Below are positions 1 through 64,000 of a stretch of 64,000 nt of DNA, piece by piece. Location of the stretch: NCBI GenBank assembly GCA_963996595.1, contig CAXEHU010000097.1, positions 35,593 through 99,592 on the forward strand, written 5' to 3'. The notes under the pieces were generated by a model. It was given only the letters and a program-made list of their open reading frames with translations. It was not told where the DNA came from and made no database searches. Position 1 is the stretch's first letter. Each line of letters opens with the position of its first letter. Origin of the DNA: an uncultured Curvibacter sp. Its GTDB lineage: Bacteria; Pseudomonadota; Gammaproteobacteria; Burkholderiales; Burkholderiaceae_C. The position numbers and the translations under genes are program-made.

Positions 1-783
1 GATCAACGCATAGCCGCCGTCGGCGCAGCGGTAGGCATTGGTCGGCGCGATGCCCGGCATGGCACTGCCCGCCGGCCCGCGCACCGCGCCAAAGGCGCTG
101 TACTCGGGCAAGAGACTCTCCATGCAGTTGAACACGGCCTCGTAGAGCGCCACGTCGATCACCTGGCCGCGCCCCTTGGGCGCCTCCGGCGAGACGGTGG
201 CGTGCCGGTGCTGCAAGGCCAGCAGGATGCCGATCACCCCGTGCAGCGAGGCCAGCGTGTCGCCGATGGACACGCCCACGCGCACCGGCACCCGCCCGGG
301 CTCGGCCGTCAGATGCCGCATGCCGCCCATGGCCTCGGCCACCACGCCAAAGCCTGGCCGGTCACGGTAAGGCCCGGTCTGCCCATAGCCGCTGATGCGC
401 AGCATCACGAGCCCGGGGTTGAGCGCCTGCAGGGCCTCGGGCCCCAGGCCCCAGCCCTCCATGGCACCGGGGCGGAAGTTCTCGATCAGCACATCGGCCT
501 CGGCGGCGAGCTTGCGCACGATGTCCTGCGCCTCGGGCTGCTTCAGGTCGAGCGCCAGCGAGCGCTTGTTGCGCGACTGCACCTGCCACCAGACCGAGGT
601 GCCGTCCTTGAGCAAACGCCATTTGCGCAGCGGATCGCCCGCACCGGGTGGCTCGATCTTGATCACGTCGGCACCGAAGTCGGCCAGGGTCTTGGCCGCG
701 AAGGGCCCGGCGATGAGCTGGCCCAGCTCGACCACCTTCAGCCCGAGGAGCGGGCCGCGCGGCTTGTTGTCTTGAGTCTCCAT
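1..783 (-). CDS. Family III CoA-transferase (CaiB/BaiF-type). N-terminal 261 codons only; the C-terminus lies beyond the left window edge.
   Basis: Absent from the ORF track because no stop lies inside the window. The reverse complement from the ATG at 783 reads METQDNKPRGPLLGLKVVELGQLIAGPFAAKTLADFGADVIKIEPPGAGDPLRKW..., a typical CaiB/BaiF N-terminus. The frame is open to position 1 and GC3-rich. Confidence 0.85.
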   Translation of the reverse strand, partial: METQDNKPRGPLLGLKVVELGQLIAGPFAAKTLADFGADVIKIEPPGAGDPLRKWRLLKDGTSVWWQVQSRNKRSLALDLKQPEAQDIVRKLAAEADVLIENFRPGAMEGWGLGPEALQALNPGLVMLRISGYGQTGPYRDRPGFGVVAEAMGGMRHLTAEPGRVPVRVGVSIGDTLASLHGVIGILLALQHRHATVSPEAPKGRGQVIDVALYEAVFNCMESLLPEYSAFGAVRGPAGSAMPGIAPTNAYRCADGGYALI

Positions 784-824
784 GACACGCATGCTACCCT
801 CGTGCGCACCCGACCGAGAAGACC

Positions 825-1151
825 ATGCTCTACAAGTTCAAGTCCCGCGCCACCCCCGATCTCATCATGCTCGAGCCCAACGGCCGGCGCGTGCTGCAGA
901 TCGTGGGCAAGTACGACGAAGACCGGCGCGGCATCCTGCAGGTGGCCGAGATGCCCGCGGCCATCGCCGCGCTGGAAGCCGCCATCACCCAGGAAGAGGC
1001 CGAACGCCGCGCGGCGGAAGCCGAGGCAGCTGCCCGGGGCGAGGAACTGCCCGAGCAGGAGGGGGTCAGCCTACGCCAGCGCGCCACGCCCTTCATCGAG
1101 ATGCTGCGCCGCTGCCAGGCTGCGAACAAAGAAATCGTCTGGGGCGTCTGA
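825..1151 (+). CDS. Small conserved protein, DUF1840-like
   Basis: 108-aa ORF starting MLYKFKSRATPDLIMLEPNGRRVLQIVGK, which I recognise as the DUF1840-type N-terminus. GC3-rich. Divergent from the CoA-transferase gene. Confidence 0.7.
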   Translation: MLYKFKSRATPDLIMLEPNGRRVLQIVGKYDEDRRGILQVAEMPAAIAALEAAITQEEAERRAAEAEAAARGEELPEQEGVSLRQRATPFIEMLRRCQAANKEIVWGV

Positions 1152-1191
1152 CCTAAGGCCACGCGAACGAAGGCATACCACGAGAGCGAAA

Positions 1192-1279
1192 ACGCCATCG
1201 CGGAACGCCGTGGAACCGGCTTTGCCGGGCCACTGGCGTTGTCCCCTTGAGGGGAAGCGGCGTCAGCCGCTCAGGGGTG
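1192..1279 (+). repeat. Structured intergenic REP-like element, copy 1
   Basis: The core at 1192-1236 matches 7009-7053 at 43 of 45 positions (hand aligned). It folds as AACGCC-GTGG-..CCGGC-TTT-GCCGG..-CCAC-GGCGTT, followed by a CCCC..GGGG hairpin. It lies between convergent genes. Confidence 0.8.
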
Positions 1280-1295
1280 CATCCGATGACCGGGG

Positions 1296-2276
1296 TTAAT
1301 CTACCTTCGCGCCGGAAGCCTTGACGACGGCCGCCCACTTCACGTGCTCGGCGTCGATGAAACGCGTGAACTCCTGCGGGCTGATGCCGCCAGGAATCGC
1401 GCCCTGGGCCAGCAGGCGCTCCTGCACACCCGGGGTGGCCAGGGCCTTCGCGGTTTCCTGCTGGATGCGGTTGACGATATCGGCCGGGGTACCGGCCGGC
1501 GCGAGCAGGCCGAACCAGCTGCTGGCCTCGAAGCTCTTGAGCTTGCCAGCCTCCTCCACCGTGGGCACGTCGGGCAGTGCGTTGGAGCGCTGCGCGCTGG
1601 TGACGGCAAAGGCCTTGAGCTTGCCCGACTTGATGTGCGGCATGGAAGAGGGCAGGTTGTCGAACATCACATCCATATTCCCCCCCACCATGTCCAGCAG
1701 CGCCGGGCCCGAGCCACGGTAGGGAATGTGGGTCATGAAGGTCCCGGTCATGGACTTGAACAGCTCGCCCGCCAGGTGGATGGAGGTGCCGTTGCCACTG
1801 GACGCCATGTTGAGCTTGCCCGGGTTGGCCTTGGCGTACTGGATGAAATCGGCCACCGTGTTGATGTTGAGGGCCTTGGCCCTGTCGGCGTTCATGACCA
1901 TCACATTCGGCACACCGGCCACGAGCGTGATGGGCGCGAAATCCTTCTGCGGCTCGTAGGGCAGCTTGGCGTAGAGCGCCTTGTTGATGCCGTGTGTGCC
2001 CACCGTGCCCATGAGCAGGGTGTAGCCGTCGTTGGGCGACTTGGCCACCACCTCGGCCCCCAGGTTGCCGCCCGCGCCCGCGCGGTTCTCGACGATGAAG
2101 GACTGGCCAAAGGCCTTGCTCAGCTCCGGCGCGATCGCGCGCGCCAGGATGTCCGTGGTGCCGCCCGGCGCGAAGGGCACGACGATCTTCACGGGCTTGT
2201 TCGGCCAGGCCCCCTGGGCCCAGACCGCGGGGGCACAGGCCAGCAGGGCGGCGGCGATGAGATGGCGACGGTTCAT
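1296..2276 (-). CDS. Bug-family (TctC-like) tripartite tricarboxylate transporter substrate-binding protein
   Basis: 326 aa with a signal peptide ([21 protein letters not shown]) followed by [19 protein letters not shown], the hallmark Bug/TctC N-terminal motif. Confidence 0.9.
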
Positions 2277-2473
2277 GTTGGGGGTCTCCTCTTGTTTGAT
2301 CGGGTCAGTGTAGGGAGAGGACTGGCTTCTGTGACCTAGGGTTTGTCTCGGTGTTTGTCGCCTGGGCTACGGTCTCCTCTGACGCAGGGGGTTAGCGCGC
2401 ATCTTTTGAGCAAAAGTCGTTGATTCACGAAGGTGCCGCTTTTGGGGCCAGTTGAACGCCACGAGCACGCCTG

Positions 2474-3382
2474 TCAGGAGCGCGTCGACGTCATAGCACT
2501 CCTGAGCCACTTCAACAATGCCGTACGCCTGGCGTCTTGCTCCAGGGGTGTGGGTGAGAGAACGACATATTCGCTTCCGTCCGCAACAAAACCAAATGGC
2601 GCCACCAAACGATCCTCCCGCAGATCTGCCTCGACCATGAACTCTGACGCGATGGCCACGCCCAAGCCAGAGCTTGCAGCCTGTAAGCTGAGATAGAAGT
2701 GTTCGTAGTGCTCATCACCAGAACTGAGCACACTGCGCGAACTGAGCTCGCTCCAACGCACCCACGCATCAGGACGGGTGCGGGTATGCAGCAGGCGTAC
2801 GGCGTCACCTTTGCGGAGGCGACGCCAAACTTCACGCGTGCACACCGGACCGACTCTTTCAGCGGTCACAGTTTCCACGCAACACTGACCGCCCGTTTGA
2901 AAGTCATTCCGGCGCAGCGCCAGGTCGACTTGTTGCCGAGCGAAATCTACCGCCCCCCCTGCGGTGAGCAAATGAATTTCGTAGTCTGGGTACTCAGACC
3001 GGAACTCCGGAAGCCTGGGCACGAGCCAGCGTATGGCGATGGTCGGCTCGCATGACAAAACGAGCGGTCTGAGGGTCTGGTCCTGAGCCCGAACCTCGTG
3101 AACGGCCCGGGACAAGTCCCGCATGACCTTCTGGGACGCGGCGAAAAGCGTTCGCCCCTGTGGCGTCAGAAATACGGCCCGATTACGCCTCTCAAACAGC
3201 GCCACACCCAGTGAAGCCTCCAGCTGCTTCACCTGCCGACTGACCGCGCCATGGGTCACGCAGAGCTCTTGGCTCGCCATCACAAAGCTTTGATGCCGAG
3301 CAGCCGCCTCGAACACCCTGAATGCGTTCATGGGGGGGAGTCGGGAGGCAAGGGACTTTATTTGTGATTTTTTCTCACTCAT
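2474..3382 (-). CDS. LysR-family transcriptional regulator (GcvA-like subgroup)
   Basis: RLPPMNAFRVFEAAARHQSFVMASQELCVTHGAVSRQVKQLE is a GcvA-type winged-HTH N-terminus. Divergent from a LysE exporter gene. GC is lower than in the neighbouring genes. Confidence 0.9.
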   Translation of the reverse strand: MSEKKSQIKSLASRLPPMNAFRVFEAAARHQSFVMASQELCVTHGAVSRQVKQLEASLGVALFERRNRAVFLTPQGRTLFAASQKVMRDLSRAVHEVRAQDQTLRPLVLSCEPTIAIRWLVPRLPEFRSEYPDYEIHLLTAGGAVDFARQQVDLALRRNDFQTGGQCCVETVTAERVGPVCTREVWRRLRKGDAVRLLHTRTRPDAWVRWSELSSRSVLSSGDEHYEHFYLSLQAASSGLGVAIASEFMVEADLREDRLVAPFGFVADGSEYVVLSPTPLEQDARRTALLKWLRSAMTSTRS

Positions 3383-3497
3383 TTTGATCAGAATAAATCG
3401 ATTTTCCAGCCATGTACATAGAGGAAAAATAGGCGCTTCAGGGGTACATCTTTTTCAATTGAGTGAATCAGACTCACATTATTGAGGGGTTTTCTTT

Positions 3498-4106
3498 ATG
3501 TTCGAACTCATCGCCGTCGCAAGCATCACGCTGCTGGCGGTCATCAGTCCCGGGGCGGACTTTGCGATGGTCACTCGAAACAGTCTGCTGCACGGCCGAC
3601 AAGCCGGATTGCTGGCTGCTGCAGGCATCGCAGCCGGCGTCCAGTTGCATGTCCTCTACTCGATGCTGGGCGTGGCTGTCCTGATCCAGCAGTCACCTGA
3701 ATGGTTTTCCGCCATCAAAGTCTGCGGCGCCCTGTACCTCATGTATGCGGGATATCAAACATGGAGCAGCGCCACCCTTAGAGCACGCGGCGAGAGGTTT
3801 GTCGCTCATGAACTGGGACGATGGAAAGCGCTGAGCGCTGGTTTTTTTACCAACGCACTGAATCCAAAAACCACGCTCTTCGTGCTGAGCGTTTACAGCC
3901 AGGTCATTGAGCGCAATACCCCTGTGGCGGTTCAAATCGGGTACGGGCTGTTTATGTCTGCGACACATGCAGTCTGGTTCAGCGTGGTCGCAGTATTCTT
4001 TTCAGAATCTACCCTGCGGCAGCGGATGTTGCAGCATCAGAAGACGCTCAATCGCTTCATTGGCATCGCCCTAGGCGGCTTGGGCATGACATTGGCCCTG
4101 TCGTGA
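3498..4106 (+). CDS. LysE/RhtB-family amino-acid exporter
   Basis: 202 aa, polytopic. ISPGADFAMV and FFTNALNPKTTLF are typical of LysE/RhtB translocators. GAGGGG RBS upstream. Confidence 0.85.
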   Translation: MFELIAVASITLLAVISPGADFAMVTRNSLLHGRQAGLLAAAGIAAGVQLHVLYSMLGVAVLIQQSPEWFSAIKVCGALYLMYAGYQTWSSATLRARGERFVAHELGRWKALSAGFFTNALNPKTTLFVLSVYSQVIERNTPVAVQIGYGLFMSATHAVWFSVVAVFFSESTLRQRMLQHQKTLNRFIGIALGGLGMTLALS

Positions 4107-4556
4107 CCGCAACCTTCGTATTCGACTTTGTACCGCCGCAAGCGGAATGCACGTCGCGCCCCGCCCGCTTAAAACCATCAACCGACAGGCCACGCACAGG
4201 AGGTCGCACGGCCCGGGCATTTTCGCGCTGCCCCTGAAGGCGGCAGTGGTCAGCTAAGCCTGCTCACACCTGGCCATGGCGACGCAGCAGGGATTGTTGT
4301 GTCGCCATGCCCCGCGCTTCGACACCGCACCCTTGCGCCCCAACCAGAAGCCGCAGCCAGTGCCTTGCGCGGGCCCCACGCAAATCTGCGGTGCGAAAGA
4401 GGTACGCCGAGTGCCCGGCGCTTGTCGCCCCAAGCTCCCCCGAAGACCCATGCTACGGCACGCTTGCGGCGGCGGCTAGTTTCCTCGTTGGAAGCTTGAA
4501 AAGCTCGACGGTAATGGGTTTGAAATGACTCAAGCCATCGGCTTGTTAGTGTCCGC

Positions 4557-4586
4557 AGAAAAAAGAAAAGCCACCCGCAGGTGGCC
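4557..4586 (-). terminator. Rho-independent terminator downstream of the Bug gene at 4617..5591
   Basis: The minus strand reads GCCACC-TGCG-GGTGGC followed by TTTTCTTTTTTC. Confidence 0.75.
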
Positions 4587-4616
4587 TTTCGTCCGCAGCG
4601 CAGAACGCTGAACAGA

Positions 4617-5591
4617 TCAGTCCGCGTAAACGCCAGCCGCCTTGAGCACCGGGCTCCACTTGGCAATCTCGTCCGCGACGAACTTCTTGTGCTCGGCCGC
4701 CTCGACGCGCTTGTCGGTCACGACCACGGCACCCAGGCCCTCCTGCTTCTTGATGAACTCGGCATCCTTGAGGGCGGCCTTGAGCGCGGTGTTGAGCTTG
4801 GTCACCACGTCGGCGGGCGTGCCCTTGGGAGCGTACAGGCCGTGCCAGATGGTCACTTCAAAGCCCTTGAGGCCCGATTCCTGCAACGTGGGCAGGTCCT
4901 TGAGCGCGGGCGGGGACAGACGCTTGGCCGTGGTCACCGCATAGGCCTTGACCTTCTTGGCCTCGATCTGGCCGCTGGTGTTGGTGGTCTGGTCGCACAG
5001 CAGGTCGATCTGGCCGCCCAGCAGGTCGGTCATCGCCGGACCGGTACCCTTGTAAGGCACGGTGGTCATGTCGATCTTGAGGGCGTTCTGGAACATCAGG
5101 CCACAGAGGTGGGATGCCGCGCCGATGCCGGCATTGCCCAGGTTGACCTTGGCCTTGTTCTCGTTGATCCAGACCAGCAGCTCCTTGAAGTTGTTGGCCG
5201 GCAGCCCGGGCTTGCCGATCAGCGTCATGGGCACATCATTGACCATGCCCAGGTACTCGAAGTCGGTCTCGACCTTGAAGGGCAGGTTGCGCACCAGGGT
5301 GGGCATGGTGGCCATGCCGATGTGGTGCAGCAGCAGGGTGTGGCCGTCCGGGGCAGCCTTGGCGACCTTGTTGGCGCCGATGGAGCCGCCGGCACCAGCG
5401 GCGTTGTCCACCACGATGGTGGCACCGCCCAGGGGCTTGCGCAGCGCTTCAGCCAGGTCACGGGCCACGCGGTCGGTCGGGCCACCGGCCGAGAAGGGCA
5501 CAACGATGGTGATGGGCTTGGAGCCCGGGAAGGACTGGGCCTGGGCCGTTAGGGCGGTGACGGCAGCGGCAAGCAGTAGCAGACGTTTCAT
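4617..5591 (-). CDS. Bug-family (TctC-like) substrate-binding protein
   Basis: Signal peptide MKRLLLLAAAVTALTAQAQ followed by FPGSKPITIVVPFSAGGPTD. Confidence 0.9.
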   Translation of the reverse strand: MKRLLLLAAAVTALTAQAQSFPGSKPITIVVPFSAGGPTDRVARDLAEALRKPLGGATIVVDNAAGAGGSIGANKVAKAAPDGHTLLLHHIGMATMPTLVRNLPFKVETDFEYLGMVNDVPMTLIGKPGLPANNFKELLVWINENKAKVNLGNAGIGAASHLCGLMFQNALKIDMTTVPYKGTGPAMTDLLGGQIDLLCDQTTNTSGQIEAKKVKAYAVTTAKRLSPPALKDLPTLQESGLKGFEVTIWHGLYAPKGTPADVVTKLNTALKAALKDAEFIKKQEGLGAVVVTDKRVEAAEHKKFVADEIAKWSPVLKAAGVYAD

Positions 5592-5679
5592 GGTGCTTCC
5601 TCCAAAAGATGCGGGGAAGTCTAATGCCGGGTCCGCGCCCTGCCATCTCGGAAACTACTTAGTCACAGCTGGCGCCATC

Positions 5680-6948
5680 TTATTTGTAACTGCGTGCATC
5701 CTCGATCACCTTGCCGTCATTGGGCAGGGTACCGGGCAGCACCAGCTCCACCTCGCCACGCAGCTTGGTGACGTCGCGCACGGTGTCGGCCAGGCGCAGC
5801 GCCAGCTCACCGGGTCCGCTGCACTCGGTTTCAACCCTGAGCGTCATGCGGTCATCGGCCATCTCGCCGCTCACCACCAGGCGCCCCCGCCCGGCCTCGG
5901 GGTGACGGCGCAGGATCTCGGCCACCTGCCCCGGATGCACGAACATGCCGCGGACCTTGGTCGTCTGGTCGGCGCGACCCAGCCAACCGCGGATGCGCGT
6001 GTTGCTGCGCCCCGTGGGACAGGGCCCGGGCAGCACAGCCGAGAGATCACCGGTGCCGAAGCGGATCAGCGGGTAGTCCGGATTGAGCACCGTGACCACC
6101 ACCTCGCCGACCTCGCCCTCGGGCACGGGGTCACCGGTGCCGGGGCGCACGATCTCCAGGATCACGTCCTCCTCCAGCACCAGGCCCTCGCGCGCGGAAG
6201 TCTCGTAGGCGATGAGCCCGGCGTCGGCCGTGGCATAGGCCTGGTAGGCCGTGATGCCGCGCTCGCTCAGCCAGTCGCGCAAGCTGGGCGGAAAGGCCTC
6301 GCCGCTGAGCAGGGCCTTGGTGATGGAGAGCTTCTGCCCCGCCTCGGCCGCCTTCTCGACCAGGATCTTGAGAAAGCTCGGCGTACCCGCGTAAGCCACG
6401 GGCTTCAGGTCGGCGATGGCCGCGAGCTGCTGCTCGGTGTTGCCCGTGCCGCCGGGGAAGACCGTGCAGCCCAGCGCGTGGGCGCCGGCCTCCATGATCC
6501 AGGCGCCGGGCGTGAGGTGGTAGCTGAAGCAGTTGTGCACCAGATCCCCGGCCTCGAATCCGGCCGCTGCGAAGGCACGCGCGCTGCGCCAGTAGTCGAT
6601 GGCATGGCCCTCGGGCTCGTAGATCGGGCCCGGCGACTGGAAGACCCGCCGCGCGCCCTTGTCACGCAGCAGCCCGCGCCAGCCGATGGCCGCAAAGCCC
6701 CCCAGCGGATCACCGCCCGCGGCACGTGCCGCCTGCTGGCGCGCCAGCAGCTCGTGCTTGCGTGTCACCGGCAGCCGGGCCAGCATGGTGCGGCTGATCA
6801 CCGCCGCCGCGTCCACCCCGCGCAGGATCTCGGCAAAGGCCGGCGCCATGCGCTGCGCCTGCGCCACATGGTCGGGCAAGGCCGCCATCAGCGCGGCTTC
6901 GCGCTGCGCCGGATCGCGCGTCTCGAGTGCGTCGTAGTGTTTGCTCAT
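5680..6948 (-). CDS. Phenylacetate-CoA ligase-like (PaaK/F390-synthetase family) adenylate-forming enzyme
   Basis: 422 aa. The overall PaaK-like pattern is present (..YAGTPSFL.., ..GLIAYE.., ..IRFGTGDLS.., ..GRADQTTKVRGMFVHPGQV..). It sits at the end of a Liv-type ABC operon, a frequent arrangement. Confidence 0.8.
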   Translation of the reverse strand: MSKHYDALETRDPAQREAALMAALPDHVAQAQRMAPAFAEILRGVDAAAVISRTMLARLPVTRKHELLARQQAARAAGGDPLGGFAAIGWRGLLRDKGARRVFQSPGPIYEPEGHAIDYWRSARAFAAAGFEAGDLVHNCFSYHLTPGAWIMEAGAHALGCTVFPGGTGNTEQQLAAIADLKPVAYAGTPSFLKILVEKAAEAGQKLSITKALLSGEAFPPSLRDWLSERGITAYQAYATADAGLIAYETSAREGLVLEEDVILEIVRPGTGDPVPEGEVGEVVVTVLNPDYPLIRFGTGDLSAVLPGPCPTGRSNTRIRGWLGRADQTTKVRGMFVHPGQVAEILRRHPEAGRGRLVVSGEMADDRMTLRVETECSGPGELALRLADTVRDVTKLRGEVELVLPGTLPNDGKVIEDARSYK

Positions 6949-7008
6949 CTCAATCGTCCCTGTTACGTGCTCGGTCTTGCGCCGAGGTGTCTTGATCGGG
7001 AACGCCGT

Positions 7009-7090
7009 GGAACCGGCTTCGCCGGGCCACTGGCGTTGCCCCCTGCAAGGGGGGTGGCGTAGCGAACGTAGGGAGCGGAGCCTGGGGGTG
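7009..7090 (+). repeat. Structured intergenic REP-like element, copy 2
   Basis: Same orientation and same double-hairpin design as 1192-1279, with 43/45 identity over the core. It lies between the livF-like stop and the PaaK-like start. Confidence 0.8.
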
Positions 7091-7098
7091 AGCCATGT

Positions 7099-7908
7099 TC
7101 ATGCAAGCCAGCGCTTGCGGCGCTTGTAACTCTTCACGTCACGGAAACTCTTGCGCTCCCCCCCGCCCATGCCTAGGTAGAACTCCTTCACGTCCTCGTT
7201 GCTGGCCAGGTCACTGGCGGCGCCGTCCATCACGATGCGGCCCGACTCCATGATGTAGCCGTAGTCCGCGTACTTGAGCGCCATGTTCGTGTTCTGCTCG
7301 GCCAGCAGGAAGGTGACCTGCTCCTTGGCGTTGAGGTCCTTCACGATCTCGAACACCTCCTCGACGATCTGCGGCGCCAGCCCCATGGAGGGCTCGTCCA
7401 GCAGCACCATGCTGGGATTGGCCATGAGGGCGCGGCCGATGGCGCACATCTGCTGCTCGCCGCCCGAGGTGTAGGCGGCCTGCGAAGTGCGCCGCGTCTT
7501 GAGCCGCGGGAAGTAGGTGTAGACCTTCTCCAGGTTGGCGGCGATCTCGGCCTTGTTCTTGCGCGTGTAGGCGCCGGTGAGCAGGTTCTCCTCGATGGTC
7601 AGGTGGGCAAAGCAGTGCCGCCCTTCCATGACCTGCACCACGCCGCGCTGCACCAGATCGGCCGGCGTCAGGTTCTCGATGCGCTCGCCGCGCAGCTCGA
7701 TGCTGCCCTTGGTCACCTCGCCGCGCTCGCCCTTGAGCAGGTTGGAGATGGCGCGCAGCGTCGTGGTCTTGCCCGCGCCATTGCCCCCGAGCAAGGCCAC
7801 GATGCCCCGCTCGGGCACCTGCAGCGACACCCCCTTGAGCACGAGGATCACATGGTTGTAGATCACCTCGATGCCGCTGACGTTCAGAACGATGTTTTTG
7901 GAGTCCAT
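7099..7908 (-). CDS. Branched-chain-amino-acid-type ABC transporter ATP-binding protein (LivF-like)
   Basis: Walker A GGNGAGKTT, signature SGGEQQ, Walker B LLDEPS. Start trimmed to the ATG at 7908 (MDSKNIV), which has GGAAGAG upstream. The longer ORF-track extension is Pro/Arg-rich junk. Confidence 0.9.
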   Translation of the reverse strand: MDSKNIVLNVSGIEVIYNHVILVLKGVSLQVPERGIVALLGGNGAGKTTTLRAISNLLKGERGEVTKGSIELRGERIENLTPADLVQRGVVQVMEGRHCFAHLTIEENLLTGAYTRKNKAEIAANLEKVYTYFPRLKTRRTSQAAYTSGGEQQMCAIGRALMANPSMVLLDEPSMGLAPQIVEEVFEIVKDLNAKEQVTFLLAEQNTNMALKYADYGYIMESGRIVMDGAASDLASNEDVKEFYLGMGGGERKSFRDVKSYKRRKRWLA

Positions 7909-8039
7909 AAGAATCTCTTCCTGACCAGATGAAAGACCCGCGCCAGCGGCCCTTTCATCTGGCGGCTCCAGATGGAGCCGCCGCCCCTCCCGCCGGGCGG
8001 GAGGGGTTGGGGAGGGTGCCAACAGAACAGCGCTTCAGC

Positions 8040-8072
8040 GCTGACTGTCAGTCCTCAAGACTGACAGTCAGC
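8040..8072 (-). other. Perfect 14-bp-stem hairpin spanning the stop codon of the binding-protein gene
   Basis: GCTGACTGTCAGTC-ctcaa-GACTGACAGTCAGC. The TGA stop (8055-8057) lies in the loop. There is no T-run. Confidence 0.7.
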
Positions 8073-9392
8073 GCCCGTGCGCCGCGTCAGCTTCTTCTCC
8101 GCCGCGTACTTGTCGGCCGCGTTCTTCACCATGGGCTTGATGATCTGCTCGTCGGCCTGGTACCAGTCGGAACTCCAGACGAACTTGCTGCCGTCCCAGG
8201 TGTGCACGCGGGCCCAGGAGGCGCCCATGTGGTCCTGGCAGCTGGTGGAGATGGGACGCATCACGCCCTTGAAGCCCAGTGCGTCCAGCTTGGCCTGCGT
8301 GAGGTTCAGGTTCTCATAACCCCAGCGCGCCTGCTCGCCGGTCATGACCTTGCCCTTGCCATAGCGCTCCTGCGCCGCCCGCACGCCTTCCACGGCAAAC
8401 ATGGCCGCCTGCAGACCGCGCATGTAGAGCACCTGGCCCACTTCTTCCTTCGGGCCCGTGCCCTGGCCCTTGGCATGCACCTTGTCCAGGATCTCCTTGA
8501 CCACGGCGGCGTTCGGCTCGGCGCCGTGCTGCATCATGATGGCGTTGTAGCCCTTGGCGCCCTGGCCCACGTCCTTGACGTCGGGTTCGGCACCGGCCCA
8601 CCACACGCCGTACATCTTCTCGCGCGGATAGCCCGTGGCCTGGGCCTCCTTGAGGGCGGTGGAGTTCATCACACCCCAGCCCCAGTTGAGCACGTAGTCG
8701 GGGCGGTTCTGGCGGATCTGCAGCCAGGTGGCCTTCTGCTCCACACCCGGATGGGTCACGGGCAAGAGGCTGAGCTGGAAGCCGTGCATGGCCGCGCGCT
8801 CCTGCAGCAGCGGGATGGGCTCCTTGCCGAAGGGGCTGTCGTGGTAGACCAGCGCGATCTTCTTGCCCTTGAGCTTGTCGTAGCCGCCCTCCTGCTTGGC
8901 GATGTGCTGGATCAGCACGTCGGCCGCCACCCAGTAGGTGCCGGAGAGCGGGAAGTTCCACTTGAAGACCATGCCGTCCTGGCTCTCGCTGCGGCCGTAG
9001 CCGGCGGTGATCAGCGGAATCTTGTCGGTCGGGGCCTTCTCGGTCAGCGCGAAGGTGATGCCCGTGGACAGCGGCTGGAACACCGTGGCGCCACCGTTCT
9101 TGCCCTTGAGGCGCTCGTAGCACTCCACACCCCGGTCGGTGGCGTAGCCGGTCTCGCACTCCTCGAAGGAGACCTTCACGCCGTTGATGCCGCCGCGCGC
9201 ATTGGTGAGCTTGAGGTAGTCCACATAGCCGTTCGCGAAAGGCACGCCGTTGGGCGCGTAGGCGCCGGTGCGGTAGACCAGCACCGGGAAGAACTGTTCC
9301 TTGGCCTGCGCGAACGCGGCCGTGGAAGTGAGCGCGCCCGCGGCGGCGGCGGCCGTCAGCGCGGTGGCAAGAGCGAGTTGACGAAGCTTCAT
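8055..9392 (-). CDS. Liv-type ABC transporter periplasmic substrate-binding protein
   Basis: Signal peptide MKLRQLALATALTAAAAAGALTSTAAFAQA followed by a type-I PBP-like sequence. Start trimmed to the ATG at 9392. Confidence 0.9.
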   Translation of the reverse strand: MKLRQLALATALTAAAAAGALTSTAAFAQAKEQFFPVLVYRTGAYAPNGVPFANGYVDYLKLTNARGGINGVKVSFEECETGYATDRGVECYERLKGKNGGATVFQPLSTGITFALTEKAPTDKIPLITAGYGRSESQDGMVFKWNFPLSGTYWVAADVLIQHIAKQEGGYDKLKGKKIALVYHDSPFGKEPIPLLQERAAMHGFQLSLLPVTHPGVEQKATWLQIRQNRPDYVLNWGWGVMNSTALKEAQATGYPREKMYGVWWAGAEPDVKDVGQGAKGYNAIMMQHGAEPNAAVVKEILDKVHAKGQGTGPKEEVGQVLYMRGLQAAMFAVEGVRAAQERYGKGKVMTGEQARWGYENLNLTQAKLDALGFKGVMRPISTSCQDHMGASWARVHTWDGSKFVWSSDWYQADEQIIKPMVKNAADKYAAEKKLTRRTGADCQS

Positions 9393-9459
9393 GGTGTGTC
9401 TCCTAAGTAGGTGGTGGTTGAAGCAGGCGGGAAAACTCTCAAAACAAATGGGGGCGGCA

Positions 9460-10536
9460 TCAATGCGGGAAGGGCCAGAGGCGCAGCTTCTGCTTGCCGA
9501 TGGACCAGAGCCGGGCCAGGCCATGCGGCTCGACGATCAGGAACCAGACGATGAGCGCGCCGAAGACCATGAATTCGGTGTGGGAGATCGCCGCGGTGGA
9601 GATTTCGACGCCGAAGAGCTGGCCGATGGCCGGCAGCAGCTGGTTGAGCACGATGGGCAGGATGACGATGAAGGCCGCGCCGAAGAAGCTGCCCATGATG
9701 GAGCCCAGGCCGCCGATGATGACCATGAAGAGCAGCTGGAAGGAGCGGTCCACCGAGAAGGCGGCCGGCTCCCAGGAGCCCAGGTACACAAAGCCCCAGA
9801 GCGCGCCGGCCACGCCGACGATGAAGGAGCTCACGGCAAAGGCGCTGAGCTTGGCGTACATGGGGCGGATGCCGATCACCGCCGCGGCCACGTCCATGTC
9901 GCGGATGGCCATCCATTCGCGGCCGATGGCGCTGCGCACCAGGTTCTTGGCCAGCAGCGCGAACAGCACCAGCAGCGCCAGGCAGAACAGGTACTTCTGC
10001 AGCGGCGTCTCCACGGGCAGGCCCAAGACCTGCAGGTTGGAGACCGAGACCGAGCCCGAGGGCGTGTTGTTGGTGAACCAGCCGATGCGCAGGAAGGCCC
10101 AGTCGCAGAAGAACTGCGCGGCCAGCGTGGCCACCGCCAGGTACAGGCCCTTGACGCGCAGGCTGGGGATGCCGAAGAACATGCCCACCAGCGTGGCGAA
10201 GAAGCCGCCCGAGAGCAGGGCCACGAGCAGGGGCATGCCCTCGATGCGCACAAAGGTGTTGTAGGCCGCGTAGGCGCCTACCGCCATGAAGGCCCCCGAA
10301 CCCAGCGAGATCTGGCCACAGTAGCCGACCAGGATGTTCACACCCACGGCCGCGAGCGCGAGGATGAGGAAGGGGATGAAGATGGCGCGGAACAGGTATT
10401 CGTCGGCTAACAGGGGCACGCCGACAAAGGCAAACGCGATCAGCGCCAGGATGGCCCAGCGGTCCTGCGCGATCCCAAAGATCTGCTGGTCCGCCGCGTA
10501 GGAGGTCTTGAACTGGCCGTTTTCTCTGTAAAACAT
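9460..10536 (-). CDS. Liv-type ABC transporter permease (LivM-like)
   Basis: 358 aa, polytopic, with the typical LivM pattern (GQISLGSGAFMAVGAYA). Confidence 0.9.
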   Translation of the reverse strand: MFYRENGQFKTSYAADQQIFGIAQDRWAILALIAFAFVGVPLLADEYLFRAIFIPFLILALAAVGVNILVGYCGQISLGSGAFMAVGAYAAYNTFVRIEGMPLLVALLSGGFFATLVGMFFGIPSLRVKGLYLAVATLAAQFFCDWAFLRIGWFTNNTPSGSVSVSNLQVLGLPVETPLQKYLFCLALLVLFALLAKNLVRSAIGREWMAIRDMDVAAAVIGIRPMYAKLSAFAVSSFIVGVAGALWGFVYLGSWEPAAFSVDRSFQLLFMVIIGGLGSIMGSFFGAAFIVILPIVLNQLLPAIGQLFGVEISTAAISHTEFMVFGALIVWFLIVEPHGLARLWSIGKQKLRLWPFPH

Positions 10537-10628
10537 CTTAGGGTTCCACGTTGAGCGTTGTGCGTTGAGCGGTTGGCATTGAGGGGAAGTTCACGCTGAA
10601 CGCCGAACACTCAACGCCCAACCTTCTG

Positions 10629-11558
10629 TCATACGCGGTCGATGATCTTCTCTCCAAACAAGCCCTGCGGCCTGAACAGCAGAAACACCAGCGCCAACAT
10701 GTAGGCAAACCAGATCTCGATGCCGCCGCCCACATAGGGGCCCAGATAGACTTCGGACAGCTTCTCGCCCACACCGATGATCAGGCCGCCGATGATGGCG
10801 CCGGGCACCGAGGTGAGGCCGCCCAGGATGATCACGGGCAGCGCGCGCAGCGCCACCGTGGTCAGCGAGAACTGCACGCCCAGCTTGCTGCCCCAGATCA
10901 TCCCGGCCACCAGGGCCACCACGCCGGCCACGCACCAGACGATGACCCAGATGCGGTTGAGCGGGATGCCGATGCTCTGCGCGGCCTGGTGGTCGTCGGC
11001 CACGGCGCGCAGGGCGCGCCCGGTGCCGGTCTTCTGGAAGAAGAGCGAGAGCCCGGCCACCAGCACGGCCGCGATGCCCGCGGCGATCAGGTCTTCCTGG
11101 CTCACCAGCACCCCGCCCTCGAACACCGACTGGAAGGCAAAGATCGGGTCCTTGGGCATGCCGATGTCGATCTTGTAGATGTCGCTGCCGAAGAGGGTCT
11201 GGCCCAGGCCGTCGAGGAAGTAGGTGATGCCCAGCGTGGCCATGAGCAGCGTCGCGCCCTCCTGGTTGACGAGGTGGCGCAGCACCAGGCGCTCGACCAG
11301 CCAGGCCACCACGAACATGCAGGCGCCGGCCAGAACGAAGGCCAGCACATTGGCCAGCCACTTGCTCTCGACGCCGATCCAGCCCGGCACCCATTCGGCG
11401 AAGCGCGCCATGGCCAGGGCCGCGAACAGCACCATGGCGCCCTGGGCGAAGTTGAACACGCCCGAGGCCTTGAAGATCAGCACGAAGCCCAGGGCCACGA
11501 GCGAATACAGCATGCCGGCCATCAGGCCGTTGAAGAGGGTTTCGATGAAAAACGCCAT
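10629..11558 (-). CDS. Liv-type ABC transporter permease (LivH-like)
   Basis: 309 aa, polytopic. N-terminus LFNGLMAGMLYSLVALGFVLIF..GVFNFAQG is typical of LivH. Confidence 0.9.
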   Translation of the reverse strand: MAFFIETLFNGLMAGMLYSLVALGFVLIFKASGVFNFAQGAMVLFAALAMARFAEWVPGWIGVESKWLANVLAFVLAGACMFVVAWLVERLVLRHLVNQEGATLLMATLGITYFLDGLGQTLFGSDIYKIDIGMPKDPIFAFQSVFEGGVLVSQEDLIAAGIAAVLVAGLSLFFQKTGTGRALRAVADDHQAAQSIGIPLNRIWVIVWCVAGVVALVAGMIWGSKLGVQFSLTTVALRALPVIILGGLTSVPGAIIGGLIIGVGEKLSEVYLGPYVGGGIEIWFAYMLALVFLLFRPQGLFGEKIIDRV

Positions 11559-11568
11559 GTCTGTGTCC

Positions 11569-12354
11569 TCAGTGGCTCGTGCCCAGATAGGCCCGGATCA
11601 CTTCCTCGTTGTTGCGCACCTCGTCGGGCGTGCCGTCGCCGATCTTCTTGCCGTAGTCCAGCACCACCACGCGGTCGCTGATGTCCATCACCACGCCCAT
11701 GTCGTGCTCGATCAGCACCACCGTGGTCCCGAACTCGTCGTTGATGTCGAGCACGAAGCGGCACATGTCCTGCTTCTCTTCCACGTTCATGCCGGCCATG
11801 GGCTCGTCCAGCAGCAGCACCTGCGGCTCCATGGCCAGGGCACGGCCCAGGTCCACGCGCTTTTGCAGCCCGTAGGGCAGCTGGCCCACGGGCGTCTTGC
11901 GGTAGGCCTGGATCTCGAGGAAGTCGATGATGTGTTCGACGAACTCGCGGTGACGGATCTCCTCGCGTTCGGCCGGGCCGATGCGCAGCGCCTGCAGCAG
12001 GATGTTGCTGCGGATCTTGAGGTTGCGCCCCGTCATGATGTTGTCCAGCACGCTCATGCCTTTGAACAAGGCCAGGTTCTGGAAGGTGCGCGCCACGCCC
12101 ATCTCGGCCACCTGGCGGCTGTTCATGTGACTGAAAGTCTGGCCGCGGAAGGTGATGGTGCCGTGCTGCGGCGTATAGACGCCGTTGATGCAGTTGAGCA
12201 TGGAGCTCTTGCCCGCGCCGTTGGGGCCGATGATGGCGCGGATCTCGTGCTCGCGCACATTGAAGGAGATGTCGGTCAGCGCCTTCACGCCGCCGAAGGC
12301 CAGCGAGATGTTCTGCACGTCGAGGATGACCTCGCCCAGGGTACGTTGCTTCAT
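11569..12354 (-). CDS. Liv-type ABC transporter ATP-binding protein (LivG-like)
   Basis: Walker A GPNGAGKSS, Walker B LLLDEPMAGM, and the C-terminal LivG-type motif EVIRAYLG. Confidence 0.9.
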   Translation of the reverse strand: MKQRTLGEVILDVQNISLAFGGVKALTDISFNVREHEIRAIIGPNGAGKSSMLNCINGVYTPQHGTITFRGQTFSHMNSRQVAEMGVARTFQNLALFKGMSVLDNIMTGRNLKIRSNILLQALRIGPAEREEIRHREFVEHIIDFLEIQAYRKTPVGQLPYGLQKRVDLGRALAMEPQVLLLDEPMAGMNVEEKQDMCRFVLDINDEFGTTVVLIEHDMGVVMDISDRVVVLDYGKKIGDGTPDEVRNNEEVIRAYLGTSH

Positions 12355-12367
12355 CGTTCTTCTGCTC

Positions 12368-14305
12368 TCAGGCGGCCTTGGCCATGGCGGGATAGCGTTT
12401 TGCCTCGCGGATCGGCAGCGTGGCCGAGACCATACCCGTGCGTCCGTCCTCGAACTTGACCTGGGTCTCGATGTACTGCTCGCTGCGACCAGCGTAGAGC
12501 GCGTCGATCAGCACCTGGTACTTGTCGCCGATGAAGCCGCGGCGCACCTTGCGCGTGCGCGTGAGCTCGTCGTCGTCCGGGTCGAGCTCCTTGTGCAGCA
12601 CAAGGAAGCGCGCGATCTGCGTGTCGGCCATGCCCTCCTCGGCGGCGAGGTCGGCGTTGACCTGGGCCACGGAGTCGGCCAGCATGTCCAGCACCTGGGG
12701 CTTGCTCGCCAGGTCCACATAGCCGCCGTAGGGCAGGCCCTGGCGCTCGGCCCAGTTGCCCACGGCCTCGAAGTCGATGTTCAGGAAGGCGCAGACCTGC
12801 TCGCGTCCGTGGCCGAAGACCACCGCCTCCTTGATCTGCGGGAAGAACTTGAGCTTGTTCTCGATGTAGTTGGGCGCAAAGATGGCGCCGCTGGCCATCT
12901 TGCCCACGTCCTTGGCGCGGTCGATGATGTGCAGGTGCCCGTCGTGGTCGATGCGGCCCGCGTCGCCGGTGTGGAAGTAACCCTGCGCGTCCATCACCTC
13001 GGCCGTGGCGTCCGGGCGCTTGTAGTACTCCTTGAGCACCGACACGCCCTTGACCAGCACCTCGCCGTTGTCGGCGATCTTGATCTCGATGCCCGGCGCC
13101 GCCTCGCCCACACTGTTGAGCTTGACGCGGCCGTTCTTCTGGATGCAGACGTAGGCGCAGGTTTCGGTCTGGCCGTAGAGCTGCTTGAGGTTGATGCCAA
13201 TCGACCGGTAGAAGCGGAACAGGTCCGGCCCGATGGCCGCGCCCGCCGTGTAGGCCACGCGGATGCGCGATAGCCCCAGCACATTGCGCAACGGCCCGTA
13301 GACCAGCGCATTTCCCAGGGCGTAGAGCAGGCGGTCGGTGAGGGGCACGGGCTTGCCGTCCAGGATCTCGGCGCCGCAGCGCCGCGCCACCGCCATGAAC
13401 TTCTGGTACAGCCAGCGCTTGGGTGCGGCCGCGTCCTCCATGCGGATGGAGACCGAGGTCAGCATGCCCTCGAACACCCGCGGCGGCGCGAAGTAGTAGC
13501 TCGGCCCGATCTCGCGCAGGTCGATGCTCACCGTGGCCGCCGATTCCGGGCAGTTGATCGTGAAGCCGGCCACCAGCCACTGGGCGATGGAGAACAGGTG
13601 GTCGCCCACCCAGGCCGGCGGCAGGTAGGAAATGATGTTGTCCTCGGGCACCAGGCCGTCCACCTCCACGCCGCCCTGCGCCGCGCGGATGAAGCTCTCG
13701 TGCGTCTGGCACACGCCCTTGGGCCGGCCCGTGGTGCCCGAGGTGTAGAGGATGACCGACACGTCGCCGGGCTGGCCCTGGGCCACCGACTGCTCGTAGA
13801 ACTGCGGGTGCTGTTGCGCGTATTGGCGGCCGAACTCGAACAGGCGCTCGATGCTGATCAGCCCCTCGTGGCTGTAGTTGCGCAGGCCGCGCGGGTCGTC
13901 GTAGATGATGTGCTTGAGCAGGCCCGGGACGCTCTCGCGCAGCTCCAGCAGCTTGTCCACCTGCTCCTGGTTCTCGGCAAAGGCGAACTGGATCTCGGCG
14001 TCCTGCAGCACGAAGGCCATCTCGCTGGCGATCGCGTCCTGGTACATGGGCACGGGCACGCCGCGCAGGCTCTGCGCCGCGATGAAGGCCATGTAGAGAT
14101 GCGGCCGGTTGTCCCCCACGATGGCCAGGTTCTGGCCCGGCTCGAAACCCAGCGCCGCCAGGCCGCAGCTCATGAGCTTCACGTCCTCGGCTGCACGCGC
14201 CCAGCTCCAGGTCTGCCAGATGCCGTATTCCTTCTCGCGCAAGGCCGGCGCTGCGGGGCGCTGGGCTGCGTGCTGCATCATCAGTCGCGGAAAAGTCGTC
14301 TGCAT
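12368..14305 (-). CDS. AMP-dependent acyl-CoA synthetase (long-chain fatty-acid-CoA ligase-like)
   Basis: The AMP-binding motif YTSGTTGRPKGV, plus GYFHTGDAG and the rest of the fold pattern. Start trimmed to the ATG at 14305 (MQTTFPRL), with GGAAACAGG upstream. Confidence 0.88.
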   Translation of the reverse strand: MQTTFPRLMMQHAAQRPAAPALREKEYGIWQTWSWARAAEDVKLMSCGLAALGFEPGQNLAIVGDNRPHLYMAFIAAQSLRGVPVPMYQDAIASEMAFVLQDAEIQFAFAENQEQVDKLLELRESVPGLLKHIIYDDPRGLRNYSHEGLISIERLFEFGRQYAQQHPQFYEQSVAQGQPGDVSVILYTSGTTGRPKGVCQTHESFIRAAQGGVEVDGLVPEDNIISYLPPAWVGDHLFSIAQWLVAGFTINCPESAATVSIDLREIGPSYYFAPPRVFEGMLTSVSIRMEDAAAPKRWLYQKFMAVARRCGAEILDGKPVPLTDRLLYALGNALVYGPLRNVLGLSRIRVAYTAGAAIGPDLFRFYRSIGINLKQLYGQTETCAYVCIQKNGRVKLNSVGEAAPGIEIKIADNGEVLVKGVSVLKEYYKRPDATAEVMDAQGYFHTGDAGRIDHDGHLHIIDRAKDVGKMASGAIFAPNYIENKLKFFPQIKEAVVFGHGREQVCAFLNIDFEAVGNWAERQGLPYGGYVDLASKPQVLDMLADSVAQVNADLAAEEGMADTQIARFLVLHKELDPDDDELTRTRKVRRGFIGDKYQVLIDALYAGRSEQYIETQVKFEDGRTGMVSATLPIREAKRYPAMAKAA

Positions 14306-14381
14306 CCTGTTTCCTTCTGGACTCGGCCTGCCATATCGCATGGCGCTTGCAGTTCATGGTAGGACGGAGTTTGACGTTGTG

Positions 14382-14399
14382 TTGTCGTTGCGACGACAA
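14382..14399. promoter_or_regulatory. Candidate operator palindrome in the divergent ligase/Crp intergenic region
   Basis: TTGTCGT-tgcg-ACGACAA (7-bp arms). Located between the ligase start (14305) and the Crp-family start (14459). Confidence 0.35.
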
Positions 14400-14458
14400 T
14401 TCAGGGCAATCCCTAGCTGGGACTTACCCGCCCTGCCTCGCCCAGTCCACGCCTGTCC

Positions 14459-15169
14459 ATGACAACCGAATCCAGCCTGCACCAACGCCGCCGCGCCCTG
14501 ACCGAATCCGAGCTTGCGGGCATCCCCTGGCTGCCGCGGCTTACCGCCGAGGAACGCGCCTACGCCGTGAGCGAGCTGCAGATCGGCGAAGCGTTGCCCG
14601 GCGATCTGGTCTGCCGCGTGGGCCGGCCCGTGACCTACTGGTTCGGCGTGGTCGACGGTCTGCTCAAGATGAGCGCCGGGAATCCCGACGGGCAGTCCCT
14701 GACCTTCACCGGTGTGCCGCCCGGCGGCTGGTTCGGCGAGGGCACGGTGCTCAAGCGCGAGGCCTACCGCTACAACATCCAGGCACTGCGCAAAAGCCTG
14801 GTGGCCGGCCTGCCCGTGGACAGCTTCCACCGCCTGCTGGACCAGTCCATCGGCTTCAACCGCTTCGTGATGAACCAGCTCAACGAGCGCCTGGGCCAGT
14901 TCATCGCCGCGCGCGAGATTGACCGCCTTAACAGCCCGGACCTGCGCGTCGCGCGCAGCCTGGCCGCGCTCTTCAACCCCGTGCTCTACCCCGGCGTGGG
15001 CGAGATGCTGCGCATCACCCAGCAGGAGCTGGCCTATCTCGTGGGCCTGTCACGCCAGCGCGTCAACGAAGCCCTGGCCACGCTGGAGGAGCTCAAGCTC
15101 ATCAAGGTCGAATACGGCGGCCTGCGCGTGCTCGACCTCAACGGCCTGCGCCAGCTGCGCGTGCTCTGA
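14459..15169 (+). CDS. Crp/Fnr-family transcriptional regulator
   Basis: 236 aa with an N-terminal cNMP-binding-like beta-roll (YWFGVVDGLLK..GWFGEG) and a C-terminal HTH (ITQQELAYLVGLSRQRVNEAL). Confidence 0.85.
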   Translation: MTTESSLHQRRRALTESELAGIPWLPRLTAEERAYAVSELQIGEALPGDLVCRVGRPVTYWFGVVDGLLKMSAGNPDGQSLTFTGVPPGGWFGEGTVLKREAYRYNIQALRKSLVAGLPVDSFHRLLDQSIGFNRFVMNQLNERLGQFIAAREIDRLNSPDLRVARSLAALFNPVLYPGVGEMLRITQQELAYLVGLSRQRVNEALATLEELKLIKVEYGGLRVLDLNGLRQLRVL

Positions 15170-17227
15170 TCACAAGGGCACGTTCAGCCGCGCCCCCAGC
15201 GTCCAGTTGCGGCCCGGTGCGGGCTCGTAGAACTGGCTCGCCGCCTGGTTCACGATGACCGAGCCCACATAGGCCTTGTCGCCCACGTTGTCGATGCGCG
15301 CATAGGCGGTGAGGTTGCCCTGGCCCACCGCCCAGCCGTGGCTGGCCTTGAGATGGGCGATGGCGTAGCCATCGGCGCTGGCGGTGTTGGTGTCGTTGGC
15401 ATACAGGCGGCCCGCACGCACCAGCTCCACACCGGCCTGCGTGCCCAGGCGCGCGGCACGCGGTGCCGTGTCGAGCGCCCGGGACGACCACAAGAGTTCC
15501 GAGAACAGGAAGTTCTGGGGAATGCCAGGCATACGGTTGCCCTCGTTCACCGTCGCGCCATTGCTCACAAACGTTTGCGTGAACTGCGCATCGACCGAGG
15601 AAGCCGAGAGCTGGGCTCGCCAGTTCGGGCTCAGCAAGGTCCGCCCGCCCAGCTCCCAGCCGGTGCGGGTGGTTCCAGGGGCGTTCTTGTAGGCGGTGCT
15701 GCCGCCGCTGCTGACCGCAACCACGATCTCATCGGTGGTCTGAATGCGGAACAGCGTGAAGTCCACGCGCGAGCGTGGATTGGGCACCCACTTGCTGCCC
15801 AGCTCGTAGTGCTGGCTGCGTGCCGCGTTGATGTTGGGATTGAAGTTGGGTGCGCCTGTTCCGGTATAGGCCACCTCCACCAGCGTCGGCGTCTCGAAAC
15901 CCTTGCCGTAGTTGGCATAGACGTTGAGCGTATCGAGCGCATGCCAGGTCAAACCCAGCACCGGATTGGTCGCGCTGTAGCGCACATCACCCGAGCCGTT
16001 GCCGTTGCTGAGGAAGTAATCTTCGCTGGCGATACGCACGGTGCTGGCCCGCAGTCCCGCCGTGGCCGACCAACGCTCTGCCATCAACACCGTGGCTTGG
16101 CCAAACGCATCGCTGTTGCGTGCACGGTTGTCCTCGTTGCGGGTGATCGCACCGCTCTTTTCGCCGCCGCTCACACCACCGGATTGGCGACGCTCCGTGG
16201 AGTAGTCGTACTCATAACCGGCCACCCAGTTCACGGGCCGATCACCCCATCGTGTCTGCACGTTGTACTGCAGGCCAGCGCCATAGTAATCACGGTTCAA
16301 GCCCACCCAATTGGTGGGCAGGTACTGCAAGTTCTCCCGTGTGCCGTAGTAAAGCCGGGCGGTCACAGAGCGGTTGGCATCCAGGGCATGCGTCACGGAG
16401 CTGCCCGCCTGGCTCTGGCTCGTGATCTTGCGCAGACGCGCGCTGACCGCATTGGTCCCCGCCTGCTGCGGGTTTGCCGCCAGCTGATCCGCGCGTAGCC
16501 CCACCGGGTCCTGCGCCAACGGCATGTCGAAGTGGTTGAACACCAGGTTCACACGCGTGCCCGCATCGGGTCCGAAGCTGATCTTGCTGTTGAACTGCTT
16601 GCGCTCGGTGGCGCTGTTGTCGCGGTAGCCGTCGGTGCTCAAGGTGCTGTAGTCGGCCACCAGGCCCACCGTGCCCACGCGGCCGGCCATCTGCACGTCG
16701 CTGCGCCGCAGGCCGTAAGAACCCACATAGCCCTGCACGCTGAACTCGGGCACCTCGGGCGCCTCGCGCGTCCAGGCCTGGATCACGCCGCCGGCCGAGT
16801 TGCCGTACATCAGCGCCAGCGGCCCGCGCAGCACCTCGATGCGCTCGGTGGACGTGAGCGCGATGGACGATCCCTGACCCTGCCCGTCAGGTGTGGTGGC
16901 CGGAATGCCGTCGATCAGCAGGCGGATGCCGCGGATGCCGAAGGCCGAGCGTGCCCCGAAGCCGCGGATCGACACCTGCAGGTCCTGCGCGTAGTTCTGC
17001 CGGTTCAGGATGGTCAGGCCGGGCACACGGGTCAGCGACTCCGACAGATTGACCTGCGGGCCCGCACTCTGGATGGTCTCGCGCTCCACCGACTCGATGG
17101 ACGCCGGCGCATCAAAGCTGCGCTGCTGGGCGCGCGAAGCCGAGATGACGACATCTTCCAGCGTCTGTGCGGACAACGGCGCAGCGCCCAGGGTCGCCAC
17201 GACCAGGGCGATGGTCTTTTTTCTCAC
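15170..17227 (-). CDS. TonB-dependent outer-membrane receptor
   Basis: 685 aa with a signal peptide, a plug region (DVVISASR.., LTRVPGLTI, SIRGFGARS, LLIDGIP) and a long beta-barrel-like remainder. GTG start with a GGAG RBS. The substrate cannot be determined from sequence. Confidence 0.9.
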   Translation of the reverse strand: MRKKTIALVVATLGAAPLSAQTLEDVVISASRAQQRSFDAPASIESVERETIQSAGPQVNLSESLTRVPGLTILNRQNYAQDLQVSIRGFGARSAFGIRGIRLLIDGIPATTPDGQGQGSSIALTSTERIEVLRGPLALMYGNSAGGVIQAWTREAPEVPEFSVQGYVGSYGLRRSDVQMAGRVGTVGLVADYSTLSTDGYRDNSATERKQFNSKISFGPDAGTRVNLVFNHFDMPLAQDPVGLRADQLAANPQQAGTNAVSARLRKITSQSQAGSSVTHALDANRSVTARLYYGTRENLQYLPTNWVGLNRDYYGAGLQYNVQTRWGDRPVNWVAGYEYDYSTERRQSGGVSGGEKSGAITRNEDNRARNSDAFGQATVLMAERWSATAGLRASTVRIASEDYFLSNGNGSGDVRYSATNPVLGLTWHALDTLNVYANYGKGFETPTLVEVAYTGTGAPNFNPNINAARSQHYELGSKWVPNPRSRVDFTLFRIQTTDEIVVAVSSGGSTAYKNAPGTTRTGWELGGRTLLSPNWRAQLSASSVDAQFTQTFVSNGATVNEGNRMPGIPQNFLFSELLWSSRALDTAPRAARLGTQAGVELVRAGRLYANDTNTASADGYAIAHLKASHGWAVGQGNLTAYARIDNVGDKAYVGSVIVNQAASQFYEPAPGRNWTLGARLNVPL

Positions 17228-17386
17228 GGTTCAGTCTCCTCGTTTTGTTCTGTTCCCGACGCGGGGCCGGGCGGCCGGCGGGTGACATGCATCACGCTCC
17301 AGGCCGTCGCGCATCATGCGCGAAAACGCCGCACTCGGCGCGCCCGCGAAATTGGCACTGTTGCCAGCCGGCCTTTTGTTCTGCGC

Positions 17387-17448
17387 TTGACACCCCCATG
17401 CGCGCACCTATCATGAAATGCGTTCTCCCATCTCATGAGAGAGAACGC
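17387..17448 (+). promoter_or_regulatory. Sigma-70-like promoter plus an inverted repeat at the predicted transcript start of dehydrogenase gene 1
   Basis: TTGACA (17387-17392), a 16-nt spacer, then TATCAT (17409-17414), followed by GCGTTCTC-N13-GAGAACGC (17420-17448). Confidence 0.45.
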
Positions 17449-17506
17449 CCTCTTCAGACGAGAGAGCGGCAAGCCAAACCAAATCAAACCAACCAGGAGA
17501 CAAGCG

Positions 17507-18772
17507 ATGAAGCGGTTACTTCTTCTTGCGGCCATACCCGCCTTGTTCGCGGGCTGCGCCACCACCACCACCAGCGTCCCCGAGGGCCCTCGGCTGACCT
17601 ACAGCCCGGTGCTGGACAAGCTCGACAGCCCTTGGGACATGGCCTTCCTGTCCGACGGCACCATGTTCTACACCGAGAAGTGTCTGGGTCTCTCGGTGCG
17701 ACGAGCCAATGGCAACGTGTCCAAGATCCTGGGCATGAAGGATGCCAAGGGCTACGGCTCCACGGCCAATGACCTGTTCTGCGAAGGCCAGGCGGGCATG
17801 GCCGGGGTGGCCGCCGATCCCAACTTCCAGAACAACCGCACGGTCTATGTCTACTCGTCTTCGAGCATGACCGCGCCCGGGACGAACCGCGTGTTGCGGC
17901 TGCGCCTCAACGACACGCTGACCGCGGTGGCGGAGCGCACCGACATCGTGACCGACATCCCCTACAAGCCGCGCGCCAGTGACCACCCCTTCGGCGGGCC
18001 GGGCGCGCACAACGGCGGTCGCATCCGCTTCAGCCCCGGTGATGGCTACCTCTACGTGACCACGGGCGACACCCACAACGGCGTCGTACCGCAAAGCCCC
18101 ACGCTCATCGGCGGCAAGGTGCTGCGCATCGACCGCGACGGCAAGGCCGCGCCGGGCAACGGCGCACCGGCCGGCTTCGATCCGCGCATCTACACCTACG
18201 GCCATCGCAACCCGCAGGGCATCACCTTCCGTCCCGGAACCAACCAGCCCTACACGGCCGAGAACGGCCCCTGGCACAGCGACGAGGTCACCGCGCTGGT
18301 GCCTGGCGGCAATGCCGGCTGGGATCCGCGTCCCAATGTGGGTGGCCGCGGTGCCTGCCCGGACAACTACTGCGGCTACAGCCCGAACCAGATGGGCGCG
18401 ATGGACCCGAAGGAACGCGCGGCCTTCATGCCCATGACGGACACCAAGACCTATCCGAACGCCATGCGCCCCGCGTGGAACAACGATGGCCTGTCGCAGG
18501 GCATGTTCGGCACCACCTTCCTGGCCGGTCCGCAGTGGAAGGGCTGGAACGGAAAACTCGCGGTGGGCTTTGGCGGCATCGGCATCCACGGCACGCCCGT
18601 GGGCAACCGCATCGACATCCTGGACATCGCGGCGGACGGCCAGTCTGCGAAGCGCACCACGGTCAACCTGCCCATGCCGGCCGCGCGCTTCCGCTCCCTG
18701 GTCCAGGGCCCGGACGGCAGCCTGTACGTGGCCACCGACGAGGGCTCGATCGCGCGGCTGACGCCGAACTGA
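17507..18772 (+). CDS. Soluble PQQ-type glucose/sorbosone dehydrogenase family beta-propeller protein (aldose sugar dehydrogenase-like), lipoprotein
   Basis: Lipobox LFAGC. Motifs HNGGRIRF, GKVLRIDRDG, YTYGHRNPQGITF and GWDP are typical of the SGDH/YliI family. Start trimmed to the ATG at 17507, with an AGGAGA RBS. Confidence 0.85.
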   Translation: MKRLLLLAAIPALFAGCATTTTSVPEGPRLTYSPVLDKLDSPWDMAFLSDGTMFYTEKCLGLSVRRANGNVSKILGMKDAKGYGSTANDLFCEGQAGMAGVAADPNFQNNRTVYVYSSSSMTAPGTNRVLRLRLNDTLTAVAERTDIVTDIPYKPRASDHPFGGPGAHNGGRIRFSPGDGYLYVTTGDTHNGVVPQSPTLIGGKVLRIDRDGKAAPGNGAPAGFDPRIYTYGHRNPQGITFRPGTNQPYTAENGPWHSDEVTALVPGGNAGWDPRPNVGGRGACPDNYCGYSPNQMGAMDPKERAAFMPMTDTKTYPNAMRPAWNNDGLSQGMFGTTFLAGPQWKGWNGKLAVGFGGIGIHGTPVGNRIDILDIAADGQSAKRTTVNLPMPAARFRSLVQGPDGSLYVATDEGSIARLTPN

Positions 18773-18801
18773 TGCGCCAGCCTTGAACCTGTGCGCGTGA
18801 C

Positions 18802-18832
18802 GCGTGGGAGCCCCGGGGCTCCCACGCTTTTT
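18802..18832 (+). terminator. Intrinsic-terminator-like hairpin between dehydrogenase 1 and its cytochrome c gene
   Basis: 26-nt perfect palindrome GCGTGGGAGCCCC|GGGGCTCCCACGC followed by TTTTT. Confidence 0.75.
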
Positions 18833-18850
18833 GGAATCAGAGGAGATCCC

Positions 18851-19168
18851 GTGAAGTTTGCATCCATCTGCACCCTCATCGCCTTGGGGCTGCTGGCGCC
18901 CGCTGGCCAGGCACTGGCTGACGAGGACGAGTTGTACAAGACCAAGAACTGTTTTGCCTGCCATCGGGTCGACAGAAACCACCTCGGCCCCTCGTTCAAG
19001 AGCATCGCCACCAAATACGCTGACGAGCAAGGCATGGACGAAAAACTCGCCCGCAAGGTGCGCGAGGGCAGCGTCGGCGTCTGGGGCCAGGTCCCCATGC
19101 CGGCCCAGCCCCAGGTCAGCGAAGCCGAAGCGCTGACGTTGGCGCGCTGGATCCTCACGCGCAAGTGA
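18851..19168 (+). CDS. Class I monohaem cytochrome c (c551/c552-like)
   Basis: Signal peptide followed by CFACH haem motif and a distal PMP (Met ligand region). GTG start at 18851 with a GGAG RBS. Confidence 0.85.
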   Translation: MKFASICTLIALGLLAPAGQALADEDELYKTKNCFACHRVDRNHLGPSFKSIATKYADEQGMDEKLARKVREGSVGVWGQVPMPAQPQVSEAEALTLARWILTRK

Positions 19169-19199
19169 GCGAAGACCGGGCGTTCGCAGCCCGGCGGCC

Positions 19200-19529
19200 T
19201 CAGGGCTCCTGCACCGACAGCTGCAACGAGGCGTACCAGCGCGCCAGGTTGTCGATGTCCTGGTCACTCAGCGGCTTGGCGATCACGCTCATCACCTCGT
19301 GGTGGCGCTTGCCGCTGCGGTAGTTGCGCAGCTGCTCCACCAGGTAGATCTCGGGCTGCCCGGCCAGGTGCGGCACGTTGGGCTGCATGGACAGGCCTTG
19401 CGGCCCATGGCAGACCGCGCAGGCCGTGGCCGCGCGCATCTTGCCGGCCACCGCATCGGCGTGCGCCGTCGTCGCCAGGGCCCAACCCAGGCCAGCCCAC
19501 AGGCCGGCCATCATCATGCGTTGCTTCAC
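19200..19529 (-). CDS. Monohaem c-type cytochrome
   Basis: Signal peptide followed by CAVCHG haem motif. The start is uncertain: either the GTG at 19529, which has GGGAGG 6 nt upstream, or the ATG triplet at 19517. Confidence 0.8.
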   Translation of the reverse strand: MKQRMMMAGLWAGLGWALATTAHADAVAGKMRAATACAVCHGPQGLSMQPNVPHLAGQPEIYLVEQLRNYRSGKRHHEVMSVIAKPLSDQDIDNLARWYASLQLSVQEP

Positions 19530-19544
19530 GCAAACCTCCCTCTC

Positions 19545-19580
19545 AAAAAAAGCGACGGAGATCGTCACGACCTCCGTCGC
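19545..19580 (-). terminator. Intrinsic-terminator-like hairpin between dehydrogenase 2 and its cytochrome c gene
   Basis: The minus strand reads GCGACGGAG-gtcgtgacgat-CTCCGTCGC followed by TTTTTTT. Confidence 0.75.
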
Positions 19581-19595
19581 ATCGGCTCAGACCGC

Positions 19596-20876
19596 TCAGT
19601 TGCTGTACGTCACGCGGTAGATCGCGCCCACATAGTCATCCGAGATCAGCAGCGAGCCGTCCTTCATCACGGCCACGTCCACCGGGCGGCCCTTGTAGAC
19701 GCCGTTGGCGTCCAGCCAGCCCTCGGCAAAGACCTCGTGCTTGCCGGCCGTGCCATCGGGCTTGATCGCCACGAAGTCGATCAGCGCGCCGCTGGGCTTG
19801 CTGCGGTTCCACGAGCCGTGCGCGGCCACGAAGACCCCGCCCTGGTACTTGGCCGGGAACATCTTGCCGTTGTAGAAGGTCATGCCCAGCTGCGCCTGGT
19901 GCGCGGGGAACTCCACCTGCGGCTTGGTCCACTTGGCCGGGGCCTTCATGTCCTTGAGATCGGGCGCGGCCGCGGTGCCGGCGATCTGGATGTTGTTGCC
20001 GTGGATGTAGGGGTAGCCGAAGTGCTCGCCGCCCTTTTGCGTGATGCGGTTGAGCTCGCCCGGCGGGATGTCGTCGCCCATGCCGTCGGTCTGGTTGTCG
20101 GTGAACCACACGGTCTTGTCGCGCGGGTTGATGTCCATGCCCACCGAGTTGCGCACGCCCACAGCCACCACCTCGCGCTTGGAGCCGTCAAACGGGTCCA
20201 GCGCGATCATGCCGCCGATGCCGATCTTCTCGTACAGCGCCACCTTCTCCTTGGGCTGCACGTTGTAGGGCTGGCCCAGGGTGATGTAGAGGCGGCCGTC
20301 GTCGCTGACGCGGCAGGTGCGCGCGCCGTGGTTGAAGGACTCCTCGTCCTCGGGGATCAGCTTGCCCTGCGGCACCACTTCGATCACCGCCACGTCCGGG
20401 CCCTCGTAGAAGAACTCGGCCGCCGGGAAGTTGAGCACGCGGTTGTGCTCCACCACGATCAGGAAACCGTCCTTGGTCCAGCACACGCCGTTGGGCACCT
20501 TGAAGTTCAGCGAGGGCGCAAAGGCCTTGACCTCGTCGGCCGCGCCATCACCGTTGCGGTCGGTCACGGCCCACACGCGCGTCTTGCGTGTGCCCACGAA
20601 GAGCATGTTGGTGGACGGTGCGACGGCCATGTGGCGCGCATCGGGCACCACCGCATAGAGCTCGATCTTGAAGCCCGGCGGCAGCTTGACGTTCTTCAGG
20701 TTGGCGCGGATCGCGTCGGCGTTGCGCCCTTCCTGCGGCACGACCGGGATGTTCAGATCGGTGGAGGCCACCTTCATCTGCTTGAGCGTGGACAGATTGT
20801 CCCGGCCCGATTGCGCTGCGGCCGCGGCGGCGAAGCCCGCCGCGAGCAGGGCCAGGCCCAGCTTACGTGTGATCAT
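19596..20876 (-). CDS. PQQ-type sorbosone/sugar dehydrogenase family beta-propeller protein, periplasmic
   Basis: 426 aa with a signal peptide. PPGFKIELYA, GVRNSVGMD, WFTDNQTDGMGDDIPPGELN and FGYPY match the L-sorbosone dehydrogenase-like subgroup. Confidence 0.85.
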   Translation of the reverse strand: MITRKLGLALLAAGFAAAAAAQSGRDNLSTLKQMKVASTDLNIPVVPQEGRNADAIRANLKNVKLPPGFKIELYAVVPDARHMAVAPSTNMLFVGTRKTRVWAVTDRNGDGAADEVKAFAPSLNFKVPNGVCWTKDGFLIVVEHNRVLNFPAAEFFYEGPDVAVIEVVPQGKLIPEDEESFNHGARTCRVSDDGRLYITLGQPYNVQPKEKVALYEKIGIGGMIALDPFDGSKREVVAVGVRNSVGMDINPRDKTVWFTDNQTDGMGDDIPPGELNRITQKGGEHFGYPYIHGNNIQIAGTAAAPDLKDMKAPAKWTKPQVEFPAHQAQLGMTFYNGKMFPAKYQGGVFVAAHGSWNRSKPSGALIDFVAIKPDGTAGKHEVFAEGWLDANGVYKGRPVDVAVMKDGSLLISDDYVGAIYRVTYSN

Positions 20877-21217
20877 GTTTGCTCCTCTGGTTTTCTAGGT
20901 CTGTCCGGCGCGCCACCCGGCGCACCGGTCTGCTGATTAAGCCCACACGCTGGAGGTCGTGCAAGGCGGCAGGAAGCAAGTCACGTTGGCAGTGGGGCTG
21001 TTGTGTCTCGATTTGGAACACTCGGCGCAAGACGGCGCATCGACCAATCAACACCAAAGCACAGCACACCGATCTTCGGCGCCACGCCCATCAATATTTC
21101 TTATATCGCTTAGTGTGCGCAGCGCATGAACTCTCCGTGGAAACCCTAGATGAACCAATGTGCACCATGCCTACGATCGGTCGGTTTAAATCAACGAGAA
21201 CTTCTCCGGAGATACAC

Positions 21218-22489
21218 ATGCGCAAGTTCATTCCCTTGGCAGGCGTGCTGCTCGCCGCGCTGCTGGCTGGCTGCCAGTCCACCCCGCCGCAATCTGCGGT
21301 GACGACCACCCCCTCGGCAGGCGCCGTGGCCGCAGGCCAGCCCGCCTGGAAGCAGGGCATGGCCGCCAGCCAGGCCAGCTCCACGCTGGCTCCGCTGCCG
21401 GGCAAGAACACCGTGACCACCGCGGCCGAAATCCCGCTGGACAAGCTGCGCCTGCCCCCGGGCTTCAAGGTCGAGGTCTGGTCCACCGGCACGCCCGGCA
21501 TCCGCGCCATCAGCCGCGGCGAGAGCGGCAAGATCTACGGCGGTACGCGCGGCCTGGGCCGTGTCTACGAAATCACCGACAACGGCAAGGAGCGCACCAG
21601 CCGCGTGGTGGTCGACAAGCTCAAGCAGCCCGCCGCCACCCTCCACAACGGCAATCTCTACGTGATGGCCATCGACAAGGTGCTGCGCTACGACGGCATC
21701 GAAAAGAACCCCAACGTGGCGCCCGTGGACATGACGGCTGCCTTCAAGCTGCCCCCGCTGGAGCACCACAACTGGAAGTACATCCGCTTCGGGCCAGACG
21801 GCAAGCTCTACGTGCCCTTCGGCGCACCGTGCAATATCTGCACGCTGCCCACCGATGAATACGCCCAGATCCGCCGCTACAACGCCGACGGCTCGGGCAT
21901 GGAAGTCATCGCCACCGGCGTGCGCAACACCGTGGGCTTCGACTTCCACCCCGTCACCGGCGAACTCTGGTTCAGCGACCACGGCCGCGACTGGATGGGT
22001 GACGACACCCCCGAGGACGAACTCAACCGCCTGCCCAAGCCGAGCTGGTGGAAGCTGGGCATGGGTGGCACGCCCTTCTTCGGCTTCCCCTACTGCCATG
22101 CCAAGGGCGTGGCCGATCCGGACGTGAAGAAGGCCAACCCCTGTGAGGGCGTGACCCTGCCCGTCACCACCGTGGGCCCGCACGCCGCGGCCATGGGCGT
22201 GCACTTCTACACCGGCGACATGTTCCCGCCGGTGTTCAAGAACGCCATCTTCCTGGCACGCAAGGGCTCGTGGAACCGCAGCACCAAGTTCGGCTTCGAC
22301 GTGGTGGCCGTCACCGCCAACCCGGACGGCAGCGGCGCCACCGTCACGCCCTTCATGACCGGCTTCGCCGACCCCGCCGCCAACACCTTCTGGGGCCGTC
22401 CGACCTACTTCCTGCAGATGCCCGACGGCGCGCTGCTGGTCTCCGACGAGCAGACCGGCGCGATCTATCGCGTGTCCTACGCCAAGTAA
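21218..22489 (+). CDS. PQQ-type sorbosone/sugar dehydrogenase family beta-propeller protein, lipoprotein (paralogue of 19596..20876)
   Basis: Lipobox LLAGC. PPGFKVEVWS, GVRNTVGFD, WFSDHGRDWMGDDTPEDELN and FGFPYCH. Start trimmed to the ATG at 21218, with a GGAG RBS. Confidence 0.85.
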   Translation: MRKFIPLAGVLLAALLAGCQSTPPQSAVTTTPSAGAVAAGQPAWKQGMAASQASSTLAPLPGKNTVTTAAEIPLDKLRLPPGFKVEVWSTGTPGIRAISRGESGKIYGGTRGLGRVYEITDNGKERTSRVVVDKLKQPAATLHNGNLYVMAIDKVLRYDGIEKNPNVAPVDMTAAFKLPPLEHHNWKYIRFGPDGKLYVPFGAPCNICTLPTDEYAQIRRYNADGSGMEVIATGVRNTVGFDFHPVTGELWFSDHGRDWMGDDTPEDELNRLPKPSWWKLGMGGTPFFGFPYCHAKGVADPDVKKANPCEGVTLPVTTVGPHAAAMGVHFYTGDMFPPVFKNAIFLARKGSWNRSTKFGFDVVAVTANPDGSGATVTPFMTGFADPAANTFWGRPTYFLQMPDGALLVSDEQTGAIYRVSYAK

Positions 22490-22512
22490 GCCACGGCGCT
22501 TGCCAAGCACAA

Positions 22513-22541
22513 GCAGGGCCCTCGCGGGCCCTGCTTTTTTT
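22513..22541 (+). terminator. Intrinsic-terminator-like hairpin between dehydrogenase 3 and the dihaem cytochrome gene
   Basis: GCAGGGCC-ctcgcg-GGCCCTGC followed by TTTTTTT. Confidence 0.75.
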
Positions 22542-22558
22542 CCTGACAGACCCTCATC

Positions 22559-23137
22559 ATGAAGACCTTTCTCCACACCTTGCTCGCCGCCCTGCTGTTC
22601 ACCGCCAGCGTGTGCGCCACGGCCCAGCAGCCCCCGCGTCTGGAGCTCTGTGCCTCCTGCCACGGGCCGCAAGGCAACTCGCAGATCCCGCAATTCCCCT
22701 CGCTCGCTGGGCAGCCGCGCATCTTCATGGAGAACCAGCTCGTTCTCATCCGCGAAGGGCTGCGCGACATCCCGCCCATGAAGGGCGTGCTCGACGGCCT
22801 GGACGACGCCGCCTTGATCGAACTCGCCAAGTACTACGCCGCACAGACGCCCGCGCCCATGCCCGGTTCCGTAGACGTGGCGCGCTACCAGCGCGGCAAG
22901 GAGCTGGCCGCCACCAGCCTGTGCGGCAGCTGCCACCTGCCAACCTACCAAGGCCGCGACCAGATCCCGCGCCTGGCCGGCCAGCACGAAACTTTTCTGC
23001 GCGAGGTCATGCTCGAATACCGCGACAAGCCCGGCCCAGGCCGCGACACCGTCATGACCAATGCGCTGCGCGGTTTCAGCAACGCCCAGCTTGATGACAT
23101 GGCGCACTTCCTCGCACATTTCGGTAAACAACCCTGA
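22559..23137 (+). CDS. Dihaem cytochrome c (c4-like)
   Basis: 192 aa with a signal peptide and two CxxCH motifs (CASCH, CGSCH), one in each half. Confidence 0.88.
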   Translation: MKTFLHTLLAALLFTASVCATAQQPPRLELCASCHGPQGNSQIPQFPSLAGQPRIFMENQLVLIREGLRDIPPMKGVLDGLDDAALIELAKYYAAQTPAPMPGSVDVARYQRGKELAATSLCGSCHLPTYQGRDQIPRLAGQHETFLREVMLEYRDKPGPGRDTVMTNALRGFSNAQLDDMAHFLAHFGKQP

Positions 23138-23227
23138 GTCCATCCGTTCGCGTTGAGCCTGTCGAAACGCAGCCTTTGACAGGCTCAGGCGGAGCGGAGA
23201 GAGATGGACGCCTAAAATGGGCGCCCC

Positions 23228-24142
23228 ATGAGCAACGACTTCCCCCCCGGCAAGCCCGCCGGCCCCCTGCGCCGTGCGCCGCGCCCCGAAGGCGCGGCTG
23301 CGCCCAAGCCGGGCGCGCCCGCCGGCAGCAGTGCCACCAGCCGCATCAACAAGCGCATGGCCGAGCTCGGCCTGTGCTCGCGCCGTGAGGCCGACGCCTG
23401 GGTGGAGAACGGCTGGGTCAAGGTCAACGGCAAAGTCGCCGAGATGGGCCAGCAGGTGGGGCCCACCGACCGCATCGAGATCGACAAGCAGGCCCAGAAC
23501 CAGCAGGCCACGCAGGTCACCATCCTGCTCAACAAACCCATAGGCTACGTCAGCGGCCAGGCCGAGGACGGGCACGAGCCCGCCGTGGTGCTGGTGCAGG
23601 CGCAGAACCGCTGGCGCGAAGACCGCGCGCCCATCCGCTTCAACGGCAGCCAGCTCAAGGGCTTGGCCCCCTCGGGCCGGCTCGACATCGATTCCACCGG
23701 CCTGCTGGTCCTCACGCAGGACGGCCGCGTGGCGCGCCAGCTGATCGGCGAAGACTCGACGATGGAAAAGGAATACCTGGTGCGCGTGGTCTACCTGGGC
23801 ACTCCGGCCGCAGCCAGCGCGCCCACCGAACTGCAGACCATCCACGAGCACGACCCCGTCTCTACCAATGTGCAGGCCGTCTTCCCGCCCAGCCAATTGG
23901 CCCGGCTGCGCCACGGCCTGAGCCTGGACGGCCAGGCCCTCAAGCCCGCCAAGGTGGACTGGGAGAACCCCGAGCAGCTGCGCTTTGTGCTGACCGAAGG
24001 CAAGAAGCGGCAGATCCGCCGCATGTGTGAACTGGTGGGCCTCAAGGTCGTGGGCCTCAAGCGCGTGCGCATCGGCCGCGTCATGCTGGGCAACCTGCCC
24101 GTGGGCCAGTGGCGCTACCTTGCGCCGCACGAGAAGTTCTGA
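23228..24142 (+). CDS. RsuA/RluB/RluF-family rRNA pseudouridine synthase with an S4 domain
   Basis: S4-like RINKRMAELGLCSRREADAWVENGWVKVNG, then LLNKPIGYV, RLDIDSTGLLVLT and KKRQIRRM. Confidence 0.85.
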   Translation: MSNDFPPGKPAGPLRRAPRPEGAAAPKPGAPAGSSATSRINKRMAELGLCSRREADAWVENGWVKVNGKVAEMGQQVGPTDRIEIDKQAQNQQATQVTILLNKPIGYVSGQAEDGHEPAVVLVQAQNRWREDRAPIRFNGSQLKGLAPSGRLDIDSTGLLVLTQDGRVARQLIGEDSTMEKEYLVRVVYLGTPAAASAPTELQTIHEHDPVSTNVQAVFPPSQLARLRHGLSLDGQALKPAKVDWENPEQLRFVLTEGKKRQIRRMCELVGLKVVGLKRVRIGRVMLGNLPVGQWRYLAPHEKF

Positions 24143-24158
24143 CGCCCCTGCCCCGGGG

Positions 24159-24185
24159 CTTGAAACCCCGGCCCCCGCCCATAAT
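24159..24185 (+). promoter_or_regulatory. Sigma-32 (heat-shock)-like promoter upstream of htpG
   Basis: CTTGAAA (24159-24165), then 12 nt later CCCATAAT (24178-24185). This resembles the CTTGAA..CCCCATnT heat-shock consensus. Confidence 0.55.
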
Positions 24186-24238
24186 TCCCGGTTTTGCCGG
24201 CGCTGCCGGCTCCTTGTTTTGTACTGTCATCTCCAGCC

Positions 24239-26173
<1,935 letters not shown>

Positions 26174-26190
26174 TTCGCTGCACGCCAAAC

Positions 26191-26216
26191 AAAAACCGCC
26201 TTCGGGCGGTTTTTTG
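26191..26216 (+). terminator. Rho-independent terminator of htpG
   Basis: AAAAACCGCC-ttcg-GGCGGTTTTTT. Confidence 0.85.
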
Positions 26217-26304
26217 TTGCGTGATCGACTGCGACTTTCAACCCATTACGGTAGTTTGCGACCGCTATTGAACGCCCGCTTCGCAGGATAGGGGGCACTT
26301 TCAA

Positions 26305-26366
26305 TATCCCCCAAATGGGGGATAGACATATCCTGCAAACCCATAAGAATGGATAGGCATATTCTT
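26305..26366 (+). promoter_or_regulatory. Cluster of inverted repeats in the AT-rich leader of the nuclease-helicase islet (candidate promoter/operator)
   Basis: TATCCCCC-aaat-GGGGGATA (26305-26324) and AAGAAT-N10-ATTCTT (26345-26366), 23-84 nt upstream of the ATG at 26389. Confidence 0.35.
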
Positions 26367-26388
26367 ACTGCACTCAGAACCACAGTTA

Positions 26389-27192
26389 ATGAGTCCTACT
26401 CCGGACATGCCCATCCCTTTTTCGCCCACGCCGACCTATCAGTTCAGCAATGGCCACATTGCCTGCTCCGCATTTACCGTCACAGACGAAACAGCATGCC
26501 AGCAATGGATAAAAGGCGATGTCGCCAAACGAGTTTACGACCAGCCAATGAAGCTGGATTTTCTGGACACCATTACCGCCATCAGGAGCGATGGCTTTGA
26601 TACAACGCGGCTGGAGGCCTATGTCCAAGCGTCACCGCCTCAGGCTACCGATGGAGACGTTGGCGAGGGTATAGCAGACCTTTTCCTGATGGAGCGCTTC
26701 GGCGTTTATCTTCCGACGAATAGAAGGCGGGATTTACGCACACCCAAGGGAAGTCACCCTGGCGCGGATATTGCGGGCTATGTCCCGAATGGAGCCGGAG
26801 GAGCGGATTTCATTTTCGGTGAGGTTAAGGCGTCAGGCCAGAAAGCTGCACCCCCTTCCGTGATGACTCATACAGATTCAGGGATGCCAGCCCAGCTTGT
26901 GCGGCTAGCACTGGATTCCGCCATTCAACGGCAGCTCCTGTTTTACCTTCAGGCACGCGCGAAGGGATCGCCCGCAGAGGCGCTTCACATAGAAGCACTA
27001 AAAACTCTGGCAACTGGAAAATACAAGTTGATTGGCGTCCTAGTCCGAACAACGTCACCAAATCAGTCTGATGTCTCTGGTCCAGCCAGCAAATTACAGG
27101 CTGCCATACCGACGTCGCAACCCTGCTCGCTATATGTTCTTCACACCGGCCTCTCGACCGACGACTGGTTGGTACACTGTCAACCCACCTAG
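26389..27192 (+). CDS. Putative PD-(D/E)xK-fold nuclease, HamA (DUF1837)-like candidate defence effector
   Basis: 267 aa in a low-GC islet. Signature residues are E93 (GEGIADLFL), D127 (HPGADIAGY) and E145-V-K147 (FIFGEVKAS, codons 26821-26829). The stop lies 8 nt before the helicase start. Family assignment is not verified by a profile search. Confidence 0.6.
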   Translation: MSPTPDMPIPFSPTPTYQFSNGHIACSAFTVTDETACQQWIKGDVAKRVYDQPMKLDFLDTITAIRSDGFDTTRLEAYVQASPPQATDGDVGEGIADLFLMERFGVYLPTNRRRDLRTPKGSHPGADIAGYVPNGAGGADFIFGEVKASGQKAAPPSVMTHTDSGMPAQLVRLALDSAIQRQLLFYLQARAKGSPAEALHIEALKTLATGKYKLIGVLVRTTSPNQSDVSGPASKLQAAIPTSQPCSLYVLHTGLSTDDWLVHCQPT

Positions 27193-27200
27193 TACATACC

Positions 27201-30200
27201 GTGGTCTCGCCAACCAATTTCCCCTCAATTGAAACCGCATATGTGCAAGCAATGCGCAGGCGGGTAGTCACGGCCATAGGGGCCGCAATTTCGGTTGAAC
27301 CCATCAATGAGTACGCAACGCTTGTTGCCGAGCTCCTGACTTGGGATGCCCTTGAGGGAGCGACCCGACTCACGCAAACACAGAAGGACGCTGCGAAACG
27401 CGCCTTCGTGCTTCTTCGAGACGCACAATCCACCTCAAAAACCAAGAACTGTCAGCTGGCTTGGTGGTTAAGAACCGCCAGCTTGGCCATACTTGCGGAC
27501 GTGCCTCAGGATGGGCGCAAGCTATTGGAATTTGCGTCACTAGAAGTTGAATGTCAACCTAGTGACAACTGGCTGGAATTCACCCGGCAAAGCGTTTGGA
27601 CAAGCTGGCTAGGTCTATTACGTCATCGATCCACAGAGGATGTCCGTCAGTCTCGAATGGCATTGGCTGAGCTTCGCGCAAAACAGGTCATCTATGAGGG
27701 TGTCTTTCTAGAGTCCCTTGACGATAAAACAGCCGCTCGGCAGGCCGCTTTGGAGTTGATGGGGTTTTACTCCCTTGGAACGGCCGCAGAGCGGCTTTCC
27801 GAATACCTTGAGAGGGGAACTGCCGACGGGGCAGGTGACATTAATGCGCAGCTCGATATGTACTTTGATCGAGTCATGGGGGTATTGGACAAAGCGGGAA
27901 ATGTTTTCAACATTGACATCATTTTCCTGTTGCGCCCCACAGCGCACTGCTTAGCTTACGGCTCACTTAGGGCCGCTACGCGCGGCGCGAACTTCTTGAC
28001 TCGGCAATTTGCCGAAAATCTGATTTCTCGCCCTGCGCAACCCCTTTTCCAACTGCTCCCACCGCAAAGAGAGGCCCTGAGAGGCCAGGGATTAGCGTCG
28101 AACGTCCACCGCTCTGTTGTTGTTAATTTTCCGACATCAAGTGGAAAAACTTTACTTGCCCAGTTTGGAATACTGCAGAGTTTGAATGACTTGGGTTCGG
28201 AACGAGGGTGGGTTGCATACGTGGCGCCAACACGTGCACTTGTGAATCAGGTCACAAGCAGGCTCCGGCGGGACTTCGCGCCATTGAATAAGCGTGTGGA
28301 GCGGCTATCACCAGCCCTAGAGTTTGACACCATTGAGTTATCTGCATTGTCGCCGAAGGATACCGAAGTTGATGGACCTCCAGTCGATGTATTGGTCTGC
28401 ACGCCAGAAAAACTAGACCTCTTGATCCGTCGGGAAGAGCTCTCTTCACAATTAGGTCGTTTGGCACTCGTTGTCGTGGATGAGGCACATGGGCTGGGCG
28501 CCAAGGGTGAGCGCGCAATCAAGCTTGAGCTATTGCTTTCCATCGTCAATCGTGAACATGTGAGTGCGCGATTCCTATTACTCACACCCTTTATCAGTAA
28601 TGCAAAACAGGTTGCTCAATGGCTAGACAATGAAAGTTTTAAAGACTACTCCATTGAAGCGGAATGGGTGCCAAATGACCGCATCATTGGAATTGTCACG
28701 CCTCCGGATAAATCCGAGTTTAAACGCGGAGAGCCTGCTGGGTTTTTGAACTTTGAACCTATCGCAACTCGGAAAGCAACCCTCCATCTCGATGATGTAT
28801 TGAAGCTCGAGGGGGTTTCGCCCGAACTGGGTCTGACAGTATCTAAGTTAAGCACCAACGCAGGAAGCTTATCTACGGCTGCGGCTCAAGTTTTGTCGAA
28901 TCGAGGGCCAACGGTCTTGTTGTGTCGAACAGTCTCGCAAACATGGGCCTGTGCCGAAGAGCTTGCTCAGACTTCGGAGCTTTCTGCTGAAAACAAAGAT
29001 ATCTGCGGCGCCGTGGCACGGTTTGCAACCTACGAACTGGGAGCCTCATCCCCTCTCGAGAATCTCTTGGGGCAAGGTATCGGTGTACATCACGCCGGAC
29101 TTCCTGAGGAGGTGGCACAGGCAATCGAGTATCTTTTCGAGAAACAAGCTCTCACCGCCTTGTGCGCAACGACAACACTGGCGCAAGGCGTGAATTTTCC
29201 AATAGCCAACCTTGTCATTTCTTCGATATACCCCCCAACACGAGATGGCCAGCCAATGTCATATGCTGACTTCTGGAACATTGCGGGGCGCGTTGGACGA
29301 GTCGATCAAGAGGCGATTGGTGTAGTGGCTCTTGCGGCCAAAGACGCCGAAAGTAAACAAAGGTGTGAGCAGTTCCTTAAACGGTCGATGGCTGATTTGG
29401 TCTCAACTTTATTGGGCATGGTTGATGACCTGAACACACTGGCAGCAGACAAAGGCCTAGAAGCATTGGTCTGGAAGAAGGAGTGGTCCAACTTTAGTCA
29501 ATTCATTGCCCACACACTCAGACAGGTTGGCGCTTCGAAGTTTGCTGATCAGGTGGAACTGGTTTTGCGCGGAACACTTGGCTATCAGTCCATCCGTGAG
29601 AAAAGCGTCCCCCTCGCGAATGAGCTCTTGCGGCTAACGCGCCGCTATGCAGAAGGCATGGCACAGCAAATGGGCGTCGTCAAGCTTGTGGATTCCACCG
29701 GGTTTTCTTTTGAGAGCGTGCGTGGTGCGCTCGCACGCCTGAGCGAGGCCGGTGACCTACCTGACCTCGTAAATCCAACGGCACTCTTCTCGGGAAAAAG
29801 CAAGACGCTCCAAGATGTAATGGGAGTTTTATTGACGATTCCTGAGGTGAAAAATGAACTTGTAGAGAGCGGTGGTGGGCACGGGTCTCGTATCGCCGAC
29901 ATGCTCTCGGACTGGGTTCACGGCGTGTCACTAGAAGTTTTGTCGGCACGTTATTTTTCGACTGGGACTGAAGACGAGGACGCGCTGGCAAAGTGCGTCC
30001 GCAGCTTCAAGCGGCTATCCATGACGGCCGCTTGGGGCCTCTCATCCGTGCTTGCTATGAAGATCGGGGAAGGCCTTGAGGAGTTGCCTGATGAGCTTAG
30101 AAAATCTGTGGTCAATATTCCATCCATGGTTCTATATGGAGTTTGGGACAGTAAGCAAATTGCGCTTCGCTCAGCAGGTGTTCCAAGAAATGCGGCAATT

Positions 30201-30350
30201 GCTCTCGCAAAACACACAACCTCAGCAGCCACTCCGTTTGCTACTCGAAAGTCACTGAAAGATGGCGGAGCACAACTATGGTCAAACGCCCTCGGCCCCC
30301 AGCGCGGTGCGGACTACTTTCGCGTGTGGCAAATGCTTGAAGGGGTTTGA
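27201..30350 (+). CDS. Large SF2 DEAH-box helicase of the Ski2/Hel308/Lhr type, HamB-like candidate defence helicase
   Basis: 1049 aa. Motif I is PTSSGKT (28131-28151) and motif II is VVVDEAH (DEAH at 28479-28490). GVHHAGLPEEV, CATTTLAQGVNFP and AGRVGR (29286-29300) are also present. The regions of about 285 aa N-terminal and about 330 aa C-terminal to the core carry no motif I recognise. GTG start; a downstream ATG is possible. Confidence 0.8.
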   Translation: MVSPTNFPSIETAYVQAMRRRVVTAIGAAISVEPINEYATLVAELLTWDALEGATRLTQTQKDAAKRAFVLLRDAQSTSKTKNCQLAWWLRTASLAILADVPQDGRKLLEFASLEVECQPSDNWLEFTRQSVWTSWLGLLRHRSTEDVRQSRMALAELRAKQVIYEGVFLESLDDKTAARQAALELMGFYSLGTAAERLSEYLERGTADGAGDINAQLDMYFDRVMGVLDKAGNVFNIDIIFLLRPTAHCLAYGSLRAATRGANFLTRQFAENLISRPAQPLFQLLPPQREALRGQGLASNVHRSVVVNFPTSSGKTLLAQFGILQSLNDLGSERGWVAYVAPTRALVNQVTSRLRRDFAPLNKRVERLSPALEFDTIELSALSPKDTEVDGPPVDVLVCTPEKLDLLIRREELSSQLGRLALVVVDEAHGLGAKGERAIKLELLLSIVNREHVSARFLLLTPFISNAKQVAQWLDNESFKDYSIEAEWVPNDRIIGIVTPPDKSEFKRGEPAGFLNFEPIATRKATLHLDDVLKLEGVSPELGLTVSKLSTNAGSLSTAAAQVLSNRGPTVLLCRTVSQTWACAEELAQTSELSAENKDICGAVARFATYELGASSPLENLLGQGIGVHHAGLPEEVAQAIEYLFEKQALTALCATTTLAQGVNFPIANLVISSIYPPTRDGQPMSYADFWNIAGRVGRVDQEAIGVVALAAKDAESKQRCEQFLKRSMADLVSTLLGMVDDLNTLAADKGLEALVWKKEWSNFSQFIAHTLRQVGASKFADQVELVLRGTLGYQSIREKSVPLANELLRLTRRYAEGMAQQMGVVKLVDSTGFSFESVRGALARLSEAGDLPDLVNPTALFSGKSKTLQDVMGVLLTIPEVKNELVESGGGHGSRIADMLSDWVHGVSLEVLSARYFSTGTEDEDALAKCVRSFKRLSMTAAWGLSSVLAMKIGEGLEELPDELRKSVVNIPSMVLYGVWDSKQIALRSAGVPRNAAIALAKHTTSAATPFATRKSLKDGGAQLWSNALGPQRGADYFRVWQMLEGV

Positions 30351-30596
30351 TTGATGCTAGAAGCGAGTTGCTTGTGCTCGCTGTTGAGTCACCTCAATAC
30401 TTCTGTATCTGGCCATTAACCTCCAACGGTTCATACGCCTGGAACTAAGGCACATGAACTCAGGCCGCACACTTGCTGAGCACCCAGCCCTAGCAGCAAC
30501 GCCCCGCGCGCACCATCCGTCGGCTTCTGTCAATTTGCTTTTTACAGCCTGCCCCTCTAGCATCGCCCCACCCCACAACAACAACGGAGACAAGGC

Positions 30597-31946
30597 ATGA
30601 CCTTCCCCACCTGGCAGCGCGTGGCGCTGCCCCTGCTGCTGGCCGCCCTGGCCGGCTGCGCCCAGAACCCCGGCACCTCTGCTGCCCCACCCGAAGCCGC
30701 GCCCCAGGCCGCCGCCTGCCCGAAGGGCACACCCGACGGCGCACGCTGCCTGCGCGGCCAGGACTCGGCCAATGCCCATTACCTCATCGTCATACCCGCG
30801 CAGTGGAACAAGATGCTGGTGGTGCACGCCCACGGCGGCCCCACGCTGGGCGAGCCCAAGGCCAGCCGCGCGGACGAGGACATCGAACGCTGGGCCATCA
30901 CGGTACGTGCGGGCTACGCCTGGGCGGGCTCGGTCTTCCGCCAGGGCGGGGTGGCCGTGCGCAGCGCGGCCGAGGACACGGAGCGCGTGCGCCGCATCTT
31001 TGTGCAGCATGTGGGCCAGCCCACACGCACGCTGCTGCACGGCCAGTCCTGGGGCGCCAATGTGGCGGCCAAGGCGGCGGAGATGTACGCCGGCCCGGGC
31101 ATGCGTTCGCCCTATGACGCGGTGCTGCTGAGCAGCGGCGTGGTGGCCGGCGGCACCCGATCCTACGACTTCCGGCTAGATCTGCGCGTCGTCTACCAGT
31201 ACCTGTGCAACAACCACCCGCGTAGCGACGAGCCGCCATACCCGCTGTGGATGGGCCTGCCGGCCGACAGCAAGCTGACGCGCGCCGAGCTCAACGCGCG
31301 GGTGGAAGAGTGCCTGGCCACGCGCAAGCCCGCGGCCCAGCGCACGCCCGAGCAGGCGCGCAAGCTCAAGACCATCGTGGACGTGATCAAGATCCCCGAG
31401 TCTTCGGTGGCCGCGCATCTGGCCTGGGCTACCTGGCACTTCCAGGACATCGCCCAGAACCGCACCCAGGGGCGCAACCCCTTCCGCAACGAGGCCGTGC
31501 GTTACCAGGGCTCGGCGGATGATGCGGCGCTCAACGCCGCCGTGCTGCGCTACCGCGCCGACCCGGCCGCCGTGGCGCGTTTTGCCGACGACACGGACCT
31601 GACGGGCCGCATCGGCGTGCCGGTGCTCACGGTGCACGGCATCCACGACGCCACGGCCTTTGTGGAGCTGGAGAGCGCCCTGCGCCAGACCTTCGAGCGC
31701 GCGGGCAATGGTGCCCGCCTGGTGCAGGTCTACAGCGACCACAGCGAGCACAGCTACCTGAGCGACCCGACCTATGTGGCGCTGTTCGACGCGCTGCTGG
31801 GTTGGGTGGAAAAGGGCGAGAAGCCCACGCCGGCCAGTGTGGCAGCGGGCTGCCAGCGCGCCGAGGCCAGCTTTGGCCCAGGCTGCCGGATCCGCCCGGA
31901 CTACCAGCCCGCGCCGCTGGAGGCGCGGGTGGCGCCGCGGCAGTGA
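30597..31946 (+). CDS. Alpha/beta-fold serine hydrolase lipoprotein (function unknown)
   Basis: Lipobox LAALAGC and nucleophile-elbow-like HGQSWG. 449 aa at native high GC. Confidence 0.65.
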   Translation: MTFPTWQRVALPLLLAALAGCAQNPGTSAAPPEAAPQAAACPKGTPDGARCLRGQDSANAHYLIVIPAQWNKMLVVHAHGGPTLGEPKASRADEDIERWAITVRAGYAWAGSVFRQGGVAVRSAAEDTERVRRIFVQHVGQPTRTLLHGQSWGANVAAKAAEMYAGPGMRSPYDAVLLSSGVVAGGTRSYDFRLDLRVVYQYLCNNHPRSDEPPYPLWMGLPADSKLTRAELNARVEECLATRKPAAQRTPEQARKLKTIVDVIKIPESSVAAHLAWATWHFQDIAQNRTQGRNPFRNEAVRYQGSADDAALNAAVLRYRADPAAVARFADDTDLTGRIGVPVLTVHGIHDATAFVELESALRQTFERAGNGARLVQVYSDHSEHSYLSDPTYVALFDALLGWVEKGEKPTPASVAAGCQRAEASFGPGCRIRPDYQPAPLEARVAPRQ

Positions 31947-32070
31947 GGCCCCCGACACCGGGTAAGCTGGCCCCTATACCCCCGGGCCTTATGGGTTTTC
32001 AGGTAGGTATTAATGCATAGGGGGTAACACCCTAGGTCCATCCGGTGGTTGGGCCTATGCTCGCGCTCCA

Positions 32071-32841
32071 ATGAGCAACATCATTCTGCAGACCCACAAG
32101 CTCACCAAGGAGTTCAAGGGATTCACGGCCGTGAGCCAGGTGGACCTGTCCGTGGTGAGCGGTTCCATCCACGCGCTGATCGGACCCAACGGCGCGGGCA
32201 AGACCACCTGTTTCAACCTGTTGACCAAGTTTCTGGAGCCCACCTCGGGCACCATCCTGTTCAACGGCATCGACATCACGCGCGAACGCCCGGCGCAGAT
32301 CGCACGGCGCGGCATCATCCGCTCCTTCCAGATCTCGGCGGTGTTCCCGCACCTGACGCTGCTGGAAAACGTGCGCATTGCGCTGCAGCGCCAGCTGGGC
32401 ACGGCCTACCACTTCTGGAAGAGCGAGCGCACGCTGGACCAGCTCAACGAGCGCGCCCTGGCCCTGCTGGCCGAGGTGGGCCTGGAGAGCTGGGCGCATG
32501 AGCTGACCGTCAACCTGTCCTACGGCCGCAAGCGCGCGCTGGAGATCGCCACCACGCTGGCCATGGAGCCCGAGCTCATGCTGCTGGACGAGCCCACCCA
32601 GGGCATGGGCCACGAGGACGTGGACCGCGTGACGCAGCTGATCAAGAAGGTGTCGGCCGGCCGCACCATCCTGATGGTGGAACACAACATGGGCGTGGTC
32701 TCGACCATCGCCGACACCATCACGGTGCTGCAGCGCGGCGCGGTGCTGGCCGAAGGCCCCTATGCGGAGGTTTCGCGCAACCCGCAGGTGATGGAGGCCT
32801 ATATGGGCACCACTTCTGGCGAATTGCAAGGCGCGCATTGA
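32071..32841 (+). CDS. Liv-type ABC transporter ATP-binding protein (LivG-like)
   Basis: Walker A GPNGAGKTT, signature LSYGRKR, Walker B LLLDEPTQGM, and C-terminal VMEAYMG. Confidence 0.9.
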   Translation: MSNIILQTHKLTKEFKGFTAVSQVDLSVVSGSIHALIGPNGAGKTTCFNLLTKFLEPTSGTILFNGIDITRERPAQIARRGIIRSFQISAVFPHLTLLENVRIALQRQLGTAYHFWKSERTLDQLNERALALLAEVGLESWAHELTVNLSYGRKRALEIATTLAMEPELMLLDEPTQGMGHEDVDRVTQLIKKVSAGRTILMVEHNMGVVSTIADTITVLQRGAVLAEGPYAEVSRNPQVMEAYMGTTSGELQGAH

Positions 32842-33560
32842 GCATGACAACAAAGACTCCTGCCCTCGAAATCAAGAATCTGCAGGCCTGGTACGGCGAA
32901 TCGCATGTGCTGCACGGCGTGGACATGGTGGTGCACCCGGGCGAGGTGGTGACGCTGCTGGGCCGCAATGGCGCCGGCCGCACCACGACACTGCGCGCCA
33001 TCATGGGCCTGACGGGCACGCGCCAGGGTTCGATCCAGATCAACGGGGTGGAGACCATCAACTCCCCCACGCACCGCATCGCCCACCTGGGCGTGGGCTA
33101 CTGCCCCGAGGAACGCGGCATCTTCTCCAGCCTGTCCTGCGAAGAAAACCTGATGCTGCCGCCGCAGCTCAAGGGCACGGACGGCGGCATGTCGATCGAC
33201 GAGATCTACGCCATGTTCCCCAACCTGGCCGAGCGCCGCCAGAGCCAGGGCACGCGCCTGTCGGGCGGCGAGCAGCAGATGCTGGCCGTGGCGCGCATCC
33301 TGCGCACGGGCGCCAAGCTGCTGCTGCTCGATGAAATCTCCGAGGGCCTGGCGCCGGTGATCGTGCAGGCACTGGCACGCATGATCGTGACGCTGCGCGA
33401 GAAGGGCTACACCATCGTGATGGTGGAGCAGAACTTCCGCTTCGCCGCGCCGCTGGCCGACCGCTTCTACGTCATGGAGCATGGCCGCATCGTGGAGCAG
33501 TTCCCCGCCGCGCAGCTGCAGGCCAAGATGTCCGTGCTCAACGAGCTGCTGGGCGTCTGA
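32838..33560 (+). CDS. Liv-type ABC transporter ATP-binding protein (LivF-like)
   Basis: Walker A GRNGAGRTT, signature LSGGEQQ, Walker B LLLDEISEGL. Overlaps the upstream gene by 4 nt. Confidence 0.9.
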   Translation: MSMTTKTPALEIKNLQAWYGESHVLHGVDMVVHPGEVVTLLGRNGAGRTTTLRAIMGLTGTRQGSIQINGVETINSPTHRIAHLGVGYCPEERGIFSSLSCEENLMLPPQLKGTDGGMSIDEIYAMFPNLAERRQSQGTRLSGGEQQMLAVARILRTGAKLLLLDEISEGLAPVIVQALARMIVTLREKGYTIVMVEQNFRFAAPLADRFYVMEHGRIVEQFPAAQLQAKMSVLNELLGV

Positions 33561-33619
33561 GCCCCCGTTTCACTTCCGGATTTGCTTTCCATCCCCCACC
33601 ACCTCAACAGGAGACAAGC

Positions 33620-34813
33620 ATGAAAAAACAACTGACCGCCATCGCCCTGGCACTGGGCCTCGCCGGCCTGGCCGCCACGGCCCAGGCCCAGGACAAGGTC
33701 CGCATCGGTTTCATCACCGACATGTCCAGCCTCTACTCCGACGTGGACGGCAAGAACGGCGCGCTGGCCATCCAGATGGCCATTGACGACTTCGGCGGCA
33801 AGGTCAACGGCAAGTCCATCGAGCTGCTGTCGGCCGACCACCAGAACAAGGCCGACATCGCCGCCTCCAAGGCCCGCGAGTGGATCGACACCCAGGGCCT
33901 GACCATGCTCTTCGGTGGCACCAACTCCGGCACCGCCCTGGCCATGGCCCAGGTGGCCAACGAGAAGAAGCGCGTCTTCTTCGTCAACGGCGCCGGCGGC
34001 TCCGCGCTGACCAACGCCCAGTGCACGCCCTACACCATCCACTACGCCTACGACACCGTGGCCCTGGCCAAGGGTACGGCCGGCGCCATCGTGGACCAGG
34101 GCGGCAAGAACTGGTATTTCCTGACCGCCGACTACGCTTTCGGCCAGCTGCTGGAGACCGATGCCTCCAACGTGGTGAAGGCCAAGGGCGGCACCGTGGC
34201 CGGCGCCGTGCGCCACCCGCTGAACGCGTCTGACTTCTCGTCCTTCCTGCTGCAGGCCCAGAACTCCAAGGCGCAGATCCTGGGTCTGGCCAACGCCGGC
34301 GGCGACACGATCAACTCGATCAAGGCCGCGCGTGAATTCGGCATCAACAAGAGCATGAAGATGGCCGGTCTGCTGGTGTTCATCAGCGACGTGCACAGCC
34401 TGGGCCTGCGCAACACCGAAGGCCTGCTGCTCACCACGAGCTGGGACTGGAACCTGAACGACGAGTCGCGCGCCTTCGGCAAGAAGTTCTTCGAGAAGAC
34501 CAAGCGCATGCCGACCGACATCCAGGCCGCCAACTACTCGGCCACGATGAACTACCTCAAGGCCCTGCAAGCCACCAAGACGGAAGACGCCGACAAGGTG
34601 ATGGCCTACCTGAAGAGCACCAAGCTCAAGGACTTCTACGCCGAGGGCGTGATCCGTCCGGACGGCCGCTATGTGCACGACATGTACCTGATGCAGGTCA
34701 AGTCGCCCGCCGAGTCCACCCAGCCCTGGGACTACTACAAGGTCGTGAAGAAGCTGCCCGGCGACGAGGTGTTCACCACCAAGGCCGAGAGCAAGTGCGC
34801 CCTCTGGAAGTGA
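33620..34813 (+). CDS. Liv-type ABC transporter periplasmic substrate-binding protein
   Basis: Signal peptide MKKQLTAIALALGLAGLAATAQA followed by a type-I PBP-like sequence. Confidence 0.9.
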   Translation: MKKQLTAIALALGLAGLAATAQAQDKVRIGFITDMSSLYSDVDGKNGALAIQMAIDDFGGKVNGKSIELLSADHQNKADIAASKAREWIDTQGLTMLFGGTNSGTALAMAQVANEKKRVFFVNGAGGSALTNAQCTPYTIHYAYDTVALAKGTAGAIVDQGGKNWYFLTADYAFGQLLETDASNVVKAKGGTVAGAVRHPLNASDFSSFLLQAQNSKAQILGLANAGGDTINSIKAAREFGINKSMKMAGLLVFISDVHSLGLRNTEGLLLTTSWDWNLNDESRAFGKKFFEKTKRMPTDIQAANYSATMNYLKALQATKTEDADKVMAYLKSTKLKDFYAEGVIRPDGRYVHDMYLMQVKSPAESTQPWDYYKVVKKLPGDEVFTTKAESKCALWK

Positions 34814-34823
34814 TCGTCTAAAC

Positions 34824-34860
34824 CAGGGCCTGCCCACGCCGACGGTGTGGGCAGGCCCTG
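34824..34860 (+). other. Strong intercistronic stem-loop after the binding-protein gene
   Basis: CAGGGCCTGCCCAC-N9-GTGGGCAGGCCCTG (14-bp arms) with no T-run, 15 nt before the next start codon. Confidence 0.7.
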
Positions 34861-34875
34861 CAACGTGCTGTACAC

Positions 34876-35760
34876 ATGGAAATCTTTGGTAAATCGCTGC
34901 CGGCCCTGCTGAGCCAGCTCCTGCTGGGGCTGGTCAACGGCTCTTTCTACGCGATCCTGAGCCTGGGCCTGGCCGTGATCTTCGGCCTGCTCAACGTGAT
35001 CAACTTCGCGCACGGGGCGCTGTTCATGCTGGGGGCGGTGTTCACCTGGATGGCCATGAACTACCTGGGCATCGGTTACTGGTGGATGCTGCTGCTGGCA
35101 CCGCTGGCCGTGGGCCTGATCGGCATCGTGATCGAGCGCACCATGCTGCGCTGGATCTATAAGCTGGACCACCTCTACGGCCTGCTGCTCACACTGGGAC
35201 TGACGCTGCTGATCGAAGGCCTGCTGCGCTCGATCTACGGCGTCTCGGGCCTGAACTACGACACGCCCGAGCTGCTCGAGGGCGCGACCAATCTGGGCTT
35301 CATGATGCTGCCCAACTACCGGGTCTGGGTGGTGGTGGCGTCCATCACCGTCTGCCTGGCGACCTGGTTCGTGATCGAGAAGACCCGCCTAGGCGCCTAC
35401 CTGCGCGCTGGCACCGAGAACCCGCGCCTGGTGGAAGCCTTCGGCATCAACGTGCCGCTGATGGTCACGCTGACCTATGGCTTCGGCGTGGCGCTCGCCG
35501 CCTTTGCCGGTGTGCTGGCCGCGCCGGTGATCCAGGTCTCGCCGCTGATGGGACAGAACCTCATCATCGTGGTGTTCGCCGTGGTGGTGATCGGCGGCAT
35601 GGGCTCCATCCTGGGCGCCATCCTCACCGGCCTGGGCCTGGGCATCGTCGAAGGTTTCACCAAAGTGTTTTACCCCGAAGCCTCCTCGACCGTGGTCTTC
35701 GTGATCATGGTCATCGTGCTGCTGACGCGCCCGGCCGGCCTGTTCGGCAAAGAAAAGTAA
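34876..35760 (+). CDS. Liv-type ABC transporter permease (LivH-like)
   Basis: 294 aa, polytopic. LLGLVNGSFYAILSLGLAVIFGLLNVINFAHG. Confidence 0.9.
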   Translation: MEIFGKSLPALLSQLLLGLVNGSFYAILSLGLAVIFGLLNVINFAHGALFMLGAVFTWMAMNYLGIGYWWMLLLAPLAVGLIGIVIERTMLRWIYKLDHLYGLLLTLGLTLLIEGLLRSIYGVSGLNYDTPELLEGATNLGFMMLPNYRVWVVVASITVCLATWFVIEKTRLGAYLRAGTENPRLVEAFGINVPLMVTLTYGFGVALAAFAGVLAAPVIQVSPLMGQNLIIVVFAVVVIGGMGSILGAILTGLGLGIVEGFTKVFYPEASSTVVFVIMVIVLLTRPAGLFGKEK

Positions 35761-35775
35761 GAGGCTCGCACCACC

Positions 35776-36753
35776 ATGAACATCAAGAACATCGGGTACG
35801 GCCTTCTGCTGCTGGGTCTGCTGGTGGCGCCCTTCGCCGGCGCCTACCCCGTCTTCGTCATGAAGCTCATGTGCTTTGCACTGTTCGCTTCGGCCTTCAA
35901 CCTGCTGCTGGGCTACACCGGCCTGCTGTCCTTCGGCCATGCGGCCTTCCTGGGCGGCGCAGCCTATGTGGCGGGCCACGCCATGAAGGTCTGGGGCCTG
36001 ACCCCCGAGATGGGCCTGCTCGCGGGCACGCTGGGCGCGGCGGCCATGGGCTGGGTCTTCGGCGCGCTGGCCATCCGACGCCAGGGCATCTACTTCGCCA
36101 TGATCACGCTGGCGCTGGCGCAGATGGTCTTCTTCATCTGCCTGCAGGCGCCGCAGACCGGCGGCGAGGACGGTCTGCAGGGCGTGCCGCGCGGCAAGCT
36201 CTTCGGCCTGATCGACCTGAGCAGCGACGTGGTGATGTACTACGTGGCGCTGGCCATCGTGGTGGCGGCTTTCCTGCTGATCGTGCGCATCATCCATTCG
36301 CCCTTCGGCCAGGTGCTCAAGGCCATCAAGGAGAACGAGCCGCGCTCGATCTCCCTGGGCTACGACACACAGCGTTTCAAGCTGCTGGCCTTCGTGCTCT
36401 CGGCTGCGCTGGCCGGCCTGGCCGGTTCGCTCAAGACCCTGGTGCTGGGCTTTGCCACGCTGAGCGACGTGCACTGGACGGCCTCGGGCCAGGTGGTGCT
36501 GATGACGCTGGTGGGCGGCATGGGCACGCTCTCGGGCCCCATCCTGGGCTCGGCCCTGGTGATCCTGCTGGAGAACAAGATCGGCGAGATCGGCGGCTGG
36601 TTCGCCAAGCTCAGCGGCGTGGAGTGGTTTGCCTCGCTGGGTGAATCGGTCACCATCGTCACGGGCTTCATCTTCGTGGTCTGCGTGCTGGCCTTCCGCC
36701 GCGGCGTGATGGGCGAGCTGATCGCCTGGCTGGAGCGCCGCAAGAAGGGCTGA
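35776..36753 (+). CDS. Liv-type ABC transporter permease (LivM-like)
   Basis: 325 aa, polytopic. GYTGLLSFGHAAFLGGAAY. Confidence 0.9.
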   Translation: MNIKNIGYGLLLLGLLVAPFAGAYPVFVMKLMCFALFASAFNLLLGYTGLLSFGHAAFLGGAAYVAGHAMKVWGLTPEMGLLAGTLGAAAMGWVFGALAIRRQGIYFAMITLALAQMVFFICLQAPQTGGEDGLQGVPRGKLFGLIDLSSDVVMYYVALAIVVAAFLLIVRIIHSPFGQVLKAIKENEPRSISLGYDTQRFKLLAFVLSAALAGLAGSLKTLVLGFATLSDVHWTASGQVVLMTLVGGMGTLSGPILGSALVILLENKIGEIGGWFAKLSGVEWFASLGESVTIVTGFIFVVCVLAFRRGVMGELIAWLERRKKG

Positions 36754-36771
36754 GCACTGGCTTCGCACTGT

Positions 36772-36800
36772 CAAAAGCCGCCTGCGGGCGGCTTTTGTTT
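36772..36800 (+). terminator. Rho-independent terminator of the second Liv-type operon
   Basis: GCCGCC-tgcg-GGCGGC followed by TTTTGTTTT. Confidence 0.8.
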
Positions 36801-36896
36801 TGGCTTCGGTTTTTGAGCCAGGTCAAGACGGCGGTGGTGGCCGCGCGCACAATGGCCAGCGAGGTCGGCGCCCTGTGCGCCCCGGAAAGGAATGCC

Positions 36897-37382
36897 ATGC
36901 GCCCCACCGCAGCCCCTGCCCGCCTGATCCTGGCCGCCCTTGCCGCCTTGCTGCTGGCCGGCTGCGCCGTGGAATGGGAGAACCCCAAGCCCGCACGCCA
37001 GCTGGCCCGGGAAGAGCAGCCCCCGGGCTCGGCCTATCTGGGCTGGCGTGTCTACCAGGACCGCTGCGTCGCCTGCCACGGCGTGGACGGGCAAGGCACG
37101 GCCAACGCCCCCAACCTGCTGCGGCGTGTGCAGAGCCTGGGACCGCGCGAGTTCGTGAGCCTGGTGCTCTACCGTTACGACACCAATCTGCAGGGTGAGC
37201 CGGCCGCCACACGCGGCAGCCGCGAGGCGCAGGTGGAGACCCTGATGGAACGCCGCGACCAGCCCCTGGCCATGCCCGCCTGGCGCGACGAGCCCCGCGT
37301 GAACGCGCATGTGCTGGATCTGTACGCCTACCTGTCGGAGCGGGCCGAAGGGAAGATGGGGCCGGGCAAGCCGGTGCCCTGA
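36897..37382 (+). CDS. Monohaem c-type cytochrome lipoprotein
   Basis: Lipobox LLLAGC and haem motif CVACHG. Start trimmed to the ATG at 36897, with GGAAAGGAA upstream. Confidence 0.8.
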   Translation: MRPTAAPARLILAALAALLLAGCAVEWENPKPARQLAREEQPPGSAYLGWRVYQDRCVACHGVDGQGTANAPNLLRRVQSLGPREFVSLVLYRYDTNLQGEPAATRGSREAQVETLMERRDQPLAMPAWRDEPRVNAHVLDLYAYLSERAEGKMGPGKPVP

Positions 37383-37405
37383 GCCCGCGCGTTCAGCGCC
37401 CGCGC

Positions 37406-38119
37406 TCAGCGCTCCTTGCCGGGGTCGTCGCGGCGCTCGTACCAGAAGGCCATGCCGGCGCGCTGCTTCACGGCCTGCGGCCCGCGGCGAGCCAGGCTGG
37501 CCAGCAGGCCCAGCGTCTCTCCCAGGCTGTAGGTGCGCAGCTTGCGCGCCGAGGTGATGACCGCTTCTTTCAGCACCACGAAACGCCCCTGGCGCTTGAG
37601 CGCGCGGCTCATGACCAGCTCTTCGGCACCGTAATACTGCTCGTCAAATCCGCCCACCGCGGCAAACGCCGTGCGCGTGCAGAACAGGAAGCAGCCCGCG
37701 GCGTAGCCCGTGACCCGGAACAGGCACACGGCACCGCGCAGCATGAACCGCGCATACGCGGGTGCCGGCTCGTCAAAGCGCATGCCCGCCCCGCCACCCA
37801 CCGCGCCGCCGCGCAGGGCCTGCACGGCCGCGCGCACCACGGCTTCGTTCACCAGCGTGTCGGCATCGACAAAGATCAGCCAGTCACCGCGGGCTACGCG
37901 CGCGCCCGCGTTGCGCGTGGCGGCGATCTGCCGGTTCGCCACGCTGACGACCACGGCACCCTGCTGCTGCGCCAGAGCAGCCGTGTCATCGGTAGAGGCA
38001 TCGTCTGCGACGACGATTTCATACGGCTCGTCTTGGGCCCGGCCTGCGGCGTGCAGGGCGGCCAGCGTGGCCGGCAGGCACTGAGCTTCGTTGTAAGCGG
38101 GGACGATGAAGGAGATCAT
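37406..38119 (-). CDS. Family 2 glycosyltransferase
   Basis: N-terminus MISFIVPAYNE followed by IVVADDASTDDT and FVDADT (DxD), all typical of GT2. Confidence 0.85.
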   Translation of the reverse strand: MISFIVPAYNEAQCLPATLAALHAAGRAQDEPYEIVVADDASTDDTAALAQQQGAVVVSVANRQIAATRNAGARVARGDWLIFVDADTLVNEAVVRAAVQALRGGAVGGGAGMRFDEPAPAYARFMLRGAVCLFRVTGYAAGCFLFCTRTAFAAVGGFDEQYYGAEELVMSRALKRQGRFVVLKEAVITSARKLRTYSLGETLGLLASLARRGPQAVKQRAGMAFWYERRDDPGKER

Positions 38120-38238
38120 GGCTGGCCCGATTGTGGTGCGGACGTCCGACCCCAGCTGGGGTGGCCCACTTTGACCGCCTCACCCGCAGGGTGTTGCCGA
38201 CCTGTGGTGGCGGCGCAGCCAGGATTGTGACGCGAGCC

Positions 38239-38586
38239 TCAGAGTCCGATGGCACGCCCTGCCGGTTTGCCAGAGCGGCCGGACACACTTTTCACCGGGC
38301 CACGCTTGCGGACAAGCTTGACTTCCAGCCGGCACCCCAGCGCCTCCGCATACTTGCTCAAGGTGGCCAGCGAGGGCGAGTGCTTGCCACGCCCCGACTC
38401 CATACGTGCGACGGCAGACTGCGTGGTGCCGATCTTCTCGGCCACTTGGGCCTGGGTCAGACCTTGAGCGGCTCGCACTTTGAGGAACTCGTCCAGGAGC
38501 GTGTACTCGACATCCAGCGCCTCGAACTGCGCCTTGATCTCGGGGCGCGCCAGCGCTTTGGCACGCAGTTGCTTATGCGTCAGCAT
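38239..38586 (-). CDS. XRE-family HTH antitoxin (HigA-like)
   Basis: HTH LTQAQVAEKIGTTQSAVARMESG. Its start overlaps the end of the upstream toxin gene by 14 nt. Confidence 0.8.
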   Translation of the reverse strand: MLTHKQLRAKALARPEIKAQFEALDVEYTLLDEFLKVRAAQGLTQAQVAEKIGTTQSAVARMESGRGKHSPSLATLSKYAEALGCRLEVKLVRKRGPVKSVSGRSGKPAGRAIGL

Positions 38587-38905
38587 CTTTCCACTCCTTC
38601 ATGCGCCTGCGCGCGATCGTCAACTCTTTGGGCGGCGTCTTGTCTGTCTTCTTCACGAACTGGTACAGCATGACGATGCGCTGCTTCACCAGCAGGCAGT
38701 AGAACACTCGCCCGATGCCCTCCTGCGACTTCAAGCGCAACTCGAAAAGCCCGTCGCCCATGGCGCGCGTGTGCGGCATGCCCAGATCCGGGCCGTACTG
38801 CAGCATGCGGTCGGTCAGGTGCAGATACCGCCCCAGCAAGCCGGTAGGCAGTGCGAGCACCGCCTCCTGCAGCTTTTCGTCGTGGTACTTGATCTCCCAA
38901 GCCAT
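38573..38905 (-). CDS. RelE/ParE-superfamily toxin, Gp49/HigB-like
   Basis: 110 aa from the ATG at 38905. GDGLFELRLKSQEGIGRVFYCLLVKQRIVMLYQFVKKTDKTPPKEL matches the Gp49-like (DUF891) pattern. Toxin-first order as in higBA. Confidence 0.8.
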   Translation of the reverse strand: MAWEIKYHDEKLQEAVLALPTGLLGRYLHLTDRMLQYGPDLGMPHTRAMGDGLFELRLKSQEGIGRVFYCLLVKQRIVMLYQFVKKTDKTPPKELTIARRRMKEWKDADA

Positions 38906-38914
38906 CGGGGGAAG

Positions 38915-38932
38915 TATAGCAAATACGCTATA
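38915..38932. promoter_or_regulatory. Candidate autoregulatory operator/promoter of the toxin-antitoxin pair
   Basis: TATAGC-aaatac-GCTATA lies 10-27 nt upstream of the toxin ATG. The minus strand reads ATTGAA-N15-TATACT, ending 6 nt before the ATG, with no obvious RBS, so the mRNA may be leaderless. Confidence 0.45.
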
Positions 38933-39038
38933 TTTCAATCCCTGATCGGCTGGCTGTTGCGGCTGCGAAAGGGCTGGAAGACAGCGCACCGGGTCTGCGC
39001 TTGCAGGGCGCGGCCACGGGAGCCAGAAATCGCAGCAT

Positions 39039-39515
39039 TCACTCCACCTGACGCAGCAGGGCCGCATACTGACCTGCCGTCACCGCGTACGCCCGCCCGA
39101 AGCCGGCCACGTAACGCAGGGACTGCGGCGTGATGAGAAAGAGCGAGAAATCGCCAAAGCCGAACAGCTCCTCGGCCTCGGGCAGCTTGGCCAGATAGGC
39201 GGCGCGGGCGGCGGCGTGATCCGGCGCCTCGGGTGGACAAGCGCTCGCCTGCCCCTGCACGCTCACGCGTGGCAGGGCCAGGGGCGTGTCGGCGGCATCG
39301 GGCGCAGCGGTGACCAGCAGGCTGACCTGGGCGTGGGCCTGCATGTCCTGCGTGTGCGTGGCCAGGCGGCTGACATGGACGATGAAGCGGCCGTCGGGCA
39401 GCAGGGCATAGGGCACCATGGACACGGCCGGCTCACCCTGGTGCAGGGTGGCCAGGGCTGCGACCGACGTGTGCCGCAGCAGCTGGCGCAGCGCGCGGTC
39501 TGCTTCCGCGTCCAT
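39039..39515 (-). CDS. Pyridoxamine-5'-phosphate-oxidase-like FMN-binding / HugZ-like split-barrel protein
   Basis: 158 aa. LRHTSVAALATLHQGEPAVSMVPYAL..DGRFIVHVSRLATHT fits the PNPOx-like split-barrel pattern. Lies 4 nt downstream of the hydrolase gene. Confidence 0.65.
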   Translation of the reverse strand: MDAEADRALRQLLRHTSVAALATLHQGEPAVSMVPYALLPDGRFIVHVSRLATHTQDMQAHAQVSLLVTAAPDAADTPLALPRVSVQGQASACPPEAPDHAAARAAYLAKLPEAEELFGFGDFSLFLITPQSLRYVAGFGRAYAVTAGQYAALLRQVE

Positions 39516-39519
39516 GGTC

Positions 39520-40896
39520 TCAGTAGGTCAGCTCCAGCACCGTCACGCGCTGCCGCGCCGCGGGCCAGACGCGGCCCACGAGCTTTTCGTTGTTGAACTC
39601 GGCCGCGACGGTGCGGTCTTCGGCGCTGGCGAGCTTGAGCTTGGCGCTGGACACGCCGGCGCCTACCGGTGGCACGCCGGGCAGCGCGGTCTGGCCGTCG
39701 AGGCGCAGGCGGTCGCGCTGGGGGTCGAAGTAGCCGCGCGGGCGCGTGAGGATGACCAGGGCCTGGGCGTCCTTGTCGGCCGCGGCGATGCGTTCGGGGC
39801 GCAGGAGGAGGATGGCGCTGCTGCGCGCGAAGGGGCTGCGGTAGATGTGTGTCGTGGCGTAGCCCGCCGCCTGGAGCTCGAACTCGTAGTGCATCCCGGC
39901 CTTGGCCGCGAACGGGCCCCAGCGGCCGTCGGCGCCGGTCGTGCGGGTGTAGACGGCTGGGCCGCGGCGCGCGCCGGTGGCGGCGTCGGTCTCGTAGATG
40001 GCGAGCTGCGCGCCGGGCAGCGGCAGGTTGTTGGCGTAGTTGCCACTGGCGGGGTCCAGCGGGTTCAGGCCCAGGCCGGTGATGGTGCCGCCGAGCACGG
40101 GATTCGCCTCGGGCGCGATGTCCACGGCCGGCTCGCGGCCGGTGATGAAGCGGTAGGACGCGGCGAAGGCGGCGTAGGAATAGGACGTTTCGCGGTGGTC
40201 GATGCGCGGGATCACGACGTTGGTCGCGCCCTTGAGCTCGGGGCCGGCAAACGTGACGTTGGTGGGTTTACCGGCCTGGCCGATCCACAGGCCATCGGGC
40301 TGGGCGAACTTGTCGTTGTTGTCGCTGCGGATCGTCATCCAGCGCACGGGGCCCGTGACCTCGTCGCCCTGCGCGTTCTTGGGCGCGTTCAGGCCCGTGA
40401 GGAAGGGGCCGGTACCCGAGAACTCGTTGCCTTCGCGAAAGCCGGGGATGGCCCAGACGCCGTGGTTGGGTGTGCCGCCCAGGATGGCATGCGAGACGGT
40501 GGCCGCGCCGCCGCCGTTCTGGATGTAGTTGCGGATGGCGTTGCCACCGCGCGAATTGCCGATCAGCACGACCTGTGACGCGCCGGTGGTGCGCAGGACT
40601 TTCTCGACCTCGGCCTTCAGATAAGCCATGTGCTCGGCGGTGGAGGTGCGGCCCGGCTGGGGCTTGCTGTCGTCGTCACGCGCCAGGGGATAGGGCAGCT
40701 CGATGGCGTGCAGGCGCTCGCGCGGCCAGCCATTGGATTCGAAGCGCCACTGCGTGGTCTGCCATAGCGCGGCGTTGTCGCCGTTGCCGTGCACGAAGAC
40801 GATGGGCGGGTGCTGGCTGGCGGGCGGTGCAAAGGCGCAGCCGGCCAGCAGGGCCAGCGCAGCGAAGACGGCCCAGAGATGGCGACGTGTCAGCAT
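39520..40896 (-). CDS. Lipase-like alpha/beta hydrolase lipoprotein with a C-terminal extra domain
   Basis: Lipobox LLAGC, then IVFVHGNGDN and the nucleophile elbow GNSRGG, followed by about 250 further residues. Start trimmed to the ATG at 40896. Confidence 0.65.
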   Translation of the reverse strand: MLTRRHLWAVFAALALLAGCAFAPPASQHPPIVFVHGNGDNAALWQTTQWRFESNGWPRERLHAIELPYPLARDDDSKPQPGRTSTAEHMAYLKAEVEKVLRTTGASQVVLIGNSRGGNAIRNYIQNGGGAATVSHAILGGTPNHGVWAIPGFREGNEFSGTGPFLTGLNAPKNAQGDEVTGPVRWMTIRSDNNDKFAQPDGLWIGQAGKPTNVTFAGPELKGATNVVIPRIDHRETSYSYAAFAASYRFITGREPAVDIAPEANPVLGGTITGLGLNPLDPASGNYANNLPLPGAQLAIYETDAATGARRGPAVYTRTTGADGRWGPFAAKAGMHYEFELQAAGYATTHIYRSPFARSSAILLLRPERIAAADKDAQALVILTRPRGYFDPQRDRLRLDGQTALPGVPPVGAGVSSAKLKLASAEDRTVAAEFNNEKLVGRVWPAARQRVTVLELTY

Positions 40897-41025
40897 GGTC
40901 AGGTTCTTTCGTGTCGAAGGGAGATGAAAGCCCGTCGCGCCGGCCGACGCCGCGCGAACCAAGCTGAAAACGTTATAGCGGAATTCTTTTGCAGCGCGTT
41001 GACCCAGGTGACAGGCAGGCCGGCC

Positions 41026-41721
41026 TCATTCGAAACCACCGGCGCGCCGCAGCGGGGCCGCGTCGGGCGCGGCCAGCATGTCGATGAGCAGGCGCGCGGC
41101 CTGCGGCTGCTCGGCCTTGCTCGCCACGGCGGCGGTGTAGACGGTGGCCAGCTCGAAGGCCTTGGGCAACACGGCCACCAGCTGCACGCCGGGGGTGTAC
41201 AGGATCTCGGTCACCTGGGTGCAGCCGATCAGGCCCGGCTCGCTGGCCGCGGCCATCTCCTTCATGGCGGTGGCGCCGTTGGGATGGGGGCGCAAGGCGC
41301 CTGCCACCTGCTGCGCAATGCCCAGACGCTTGAGCACGTCCATGAAGTGGATGCCCGCCGTGGCGCGCACAGGGTCGGGGAAGTAGATGCCCTGCGCGGC
41401 CAGCAGCGCGGCCTTGAGTGCGTCGGGAGTGTCGACCTTGGGCTGCGGCTCACCGGTCTTGACGGCGACGCCAGTGCGCACCACCCCCAGCGCCCGCGCC
41501 GAGCCGGGCTGGACACGGCCGGCGACCGTGAGCTCTTCGATGAGCGCCTGCGTGAGGATAAGCACGTCGCAGGGTTCACCGGCGAGCAGCTTGTCGCGCA
41601 TGACGCCGACGGCGCCGAAGCTGCCCTCGATGGCGCGCCCGGTCTCGTTGTAGAAATGGCCGCGCAGTTGCTGCACCAGCCCCTGCGCCGCACCGCCACT
41701 GAGGATACGTAGTGAACTCAT
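41026..41721 (-). CDS. Periplasmic-binding-protein-fold (ModA-like) protein without an obvious signal peptide
   Basis: Only the last 231 codons of the 585-aa track ORF look coding (MSSLRILSGGAAQGLV..CDVLILTQALIEEL..). Start at the ATG at 41721. Confidence 0.6.
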   Translation of the reverse strand: MSSLRILSGGAAQGLVQQLRGHFYNETGRAIEGSFGAVGVMRDKLLAGEPCDVLILTQALIEELTVAGRVQPGSARALGVVRTGVAVKTGEPQPKVDTPDALKAALLAAQGIYFPDPVRATAGIHFMDVLKRLGIAQQVAGALRPHPNGATAMKEMAAASEPGLIGCTQVTEILYTPGVQLVAVLPKAFELATVYTAAVASKAEQPQAARLLIDMLAAPDAAPLRRAGGFE

Positions 41722-41762
41722 AGAAAAACTTGTTTGCTGTTCGACGACGGGGAGGGTTGCGT

Positions 41763-42752
41763 TCAATCTGCCTTGATGCCTGCTGCCTGGATGACACGCG
41801 CCCATTTGGCGATGTCTTCGCGCATGTACTTGTCGAATTCCTGCGGGTTCATCAGCAGGGGGGTGGCGCCCTGACGGGCCCAGAGCTGGCGCACCTCGGC
41901 CTGACCCACGATGCGGCTCACTTCCTGGTTCAAGCGGTCCACCACGGCCTTGGGCGTGGCGGCCGGCGCCATCAGGCCCAGCCAGATGGTGGCCTCGTAG
42001 CCGGGCAGGCCGGCTTCGCTGAGTGTGGGCACCTCGGGCAGCACGCTGCTGCGCTCGCGTCCGCTGGTGGCGATGGCGCGCACCTTGCCGGCGCGGGCCT
42101 GCTCCGCCATGGTGGTGACGGCGTCGAACATCATGTCGACCTGGCCGCCGATGATGTCGGCGCGCGCGCCCGAGCTGCCGCGGTAGGGGATGTGCACGAG
42201 GTAGATGCCGGCCATGCTCTTGAACAGCTCGCCGGCCATGTGGTAAGGCGTGCCCGGGCCGCTGGAGGCGTAGTTGTACTTGCCGGGTTTGTCCTTGGCG
42301 AGCTTGAGGATGTCCTGCAGGTTCTGGACGGGCAGCGAGGGATGCGTGACCAGCAGCAGGTCGGAGTAGTTGACCGGCGCCACGGCCACGAAGTCGCGCA
42401 TCAGCACAAAGGGCTTGCTGGGGATGAGGGTCTCGTTCACCGTGTGGGTGTTGGACATCATCAGCAGCGTGTAGCCGTCGGCCGGGGCCTTGGCAACCAG
42501 ATCGGTGCCGATGAGCGAGCCCGCACCCGGCCGGTTGTCGATGACGAAGGGCTGCCCCAGGGCCTCGCCCAGGCGCTGGCCGATGAAACGTGCGTAGTTG
42601 TCGGCCGGCCCCCCTGCCGCGAAGGGGACCACGATGCGCACCGGCTTGCTGGGGTAGGCCTGTCCTGAGCCCGTCGTCGCGGTCTGGGCCTGGGCTGCCA
42701 CAGCCCCGAGCAGCAGCACAGCCAGCAGGCCCCGCAGGATGGATCGGCGCAT
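41763..42752 (-). CDS. Bug-family (TctC-like) substrate-binding protein
   Basis: Signal peptide followed by YPSKPVRIVVPFAAGGPAD. Confidence 0.9.
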   Translation of the reverse strand: MRRSILRGLLAVLLLGAVAAQAQTATTGSGQAYPSKPVRIVVPFAAGGPADNYARFIGQRLGEALGQPFVIDNRPGAGSLIGTDLVAKAPADGYTLLMMSNTHTVNETLIPSKPFVLMRDFVAVAPVNYSDLLLVTHPSLPVQNLQDILKLAKDKPGKYNYASSGPGTPYHMAGELFKSMAGIYLVHIPYRGSSGARADIIGGQVDMMFDAVTTMAEQARAGKVRAIATSGRERSSVLPEVPTLSEAGLPGYEATIWLGLMAPAATPKAVVDRLNQEVSRIVGQAEVRQLWARQGATPLLMNPQEFDKYMREDIAKWARVIQAAGIKAD

Positions 42753-42891
42753 GGTCTGTCTCCTCTGTGTTGTTTTGGACCATGCTAGCCCGACACGCGC
42801 CGCCTCACCCCCGGACTATCCCTAAAGACCGTGGGCTGCACGCCAACGGCGTTTCAAAACGCGACAGGATTCAGTGGACCTCCACGGCGGC

Positions 42892-43911
42892 TCAGACCAC
42901 GAGCGGCTCGTCCTGCATGGCCTCGATCTGGTCTTCGAGCATCTGGATCTGGCCTTTCCAGTAGTCGCTGCTGCCAAACCAGGGGAAGTTGATCGGGAAG
43001 GTCGGGTCGTCCCAGCGGCGCGCGAGCCAGGCGCTGTAGTGGATGAGACGCAGGGTGCGCAGGGGTTCGATGAGCGCGAGTTCGCGGCGATCGAAGTCAC
43101 GCATCTGTTCATAACCATCGAGCAGACAAGACAGCTGCCAGGTGCGCTGGGCGCGCTCGCCCGAGACCAGCATCCACAGATCCTGCACGGCCGGGCCCAT
43201 GCGCGCATCGTCCAGGTCCACGAAATGCGGCCCGGGGCCGGCGGAGGCGGGCGCGTCGGCCGGCGTCCAGAGGATGTTGCCCGGATGGCAGTCGCCGTGA
43301 AGGCGCAGACGGCGGATGTCGCCCTGTGCGCCGGCCAGCACCGGATGCTGCGCGACCAGCGCCAGCGCTTCCTCGCAGCGGCGCTGCCAGAGGGACTGCA
43401 CGTCCAGCGGGATCATGTCGTGCGCGAGCAGCCAGTCCAGGGGCTCGCGGCCGAAGCCCTGCAGGTCCAGCGCGGGGCGCTGCGCGAAAGGCCGCGCGGC
43501 GCCCACGGTGTGCAGGCGCGCGAGGAAGCGGCCAATCCATTCGAGCACCTCGGCGTCGTCGAGCTCGGGCGTGCGGCCGCCGCGGCGCGGGCTGACGGCG
43601 AAATGGAAGTCCGCATGCTGGTGCAGGGTCTGTCCCTGCAGCGACAGCGGCGCGACCACAGGCACCTCGGCCGCCTGCAGTTCAGCGGCAAAGGCGTGCT
43701 CTTCCAGGATCTGCGCCGCGCTCCAGCGGCCTGGGCGGTAGAACTTGACCACCACCGCCGATCCTTCCTCCAGATGCGCCTGGTAGACGCGGTTCTCGTA
43801 GGAGCTCAGGGCTTGCAGGCGGCCGTCGCAGGCCAGGCCCAGGCCCTCGAGCGCATCGAGGACGACGGCCGGCGTCAGGTGTTCGTAGGGGTGGCGCGAC
43901 GTGGGGCTCAT
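42892..43911 (-). CDS. srkA: Stress-response Ser/Thr kinase SrkA (YihE/RdoA family, APH-like fold)
   Basis: ALSSYENRVYQ, VVKFYRPGRWS, LHGDCHPGNILW and FVDLDDARMGPAVQDLWML are the characteristic YihE motifs. Start trimmed to the ATG at 43911. Confidence 0.85.
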   Translation of the reverse strand: MSPTSRHPYEHLTPAVVLDALEGLGLACDGRLQALSSYENRVYQAHLEEGSAVVVKFYRPGRWSAAQILEEHAFAAELQAAEVPVVAPLSLQGQTLHQHADFHFAVSPRRGGRTPELDDAEVLEWIGRFLARLHTVGAARPFAQRPALDLQGFGREPLDWLLAHDMIPLDVQSLWQRRCEEALALVAQHPVLAGAQGDIRRLRLHGDCHPGNILWTPADAPASAGPGPHFVDLDDARMGPAVQDLWMLVSGERAQRTWQLSCLLDGYEQMRDFDRRELALIEPLRTLRLIHYSAWLARRWDDPTFPINFPWFGSSDYWKGQIQMLEDQIEAMQDEPLVV

Positions 43912-44001
43912 GCGTCGATTGTCGCCGCCCGGACAGCACGCAGGCATCGCTGGCGTTTTCCCCTAGGCTTCGACGCGAAGGGCGTGGATAAACTGGATCG
44001 C

Positions 44002-45258
44002 ATGGCCCCCCTGCTGCCCTTTCATCGCAAGCTCGCGCTCGGCACGGCCGGCGTGGCGCTGGCCGTGGCGGCGCTGGCCGGCATCGGTGCGGGCCTGATC
44101 GCGCACGACCGGCTCGAAGACACGCTGGTGGCGCAGGCCACCGAGGATGCGCAGCGCCTGCTGCGCCGGGAGAACTATCGCCCCGAGGGCGTGCAGGCCA
44201 CGCGCAACGCCCAGGCCGCGGTGTTGGCGCTGGCGGCGGCGCACTTCGACATCGCGCAGATCTACACCGCAGGCGGCCTGCTGATGGCCGAGCAGTTTAG
44301 CGCCGATGGCCGTGCGCTGGATGCGGAGTTGCCACCGCGCGGCATGCGCGGCTACACCCAGCCCTGGTACGAGCGGCGCTGGCTGCCCGGGCGGCGGCCG
44401 GTGCTGCGCGTGTTCATTCCGCTGCGCAACGACGACCAGAGCCTGGCCGCATATTTCGAGGGCACGCGCCTGGTGCCCGACGGGCAGCGCCAGCGCATGC
44501 TCAGCGATGCGCGCCGCACGGGCTACCTCACGGCGCTGGCCGTGCTGGTGTGCGGCCTGGCGCTGTACCCGCTGGTGCTGCGCCTGAACCGTGACAGCCA
44601 GCGTCGCCAGCGCGAGCTGCTCGAATCGCACATCGCGATGATGGAGGCGCTGGGCCGCGCGATCGCGCGGCGCGACAGCGACAACGGCATCCACAACTAC
44701 CGCGTGGCCTGGATCTCGGCCACGCTGGCCGAGGCCGTGGGCCTGCACGGCACGCGCATGCAGGAGCTCATCGTGGGCAGCTTCCTGCACGACGTGGGCA
44801 AGATCGGCATCCCCGAGCACATCCTGCTCAAGCCCGGACCGCTGAGCAACGAGGAGATGCTGATCATGCACACCCATGTGGGCATGGGCGAGGACATCGT
44901 GGCCGGCTCGGGCTGGCTGGCCGGTGGCCAGGCCGTGGTGGCCGGGCATCACGAGAAATGGGACGGCACGGGCTACCCGCGCGGCCTGGCCGGCACCGAC
45001 ATCCCGCAGGTGGCGCGCATCTTCGCGATAGCCGATGTGTTCGATGCGCTGTCGTCACGCCGGCCCTACAAGGAGCCGATGGCGCTGGAGCAGGCGATGA
45101 CGGCGCTGCGCGAGCAGTCGGGCCTGCACTTCGACCCGCATCTGGTCGAGGTCTTCGACCGCATCGCTCCCGAGGTCTACCGCACGCTGACCGAGTCCGA
45201 CGAGGAGCAGCTGCAGGCTCTGCTCACGCGCATGGTGCGCAAGCACTTCAGCCTGTAA
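44002..45258 (+). CDS. Membrane-anchored HD-GYP domain protein (cyclic-di-GMP phosphodiesterase family)
   Basis: Two predicted TM segments flank a loop of about 150 aa. These are followed by HDVGKIGIP and HHEKWDGTGYPRGL. Only the part from the ATG at 44002 of the 794-aa track ORF is credible. Confidence 0.88.
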   Translation: MAPLLPFHRKLALGTAGVALAVAALAGIGAGLIAHDRLEDTLVAQATEDAQRLLRRENYRPEGVQATRNAQAAVLALAAAHFDIAQIYTAGGLLMAEQFSADGRALDAELPPRGMRGYTQPWYERRWLPGRRPVLRVFIPLRNDDQSLAAYFEGTRLVPDGQRQRMLSDARRTGYLTALAVLVCGLALYPLVLRLNRDSQRRQRELLESHIAMMEALGRAIARRDSDNGIHNYRVAWISATLAEAVGLHGTRMQELIVGSFLHDVGKIGIPEHILLKPGPLSNEEMLIMHTHVGMGEDIVAGSGWLAGGQAVVAGHHEKWDGTGYPRGLAGTDIPQVARIFAIADVFDALSSRRPYKEPMALEQAMTALREQSGLHFDPHLVEVFDRIAPEVYRTLTESDEEQLQALLTRMVRKHFSL

Positions 45259-46639
45259 GGCGTTCCCCGGGCGCGGCGCGCACCAGCTGCACATTGCACG
45301 TGGCCTGCCGCGCCACCCGCAGGGCCACGCCCTCGGGCGCGGCCGAACCCGCGCCCAGCACCAGGTCGCTCACCGCGTTGCGCTGCGCCCAGTCCAGCAG
45401 GGCCGCGGCCACGTCGGGCGCCACGAGCACATGGCTGGAGGTCTGGTGCCCTGGGCCCTCCAGCCCCTGGGCCCAGCGTTGCAGCTGCGCAAGCTGGCGG
45501 CGCTGCCCCTGGCTTTCGCTTCGCGACGGCGGCGCGAGCACGGTGACGCAGGCCAGCCGGGCGCCCGGCCGCGTGCCCAGTGCGCGCAGCGCGGCGCGGC
45601 GCAAGGCCTGCAGGGTGTCGGCGGGCGTGTCCTGCTGCGGCACGGCGAGCAGGACGATGGGCACCTCGCTCGGCGCCCGCGCGGGCCGCAGGGCGGGCAG
45701 GCCGCGCTGCAGCCGCTGGGCACGCCACCAGCGCCGCCACTGCGTCCAGACCCGGGCGGGCTGCCCGGACTCGCCACGCGCCGTCACGCGCACCTGCTGC
45801 GGATGACGCAGGTCGAACGCCAGATGCGCGGCCGAGGGATAGCGCTGCGCGGGCTCGGGCGCCAGGCAGCGCAGCAGCACCTCCTGCAGCCAGGCCGGGA
45901 TCTCGGGCCGCCAGTGCCGCGGCGGCGGCGGCTCCCGCCACAGGCGCTGGCGCAGCGCGGCCTCGGTGTCGGGCAGGCCGTAGGGCAGCTCGTGCGTGAG
46001 CAGTTGGTAGAGGATGGCGCCGAGCGCAAAGAGGTCGCTGCGCGGGTCGCCGCGCACACCCAGCACTTGCTCGGGGGCCATCCAGCCCGCTTCGCCAGCG
46101 GCGGCACCGGCCAGGCCGGCGTGCAGATCGGGGTGGTGGGCGTGCCAGGACAGGCCGTAGCCGAGCAGCACCACACGGCCTTCCGGTGTGATGCGCACGC
46201 GGTCGGGCCGCAGGCCCAGGTGCACGCTGTGCTGCTGGTGCAGCTGGTGCACGGCCTGCGCCAGGGCCACGCCCAGGCCCACCACTTCCTCGACGGCGGG
46301 CAGGGCCGGCTGGTCCAGGCGCTGCTGCAGGCTGGCGCCGTCGATGGCTTCCATCACCAGCCAGGGCGGCTGCACCGCGTCCTCTGCGTCGACGAGACGC
46401 GGCAGCTGCGGGCCGCGCAGCACGCGCAGCGCCTGGTGCTCGACCTCGAAGCGGCGCAGCGTGGCGGCCTCGTCACGATCCAGCCGCGGCTGCTTGAGCA
46501 TGAGCGCGAACCCGGGATCGCGCTGGCCTTCGGCGCATTGCACGCGGTAGAGCCGCGCGTGGGGGCCCTGGTGGATGTAGGCGTCGATGAGAAAGCCGCC
46601 CAGCCGGCTGCCGGGCGCCAGCGGCGGCGGTGCGGTCAT
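45248..46639 (-). CDS. Hanks-type kinase-like domain with degenerate catalytic motifs (predicted pseudokinase) fused to a USP-like C-terminal domain
   Basis: FALMLK (VAIK-like), HLGLRPDR in place of HRDLKPxN, GYG in place of DFG, and a retained WMAPE. The C-terminal part is USP-like (IVLLAVPQQD...DLVLGAGS). Confidence 0.8.
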   Translation of the reverse strand: MTAPPPLAPGSRLGGFLIDAYIHQGPHARLYRVQCAEGQRDPGFALMLKQPRLDRDEAATLRRFEVEHQALRVLRGPQLPRLVDAEDAVQPPWLVMEAIDGASLQQRLDQPALPAVEEVVGLGVALAQAVHQLHQQHSVHLGLRPDRVRITPEGRVVLLGYGLSWHAHHPDLHAGLAGAAAGEAGWMAPEQVLGVRGDPRSDLFALGAILYQLLTHELPYGLPDTEAALRQRLWREPPPPRHWRPEIPAWLQEVLLRCLAPEPAQRYPSAAHLAFDLRHPQQVRVTARGESGQPARVWTQWRRWWRAQRLQRGLPALRPARAPSEVPIVLLAVPQQDTPADTLQALRRAALRALGTRPGARLACVTVLAPPSRSESQGQRRQLAQLQRWAQGLEGPGHQTSSHVLVAPDVAAALLDWAQRNAVSDLVLGAGSAAPEGVALRVARQATCNVQLVRAAPGERLTG

Positions 46640-47394
46640 CGCCCGATCTCCAGGCGGTCGGCGAAGAAATCGGGCAGGCCGGCGCGGCGGATGGCGTCGG
46701 CCGCGGCGTGGTGGTCGTAGGCCACGCGATGGAAGGTGAGCTCGGACTGCTCGCTGTCGTAGAGCGTGTACATGGCCTTGGGACTGCCGTCGCGCGGCTG
46801 GCCCACCGAGCCGATGGTGGCCAGCCAGTGACGCCGTGCCGACACGGGGATGGGCATGCCGGGCGTGGGGGTGAAAGGCATGAGCTGGCCGTCGGCCGCG
46901 CGGTAGTAGAGCGACTGGCGGTGCACATGGCCCCCAAAGACGTAGCGCACCTCTTCGTGCGCGCTGGCGGCGTCCAGGCTCTGGCCCGCGGCCGCGGCAT
47001 CGTAGACATAGCGCCAGAGCTCGGGCTCGTCGACCGTGGCGTGCACCAGCAGGGCGCGGTCGAGCTGCTGGGTCATGGGCAGGCCGTCCAGAAAAGAGCG
47101 CTGGGCCGCGTCCAGCTGATCGTGCGTCCAGCGCGCGGTGGTTTCGCCCAGGGTGGGCTGCGCGCAGGTGCCCGGCGGACGGGCGGCCATGTCGTCGTGG
47201 TTGCCCTTGAGCACCAGCGCACCTTCGTCGGCCAGGCCCATGACGAGGTCCACCACGGCCCCGGGATCGGCGCCATAACCCACGAGGTCGCCGAGAAAGG
47301 CGTAGTGCGTGGCCTGCTGCTCGCGCGCGTGGGCCAGGCAGGCCTGCAGGGCGTGCAGATTGGCGTGGAGGTCGGACATCAGGGCCAGGCGCAT
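46636..47394 (-). CDS. Metallophosphoesterase (calcineurin-like/PPP-type phosphatase fold)
   Basis: MRLALMSDLHAN, GDLVGYG and GNHD motifs. Its stop overlaps the kinase-like gene start by 4 nt. Start trimmed to the ATG at 47394. Confidence 0.85.
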   Translation of the reverse strand: MRLALMSDLHANLHALQACLAHAREQQATHYAFLGDLVGYGADPGAVVDLVMGLADEGALVLKGNHDDMAARPPGTCAQPTLGETTARWTHDQLDAAQRSFLDGLPMTQQLDRALLVHATVDEPELWRYVYDAAAAGQSLDAASAHEEVRYVFGGHVHRQSLYYRAADGQLMPFTPTPGMPIPVSARRHWLATIGSVGQPRDGSPKAMYTLYDSEQSELTFHRVAYDHHAAADAIRRAGLPDFFADRLEIGR

Positions 47395-47489
47395 GGCTGG
47401 CAGTATGCCCTGCCGCGGGCCGGTCGACACGGGGTTTGTCCTCACGGCTGCCCTATGGGGCCGGCGCTACCATGGCCGGCGGAGGAAAC

Positions 47490-49088
47490 ATGACCCAGCA
47501 GTACGACTACCTCATCATCGGCGGCGGCTCGGCCGGTTGCGTGCTGGCCGCGCGCCTGTCGGAAGATCCGCGCACCCAGGTCGCGCTGCTCGAGGCCGGG
47601 CCCGCCGACCGCAGCGTGCTGATCCACTGCCCCGCCGGCCTGGCCCTGCTGGCCAAGAGCGGCCAGGCCAACTGGGGCTTCCAGACCACGCCGCAGCAGG
47701 GCCTGAACGGCCGGCGCGGCTACCAGCCCCGCGGCAAGGTGCTGGGTGGATCGAGCTCGGTCAACGCCATGATCTACACGCGCGGCGTGCCGCAGGATTA
47801 CGACGGCTGGGCCGCAGCCGGCAACCCGGGCTGGCGCTGGGACGAGGTGCTGCCCTACTTCCGCAAGGCCGAGCACAACGAACGCGGCGCGGACGCCTTC
47901 CACGGCGTGGGCGGGCCGCTCAACGTGATGGACCTGCGCAGCCCCAACCGCTACAGCCCGCACTTCGTGCAGGCCGGCGTACAGGCCGGCTATCCGCACA
48001 ACGAGGACTTCAACGGCGCCAGCCAGGAGGGCGTGGGCCTGTACCAGGTGACGCACAAGAACGGCGAGCGCTATTCCGCCGCCAAGGCCTACCTCACGCC
48101 CAACCTCGCACGGCCCAATCTGAAGGTCATCACCGGGGCACAGACCACGCGCGTGCTGTTCGAGGGGCGACGCGCCGTGGGGGTGGAGTTTCTCCAGGGC
48201 GGGCGCAAGCAGACGCTGCGCGCAGCGCGCGAAGTCATCCTCTCGGCCGGCGCGCTGCAGTCACCGCAGCTGCTCATGCTCTCGGGGGTCGGCCCGGGCG
48301 GTCTGCTGCACCAGCACGGCATCCCGGTGCTGCACGAGCTGCCCGGCGTGGGGCGCCACCTGCAGGACCATGTGGATGTGGTCGCGGTCTACAACGCGCC
48401 GCAGCTGACCGACCTCTTCGGTCTCTCGCCCAAGGGCCTGCTGAATGTGCTGCGCGGCGTCTGGGAATGGCGCCGCTCACGCAGCGGCATGCTGACGACC
48501 AATTTCGCCGAGGCCGGCGGCTTCATCCGCAGCCAGGCGGGCGAGCCTGTGCCCGATCTGCAGCTGCACTTCGTGATCGGCAAGCTCGTGGACCACGGCC
48601 GCACCACGACCACGGGTCACGGCTATTCCTGCCATGTCTGCCTGCTGCGCCCCAAGAGCCGCGGCAGCCTGCGCCTGGCCAGCGCCGACCCGCTGGCCGC
48701 GCCGCTGATCGATCCCAACTTCCTGGGCGAGCGTGACGACGTGGACCGCCTGATCCGCGGCTTCAAGCTCATGCGCAGCATCCTGTCGCAGCCGGCGCTG
48801 GCGCGCTTCGGCGCGCAGGAGCTGCCGGCCTCGGCCGTGGCCAAGAGCGATGTGCAGATCGAACAGTTCATCCGCAACCACGCCGACACCATCTACCACC
48901 CCGCAGGCAGCTGCCGCATGGGGCCAGGCGAGATGGATGTGGTGGATGCGCAGCTGCGCGTGCACGGCCTGCAGGGCCTGCGCGTGGTGGACGCGAGCAT
49001 CATGCCGGCGCTGGTGGGTGGCAACACCAATGCGCCGGTGATCATGATCGCGGAGAAGGCGGCCGACCTGATCCGGGCGTCGGCCTGA
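47490..49088 (+). CDS. GMC-family FAD oxidoreductase (choline/alcohol dehydrogenase-like)
   Basis: [22 protein letters not shown] (FAD GxGxxG), [13 protein letters not shown] and a C-terminal HPAGSCRMG motif. GGAGGA RBS before the ATG at 47490. Confidence 0.9.
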
Positions 49089-49103
49089 GGCGTACGAGCC
49101 GGG

Positions 49104-50087
49104 TCAGATGCCTTCGGGCTTGATCTGCGCGCGGTCGATCACGGGCTTCCAGCGCGCCTGCTCCTGGCGGATGAAGGCCGCGAACTCCTCGCGGCTGTTG
49201 CCCACGGCCAGTGCCGACTCCTGGCTCAGGCGTTCCCCCACTGAAGAGCCGCGCGCAGCCTTCACCGCCACCTGCTCCAGCTTGTCCACATGCGCCTTGG
49301 GCAAGCTGCTCGGCGCCAGCAGGCCATACCACTGCGTCATTTCGAAGCCCTTGTAGCCCTGCTCGGCCACGGTGGGCACATCGGGCAGTTGCGGCAGGCG
49401 CGCGGCGGAACCGGTGGCGATGCAGCGCAGGCGGCCGGCCTTGATGAACTGCAGCAGCGCTGGCGCGCCGACCGAGGCGGCCTGCAGGCGGCCGGCCATC
49501 AGATCCGTGAGCATGGGGCCGGTGCCGCGGTAAGGCACATGGACCATGAAGGTCTGGCTGCTCATCTTGAGGTACTCGAAGGCCAGGTGGCCGGCGCTGC
49601 CGTTACCCGCCGAGCCATAGTTGAGCTGGCCGGGCCGCGCCTTGACGTAGGCGACGAATTCCTTGAGGTTCTTGACCGGCAGGTCCGGGTGCACCACGTA
49701 CAGGCTGGGCACCTTGGAGATCAGGGTGATGGGGGTGAAGTCCTTGATCGGGTCGTAGGGCAGCTTGGGAAAGATGAAGGGGTTGACCGCCAACGTGCCG
49801 ATGTGGCCGAGGATGAGGGTGTGTTCGTCCTTCGCATTCGCCACCTCCTGCATGGCGATGTTGCCGGCGGCGCCCGGCTTGTTTTCCACATAGACGTTCT
49901 GCCCGATGGTCGTGGCCATCTCGCCCGCGATGGCGCGTGCCACGATCTCGGAGCTGCCGCCGGGGGCGAAGGGCACGATCAGGCGCAGGGGCTTGGACGG
50001 CCAGGTGTTGGCCCAGGCCGACAGACCGGTGGCCAGACCGGCCAACAGCAGGGTACGGCGGTCCAGGGTGGAGAGGGTGTTGGGCAT
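49104..50087 (-). CDS. Bug-family (TctC-like) substrate-binding protein with a Tat-like signal
   Basis: [14 protein letters not shown] followed by [19 protein letters not shown]. Start trimmed to the ATG at 50087. Confidence 0.88.
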
Positions 50088-50283
50088 GGCAGTCCTTCCG
50101 GCAGTGTGATGTTCTGCCGATTTTGCGCCGGCCGCAGCACGACGCCAGGCCCGCGAACCCTGGGGCAAACCCGGGGACGGGACGGTGTGTCAGGTTTTTT
50201 CTGACACGAGAAACCGGCGGATGCCGATTCAAGTTGGCCGACACGGGGCCTACAGTGATTTCACCACATCGCATGCTGGTGTG

Positions 50284-50511
50284 ATGCAAGGAAAACCTGT
50301 GAGAACCAACCCTATTTCGCTCAACCCTTTCAGCCTGATGATGGAGCCCGAGACCGTGCTCCAGGCCATGGAGCGCTCCACCTCGCTGCGCTCGCTGCGC
50401 CGCCATCAGCTGCGCCCGCTGGACAAGCCGCTGATCCCCTACGCGGTCGATCCGGCCACCGATGCCGGGGACGAGGAAGAGACCCTGCCGGGCGAGCTGT
50501 CGAGCCACTGA
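50284..50511 (+). CDS. Small hypothetical protein (57-75 aa, start uncertain)
   Basis: Nearly every codon from 50320 onward ends in G/C, as in genuine genes here. The stop is 37 nt before the next gene. I see no recognisable motif and no clear RBS. Confidence 0.5.
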   Translation: MQGKPVRTNPISLNPFSLMMEPETVLQAMERSTSLRSLRRHQLRPLDKPLIPYAVDPATDAGDEEETLPGELSSH

Positions 50512-50548
50512 GAGACCGCAGTGCGCCGACGCTGTTAGCATCGGACGC

Positions 50549-51607
50549 ATGAACTTCTGGCCCTCCTGCGGCTACGAACGCCTGCAGCCCACGGCCGAGG
50601 GCCGGCTGGCGCTCACGCCCGATTACCTGCGTCTGGTCCTGGCGCGCCCCGAGCTGGCGCTCGTGCCCGAATCCTGCCCGGCAGAACGTCGTCTGCACCG
50701 GGCCCTGCACGACGATCCCCTGCATGCCGTCGACGCCGCGACGCTCGCGCGCATCCGCGACGCCGATGCACGCGAGAACTACACCCACTTCCTGAACTGG
50801 CGCGACGCGCTGCGCCAGGCCGGCACGCTGGAGGCCTGGTACCTGCAGCTCATGCGCAGCGGGCGCATCACCATCCCCCCGCTCTTCATCGACCTCGTGG
50901 TGCAGGCGGTGCTGCGCCATCTGCTGCGCGACACCGAAGACATGCTGGCGCTGCGCGCGGCCGAGCTCTTCTTCCGCCCGCAACGCATCGCCGTGCAGGA
51001 CGGGCAGGTGCTGGCCGGCGACCAGGCCGTGGTGGACCAGCACAGCCAGGACGCCGGCCTGGGCGCGCTGGGCCGCCTCTTGTTGGAGAACAAGACCGCG
51101 CTGCGCACCGCCGAACTGGCCGTGCTCGACGCCAGCAAGCCGGCGTCTTACCTGGAACGCAGCGAAAACCACCGCAGCCTGCTGGACCTGACGCATGAAG
51201 TCACGCAGGACCTGAGCCACGGCCTGACCCTGCGCATGACGCGCGCGCGCAGCGGCCTCAAGGCGCTGGCCCATGTGCTGGAACTCTGGGTGCGGCACTT
51301 CCTGGCGGTGGACGTGAAGATCGAGCCGCTGGCGCGCGTGGACGACGCGGCCTGGCGCTGGCACATCGGGCTGGACAGCGAGGCCACGGCCATCCTCAAC
51401 GATCTCTACGAGGGCGCTGAGGTGGACGCGGCGCGCATGCAGCGCCTGATCAGCCTGTTCCGCCTGACGTTTGCCGACACGGCCCTGGTGCAGCCGGACA
51501 TGGTGGGCAAGCCGGTGTACCTGGGCCTGGCCATGAATCCGCAAGGCCTGCTGCGGCTCAAGCCGCAAAATCTGCTGCTCAATCTGCCGCTGGCCGCGGC
51601 GTCCTGA
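50549..51607 (+). CDS. Conserved hypothetical protein
   Basis: 352 aa from the ATG at 50549 (MNFWPSCGYERLQP...). Strong GC3 bias and no motif I can name. Convergent with icmF. Confidence 0.7.
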   Translation: MNFWPSCGYERLQPTAEGRLALTPDYLRLVLARPELALVPESCPAERRLHRALHDDPLHAVDAATLARIRDADARENYTHFLNWRDALRQAGTLEAWYLQLMRSGRITIPPLFIDLVVQAVLRHLLRDTEDMLALRAAELFFRPQRIAVQDGQVLAGDQAVVDQHSQDAGLGALGRLLLENKTALRTAELAVLDASKPASYLERSENHRSLLDLTHEVTQDLSHGLTLRMTRARSGLKALAHVLELWVRHFLAVDVKIEPLARVDDAAWRWHIGLDSEATAILNDLYEGAEVDAARMQRLISLFRLTFADTALVQPDMVGKPVYLGLAMNPQGLLRLKPQNLLLNLPLAAAS

Positions 51608-51617
51608 GCACGCCGGG

Positions 51618-54600
51618 CTACATATTGCGGCGGTACTGCCCGCCGACCTCGAACAGCGCCGTGGTGATCTGCCCCAGGGAGCAGACCTGCACGGCGTCCA
51701 TCAGCACCTCGAAGACGTTGCGGTTCTCGATCACGGCCTGCTGCAAGCGCTTGAGCATGGCCGGTGCCTGGTCGGCATGGCGCGCATGGAAGTCGCGCAG
51801 GCGCTGCAGCTGGCTCTGCTTTTCCTCTTCGGTGGAACGCGCGAGCTCGAGCTTCTCGGGGATCACGTCCCCATGCGGATTGCGGAAGGTGTTGACGCCG
51901 ATGATGGGCAGCTCGCCGGTGTGCTTGAGCATCTCGTAGTGCATGCTCTCGTCCTGGATCTTGCCGCGCTGGTAGCCGGTCTCCATGGCGCCGAGCACGC
52001 CGCCGCGTTCGGCGATGCGCTCGAACTCGGCCAGCACGGCCTCTTCCACCAGCTCGGTGAGCTCTTCGATGATGAAGGCGCCCTGGTTGGGGTTCTCGTT
52101 CTTGGCCAGCCCCCACTCACGGTTGATGATGAGCTGGATGGCCATGGCCCGGCGCACCGAATCTTCGGTGGGCGTGGTGATGGCCTCGTCGAAGGCATTG
52201 GTGTGCAGGCTGTTGCAGTTGTCGTAGATGGCGATGAGCGCCTGCAACGTGGTGCGGATGTCGTTGAACTGGATCTCCTGCGCGTGCAGGCTGCGACCGC
52301 TGGTCTGGATGTGGTATTTCAACTTCTGCGACCGTTCGTTGGCACCGTACTTCTCCTTCATGGCCACGGCCCAGATGCGGCGGGCCACGCGGCCCATCAC
52401 GGTGTATTCCGGGTCCATGCCGTTGCTGAAGAAGAAGCTCAGGTTGGGCGCGAAGTCGTCGATGTGCATGCCGCGCGCCAGATAGGCCTCGACCAGCGTG
52501 AAGCCGTTGGACAGCGTGAAGGCCAGCTGGCTGATGGGATTGGCCCCGGCTTCGGCGATGTGGTAGCCCGAGATGGAGACCGAGTAGAAGTTGCGCACCT
52601 GGTTGTGCACGAAGTACTCGGCGATGTCACCCATGACCTTGAGCGAGAACTCGGTGGAGAAGATGCAGGTGTTCTGGCCCTGGTCTTCCTTGAGGATGTC
52701 GGCCTGCACGGTGCCGCGCACGTTCTCCAGCACCCAGGCGCGGATCTTGGCGGCCTCGGTGTCCGTCGGCTCGCGGCCGTTGTCGGCCTTGAACTTCTCC
52801 AGGTTCTGGGCGATGGCCGTGTTCATGAACATGGCCAGGATGGTAGGCGCCGGGCCGTTGATGGTCATGCTGACCGAGGTGGCCGGGTTGCAGAGGTCGA
52901 AGCCGCTGTAGAGCACCTTCATGTCGTCCAGCGTGGCGATGCTCACGCCCGAGTTGCCGACCTTGCCGTAGATGTCGGGCCGCGGATCGGGGTCGTTGCC
53001 GTAGAGCGTGACGGAGTCGAAGGCCGTGGACAGGCGCTTGGCCGGCATGCCTTCGGACAGCAGCTTGAAGCGCTTGTTGGTGCGGAAGGGATCGCCCTCA
53101 CCCGCGAACATGCGTGTGGGGTCCTCGTTCTCGCGCTTGAAGGCGAAGGTGCCGGCGGTGTAGGGATAGCTGCCGGGCACGTTGTCCAGCATCAGCCACT
53201 GGAGGATCTCGCCGTGGTCCTCGTACCTGGGCAGCGCCACCTTGCGGATGGTGGTGCCGGACAGGCTCTTGACGGTGAGCGCGGTGCGGATCTCCTTGTC
53301 GCGGATCTTCACCACGTACTCGTCGCCGGCATAGGCCTGTTGCATCTGCGGCCACTGGGCCAGCAGCTTGCGGGCGTCGGCGTCCATCTGCAGCTCGCGT
53401 GACTGGGCCAGGTCGATCGCGGCCTCGGCAGCCTTGGGGCGGTCCGGCTTGTCCACGCTGAGCATGCGCGCGGCCTCGCGCAGCTGCTGGATCTCGCGCG
53501 CCAGCCGGGCCTGCGCGCGCGCACGCCGCTTGTAGCCGCGCACGGTGTCGCTGATCTCGGCCAGGTAGCGCGTGCGCTGGGCGGGCACGATGGGCGTCTG
53601 GTTGCTGCTGTGGCGCACGTCGACCCGGGGCAAGCGCCCGTCTATGAGCTTCAGGCCCAGGGCCTGCAGGCGGGCCTTGAGCGCCTGGTAGAGCGCGGTC
53701 ACGCCGTCGTCGTTGAAGCGCGCCGCCATGGTGCCGAAGACCGGCATGGTCTCGGGCGACACGTTGAAGGCTGCGCGGTTGCGCTGCACCTGCTTGGCCA
53801 CGTCGCGCAGTGCATCGGCCGCGCCCTTGCGGTCGAACTTGTTGATCGCCACGAACTCGGCAAAGTCGAGCATGTCGATCTTCTCGAGCTGGCTGGCGGC
53901 GCCGAACTCGGGCGTCATCACGTAGAGCGGCACATCCACATGCGGCACGATGGCCGCATCGCCCTGGCCGATGCCCGAGGTCTCGACGATGACCAGATCG
54001 AAGCCCGCGCATTTGCAGGCGGCCACCACATCGGGCAGCGCGGCACTGATCTCGCTGCCGGCTTCGCGTGTGGCCAGCGAGCGCATGTAGACGCGCGAGC
54101 CCTGGCGCCAGGGCGAAATGGCATTCATGCGGATGCGGTCGCCGAGCAGCGCGCCGCCACTCTTGCGGCGCGAGGGATCGATGCTGATCACGGCCACGCG
54201 CAGCGCGTCATCCTGGTCCAGGCGCAGACGGCGGATGAGTTCATCGGTCAGGCTGGACTTGCCGGCGCCGCCCGTGCCCGTGATGCCCAGCACGGGCACC
54301 TTGCAGGCCGCGGCCTGGGCCCGCAAGGCCGCCAGGCGATCGGCGCCCAAGGCGCCGTTCTCCACCGCGGTGATGAGCTGCGCCAGCGCCCGCCAGGCCA
54401 GTTCGCCATGGCCGGCCAGGTCCGAGAGCTCCCGTGGCGCGTGCGCGCTCAGGTCCCGGTCACAGCGCATGACCATCTCGCCGATCATGCCCTGCAGGCC
54501 CATGCGCTGCCCGTCCTCGGGGCTGTAGATGCGCGTGACGCCGTAGTCCTGCAGCTCACGGATCTCGGCCGGCACGATGACGCCGCCGCCGCCGCCGAAG

Positions 54601-54911
54601 ACCTGGATGTGCTGCCCGCCACGCTGACGCAGCAGATCGACCATGTACTTGAAGTACTCGACATGCCCGCCCTGGTAGGAGCTGATGGCGATGCCCTGCA
54701 CGTCTTCCTGCAGCGCCGCGGTGACGACCTCGTCCACGCTGCGGTTGTGCCCGAGGTGGATGACCTCGGCGCCCATGCCCTGCAGGATGCGGCGCATGAT
54801 GTTGATGGCCGCGTCGTGCCCGTCGAAAAGACTGGCGGCCGTGACGAAACGCACCTTGTGCTTGGGACGGTAGTTGGCCAGGGCCTGGTAGTCGGCGGAG
54901 AGCTGGGTCAT
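51618..54911 (-). CDS. icmF: Fused isobutyryl-CoA mutase IcmF (B12-binding domain, MeaB-like GTPase, mutase barrel)
   Basis: 1097 aa. It has an N-terminal B12-binding domain ([11 protein letters not shown]), a P-loop [12 protein letters not shown], and a C-terminal methylmalonyl/isobutyryl-CoA mutase-like substrate domain. Confidence 0.93.
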
Positions 54912-54922
54912 GCGCGGGCTCG

Positions 54923-54948
54923 ATTGACGTTTACGTAAACGTCAATCT
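54923..54948. promoter_or_regulatory. 26-bp perfect palindrome immediately upstream of icmF (candidate operator)
   Basis: GATTGACGTTTAC|GTAAACGTCAATC lies 12-37 nt upstream of the icmF ATG (54911). It contains TTGACG. Confidence 0.6.
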
Positions 54949-54971
54949 TAGCCCTTTCGCCCGTTTCGACC

Positions 54972-55005
54972 AAGAAAAAGGGGCGCTTGCGCGCCCCTTG
55001 TTTTC
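54972..55005 (-). terminator. Rho-independent terminator after the TRAP large permease gene
   Basis: The minus strand reads GGGGCGC-gcaa-GCGCCCC followed by TTTTTCTT. The plus strand also has a T-run, so it may act in both directions. Confidence 0.8.
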
Positions 55006-55028
55006 CCTGCCCGCAAGCAGATGGCTGA

Positions 55029-56936
55029 TTACTTGTACAGGACCTCGGGCAGCCACATGCCGATGCCGGGGAAGTTGTACAGCAGGATGATGGCCAGCAC
55101 CTGGATGCCCATGAAAGGCAGCATGCCGGCGAAGATCTGGTTCAGCGTCACGTGCGGCGGGCTCACCCCCTTGAGGTAGAAGGCGGCCATGGCCACCGGC
55201 GGCGACAGGAAGGCCGTCTGCAGGTTCAGCGCGACGAGCAGGCCGAAGAACAGCGGATCGACGCCAAAGTTGTCCAGCAGCGGGATGAAGATGGGCATGA
55301 AGATCACGATGATCTCGGTCCACTCCAGCGGCCAGCCCAGGATGAAGATGATGACCTGGCTCAGCACCAGGAACTGGGTCTTGGTCAGGTTCATCGACAT
55401 GACCCAGTTCTCCACCAGCTCCTGGCCACCCAGCAGGGCGAAAGCCGCCGAGAAGATGGCCGAGCCGACGAAGAGCCAGCACACCATGGCCGAGGTCTTG
55501 GCGGTGAGGAACACGCTTTCCTTCACCACAGTCAGGGTCAGCTGCTTGTAGGCCGCGGCCAGCAGGAAGCCACCCAGTGCGCCCACGGCAGCGGCCTCGG
55601 TGGGCGTCGCCAGACCCATCACGATGGAGCCCAGCACCGCCAGGATCAGCACCAGCAAGGGGAAGAAGCTGGTCAGCAGCATCTTGAAGACTTCCAGCCG
55701 GGTGAAGCTCAGGAGGGCGTAGTACACGACCAGGGCCAGGGCGCCCACCGCGAGACCGATCCAGAAGCTCAGCGGCGCGGGCTTGCTGGTCGGCGCGTCG
55801 GCCGCCGCCGCGACGGCGGCGGTCGGCTCAGCCACGTTGGAGGCACTGGCTTCCTCGGCCTTCTCCTGTTCCGCGCCCGGGGGCTCCTGCAGACCGGAGG
55901 CACTGGTTTCTTCCTCTTCACCGCCAGGGGGTTCGGCCAGACCGCTGTCGGTCGTGGTCTCGACCTCCATGGCCGGGATTTCATCGACCGGCGGCACCGA
56001 GGTCACGCTGGCGTAGCTGGCCAGCGCCACGAAGACGAAGAGGATCAGGGGCAGGAGCACGACGCCGAGCTGCTTGAGCAGGTAGCCGGTTGGCACTTCG
56101 GCGTTGCGCTGGCCCTTGAGTGCCTTGAGCAGCGTGGGCAGGGCGCGCGCGCCGTGCGAGGGCGCCACCTTTTCCAGCAGGGGCGGCAGAGGCACATAGC
56201 GCTCGGCCTCCGGCAGCGGGGGCGCCATCGAAGGCTTGAGCTTGGCGAGAATGATGACGTAGCCGATGTACAGGCCGGCCAGCATCAAGCCGGGGAAGAA
56301 AGCACCGGCGTACAGCTGCACGACGGACACGCCAGCGGTGGCACCGTAGACGATCAGCATCACCGAAGGCGGGATCAGGATGCCCAAACAGCCTCCGGCG
56401 GTGATGGCACCCGCCGACATCTTGACGTCATAGCCCGCGCGCAGCATCTGCGGCAAGGCCAGCAGGCCCATGAGCGTGACCACGGCGCCGACGATGCCGG
56501 TCGCGGTAGCAAACACCGCGCAGGTCACGAGCGTGGCCACGGCCAGCGCGCCCGGCAGGCGCACCAGGGCCAGGTGCAGGCTCTTGAAGAGCTTTTCGAT
56601 CAGGTTGGCGCGCTCGACCAGATAGCCCATGAACACGAAGAGCGGGATCGAGATCAGCACGTCGTTGCTCATGACCTTGAAGGCCGAGGCGACCATGAGG
56701 TCCAGCGTCTTCTGCGTGTTTTCCTCGTAGGCGATCCAGGTGAAGATCATGCCCATGCCCATCAGGGTGAAGGCGGTGGGGAAGCCCAGCATGATGGCCA
56801 CGACGACCAGCGAGAGCATGAGCAGGCCGATGTGGCCGTTGGTGATCTTGTCGGCACCGACCAGCATGGCGATCGCGGCCAGGATGATCAGCCCCATGAG
56901 GCTGAAGCCGAACCAGAGTTCTTTACGGATTTTCAT
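55029..56936 (-). CDS. TRAP transporter large permease (DctM family) with a large internal insertion
   Basis: 635 aa. DctM-like TM segments flank an insertion of about 150 aa (residues ~236-395) that includes an acidic Pro/Glu/Ala-rich stretch. Confidence 0.88.
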   Translation of the reverse strand: MKIRKELWFGFSLMGLIILAAIAMLVGADKITNGHIGLLMLSLVVVAIMLGFPTAFTLMGMGMIFTWIAYEENTQKTLDLMVASAFKVMSNDVLISIPLFVFMGYLVERANLIEKLFKSLHLALVRLPGALAVATLVTCAVFATATGIVGAVVTLMGLLALPQMLRAGYDVKMSAGAITAGGCLGILIPPSVMLIVYGATAGVSVVQLYAGAFFPGLMLAGLYIGYVIILAKLKPSMAPPLPEAERYVPLPPLLEKVAPSHGARALPTLLKALKGQRNAEVPTGYLLKQLGVVLLPLILFVFVALASYASVTSVPPVDEIPAMEVETTTDSGLAEPPGGEEEETSASGLQEPPGAEQEKAEEASASNVAEPTAAVAAAADAPTSKPAPLSFWIGLAVGALALVVYYALLSFTRLEVFKMLLTSFFPLLVLILAVLGSIVMGLATPTEAAAVGALGGFLLAAAYKQLTLTVVKESVFLTAKTSAMVCWLFVGSAIFSAAFALLGGQELVENWVMSMNLTKTQFLVLSQVIIFILGWPLEWTEIIVIFMPIFIPLLDNFGVDPLFFGLLVALNLQTAFLSPPVAMAAFYLKGVSPPHVTLNQIFAGMLPFMGIQVLAIILLYNFPGIGMWLPEVLYK

Positions 56937-57553
56937 TTGTGGGCGCCTTCCTTGGCGACGTACTTGTCCAGCGCCTGGATGTCTTCGTCTTTCACGTGCA
57001 CCATTTCCTTGAGTTTCTCGACGTCCACTTCTTCCACGTCCTCCTCACGCGACGGCCACTCGCCGTCACGGATGCAGTAGATGCAGCGGATGATCTCGAC
57101 GATGCCCTGCAGCAGCAGGATGCCCCCCGAGAGGGGAATGATGAACTTGAAGGGGTAGATCGGCAGGGGCTCGGCCGAGAAGGTCTGTTCCCGGATCGCC
57201 AGCGCCTCGCCGAAATAGACCCAGCCAGCCCAGGTCAGAGCCGTGATGCCGGGCAGGAAGAAGACGAAATAGAGGATGAGGTCGATGGTGGCCTGGGTGC
57301 GCGGCTTGAAAAAGCCGTAAAGCACGTCGCCACGCACATGGCCGTTCTTGGCCAGCGTGTAGGCACCAGCCGTCATGAACAGCGTGCCGTACATCATGAT
57401 CTGGAAGTCCAGCATCCAGGCATGGGGTTTGTTCAGCACGTAGCGCGAGAACACTTCCCAGCTGATCATGAAGGTGAGGATGAGGGCGGTCCAGGCGAAG
57501 ATCTTGCCTATCCAGGTGGACAGGCGATCGACGTTGAGCAGGAAGTTCTGCAT
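56933..57553 (-). CDS. TRAP transporter small permease (DctQ family)
   Basis: 206 aa with four predicted TM segments. Overlaps the DctM start by 4 nt. Confidence 0.85.
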   Translation of the reverse strand: MQNFLLNVDRLSTWIGKIFAWTALILTFMISWEVFSRYVLNKPHAWMLDFQIMMYGTLFMTAGAYTLAKNGHVRGDVLYGFFKPRTQATIDLILYFVFFLPGITALTWAGWVYFGEALAIREQTFSAEPLPIYPFKFIIPLSGGILLLQGIVEIIRCIYCIRDGEWPSREEDVEEVDVEKLKEMVHVKDEDIQALDKYVAKEGAHK

Positions 57554-57662
57554 GGGGGTCCTAGCAGTCAGTTAAAAGTCAGGTGGGCTGAATAAGGAGA
57601 GGGCGCCGTGGCTTGCACCACAGCGCCCTCCCAGGCAGAACGGATTTTATCCGTTCAGGCCA

Positions 57663-58787
57663 TCAGCTCTTCGTGGCCGGCTGCTTCTTGGCGAAGTAGT
57701 GGTTGGCGGCCATCTTGAAGTCCACCGTGTAGTCGTTCCACCAGGCGGTGGTGCGCTCGGCATAGGCACGCTGGGAATCGATCACCTTCTTGAACAGCGG
57801 GTTCTCGGCGCCCTTCTTGGCCATGATCTTGTCCCAGGAGGCCAGCTGGGCCTGGAGCACGGAGTTCGGGGTCTTGTAGAACTTGACGCCCTGCTTCTTG
57901 AGCTCGATGTAGTCGGCCGAGTTGCGCTCGATGGCCTTCCAGCTCATGTCGGCGCTGGCAGCCTGCACGGCGTAGTCGATCACGGCCTTGAGCTCGGCCG
58001 GCAGTGCGTTGACCTTGCTCTTGTTGAACAGGATCTCGAACTGCTCGCCGGACTGGTGGAAGGACTGCAGCATGCAGTTCTTCACCACATCGGGGAAGCC
58101 CAGCAGGCGGTCGGACGAAGCGTTGTTGAACTCGGCGCCGTCGATCAGGCCGCGGTCCAGGGCGGGCACGATCTCGCCGCCGGGCAGCGGGTTCACGGCT
58201 GCACCCATGTCGGTGTACATGTCGACCGCCAGGCCCACGGTACGGAACTTGGTGCCCTTGACGTCAGCGGCCTTGGTGATCGGCTTCTTGAACCAGCCGA
58301 AGGGCTGGGTGGGCATGGGGCCGTAGAGATAGGACACGACATCCATGTTGATGGACTTGTAGATCTCCTCCAGCAGGGCCTTGCCGCCGCCGTAGTAGTG
58401 CCAGGCCAGCAGCATGTTGGGGTCCATGCCGAAGGACGGACCGGAACCCCACAGGGCCAGGGCCGAGTTCTTGCCGTAGTGGTAGGCCACCACGCCGTGA
58501 CCGGCGTCGAGCGTACCCTTGTTCACGGCTTCAAGCAGCTGGAAGGCCGGCACCACGGAGCCCGCGGGCAGCACTTCGATCTTGAGCTTGCCCTCGGCCA
58601 TCTTGTTCACCTTGCTGGCGAAGTCCTGGGCGTACTCGTGGAAGATGTCCTTGGAGGGCCAGGTGCTCTGCAGACGCATGGTGGTGGCGGTCTGGGCGGT
58701 GGCCAGCATCGGGGCGGACACGGCGCCAGCGGCAACGGCAACGCCCTTGAGCAGGCTGCGGCGGTTCGGGGATTTGTTATCGGTCAC
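57663..58787 (-). CDS. TRAP transporter substrate-binding protein (DctP family) with a Tat-type signal
   Basis: NRRSLLKGVAVAAGAVSAPMLATA followed by a DctP-like sequence. The start is taken as the GTG at 58787, with GGAG 6 nt upstream; the ATG at 58853 is the alternative. Confidence 0.85.
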   Translation of the reverse strand: MTDNKSPNRRSLLKGVAVAAGAVSAPMLATAQTATTMRLQSTWPSKDIFHEYAQDFASKVNKMAEGKLKIEVLPAGSVVPAFQLLEAVNKGTLDAGHGVVAYHYGKNSALALWGSGPSFGMDPNMLLAWHYYGGGKALLEEIYKSINMDVVSYLYGPMPTQPFGWFKKPITKAADVKGTKFRTVGLAVDMYTDMGAAVNPLPGGEIVPALDRGLIDGAEFNNASSDRLLGFPDVVKNCMLQSFHQSGEQFEILFNKSKVNALPAELKAVIDYAVQAASADMSWKAIERNSADYIELKKQGVKFYKTPNSVLQAQLASWDKIMAKKGAENPLFKKVIDSQRAYAERTTAWWNDYTVDFKMAANHYFAKKQPATKS

Positions 58788-58886
58788 GGTGATCTCCGGT
58801 TGTGAACAAGACAGCGTGGCAGACGCGTGTTTTTTCTGCCATCGGGCACGCATTCTGCGCCTGAGCGGGCATACGCATTCCTAGGG

Positions 58887-58931
58887 GTTTTCACCAGTTT
58901 TTCACTCACAGGCCTCGAAACAGTTTTCACC
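58887..58931 (+). repeat. Three direct copies of GTTTT(T)CAC in the TRAP/FAH divergent intergenic region
   Basis: GTTTTCACC at 58887, GTTTTTCAC at 58897 and GTTTTCACC at 58923. Confidence 0.5.
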
Positions 58932-59040
58932 CTGCTGCTTTACCTCGTCCAATACGGACCAATGACGAATAGCCCTACAAGCTCGTGCTAGAAATCGCCG
59001 TGTGCCGTTGCACATCACAAAACACAGAAGGAGACATCAC

Positions 59041-59826
59041 ATGGACCGTCGTCATTTTTTCCAGAACACCGCCCTGGTGACCACCGGCGCGCTCGCGGGT
59101 TGCGCGCTGCCCGGCGTGGCGCAGAACAAGCCCAAGACGCCCTTCGACGTGGGCGACACCTACATCCCCATCGTCGGCAGCGACGAGATGTTCCCCGTAC
59201 GCCGCATCTACTGCATCGGGCGCAACTACCGTGCCCACGCCATCGAAATGGGCTCCAACCCGGACCGTGAGCCCCCGTTCTTCTTCCAGAAACCCACCGA
59301 CGCCATCCAGTACGTGGCCGCGGGGACCGTGGCCGACCACCCTTATCCGACGCTGACCAAGAACTACCACTACGAGGCCGAACTCGTGGCCTGCCTGGGC
59401 AAGGGCGGCAAGAACATTCCGGTGGAGAAGGCCTTGGACCTGGTCTACGGCTACACCCTGGGACTGGACATGACACGGCGCGACCTGCAGCGTGCCATGG
59501 GCGACCAGAAGAAGCCGTGGGAAATCGGCAAAAGCTTTGACCGTTCGGCCGTCATCGGTGCTGTGCATCGCCTCGCGCAGACCGGGCATTTCACGCAAGG
59601 CAATATCTGGCTCAAGGTCAACGGACAGACCAAGCAGAATGCCGACCTCAAGCAGATGATCTGGAGCGTGGCGGAGCAGATCAGCCAGCTTTCGCACGCG
59701 AACGAGCTCTTCCCCGGCGACATCATCTACTCGGGCACACCCGAGAACGTCGGGCCGGTGGTCAAGGGGGACGTCATCGAGATGCACATCGACGGGCTGC
59801 CCAACCTCAGCGTACGCATCGTCTGA
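59041..59826 (+). CDS. Fumarylacetoacetate hydrolase (FAH)-family protein with a Tat/lipoprotein-like N-terminal extension
   Basis: FPVRRIYCIGRNYRAHAIEMG...PPFFFQKP is the FAH-family core. It is preceded by MDRRHFFQNTALVTTGALAGCALPG. GAAGGAGA RBS. Confidence 0.85.
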   Translation: MDRRHFFQNTALVTTGALAGCALPGVAQNKPKTPFDVGDTYIPIVGSDEMFPVRRIYCIGRNYRAHAIEMGSNPDREPPFFFQKPTDAIQYVAAGTVADHPYPTLTKNYHYEAELVACLGKGGKNIPVEKALDLVYGYTLGLDMTRRDLQRAMGDQKKPWEIGKSFDRSAVIGAVHRLAQTGHFTQGNIWLKVNGQTKQNADLKQMIWSVAEQISQLSHANELFPGDIIYSGTPENVGPVVKGDVIEMHIDGLPNLSVRIV

Positions 59827-59917
59827 CCGGGCCTGCCCGGCATCGGGGGACCGCGTTTTCGCGACGCGGTCCCTTTTTTGCGTATCCTTGAGGGTTCTGC
59901 GCCCCTGCGCTTTCGCC

Positions 59918-61039
59918 ATGAACCCGATCCAGCTCTTCGACCCGGCCTCCAGCACTTACACCTATCTGCTCTTCGATGCCGGTACGCGTGAGGCGTTGAT
60001 CATCGACCCGGTGGACGAGCAGCTGGAACGCGACCTGGGCGTGCTGCGTGTGTATGGCCTGCGCCTGGTGCTCGCCGTCGAAACCCATGCCCATGCCGAC
60101 CATGTGACCAGCGCCGGCCTGCTGGTCGAACACACCGGTGCGCGTACGGCTGCCCCGGAAGGCTGCGGCATCCGCACTGCGGCCCTGCAGCTGCGCGACG
60201 GCGCCGAACTGCATTTCGGTCGCGAACGCATCCGGGCCCTGCACACACCGGGCCACACCGCGGGCAGCATGTGCTATCTCTGGGAAAGCGGCGGCCTGCG
60301 CCATGTCTTCACGGGCGACACCCTGCTCATCAATGGCTGCGGCCGCACAGATTTCCAGTCCGGTGATGCGGCGGCGCTGTACCGCAGCATCACGGAAAAG
60401 CTGTTCACGCTGCCCGAGGACACGCTGGTCTGGCCTGGCCACGACTACCAGGGCCGCGAGAACAGCAGCATCGGCGCCGAAAAGCGCGGCAATGCCCGCC
60501 TGGCTGGCAAACTCGAAGAATTCACCACCCTCATGCAGGAACTCCAGCTCCCCAGACCCCGCCGCATCGACGAAGCCGTGCCCGCCAATCAGCAGTCCGG
60601 TCTGCGCCATGACGCAGGCGGCGCCTCGCTGCAGACCGTGCGGCCGGCCGAAGGCTATGCCGGCAACATCCCGCCCCAGCTCGCCTGGCAGTGGGTGCAG
60701 GAAGGTGTGGGCGTGATCATCGACGTGCGCACCGACGCCGAGCGCGAGTGGGTCGGTTTTGTGCCCGACGCGGTCGGCCTGGCGTGGAAGCAGTGGCCCG
60801 GCATGCAGCTGAACCCGGATTTCGACACCGCGCTGCGCGCTGCCGTGCCGCTGGGCAAGAAGGCGCTCATGCTCTGCCGCAGCGGCGTGCGTTCGATTGC
60901 CGCTGCCAAGCGCGCCACCGAGCTCGGCCTGGAGGCCTACAACATCCTCGAGGGCTTTGAGGGCGATCCCGATGAACATGCGCAGCGCGGTCGCAAGGGC
61001 GGCTGGCGCTTCCACGGTCTGCCCTGGCGCCAGGGCTGA
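59918..61039 (+). CDS. Persulfide dioxygenase (ETHE1-like MBL fold) fused to a rhodanese domain
   Basis: [14 protein letters not shown] and TPGHTAGS (metallo-beta-lactamase fold) are followed by a C-terminal rhodanese with the active-site loop CRSGVRS. Confidence 0.85.
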
Positions 61040-61068
61040 GCCTCACCACCTACCGGATACCGTCCACC

Positions 61069-61839
61069 ATGTCTTTTCTGGCCATCGACGTCGGCAACAC
61101 CCGCCTCAAATGGGCACTGTTCGAGGGACCCCACCCTGGTGCACGGGCCATCGCCCAGGGCGCGGAGTTCCTCGACCACATCGACCGCCTGGCCGAGACC
61201 GCCTGGGCGCGTCTGCCGGCGCCACGCTGCATGCTGGGCTGTGTGGTGGCCAGCGACGCCGTGAAACACCGGGTGGAAGCACAGATGGAGCAATGGGACA
61301 TCTCGCCCCAGTGGGTCATCGCCAGCCATGAAGAGGCCGGCCTGAGCAATGGCTACGACCATCCCGCGCGTCTGGGGCCGGACCGTTGGGTGGCCATGAT
61401 CGGGGCCTGGCACCGCATGCAGGCCCTGGGGCCGCGCCGCCCCATCGTGGTCTCCATGGTGGGTACGGCGGTCACGGTGGAGGCCATTGATGCGCAGGGC
61501 AAGTTCCTCGGGGGCTACATCCTGCCGGGTCACGGCATCATGCTGCGCGCGCTGGAGTCCGGCACGGCGGGCCTGCACGTGCCCACCGGCGAGGTCCGCC
61601 CCTTCCCCACCAACACCAGCGATGCGCTCACCAGTGGCGGCACCTACGCGATTGCCGGCGCCATGGAGCGCATGGTGCAACATGTGCGCGCCCACTGCGG
61701 GGCTGAGCCCTGGTGCGTGATGGCCGGTGGTGCGGGCTGGAAGATGGCGCCCAGCCTGGCGACGCCCTTCGAGCTGCGCGACACGCTGATCTTTGACGGC
61801 CTGCTGCAGATCGCGGCGCATCGCGGCCTGGGCCGTTGA
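61069..61839 (+). CDS. coaX: Type III pantothenate kinase
   Basis: [18 protein letters not shown] is the typical CoaX N-terminus. 256 aa, with GTAVTVEAI and G..PG motifs. Confidence 0.88.
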
Positions 61840-61854
61840 CGCCGCCGCGCGCGG

Positions 61855-63048
61855 TCAGCGGCCGGCCGCTAGCCAGCCTTCTGCCAGTTGCACCCAGTAG
61901 GTGGCGCCGAGCGGGATCAGCTCGTCATTGAAGTCGTAGCTCGGGTTGTGCAGGGTGCAGGGCCCGCCGCCATGCCCCATCTCGCGGTGCACCCCGTCGC
62001 CGTTGCCGATGAAGGCGTAGGCCCCCGGCTTGGCGAGCAACATGTAGGCGAAGTCCTCGGCGCCCATGGTGGGCTCCTGCTTGAGCACGCGGTCCTCGCC
62101 CACGATGCCAGCCATCACGCGGCGCGCGAATTCGACCTCGCGCTCGGAATTGATCGTCGGCGGGTAGTTGCGTTCGAACTCGAAGTCGCAGCGCGCGCCG
62201 AAGACCGCACAGGTGTGCTCGGCCACCTCGCGCATGCGCGCCTCGATCTTGTCCAGCACCTCCAGCGTGAACGTGCGCACCGTACCCTGCAGCTCGCAGC
62301 TGTCGGCGATGACGTTGGTGGCCTCGCCTGAATGGATCATGGTCACCGAGATCACGCCGGCCTCGATGGGCTTGATGTTGCGGCTGATGATGGTCTGGAA
62401 AGCCTGCACCATCTGGCAGGCCACGAGCACCGGGTCCACCGCGTTATGCGGCATGGCGGCATGGCCGCCCTTGCCGCGGATGGTGATCTTGAATTCGTTG
62501 CTCGAGGCCATGACCGGCCCGGGGCTCAGCGCAAAGCTGCCGGCGGGCATGCCCGGCCAGTTGTGCATGCCGAACACGGCTTCCATCGGGAATTTCTCGA
62601 ACAGGCCGTCCTTGATCATGCGGTCGGCACCGCCGCCGCCCTCCTCGGCCGGCTGGAAGATCAGGTAGACCGTGCCGTCGAAGTTGCGCTGCTGCGCCAG
62701 ATGCTGCGCCGCGGCCAGCAGCATGGCCGTATGGCCGTCGTGTCCGCAGGCGTGCATCTTGCCGGCATGCTGGCTGGTGTGGGCGAAGGTGTTTTTCTCC
62801 TGCAGCGGCAAGGCGTCCATGTCGGCGCGCAGACCGATGGCACGGGCACTGCTGCCGTTCTTGACGATGCCCACCACGCCGGTCCCGCCCAGGCCGCGGT
62901 GCACGGGAATGCCCCAGGCCGTGAGCTGCTGCGCCACCAGCTCGGAGGTACGGTGTTCCTCAAAACAGAGTTCGGGATGGGCGTGGATGTCACGCCGTAG
63001 GGCCGCAATGCCGGCGGACTGGGCGACGATGGAATCGATGACCTTCAT
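61855..63048 (-). CDS. M20-family amidohydrolase (hippurate hydrolase / N-acyl-amino-acid amidohydrolase-like)
   Basis: RRDIHAHPELCFEE, RADMDALP, ACGHDGH and FQPAEEGGGG are hallmark M20D motifs. Confidence 0.9.
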   Translation of the reverse strand: MKVIDSIVAQSAGIAALRRDIHAHPELCFEEHRTSELVAQQLTAWGIPVHRGLGGTGVVGIVKNGSSARAIGLRADMDALPLQEKNTFAHTSQHAGKMHACGHDGHTAMLLAAAQHLAQQRNFDGTVYLIFQPAEEGGGGADRMIKDGLFEKFPMEAVFGMHNWPGMPAGSFALSPGPVMASSNEFKITIRGKGGHAAMPHNAVDPVLVACQMVQAFQTIISRNIKPIEAGVISVTMIHSGEATNVIADSCELQGTVRTFTLEVLDKIEARMREVAEHTCAVFGARCDFEFERNYPPTINSEREVEFARRVMAGIVGEDRVLKQEPTMGAEDFAYMLLAKPGAYAFIGNGDGVHREMGHGGGPCTLHNPSYDFNDELIPLGATYWVQLAEGWLAAGR

Positions 63049-63082
63049 GGATGGGAGTCTAGCCCTTCGCTCGCCCCTCTGT

Positions 63083-63104
63083 CAGCCGGGGATATCCCCG
63101 GCTG
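63083..63104. terminator. 22-bp perfect palindrome between the binding-protein gene and the M20 gene (hairpin, weak T-run)
   Basis: CAGCCGGGGAT|ATCCCCGGCTG, 9 nt downstream of the stop at 63114. No proper T-run on the minus strand. Confidence 0.45.
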
Positions 63105-63113
63105 TCTTCAGGT

Positions 63114-64000
63114 TCAGGTGCGCACGCGACCGTCGCCGGTCAGCATCGAGAGCTCGACAAAGCTCGACGCCACGTGGTTGCTGGCCGAGAAGTTGACCTG
63201 AAAGCCGCCCAGGCTCTGGTTGCCGATGGATTCGATGCCCTGGATCAGGGCGTCTCGGCTGCCGATACGGTTGCCTGCACGCTTGAGGCCCTCGGTCACG
63301 ACCTTGGCGGCCAGGTAGCCCTCCATGCTGGAGAAGTTGGCCTGCACATTGCCGGCCTTCTTGACCGCATCGGCAAACTCGCGGGCTATCGGTCGTGCCG
63401 GGTAGTAGGGCGAGGGCATGACCTGGGACACCACAACACCCGCGCCGTCCTTGCCCAGCTCATCGGCCAGGGCCTGCGTACCCACAAAAGAGACGTTGTA
63501 GAACGTGCCGCCATAGCCGGATGCGCGTGCGGCACGGATGTAGGCAGCGCAGGCTTTGTAGGCGCTGATCTGCACCACGGCGTCGGGCATGGCGGCGTTG
63601 ATGGTGCGCACAGCGGCTGCAACGTCCACCGAGTTGCGTTCCACCGTGGCCGTGGCCACGGGTTTGAGGCCCTGCTTTTCCAGGGCCAGCGTCACGCCGT
63701 CCAGTCCAGCTTTGCCGTAGGCATCGTTCTGGTGGAAGACGGCGATCTTCTTCAGGCCCAGGTTGGTGAGCTGGCGCACGATCAGCGCCGTCTCGTCGTT
63801 GTAGGAGGCGCGCAGGTGGAAGACCTGCTTGTTGAAGGGCTCGCGCAGCCCCATGGCCCCGGTGAACGGGGCGATGAAAGGCACCTGCGCCTTGGTCAGC
63901 AGCGGCAGCGCGGCCAGGCTGGTGGGGGTGCCGATGTAGCCGAACAGCGCGTGCACGTCTTCCGCGATCAGCTTTTGCGTGTTGGCTGCGCAGCGGTCGG
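63114..64000 (-). CDS. Liv-type ABC transporter substrate-binding protein. C-terminal part only; the N-terminus lies beyond the right window edge.
   Basis: The reading frame stays open upstream of the GTG at 63956 listed in the track (...CAANTQKLIAEDVHALFGYIGTPTS), so the gene continues past 64000. The pattern is type-I PBP-like. Confidence 0.85.
   Translation of the reverse strand, partial: DRCAANTQKLIAEDVHALFGYIGTPTSLAALPLLTKAQVPFIAPFTGAMGLREPFNKQVFHLRASYNDETALIVRQLTNLGLKKIAVFHQNDAYGKAGLDGVTLALEKQGLKPVATATVERNSVDVAAAVRTINAAMPDAVVQISAYKACAAYIRAARASGYGGTFYNVSFVGTQALADELGKDGAGVVVSQVMPSPYYPARPIAREFADAVKKAGNVQANFSSMEGYLAAKVVTEGLKRAGNRIGSRDALIQGIESIGNQSLGGFQVNFSASNHVASSFVELSMLTGDGRVRT

What the first reader, a model, noticed from the sequence alone, without database searches (positions are those of the whole stretch)
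26217..30596. Low-GC two-gene islet encoding a PD-(D/E)xK-like nuclease and a 1049-aa Ski2-like helicase: candidate anti-phage module (divergent Hachiman or an unclassified relative)
Seen in sequence: composition drops directly after the htpG terminator (26191-26216). My hand counts of 100-nt samples give 55% GC at 27201-27300 and 45% at 28601-28700. The flanks give 61% at 25001-25100 (htpG) and 73% at 31001-31100. GC recovers near 30480. The islet holds exactly two same-strand genes, separated by 8 nt (TAG at 27190-27192, GTG at 27201). Gene A (267 aa) has a restriction-endonuclease-like triad: E93 in GEGIADLFL, D127 in HPGADIAGY, and E145-x-K147 in FIFGEVKAS. Gene B has a complete SF2 core of the Ski2/Hel308/Lhr type (PTSSGKT, VVVDEAH, GVHHAGLPEEV, CATTTLAQGVNFP, AGRVGR). 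No integrase, transposase, tRNA or obvious direct repeats flank the islet.

Established knowledge: the Hachiman defence system has this architecture, with a small DUF1837/HamA nuclease encoded directly upstream of a large Ski2-like helicase, HamB. Compact atypical-GC islets are typical carriers of defence cargo.

Inference: this is a nuclease-helicase immunity module. I cannot tell whether it falls inside known Hachiman families. Large parts of both proteins carry no motif I recognise.
Basis: partly seen in the sequence, partly recalled or inferred. Interest (0 to 1): 0.85.

Follow-up and report, generated by a model that had tools for sequence, protein, structure and literature searches.

The report
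Hachiman-like nuclease–helicase defence islet (PDC-M23)
A foreign, low-GC two-gene insert right after the htpG gene encodes a small nuclease and a large helicase that belong to a catalogued but untested candidate anti-phage family (PADLOC PDC-M23), and predicted structures show this family is a distant sister of the known Hachiman defence system.

Summary
Two co-directional genes, A (26389-27192, 267 aa) and B (27201-30350, 1049 aa), fill a 4.1-kb stretch of 52.8% GC in a 66-67% GC genome (z = -5.7). GC3 is about 0.53 against 0.85-0.95 in the neighbours. The stretch starts directly after the htpG terminator.

Both proteins are full-length members of PADLOC's candidate system PDC-M23 (A 3e-60; B E = 0, 1079 bits). 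A misses Pfam HamA/DUF1837, but its predicted structure has one significant PDB match, HamA of E. coli Hachiman. Its invariant D90/E93, D127 and E145-x-K147 align in register with HamA's catalytic motifs. B's best full-length structural matches are HamB chains (TMq 0.71), including the N-terminal helical bundle. There is no C-terminal OB-like domain.

The A-B pair is conserved in 75 of 80 loci across bacteria and archaea, and the other five are contig ends. It is absent from all 80 htpG loci of related Comamonadaceae. Three of the closest relatives carry other low-GC cargo at the same spot: SoFic, a SLATT-TGT-QueC-TIR cluster, or small membrane ORFs.

This is a new member of a known kind, a divergent Hachiman-like module. 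No phage assay of PDC-M23 was found in the searchable literature. Interest is modest.

The parts
26186..26219 (+). htpG intrinsic terminator hairpin, which is the left border of the variable site
   Evidence: The inverted repeat CAAACAAAAACCGCC/GGCGGTTTTTTGTTG (I13) folds at -24 kcal/mol with z = -4.65. Homology among six related htpG loci runs through this hairpin and is lost right after it, at about 26220.
26221..26388 (+). Islet leader (168 nt, low GC) with one promoter-like site at 26323-26350
   Evidence: It is conserved only in L001, which carries the same pair. It holds a single sigma-70-like consensus match, TAGACA-16-AAGAAT, which is no more than chance gives (1 found against 2.4 expected). 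No Rfam family reaches threshold. Promoter function is inferred, not shown.
26389..27192 (+). Gene A: 267-aa HamA-fold PD-(D/E)xK nuclease (PDC-M23A), predicted effector
   Evidence: PADLOC PDC-M23A at 3e-60, with no Pfam or NCBIfam hit. The AF2 model has pLDDT 89.5 and pTM 0.88. Its only significant Foldseek PDB hit is HamA 8vxy_A (E = 2.6e-4, probability 1.00, TM 0.51/0.54, 251 columns). E93, D127, E145 and K147 are invariant and D90 is nearly invariant. hhalign against a canonical HamA profile aligns the three catalytic motifs in register (E = 5.6e-4, probability 30%).
27201..30350 (+). Gene B: 1049-aa HamB-like Ski2/Hel308-type SF2 helicase (PDC-M23B), predicted sensor and regulator
   Evidence: PADLOC PDC-M23B at E = 0 (1079 bits, full length); the next-best models are HamB1 at about 1e-47. 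Pfam finds DEAD, ResIII and Helicase_C. By PDB sequence search, HamB 8vx9_B is the only prokaryotic defence-system helicase among the strong hits (3.9e-25 for the single sequence, 5e-42 for the profile). The AF2 model has pLDDT 79.5. The top three Foldseek hits are HamB chains (E = 1e-26, TMq 0.71, about 1190 columns), against TMq 0.44-0.53 for Hel308 and Pol-theta helicases. Motifs I, II (DEAH) and VI are invariant in 46 homologues.
30351..30357 (.). Right border of the shared islet
   Evidence: Synteny with the Hylemonella MAG (L001; 92% identity over window 23206-30357) ends at 30357. After that point L001 has 6.3 kb of unrelated high-GC genes and the window has 1.65 kb, until livG at 32002.
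30362..30382 (+). 7-bp hairpin just after gene B's stop; possible weak terminator (low confidence)
   Evidence: It appears in the fold of 30345-30420 (z = -2.86). No T-run follows it, and the terminator scan does not report it.

Best explanation
The islet is a horizontally acquired two-gene anti-phage module of the PADLOC candidate family PDC-M23. By architecture and fold this family is a sister of the Hachiman (HamAB) system.

Proposed working, inferred from HamAB biochemistry and not shown here: A and B are made from one transcript, and the 8-nt gap between them is short enough for translational coupling. They form a 1:1 complex in which B's N-terminal helical bundle holds the A nuclease in check. 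B uses ATP to survey DNA. When it meets aberrant or damaged DNA, such as 3' ends or phage replication intermediates, its helicase activity releases or activates A. A's D/E...D...ExK metal site then degrades DNA indiscriminately, which aborts the infection.

The module sits at a recombination-accessible hotspot immediately 3' of the htpG terminator. Related strains carry other cargo there, including defence genes.
For: Shown here:
- Both proteins are full-length matches to PDC-M23A and PDC-M23B.
- The A-B pairing is conserved. 75 of 80 genome loci with an A relative (27-49% identity; Bacteroidota, Pseudomonadota, Bacillota, Nitrosopumilus and others) have a B relative directly downstream on the same strand. 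The other five are contig ends.
- A has the HamA fold as its only significant PDB match. Its catalytic residues are invariant. They match the residues shown to be essential in S. thermophilus HamA, which are D90, E93, D127, E147 and K149 (PMC13064477), and E138/K140 in ECOR31 HamA (PMC12278908).
- B matches HamB over its full length, including an all-alpha N-terminal domain at residues 10-296. According to PMC12278908, that N-terminal bundle is the HamA-binding element present in all HamBs and absent from other Ski2 helicases.
- In PADLOC, canonical HamB's best non-HamB family is PDC-M23B (8e-43), and the reverse also holds.
- The module is foreign and accessory. GC z = -5.7 and GC3 is about 0.53 against about 0.9. 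It is absent from 80 of 80 htpG loci of relatives with 75-92% HtpG identity, and present only in one Hylemonella MAG.
- Three of the closest relatives carry different low-GC cargo at the same junction: SoFic (PADLOC 8e-115) in L147, a DUF4231/SLATT + TGT + QueC + ThsB-TIR cluster in L090, and small membrane ORFs in L089.
Against: - No experiment: no searchable paper mentions PDC-M23. PDCs are 'guilt-by-embedding' predictions, of which only about half of those tested protected (4 of 8 in PMC12881386; 0 of 2 in PMC12409345).
- Sequence evidence linking A to DUF1837 is weak. The window protein has no Pfam hit. 7 of 23 close homologues hit only at E >= 0.031, and 0 of 50 distant ones hit at <= 0.01. 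The PDB profile search does not find HamA. hhalign probability is only 30%.
- The structural TM-score for A is moderate (about 0.5, rmsd 6.3 A).
- The A:B complex, the DNA-damage trigger and abortive infection are all extrapolated from a relative that shares about 14-18% identity.
- B lacks the C-terminal OB-like domain of the best-studied HamB, so substrate sensing may differ.
- No promoter is demonstrated.
Confidence: 0.8

Rival explanations
1. The pair is a DNA-repair or recombination module. A Hel308/Lhr-like helicase with an associated structure-specific nuclease would serve the host's or a mobile element's own DNA metabolism, not immunity.
For: B's helicase core is close to Hel308, Hjm and Pol-theta helicases (NCBIfam Hel308-type models at 1e-34 to 1e-22; Foldseek probability 1.00). 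HamAB itself responds to DNA damage (PMC12278908), so the boundary between repair and defence is thin.
Against: B's scores are far below every equivalog cut-off (119 bits against 887, and 97 against 1200). The pair is absent from 80 of 80 related htpG loci. Its composition is foreign. It sits at a site that elsewhere carries SoFic and TIR/SLATT genes. Hel308-type structures cover only the core (TMq 0.44-0.53), while HamB covers the whole protein (0.71).
Confidence: 0.07
2. The pair is a methylase-less restriction-like system. A would be a sequence-specific type II/IIS-like endonuclease and B a translocase, acting directly on incoming DNA without abortive infection.
For: HamA's closest non-Hachiman structural relatives are type IIS enzymes (PMC12278908 and PMC11914072). 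A's second Foldseek hit is EcoO109I. S. thermophilus HamAB shows a loose 5'-CNNNG-3' cleavage preference (PMC13064477 abstract).
Against: The EcoO109I hit is not significant (E = 0.012, probability 0.41, TM 0.24). The islet has no methyltransferase or specificity gene. Characterised HamAB degrades host DNA as well.
Confidence: 0.06
3. The module is inactive or decaying cargo, or a selfish addiction module, that merely hitch-hiked into a variable site and has no current defence role.
For: Only about half of the tested PDC candidates protected. No promoter is demonstrated.
Against: Both ORFs are intact. All catalytic and helicase motifs are preserved. The Hylemonella copy is 94-95% identical at protein level with both ORFs full length. 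Identical copies recur in six independent metagenome contigs.
Confidence: 0.07

Closest known systems
PADLOC candidate system PDC-M23 (PDC-M23A + PDC-M23B; PADLOC-DB v2.0.0)
   Same: Both proteins match the family HMMs over their full length (A 3e-60; B E = 0, 1079 bits). The gene order and adjacency are the same. All 50 sampled relatives from other phyla also match.
   Different: Nothing structural: this locus is a member. The family has no published function or test that I could find. The link to Hachiman comes from the analysis here.
Hachiman type I-A / III-A (E. coli ECOR31 HamAB, PDB 8VX9/8VXA/8VXY; DEC14B HamAB)
   Same: A small single-domain PD-(D/E)xK nuclease gene lies directly upstream of a large Ski2-like helicase gene. 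A has the HamA fold, with D/E, D and ExK motifs in the same order and register. B matches HamB over its full length, including the N-terminal helical bundle, and has intact DExH motifs.
   Different: A is below the Pfam HamA threshold and is missed by the PADLOC HamA models. Identity is 14% for A and 18% for B. B is about 125 aa shorter, and its C-terminus is all-helical, without the OB-like barrel. B has a beta insertion at about 494-537 between the RecA domains. A's family is discrete, with about 500 clusters at 50% identity.
AbpAB / Hachiman type I-B (E. coli K-12 YfjL/YfjK; PDB 8ZUE)
   Same: It is a nuclease plus SF2 helicase pair. The helicase cores are related (hhalign probability 98%).
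   Different: AbpA is 538 aa, with an N-terminal Cap4 nuclease and a catalytically dead DUF1837 (Pfam; PMC11914072). Gene A is single-domain with an intact catalytic triad. hhalign finds no similarity between the A family and AbpA. AbpB is 729 aa, and the hhalign match covers only its helicase core (residues 112-441).
Hel308/Hjm and Pol-theta helicase domain (Ski2-like DNA helicases)
   Same: They share the RecA1/RecA2 core, the WH/ratchet-like helical region and the helicase motifs.
   Different: They match only part of B (about 780-890 alignment columns, TMq 0.44-0.53, against about 1190 columns and 0.71 for HamB), consistent with lacking B's roughly 290-aa N-terminal helical bundle. They have no nuclease partner gene. 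They are housekeeping and vertically inherited, whereas B is accessory.

Membership tests
PDC-M23 (PADLOC phage-defence candidate) | Protein matching the PDC-M23A HMM | tested here: met
   PDLC04529 at 3e-60 (residues 7-255 against profile 1-247 of 265), plus two further PDC-M23A models.
PDC-M23 (PADLOC phage-defence candidate) | Protein matching the PDC-M23B HMM | tested here: met
   PDLC04531 at E = 0, 1078.7 bits (residues 12-1049 against profile 18-1060 of 1060).
PDC-M23 (PADLOC phage-defence candidate) | A and B genes adjacent | tested here: met
   The gap is 8 nt and both are on the same strand. The same arrangement occurs in 75 of 80 loci elsewhere.
Hachiman (HamAB) | HamA carries the DUF1837 domain (Pfam PF08878) by sequence model | tested here: not met
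   The window protein has no Pfam hit at E <= 1. 7 of 23 close homologues hit only at E >= 0.031, below the gathering score. 0 of 50 distant relatives hit at <= 0.01. The window protein hits no PADLOC HamA model at E <= 1, and 1 of 50 relatives hits HamA1 at 3.8e-5. A canonical HamA control scores 2.6e-10 in Pfam and 2e-114 in PADLOC. For this reason I do not file the pair as Hachiman in the strict sense.
Hachiman (HamAB) | HamA fold (restriction-endonuclease-like core with HamB-binding insertions) | tested here: met
   Foldseek against the PDB gives HamA 8vxy_A as the only hit with E <= 0.001 (2.6e-4, probability 1.00, TM 0.51/0.54, 251 of 267 residues aligned). The TM-score is moderate.
Hachiman (HamAB) | Conserved D-E(x)K catalytic motif in HamA | tested here: met
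   E93, D127, E145 and K147 are invariant in 23 and in 50 homologues, and D90 is nearly invariant in the close set. hhalign places them opposite D81/E84, D118 and E137/K139 of canonical HamA. E93 lies in helix 88-104, D127 just before strand 128-133, and E145/K147 in strand 139-149.
Hachiman (HamAB) | HamB is an SF2 Ski2-like helicase with intact ATPase motifs | tested here: met
   Multiple PADLOC HamB1 models hit at 1e-44 to 1e-47. PDB HamB scores 3.9e-25 (single sequence) and 5e-42 (profile). Motifs I (P311-T317), II (D427-H430) and VI (G696-R700) are invariant.
Hachiman (HamAB) | HamB-specific N-terminal alpha-helical bundle (NAH/TPR-like) that binds HamA | tested here: met
   Residues 10-296 are modelled as about 12 helices. 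The full-length alignment to HamB has TMq 0.71 over about 1190 columns, against 0.44-0.53 for Ski2-like helicases, which Tuck et al. report lack this bundle (PMC12278908). Binding itself was not tested. The PADLOC HamB HMMs do not cover residues 1-266.
Hachiman (HamAB) | 1:1 HamA:HamB complex, with the nuclease activated by helicase ATPase on damaged DNA | not testable with these tools
   This needs co-purification and biochemistry, or a complex prediction. The structure tool takes single chains only.
Hachiman (HamAB) | Protection against phage (abortive infection) | not testable with these tools
   No experiment on PDC-M23 was found in the searchable literature.
Hachiman subtype III-A (ECOR31-like) | C-terminal OB-like barrel in HamB | tested here: not met
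   Residues 737-1047 are modelled as helices only. The literature says the OB fold occurs only in this subtype (PMC13064477 and PMC11914072), so it does not define Hachiman as a whole.
AbpAB / Hachiman type I-B | N-terminal Cap4 nuclease fused to a catalytically inactive DUF1837 | tested here: not met
   A is a 267-aa single domain with no Cap4 hit and an intact catalytic motif. The AbpA control shows Cap4 at 1e-55 plus HamA at 3.7e-41.
Housekeeping Hel308 / Lhr / RecQ / RecG helicases | Score above the NCBIfam equivalog cut-off, and conserved position in the clade | tested here: not met
   The best scores are 119 bits against a cut-off of 887, and 97 against 1200. B is absent from 80 of 80 related htpG loci.
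Restriction-modification | Cognate methyltransferase or specificity subunit next to the nuclease | tested here: not met
   The islet holds only two genes. Neither protein has a methyltransferase domain.

The most novel reading that the evidence does not exclude
PDC-M23 is a functionally distinct sister lineage of Hachiman and not just a fast-evolving subtype. It has its own discrete nuclease family (about 500 clusters at 50% identity, unreachable from DUF1837 by HMMER). Its helicase lacks the OB-like domain and carries a beta insertion between the RecA domains. It might therefore sense a different nucleic-acid cue, or be regulated differently, from the DNA-damage/3'-end sensing described for ECOR31 HamAB. 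Testing it would extend the 'genome-integrity sensor' model to a second family that spans bacteria and archaea.
Probability: 0.2. Interest if true: 0.5.

Novelty: new member of a known kind. Interest (0 to 1): 0.3.

Why it matters
The finding gives a concrete mechanistic hypothesis for an uncharacterised PADLOC candidate family, PDC-M23: it is a Hachiman-like nuclease-helicase pair with an intact catalytic site. It also gives mutants to test: D127A, E145A/K147A, K316A and D427A/E428A.

It shows that standard sequence models (Pfam HamA, PADLOC HamA) miss a whole HamA-fold family found in many phyla and in archaea, so Hachiman-type immunity is probably under-counted.

It also identifies the 3' end of htpG in Hylemonella-like Comamonadaceae as a core-genome hotspot without an integrase, where different cargo, including defence genes, swaps in and out. 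That is a useful place to look for further systems.

None of this overturns current understanding.

Tried and rejected
1. An apparent second, degenerate copy of gene B upstream in the window was an artefact. Locus FASTA files hold many records, and the 65-68% hits belonged to L002, not L001. A self-BLAST and tblastn of the window show no paralogue.

2. Sequence routes from gene A to HamA mostly failed. phmmer and two profile searches against PDB sequences found no HamA. Pfam was sub-threshold or empty. hhalign against AbpA found nothing. Only hhalign against canonical type I-A HamA gave a weak alignment in the correct register. The HamA profile I could build was shallow (77-100% identity, Neff about 1.5), which limits that test.

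3. I looked for att-like direct repeats, a tRNA, and an integrase or transposase. None was found.

4. Rfam on the leader and trailer gave only two sub-threshold hits, both over the htpG terminator.

5. Gene A has no relative on PLSDB plasmids or INPHARED phages, so there is no evidence for a plasmid or phage vehicle.

6. A literature search for 'PDC-M23' returned zero papers.

7. The terminator scan does not list the htpG terminator, although folding and the repeat finder confirm it.

8. It has native-like GC and GC3 (0.72 and 0.90). I treat it as outside the module.

Full report
**Observation.** The window holds two co-directional ORFs: A at 26389-27192 (267 aa) and B at 27201-30350 (1049 aa). 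They are separated by 8 nt. The stretch 26221-30357 is 52.8% GC. Equal-sized windows elsewhere in the 64 kb average 66.6 +/- 2.4% and never fall below 61.1%, giving z = -5.7. GC3 is 0.55 (A) and 0.52 (B), against 0.85-0.95 in seven neighbouring genes. All quoted motifs sit at the stated residues. The htpG terminator hairpin at 26186-26219 is real (z = -4.65). There is no tRNA in the window, no convincing flanking repeats and no integrase or transposase. Gene callers elsewhere start B at the ATG at 27252. Homologue N-termini align with residues 1-17 of the long form, so the GTG at 27201 is the better start.

**What the proteins are.** PADLOC places both in its candidate system PDC-M23. A scores 3e-60. 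B scores E = 0 (1079 bits) and is covered end to end.
- B also hits many HamB1 models at about 1e-47, and it has Pfam DEAD, ResIII and Helicase_C domains. It is far below every NCBIfam equivalog cut-off for Hel308, Lhr-like, RecG or RecQ.
- A has no Pfam or NCBIfam hit. Its 23 closest homologues (28-100% identity) keep E93, D127, E145 and K147 invariant. So do 50 relatives at about 22-49% identity from other phyla.
- Those 50 relatives are all PDC-M23A (down to about 1e-106). None reaches Pfam HamA at E <= 0.01, and only one touches PADLOC HamA1 (3.8e-5).
- An exhaustive profile search finds about 500 clusters at 50% identity for A's family (377 at E <= 1e-10) among 1.84 billion representatives. 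It is a discrete family of moderate size.

**Link to Hachiman.** An AlphaFold2 model of A (pLDDT 89.5, pTM 0.88) has a single significant match in the PDB. That match is HamA of the E. coli Hachiman complex (8vxy_A): E = 2.6e-4, probability 1.00, TM 0.51/0.54, 251 columns. The next hit, EcoO109I, is not significant.

The model of B (pLDDT 79.5) consists of:
- an all-alpha N-terminal domain (residues 10-296);
- RecA1;
- a small beta insertion (about 494-537);
- RecA2;
- an all-alpha C-terminal region (737-1047).

Its three best PDB matches are HamB chains (E = 1e-26, TMq 0.71, about 1190 columns). Hel308, Hjm and Pol-theta helicases reach only TMq 0.44-0.53. According to Tuck et al. [quoted passage not shown]

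I fetched a canonical pair from a Serratia plasmid as a control. Its A protein is annotated HamA (Pfam HamA 2.6e-10, PADLOC HamA1 2e-114). Its 1177-aa helicase hits HamB1 at E = 0, and its best non-HamB family is PDC-M23B at 8e-43.

hhalign of the PDC-M23A profile against a profile of this canonical HamA is weak (probability 30%, E = 5.6e-4, 88 columns). It does align the three catalytic motifs in order and register: GDxGE (D90/E93 with D81/E84), GxD (D127 with D118) and ExK (E145/K147 with E137/K139). These are the residues shown to be essential in S. thermophilus HamA (D90, E93, D127, E147, K149; PMC13064477) and in ECOR31 HamA (E138/K140). AbpA, the Cap4-fused inactive DUF1837 of E. coli K-12, shows no similarity to A.

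**Conservation of the pair.** Of 80 genome loci that encode an A relative, 75 encode a B relative (28-65% identity, nearly full length) directly downstream on the same strand. The remaining five end within about 600 nt of A. Hosts include Bacteroidota, Pseudomonadota, Bacillota, Planctomycetota, Nitrosopumilus and a nanoarchaeon. No A relative is found on PLSDB plasmids or in INPHARED phage genomes.

**Genomic context.** The nearest genome is a Hylemonella sp. MAG (Comamonadaceae). It is 90-92% identical over window 19218-30357 and carries the same pair (A 94%, B 95%). Synteny stops 7 nt after B's stop. The MAG then has 6.3 kb of high-GC genes (a GGDEF protein, a LysR regulator, a phosphonate-type ABC transporter, a dehydrogenase) where the window has the 449-aa gene. 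Synteny resumes at livG. Identical copies with the window's own flanks recur in six metagenome contigs.

Among 80 metagenomic loci with HtpG at 75-92% identity, none has A or B. In the closest of these, homology runs through the htpG stop and terminator and is lost at about window 26220.

| Locus | Low-GC cargo after the htpG terminator |
|---|---|
| Window, L001 | PDC-M23 pair (A + B) |
| L147 | SoFic (PADLOC 8e-115) and two small ORFs |
| L090 | DUF4231/SLATT, TGT-like, QueC-like and ThsB-type TIR genes |
| L089 | Small membrane ORFs |

The site immediately 3' of the htpG terminator is therefore a variable hotspot without an integrase that takes up foreign cargo, including defence genes, in this clade. 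Exchange presumably happens through recombination in the conserved flanks; that step is inferred.

**Mechanism (inferred).** By analogy with HamAB (PMC12278908, PMC11914072, PMC13064477):
1. A and B form a 1:1 complex through B's N-terminal bundle.
2. B's ATPase/helicase surveys DNA.
3. On aberrant or damaged DNA, B licenses A's metal-dependent nuclease.
4. A degrades DNA non-specifically and aborts the infection.

Only the parts list, the folds, the catalytic residues, the pairing and the accessory, hotspot context are shown here. The absence of the OB-like C-terminal domain (reported for one Hachiman subtype only) and the beta insertion may mean a different substrate preference.

**Membership and novelty.** The locus is a member of PDC-M23, and all defining features were tested and met. 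It is not Hachiman in the strict sense by the usual sequence criterion, because DUF1837/PF08878 was tested and not met. It does have the HamA fold, the HamA catalytic motif, a HamB-like helicase and the HamB-type N-terminal domain. So it works like Hachiman and is best described as a Hachiman-like sister family.

PDCs are PADLOC 'guilt-by-embedding' candidates. Of those tested in the papers I read, 4 of 8 and 0 of 2 protected. PDC-M23 appears in no searchable full text. It adds a structural bridge from PDC-M23 to Hachiman and a newly described hotspot. Interest is modest (0.3).

Noticed in passing
L090:4437-7070 (metagenome contig Ga0208121_100332), at the position equivalent to window ~26221: A different low-GC (44-53%) four-gene cluster occupies the same htpG-terminator junction. 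Its genes are DUF4231/SLATT (8e-22), a TGT-like protein (PADLOC TGT 2.6e-24), a QueC-like protein (Pfam 3e-40) and a ThsB-type TIR protein (Pfam 8e-24; also PADLOC PDC-M50B 1.5e-16). I did not match this combination to a named system.
   Followed up: partly
L147:10217-12224 (metagenome contig Ga0208633_100088), same junction: A SoFic defence protein (PADLOC 8e-115; Fic_N, Fic and SoFic-like_C domains) sits here, followed by two small ORFs (115 and 126 aa) with no family hit. Together with L090, L089 and the window, this marks the htpG 3' end as a cargo hotspot that takes up defence genes.
   Followed up: partly
window 30358-32001 compared with L001:13970-20263: The segment between gene B and livG is also variable, but with native-like high GC. 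The window has one 449-aa ORF (30597-31946; GC 0.72, GC3 0.90) with no Pfam or PADLOC hit and a lipoprotein-like N-terminus. The Hylemonella MAG instead has a PAS-GGDEF protein, a LysR regulator, a phosphonate/phosphite-type ABC transporter and a 2-hydroxyacid-dehydrogenase-like gene.
   Followed up: partly
L169:1769-5741 (Rhizobium etli plasmid pRetMIM1e, NC_021909.1): This 1041-aa helicase scores as PDC-M23B (1e-177) and HamB1 (2e-78). Its upstream 284-aa partner has no Pfam or PADLOC hit and is not found by tblastn with gene A. It may be a further HamA-like partner family. It lies next to ThiF-like and MPN/JAB genes.
   Followed up: no
Proteins P0167 (684 aa), P0231 (452 aa), P0169 (349 aa): Some members of gene A's family carry N-terminal extensions of 90-430 residues ahead of the nuclease domain. 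This is reminiscent of the N-terminal fusions (Cap4, peptidase) described for HamA types I-B to I-D. The extensions were not analysed.
   Followed up: no
L002 (JARJFC010000076.1, labelled Leptospira sp. 96542), 540-4471: Apart from the Hylemonella MAG, the closest genome-collection relative of the pair (A 49%, B 65%) is on a 13-kb contig attributed to a Leptospira isolate. Another close homologue is flagged 'UNVERIFIED_CONTAM' in a Comamonas assembly. The taxonomic labels of these contigs may be unreliable.
   Followed up: no
window 2474-4106: This is the only other GC dip in the window (about 0.56). It holds a divergent pair, a LysR-type regulator (302 aa, minus strand) and a LysE/RhtB-like exporter (202 aa, plus strand), judged by eye from the translations. 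It looks ordinary.
   Followed up: no
window 26280-26370: The gene A leader contains G5/C5 hairpin-forming runs (GGGGGCACTTTCAATATCCCCC and CCCCCAAATGGGGG). It also has two similar 15-mers, GGATAGACATATCCT and GGATAGGCATATTCT, about 35 nt apart, which overlap the two hexamers of the promoter-like site. These are conserved in L001 and could be operator sites. They were seen by eye only.
   Followed up: no
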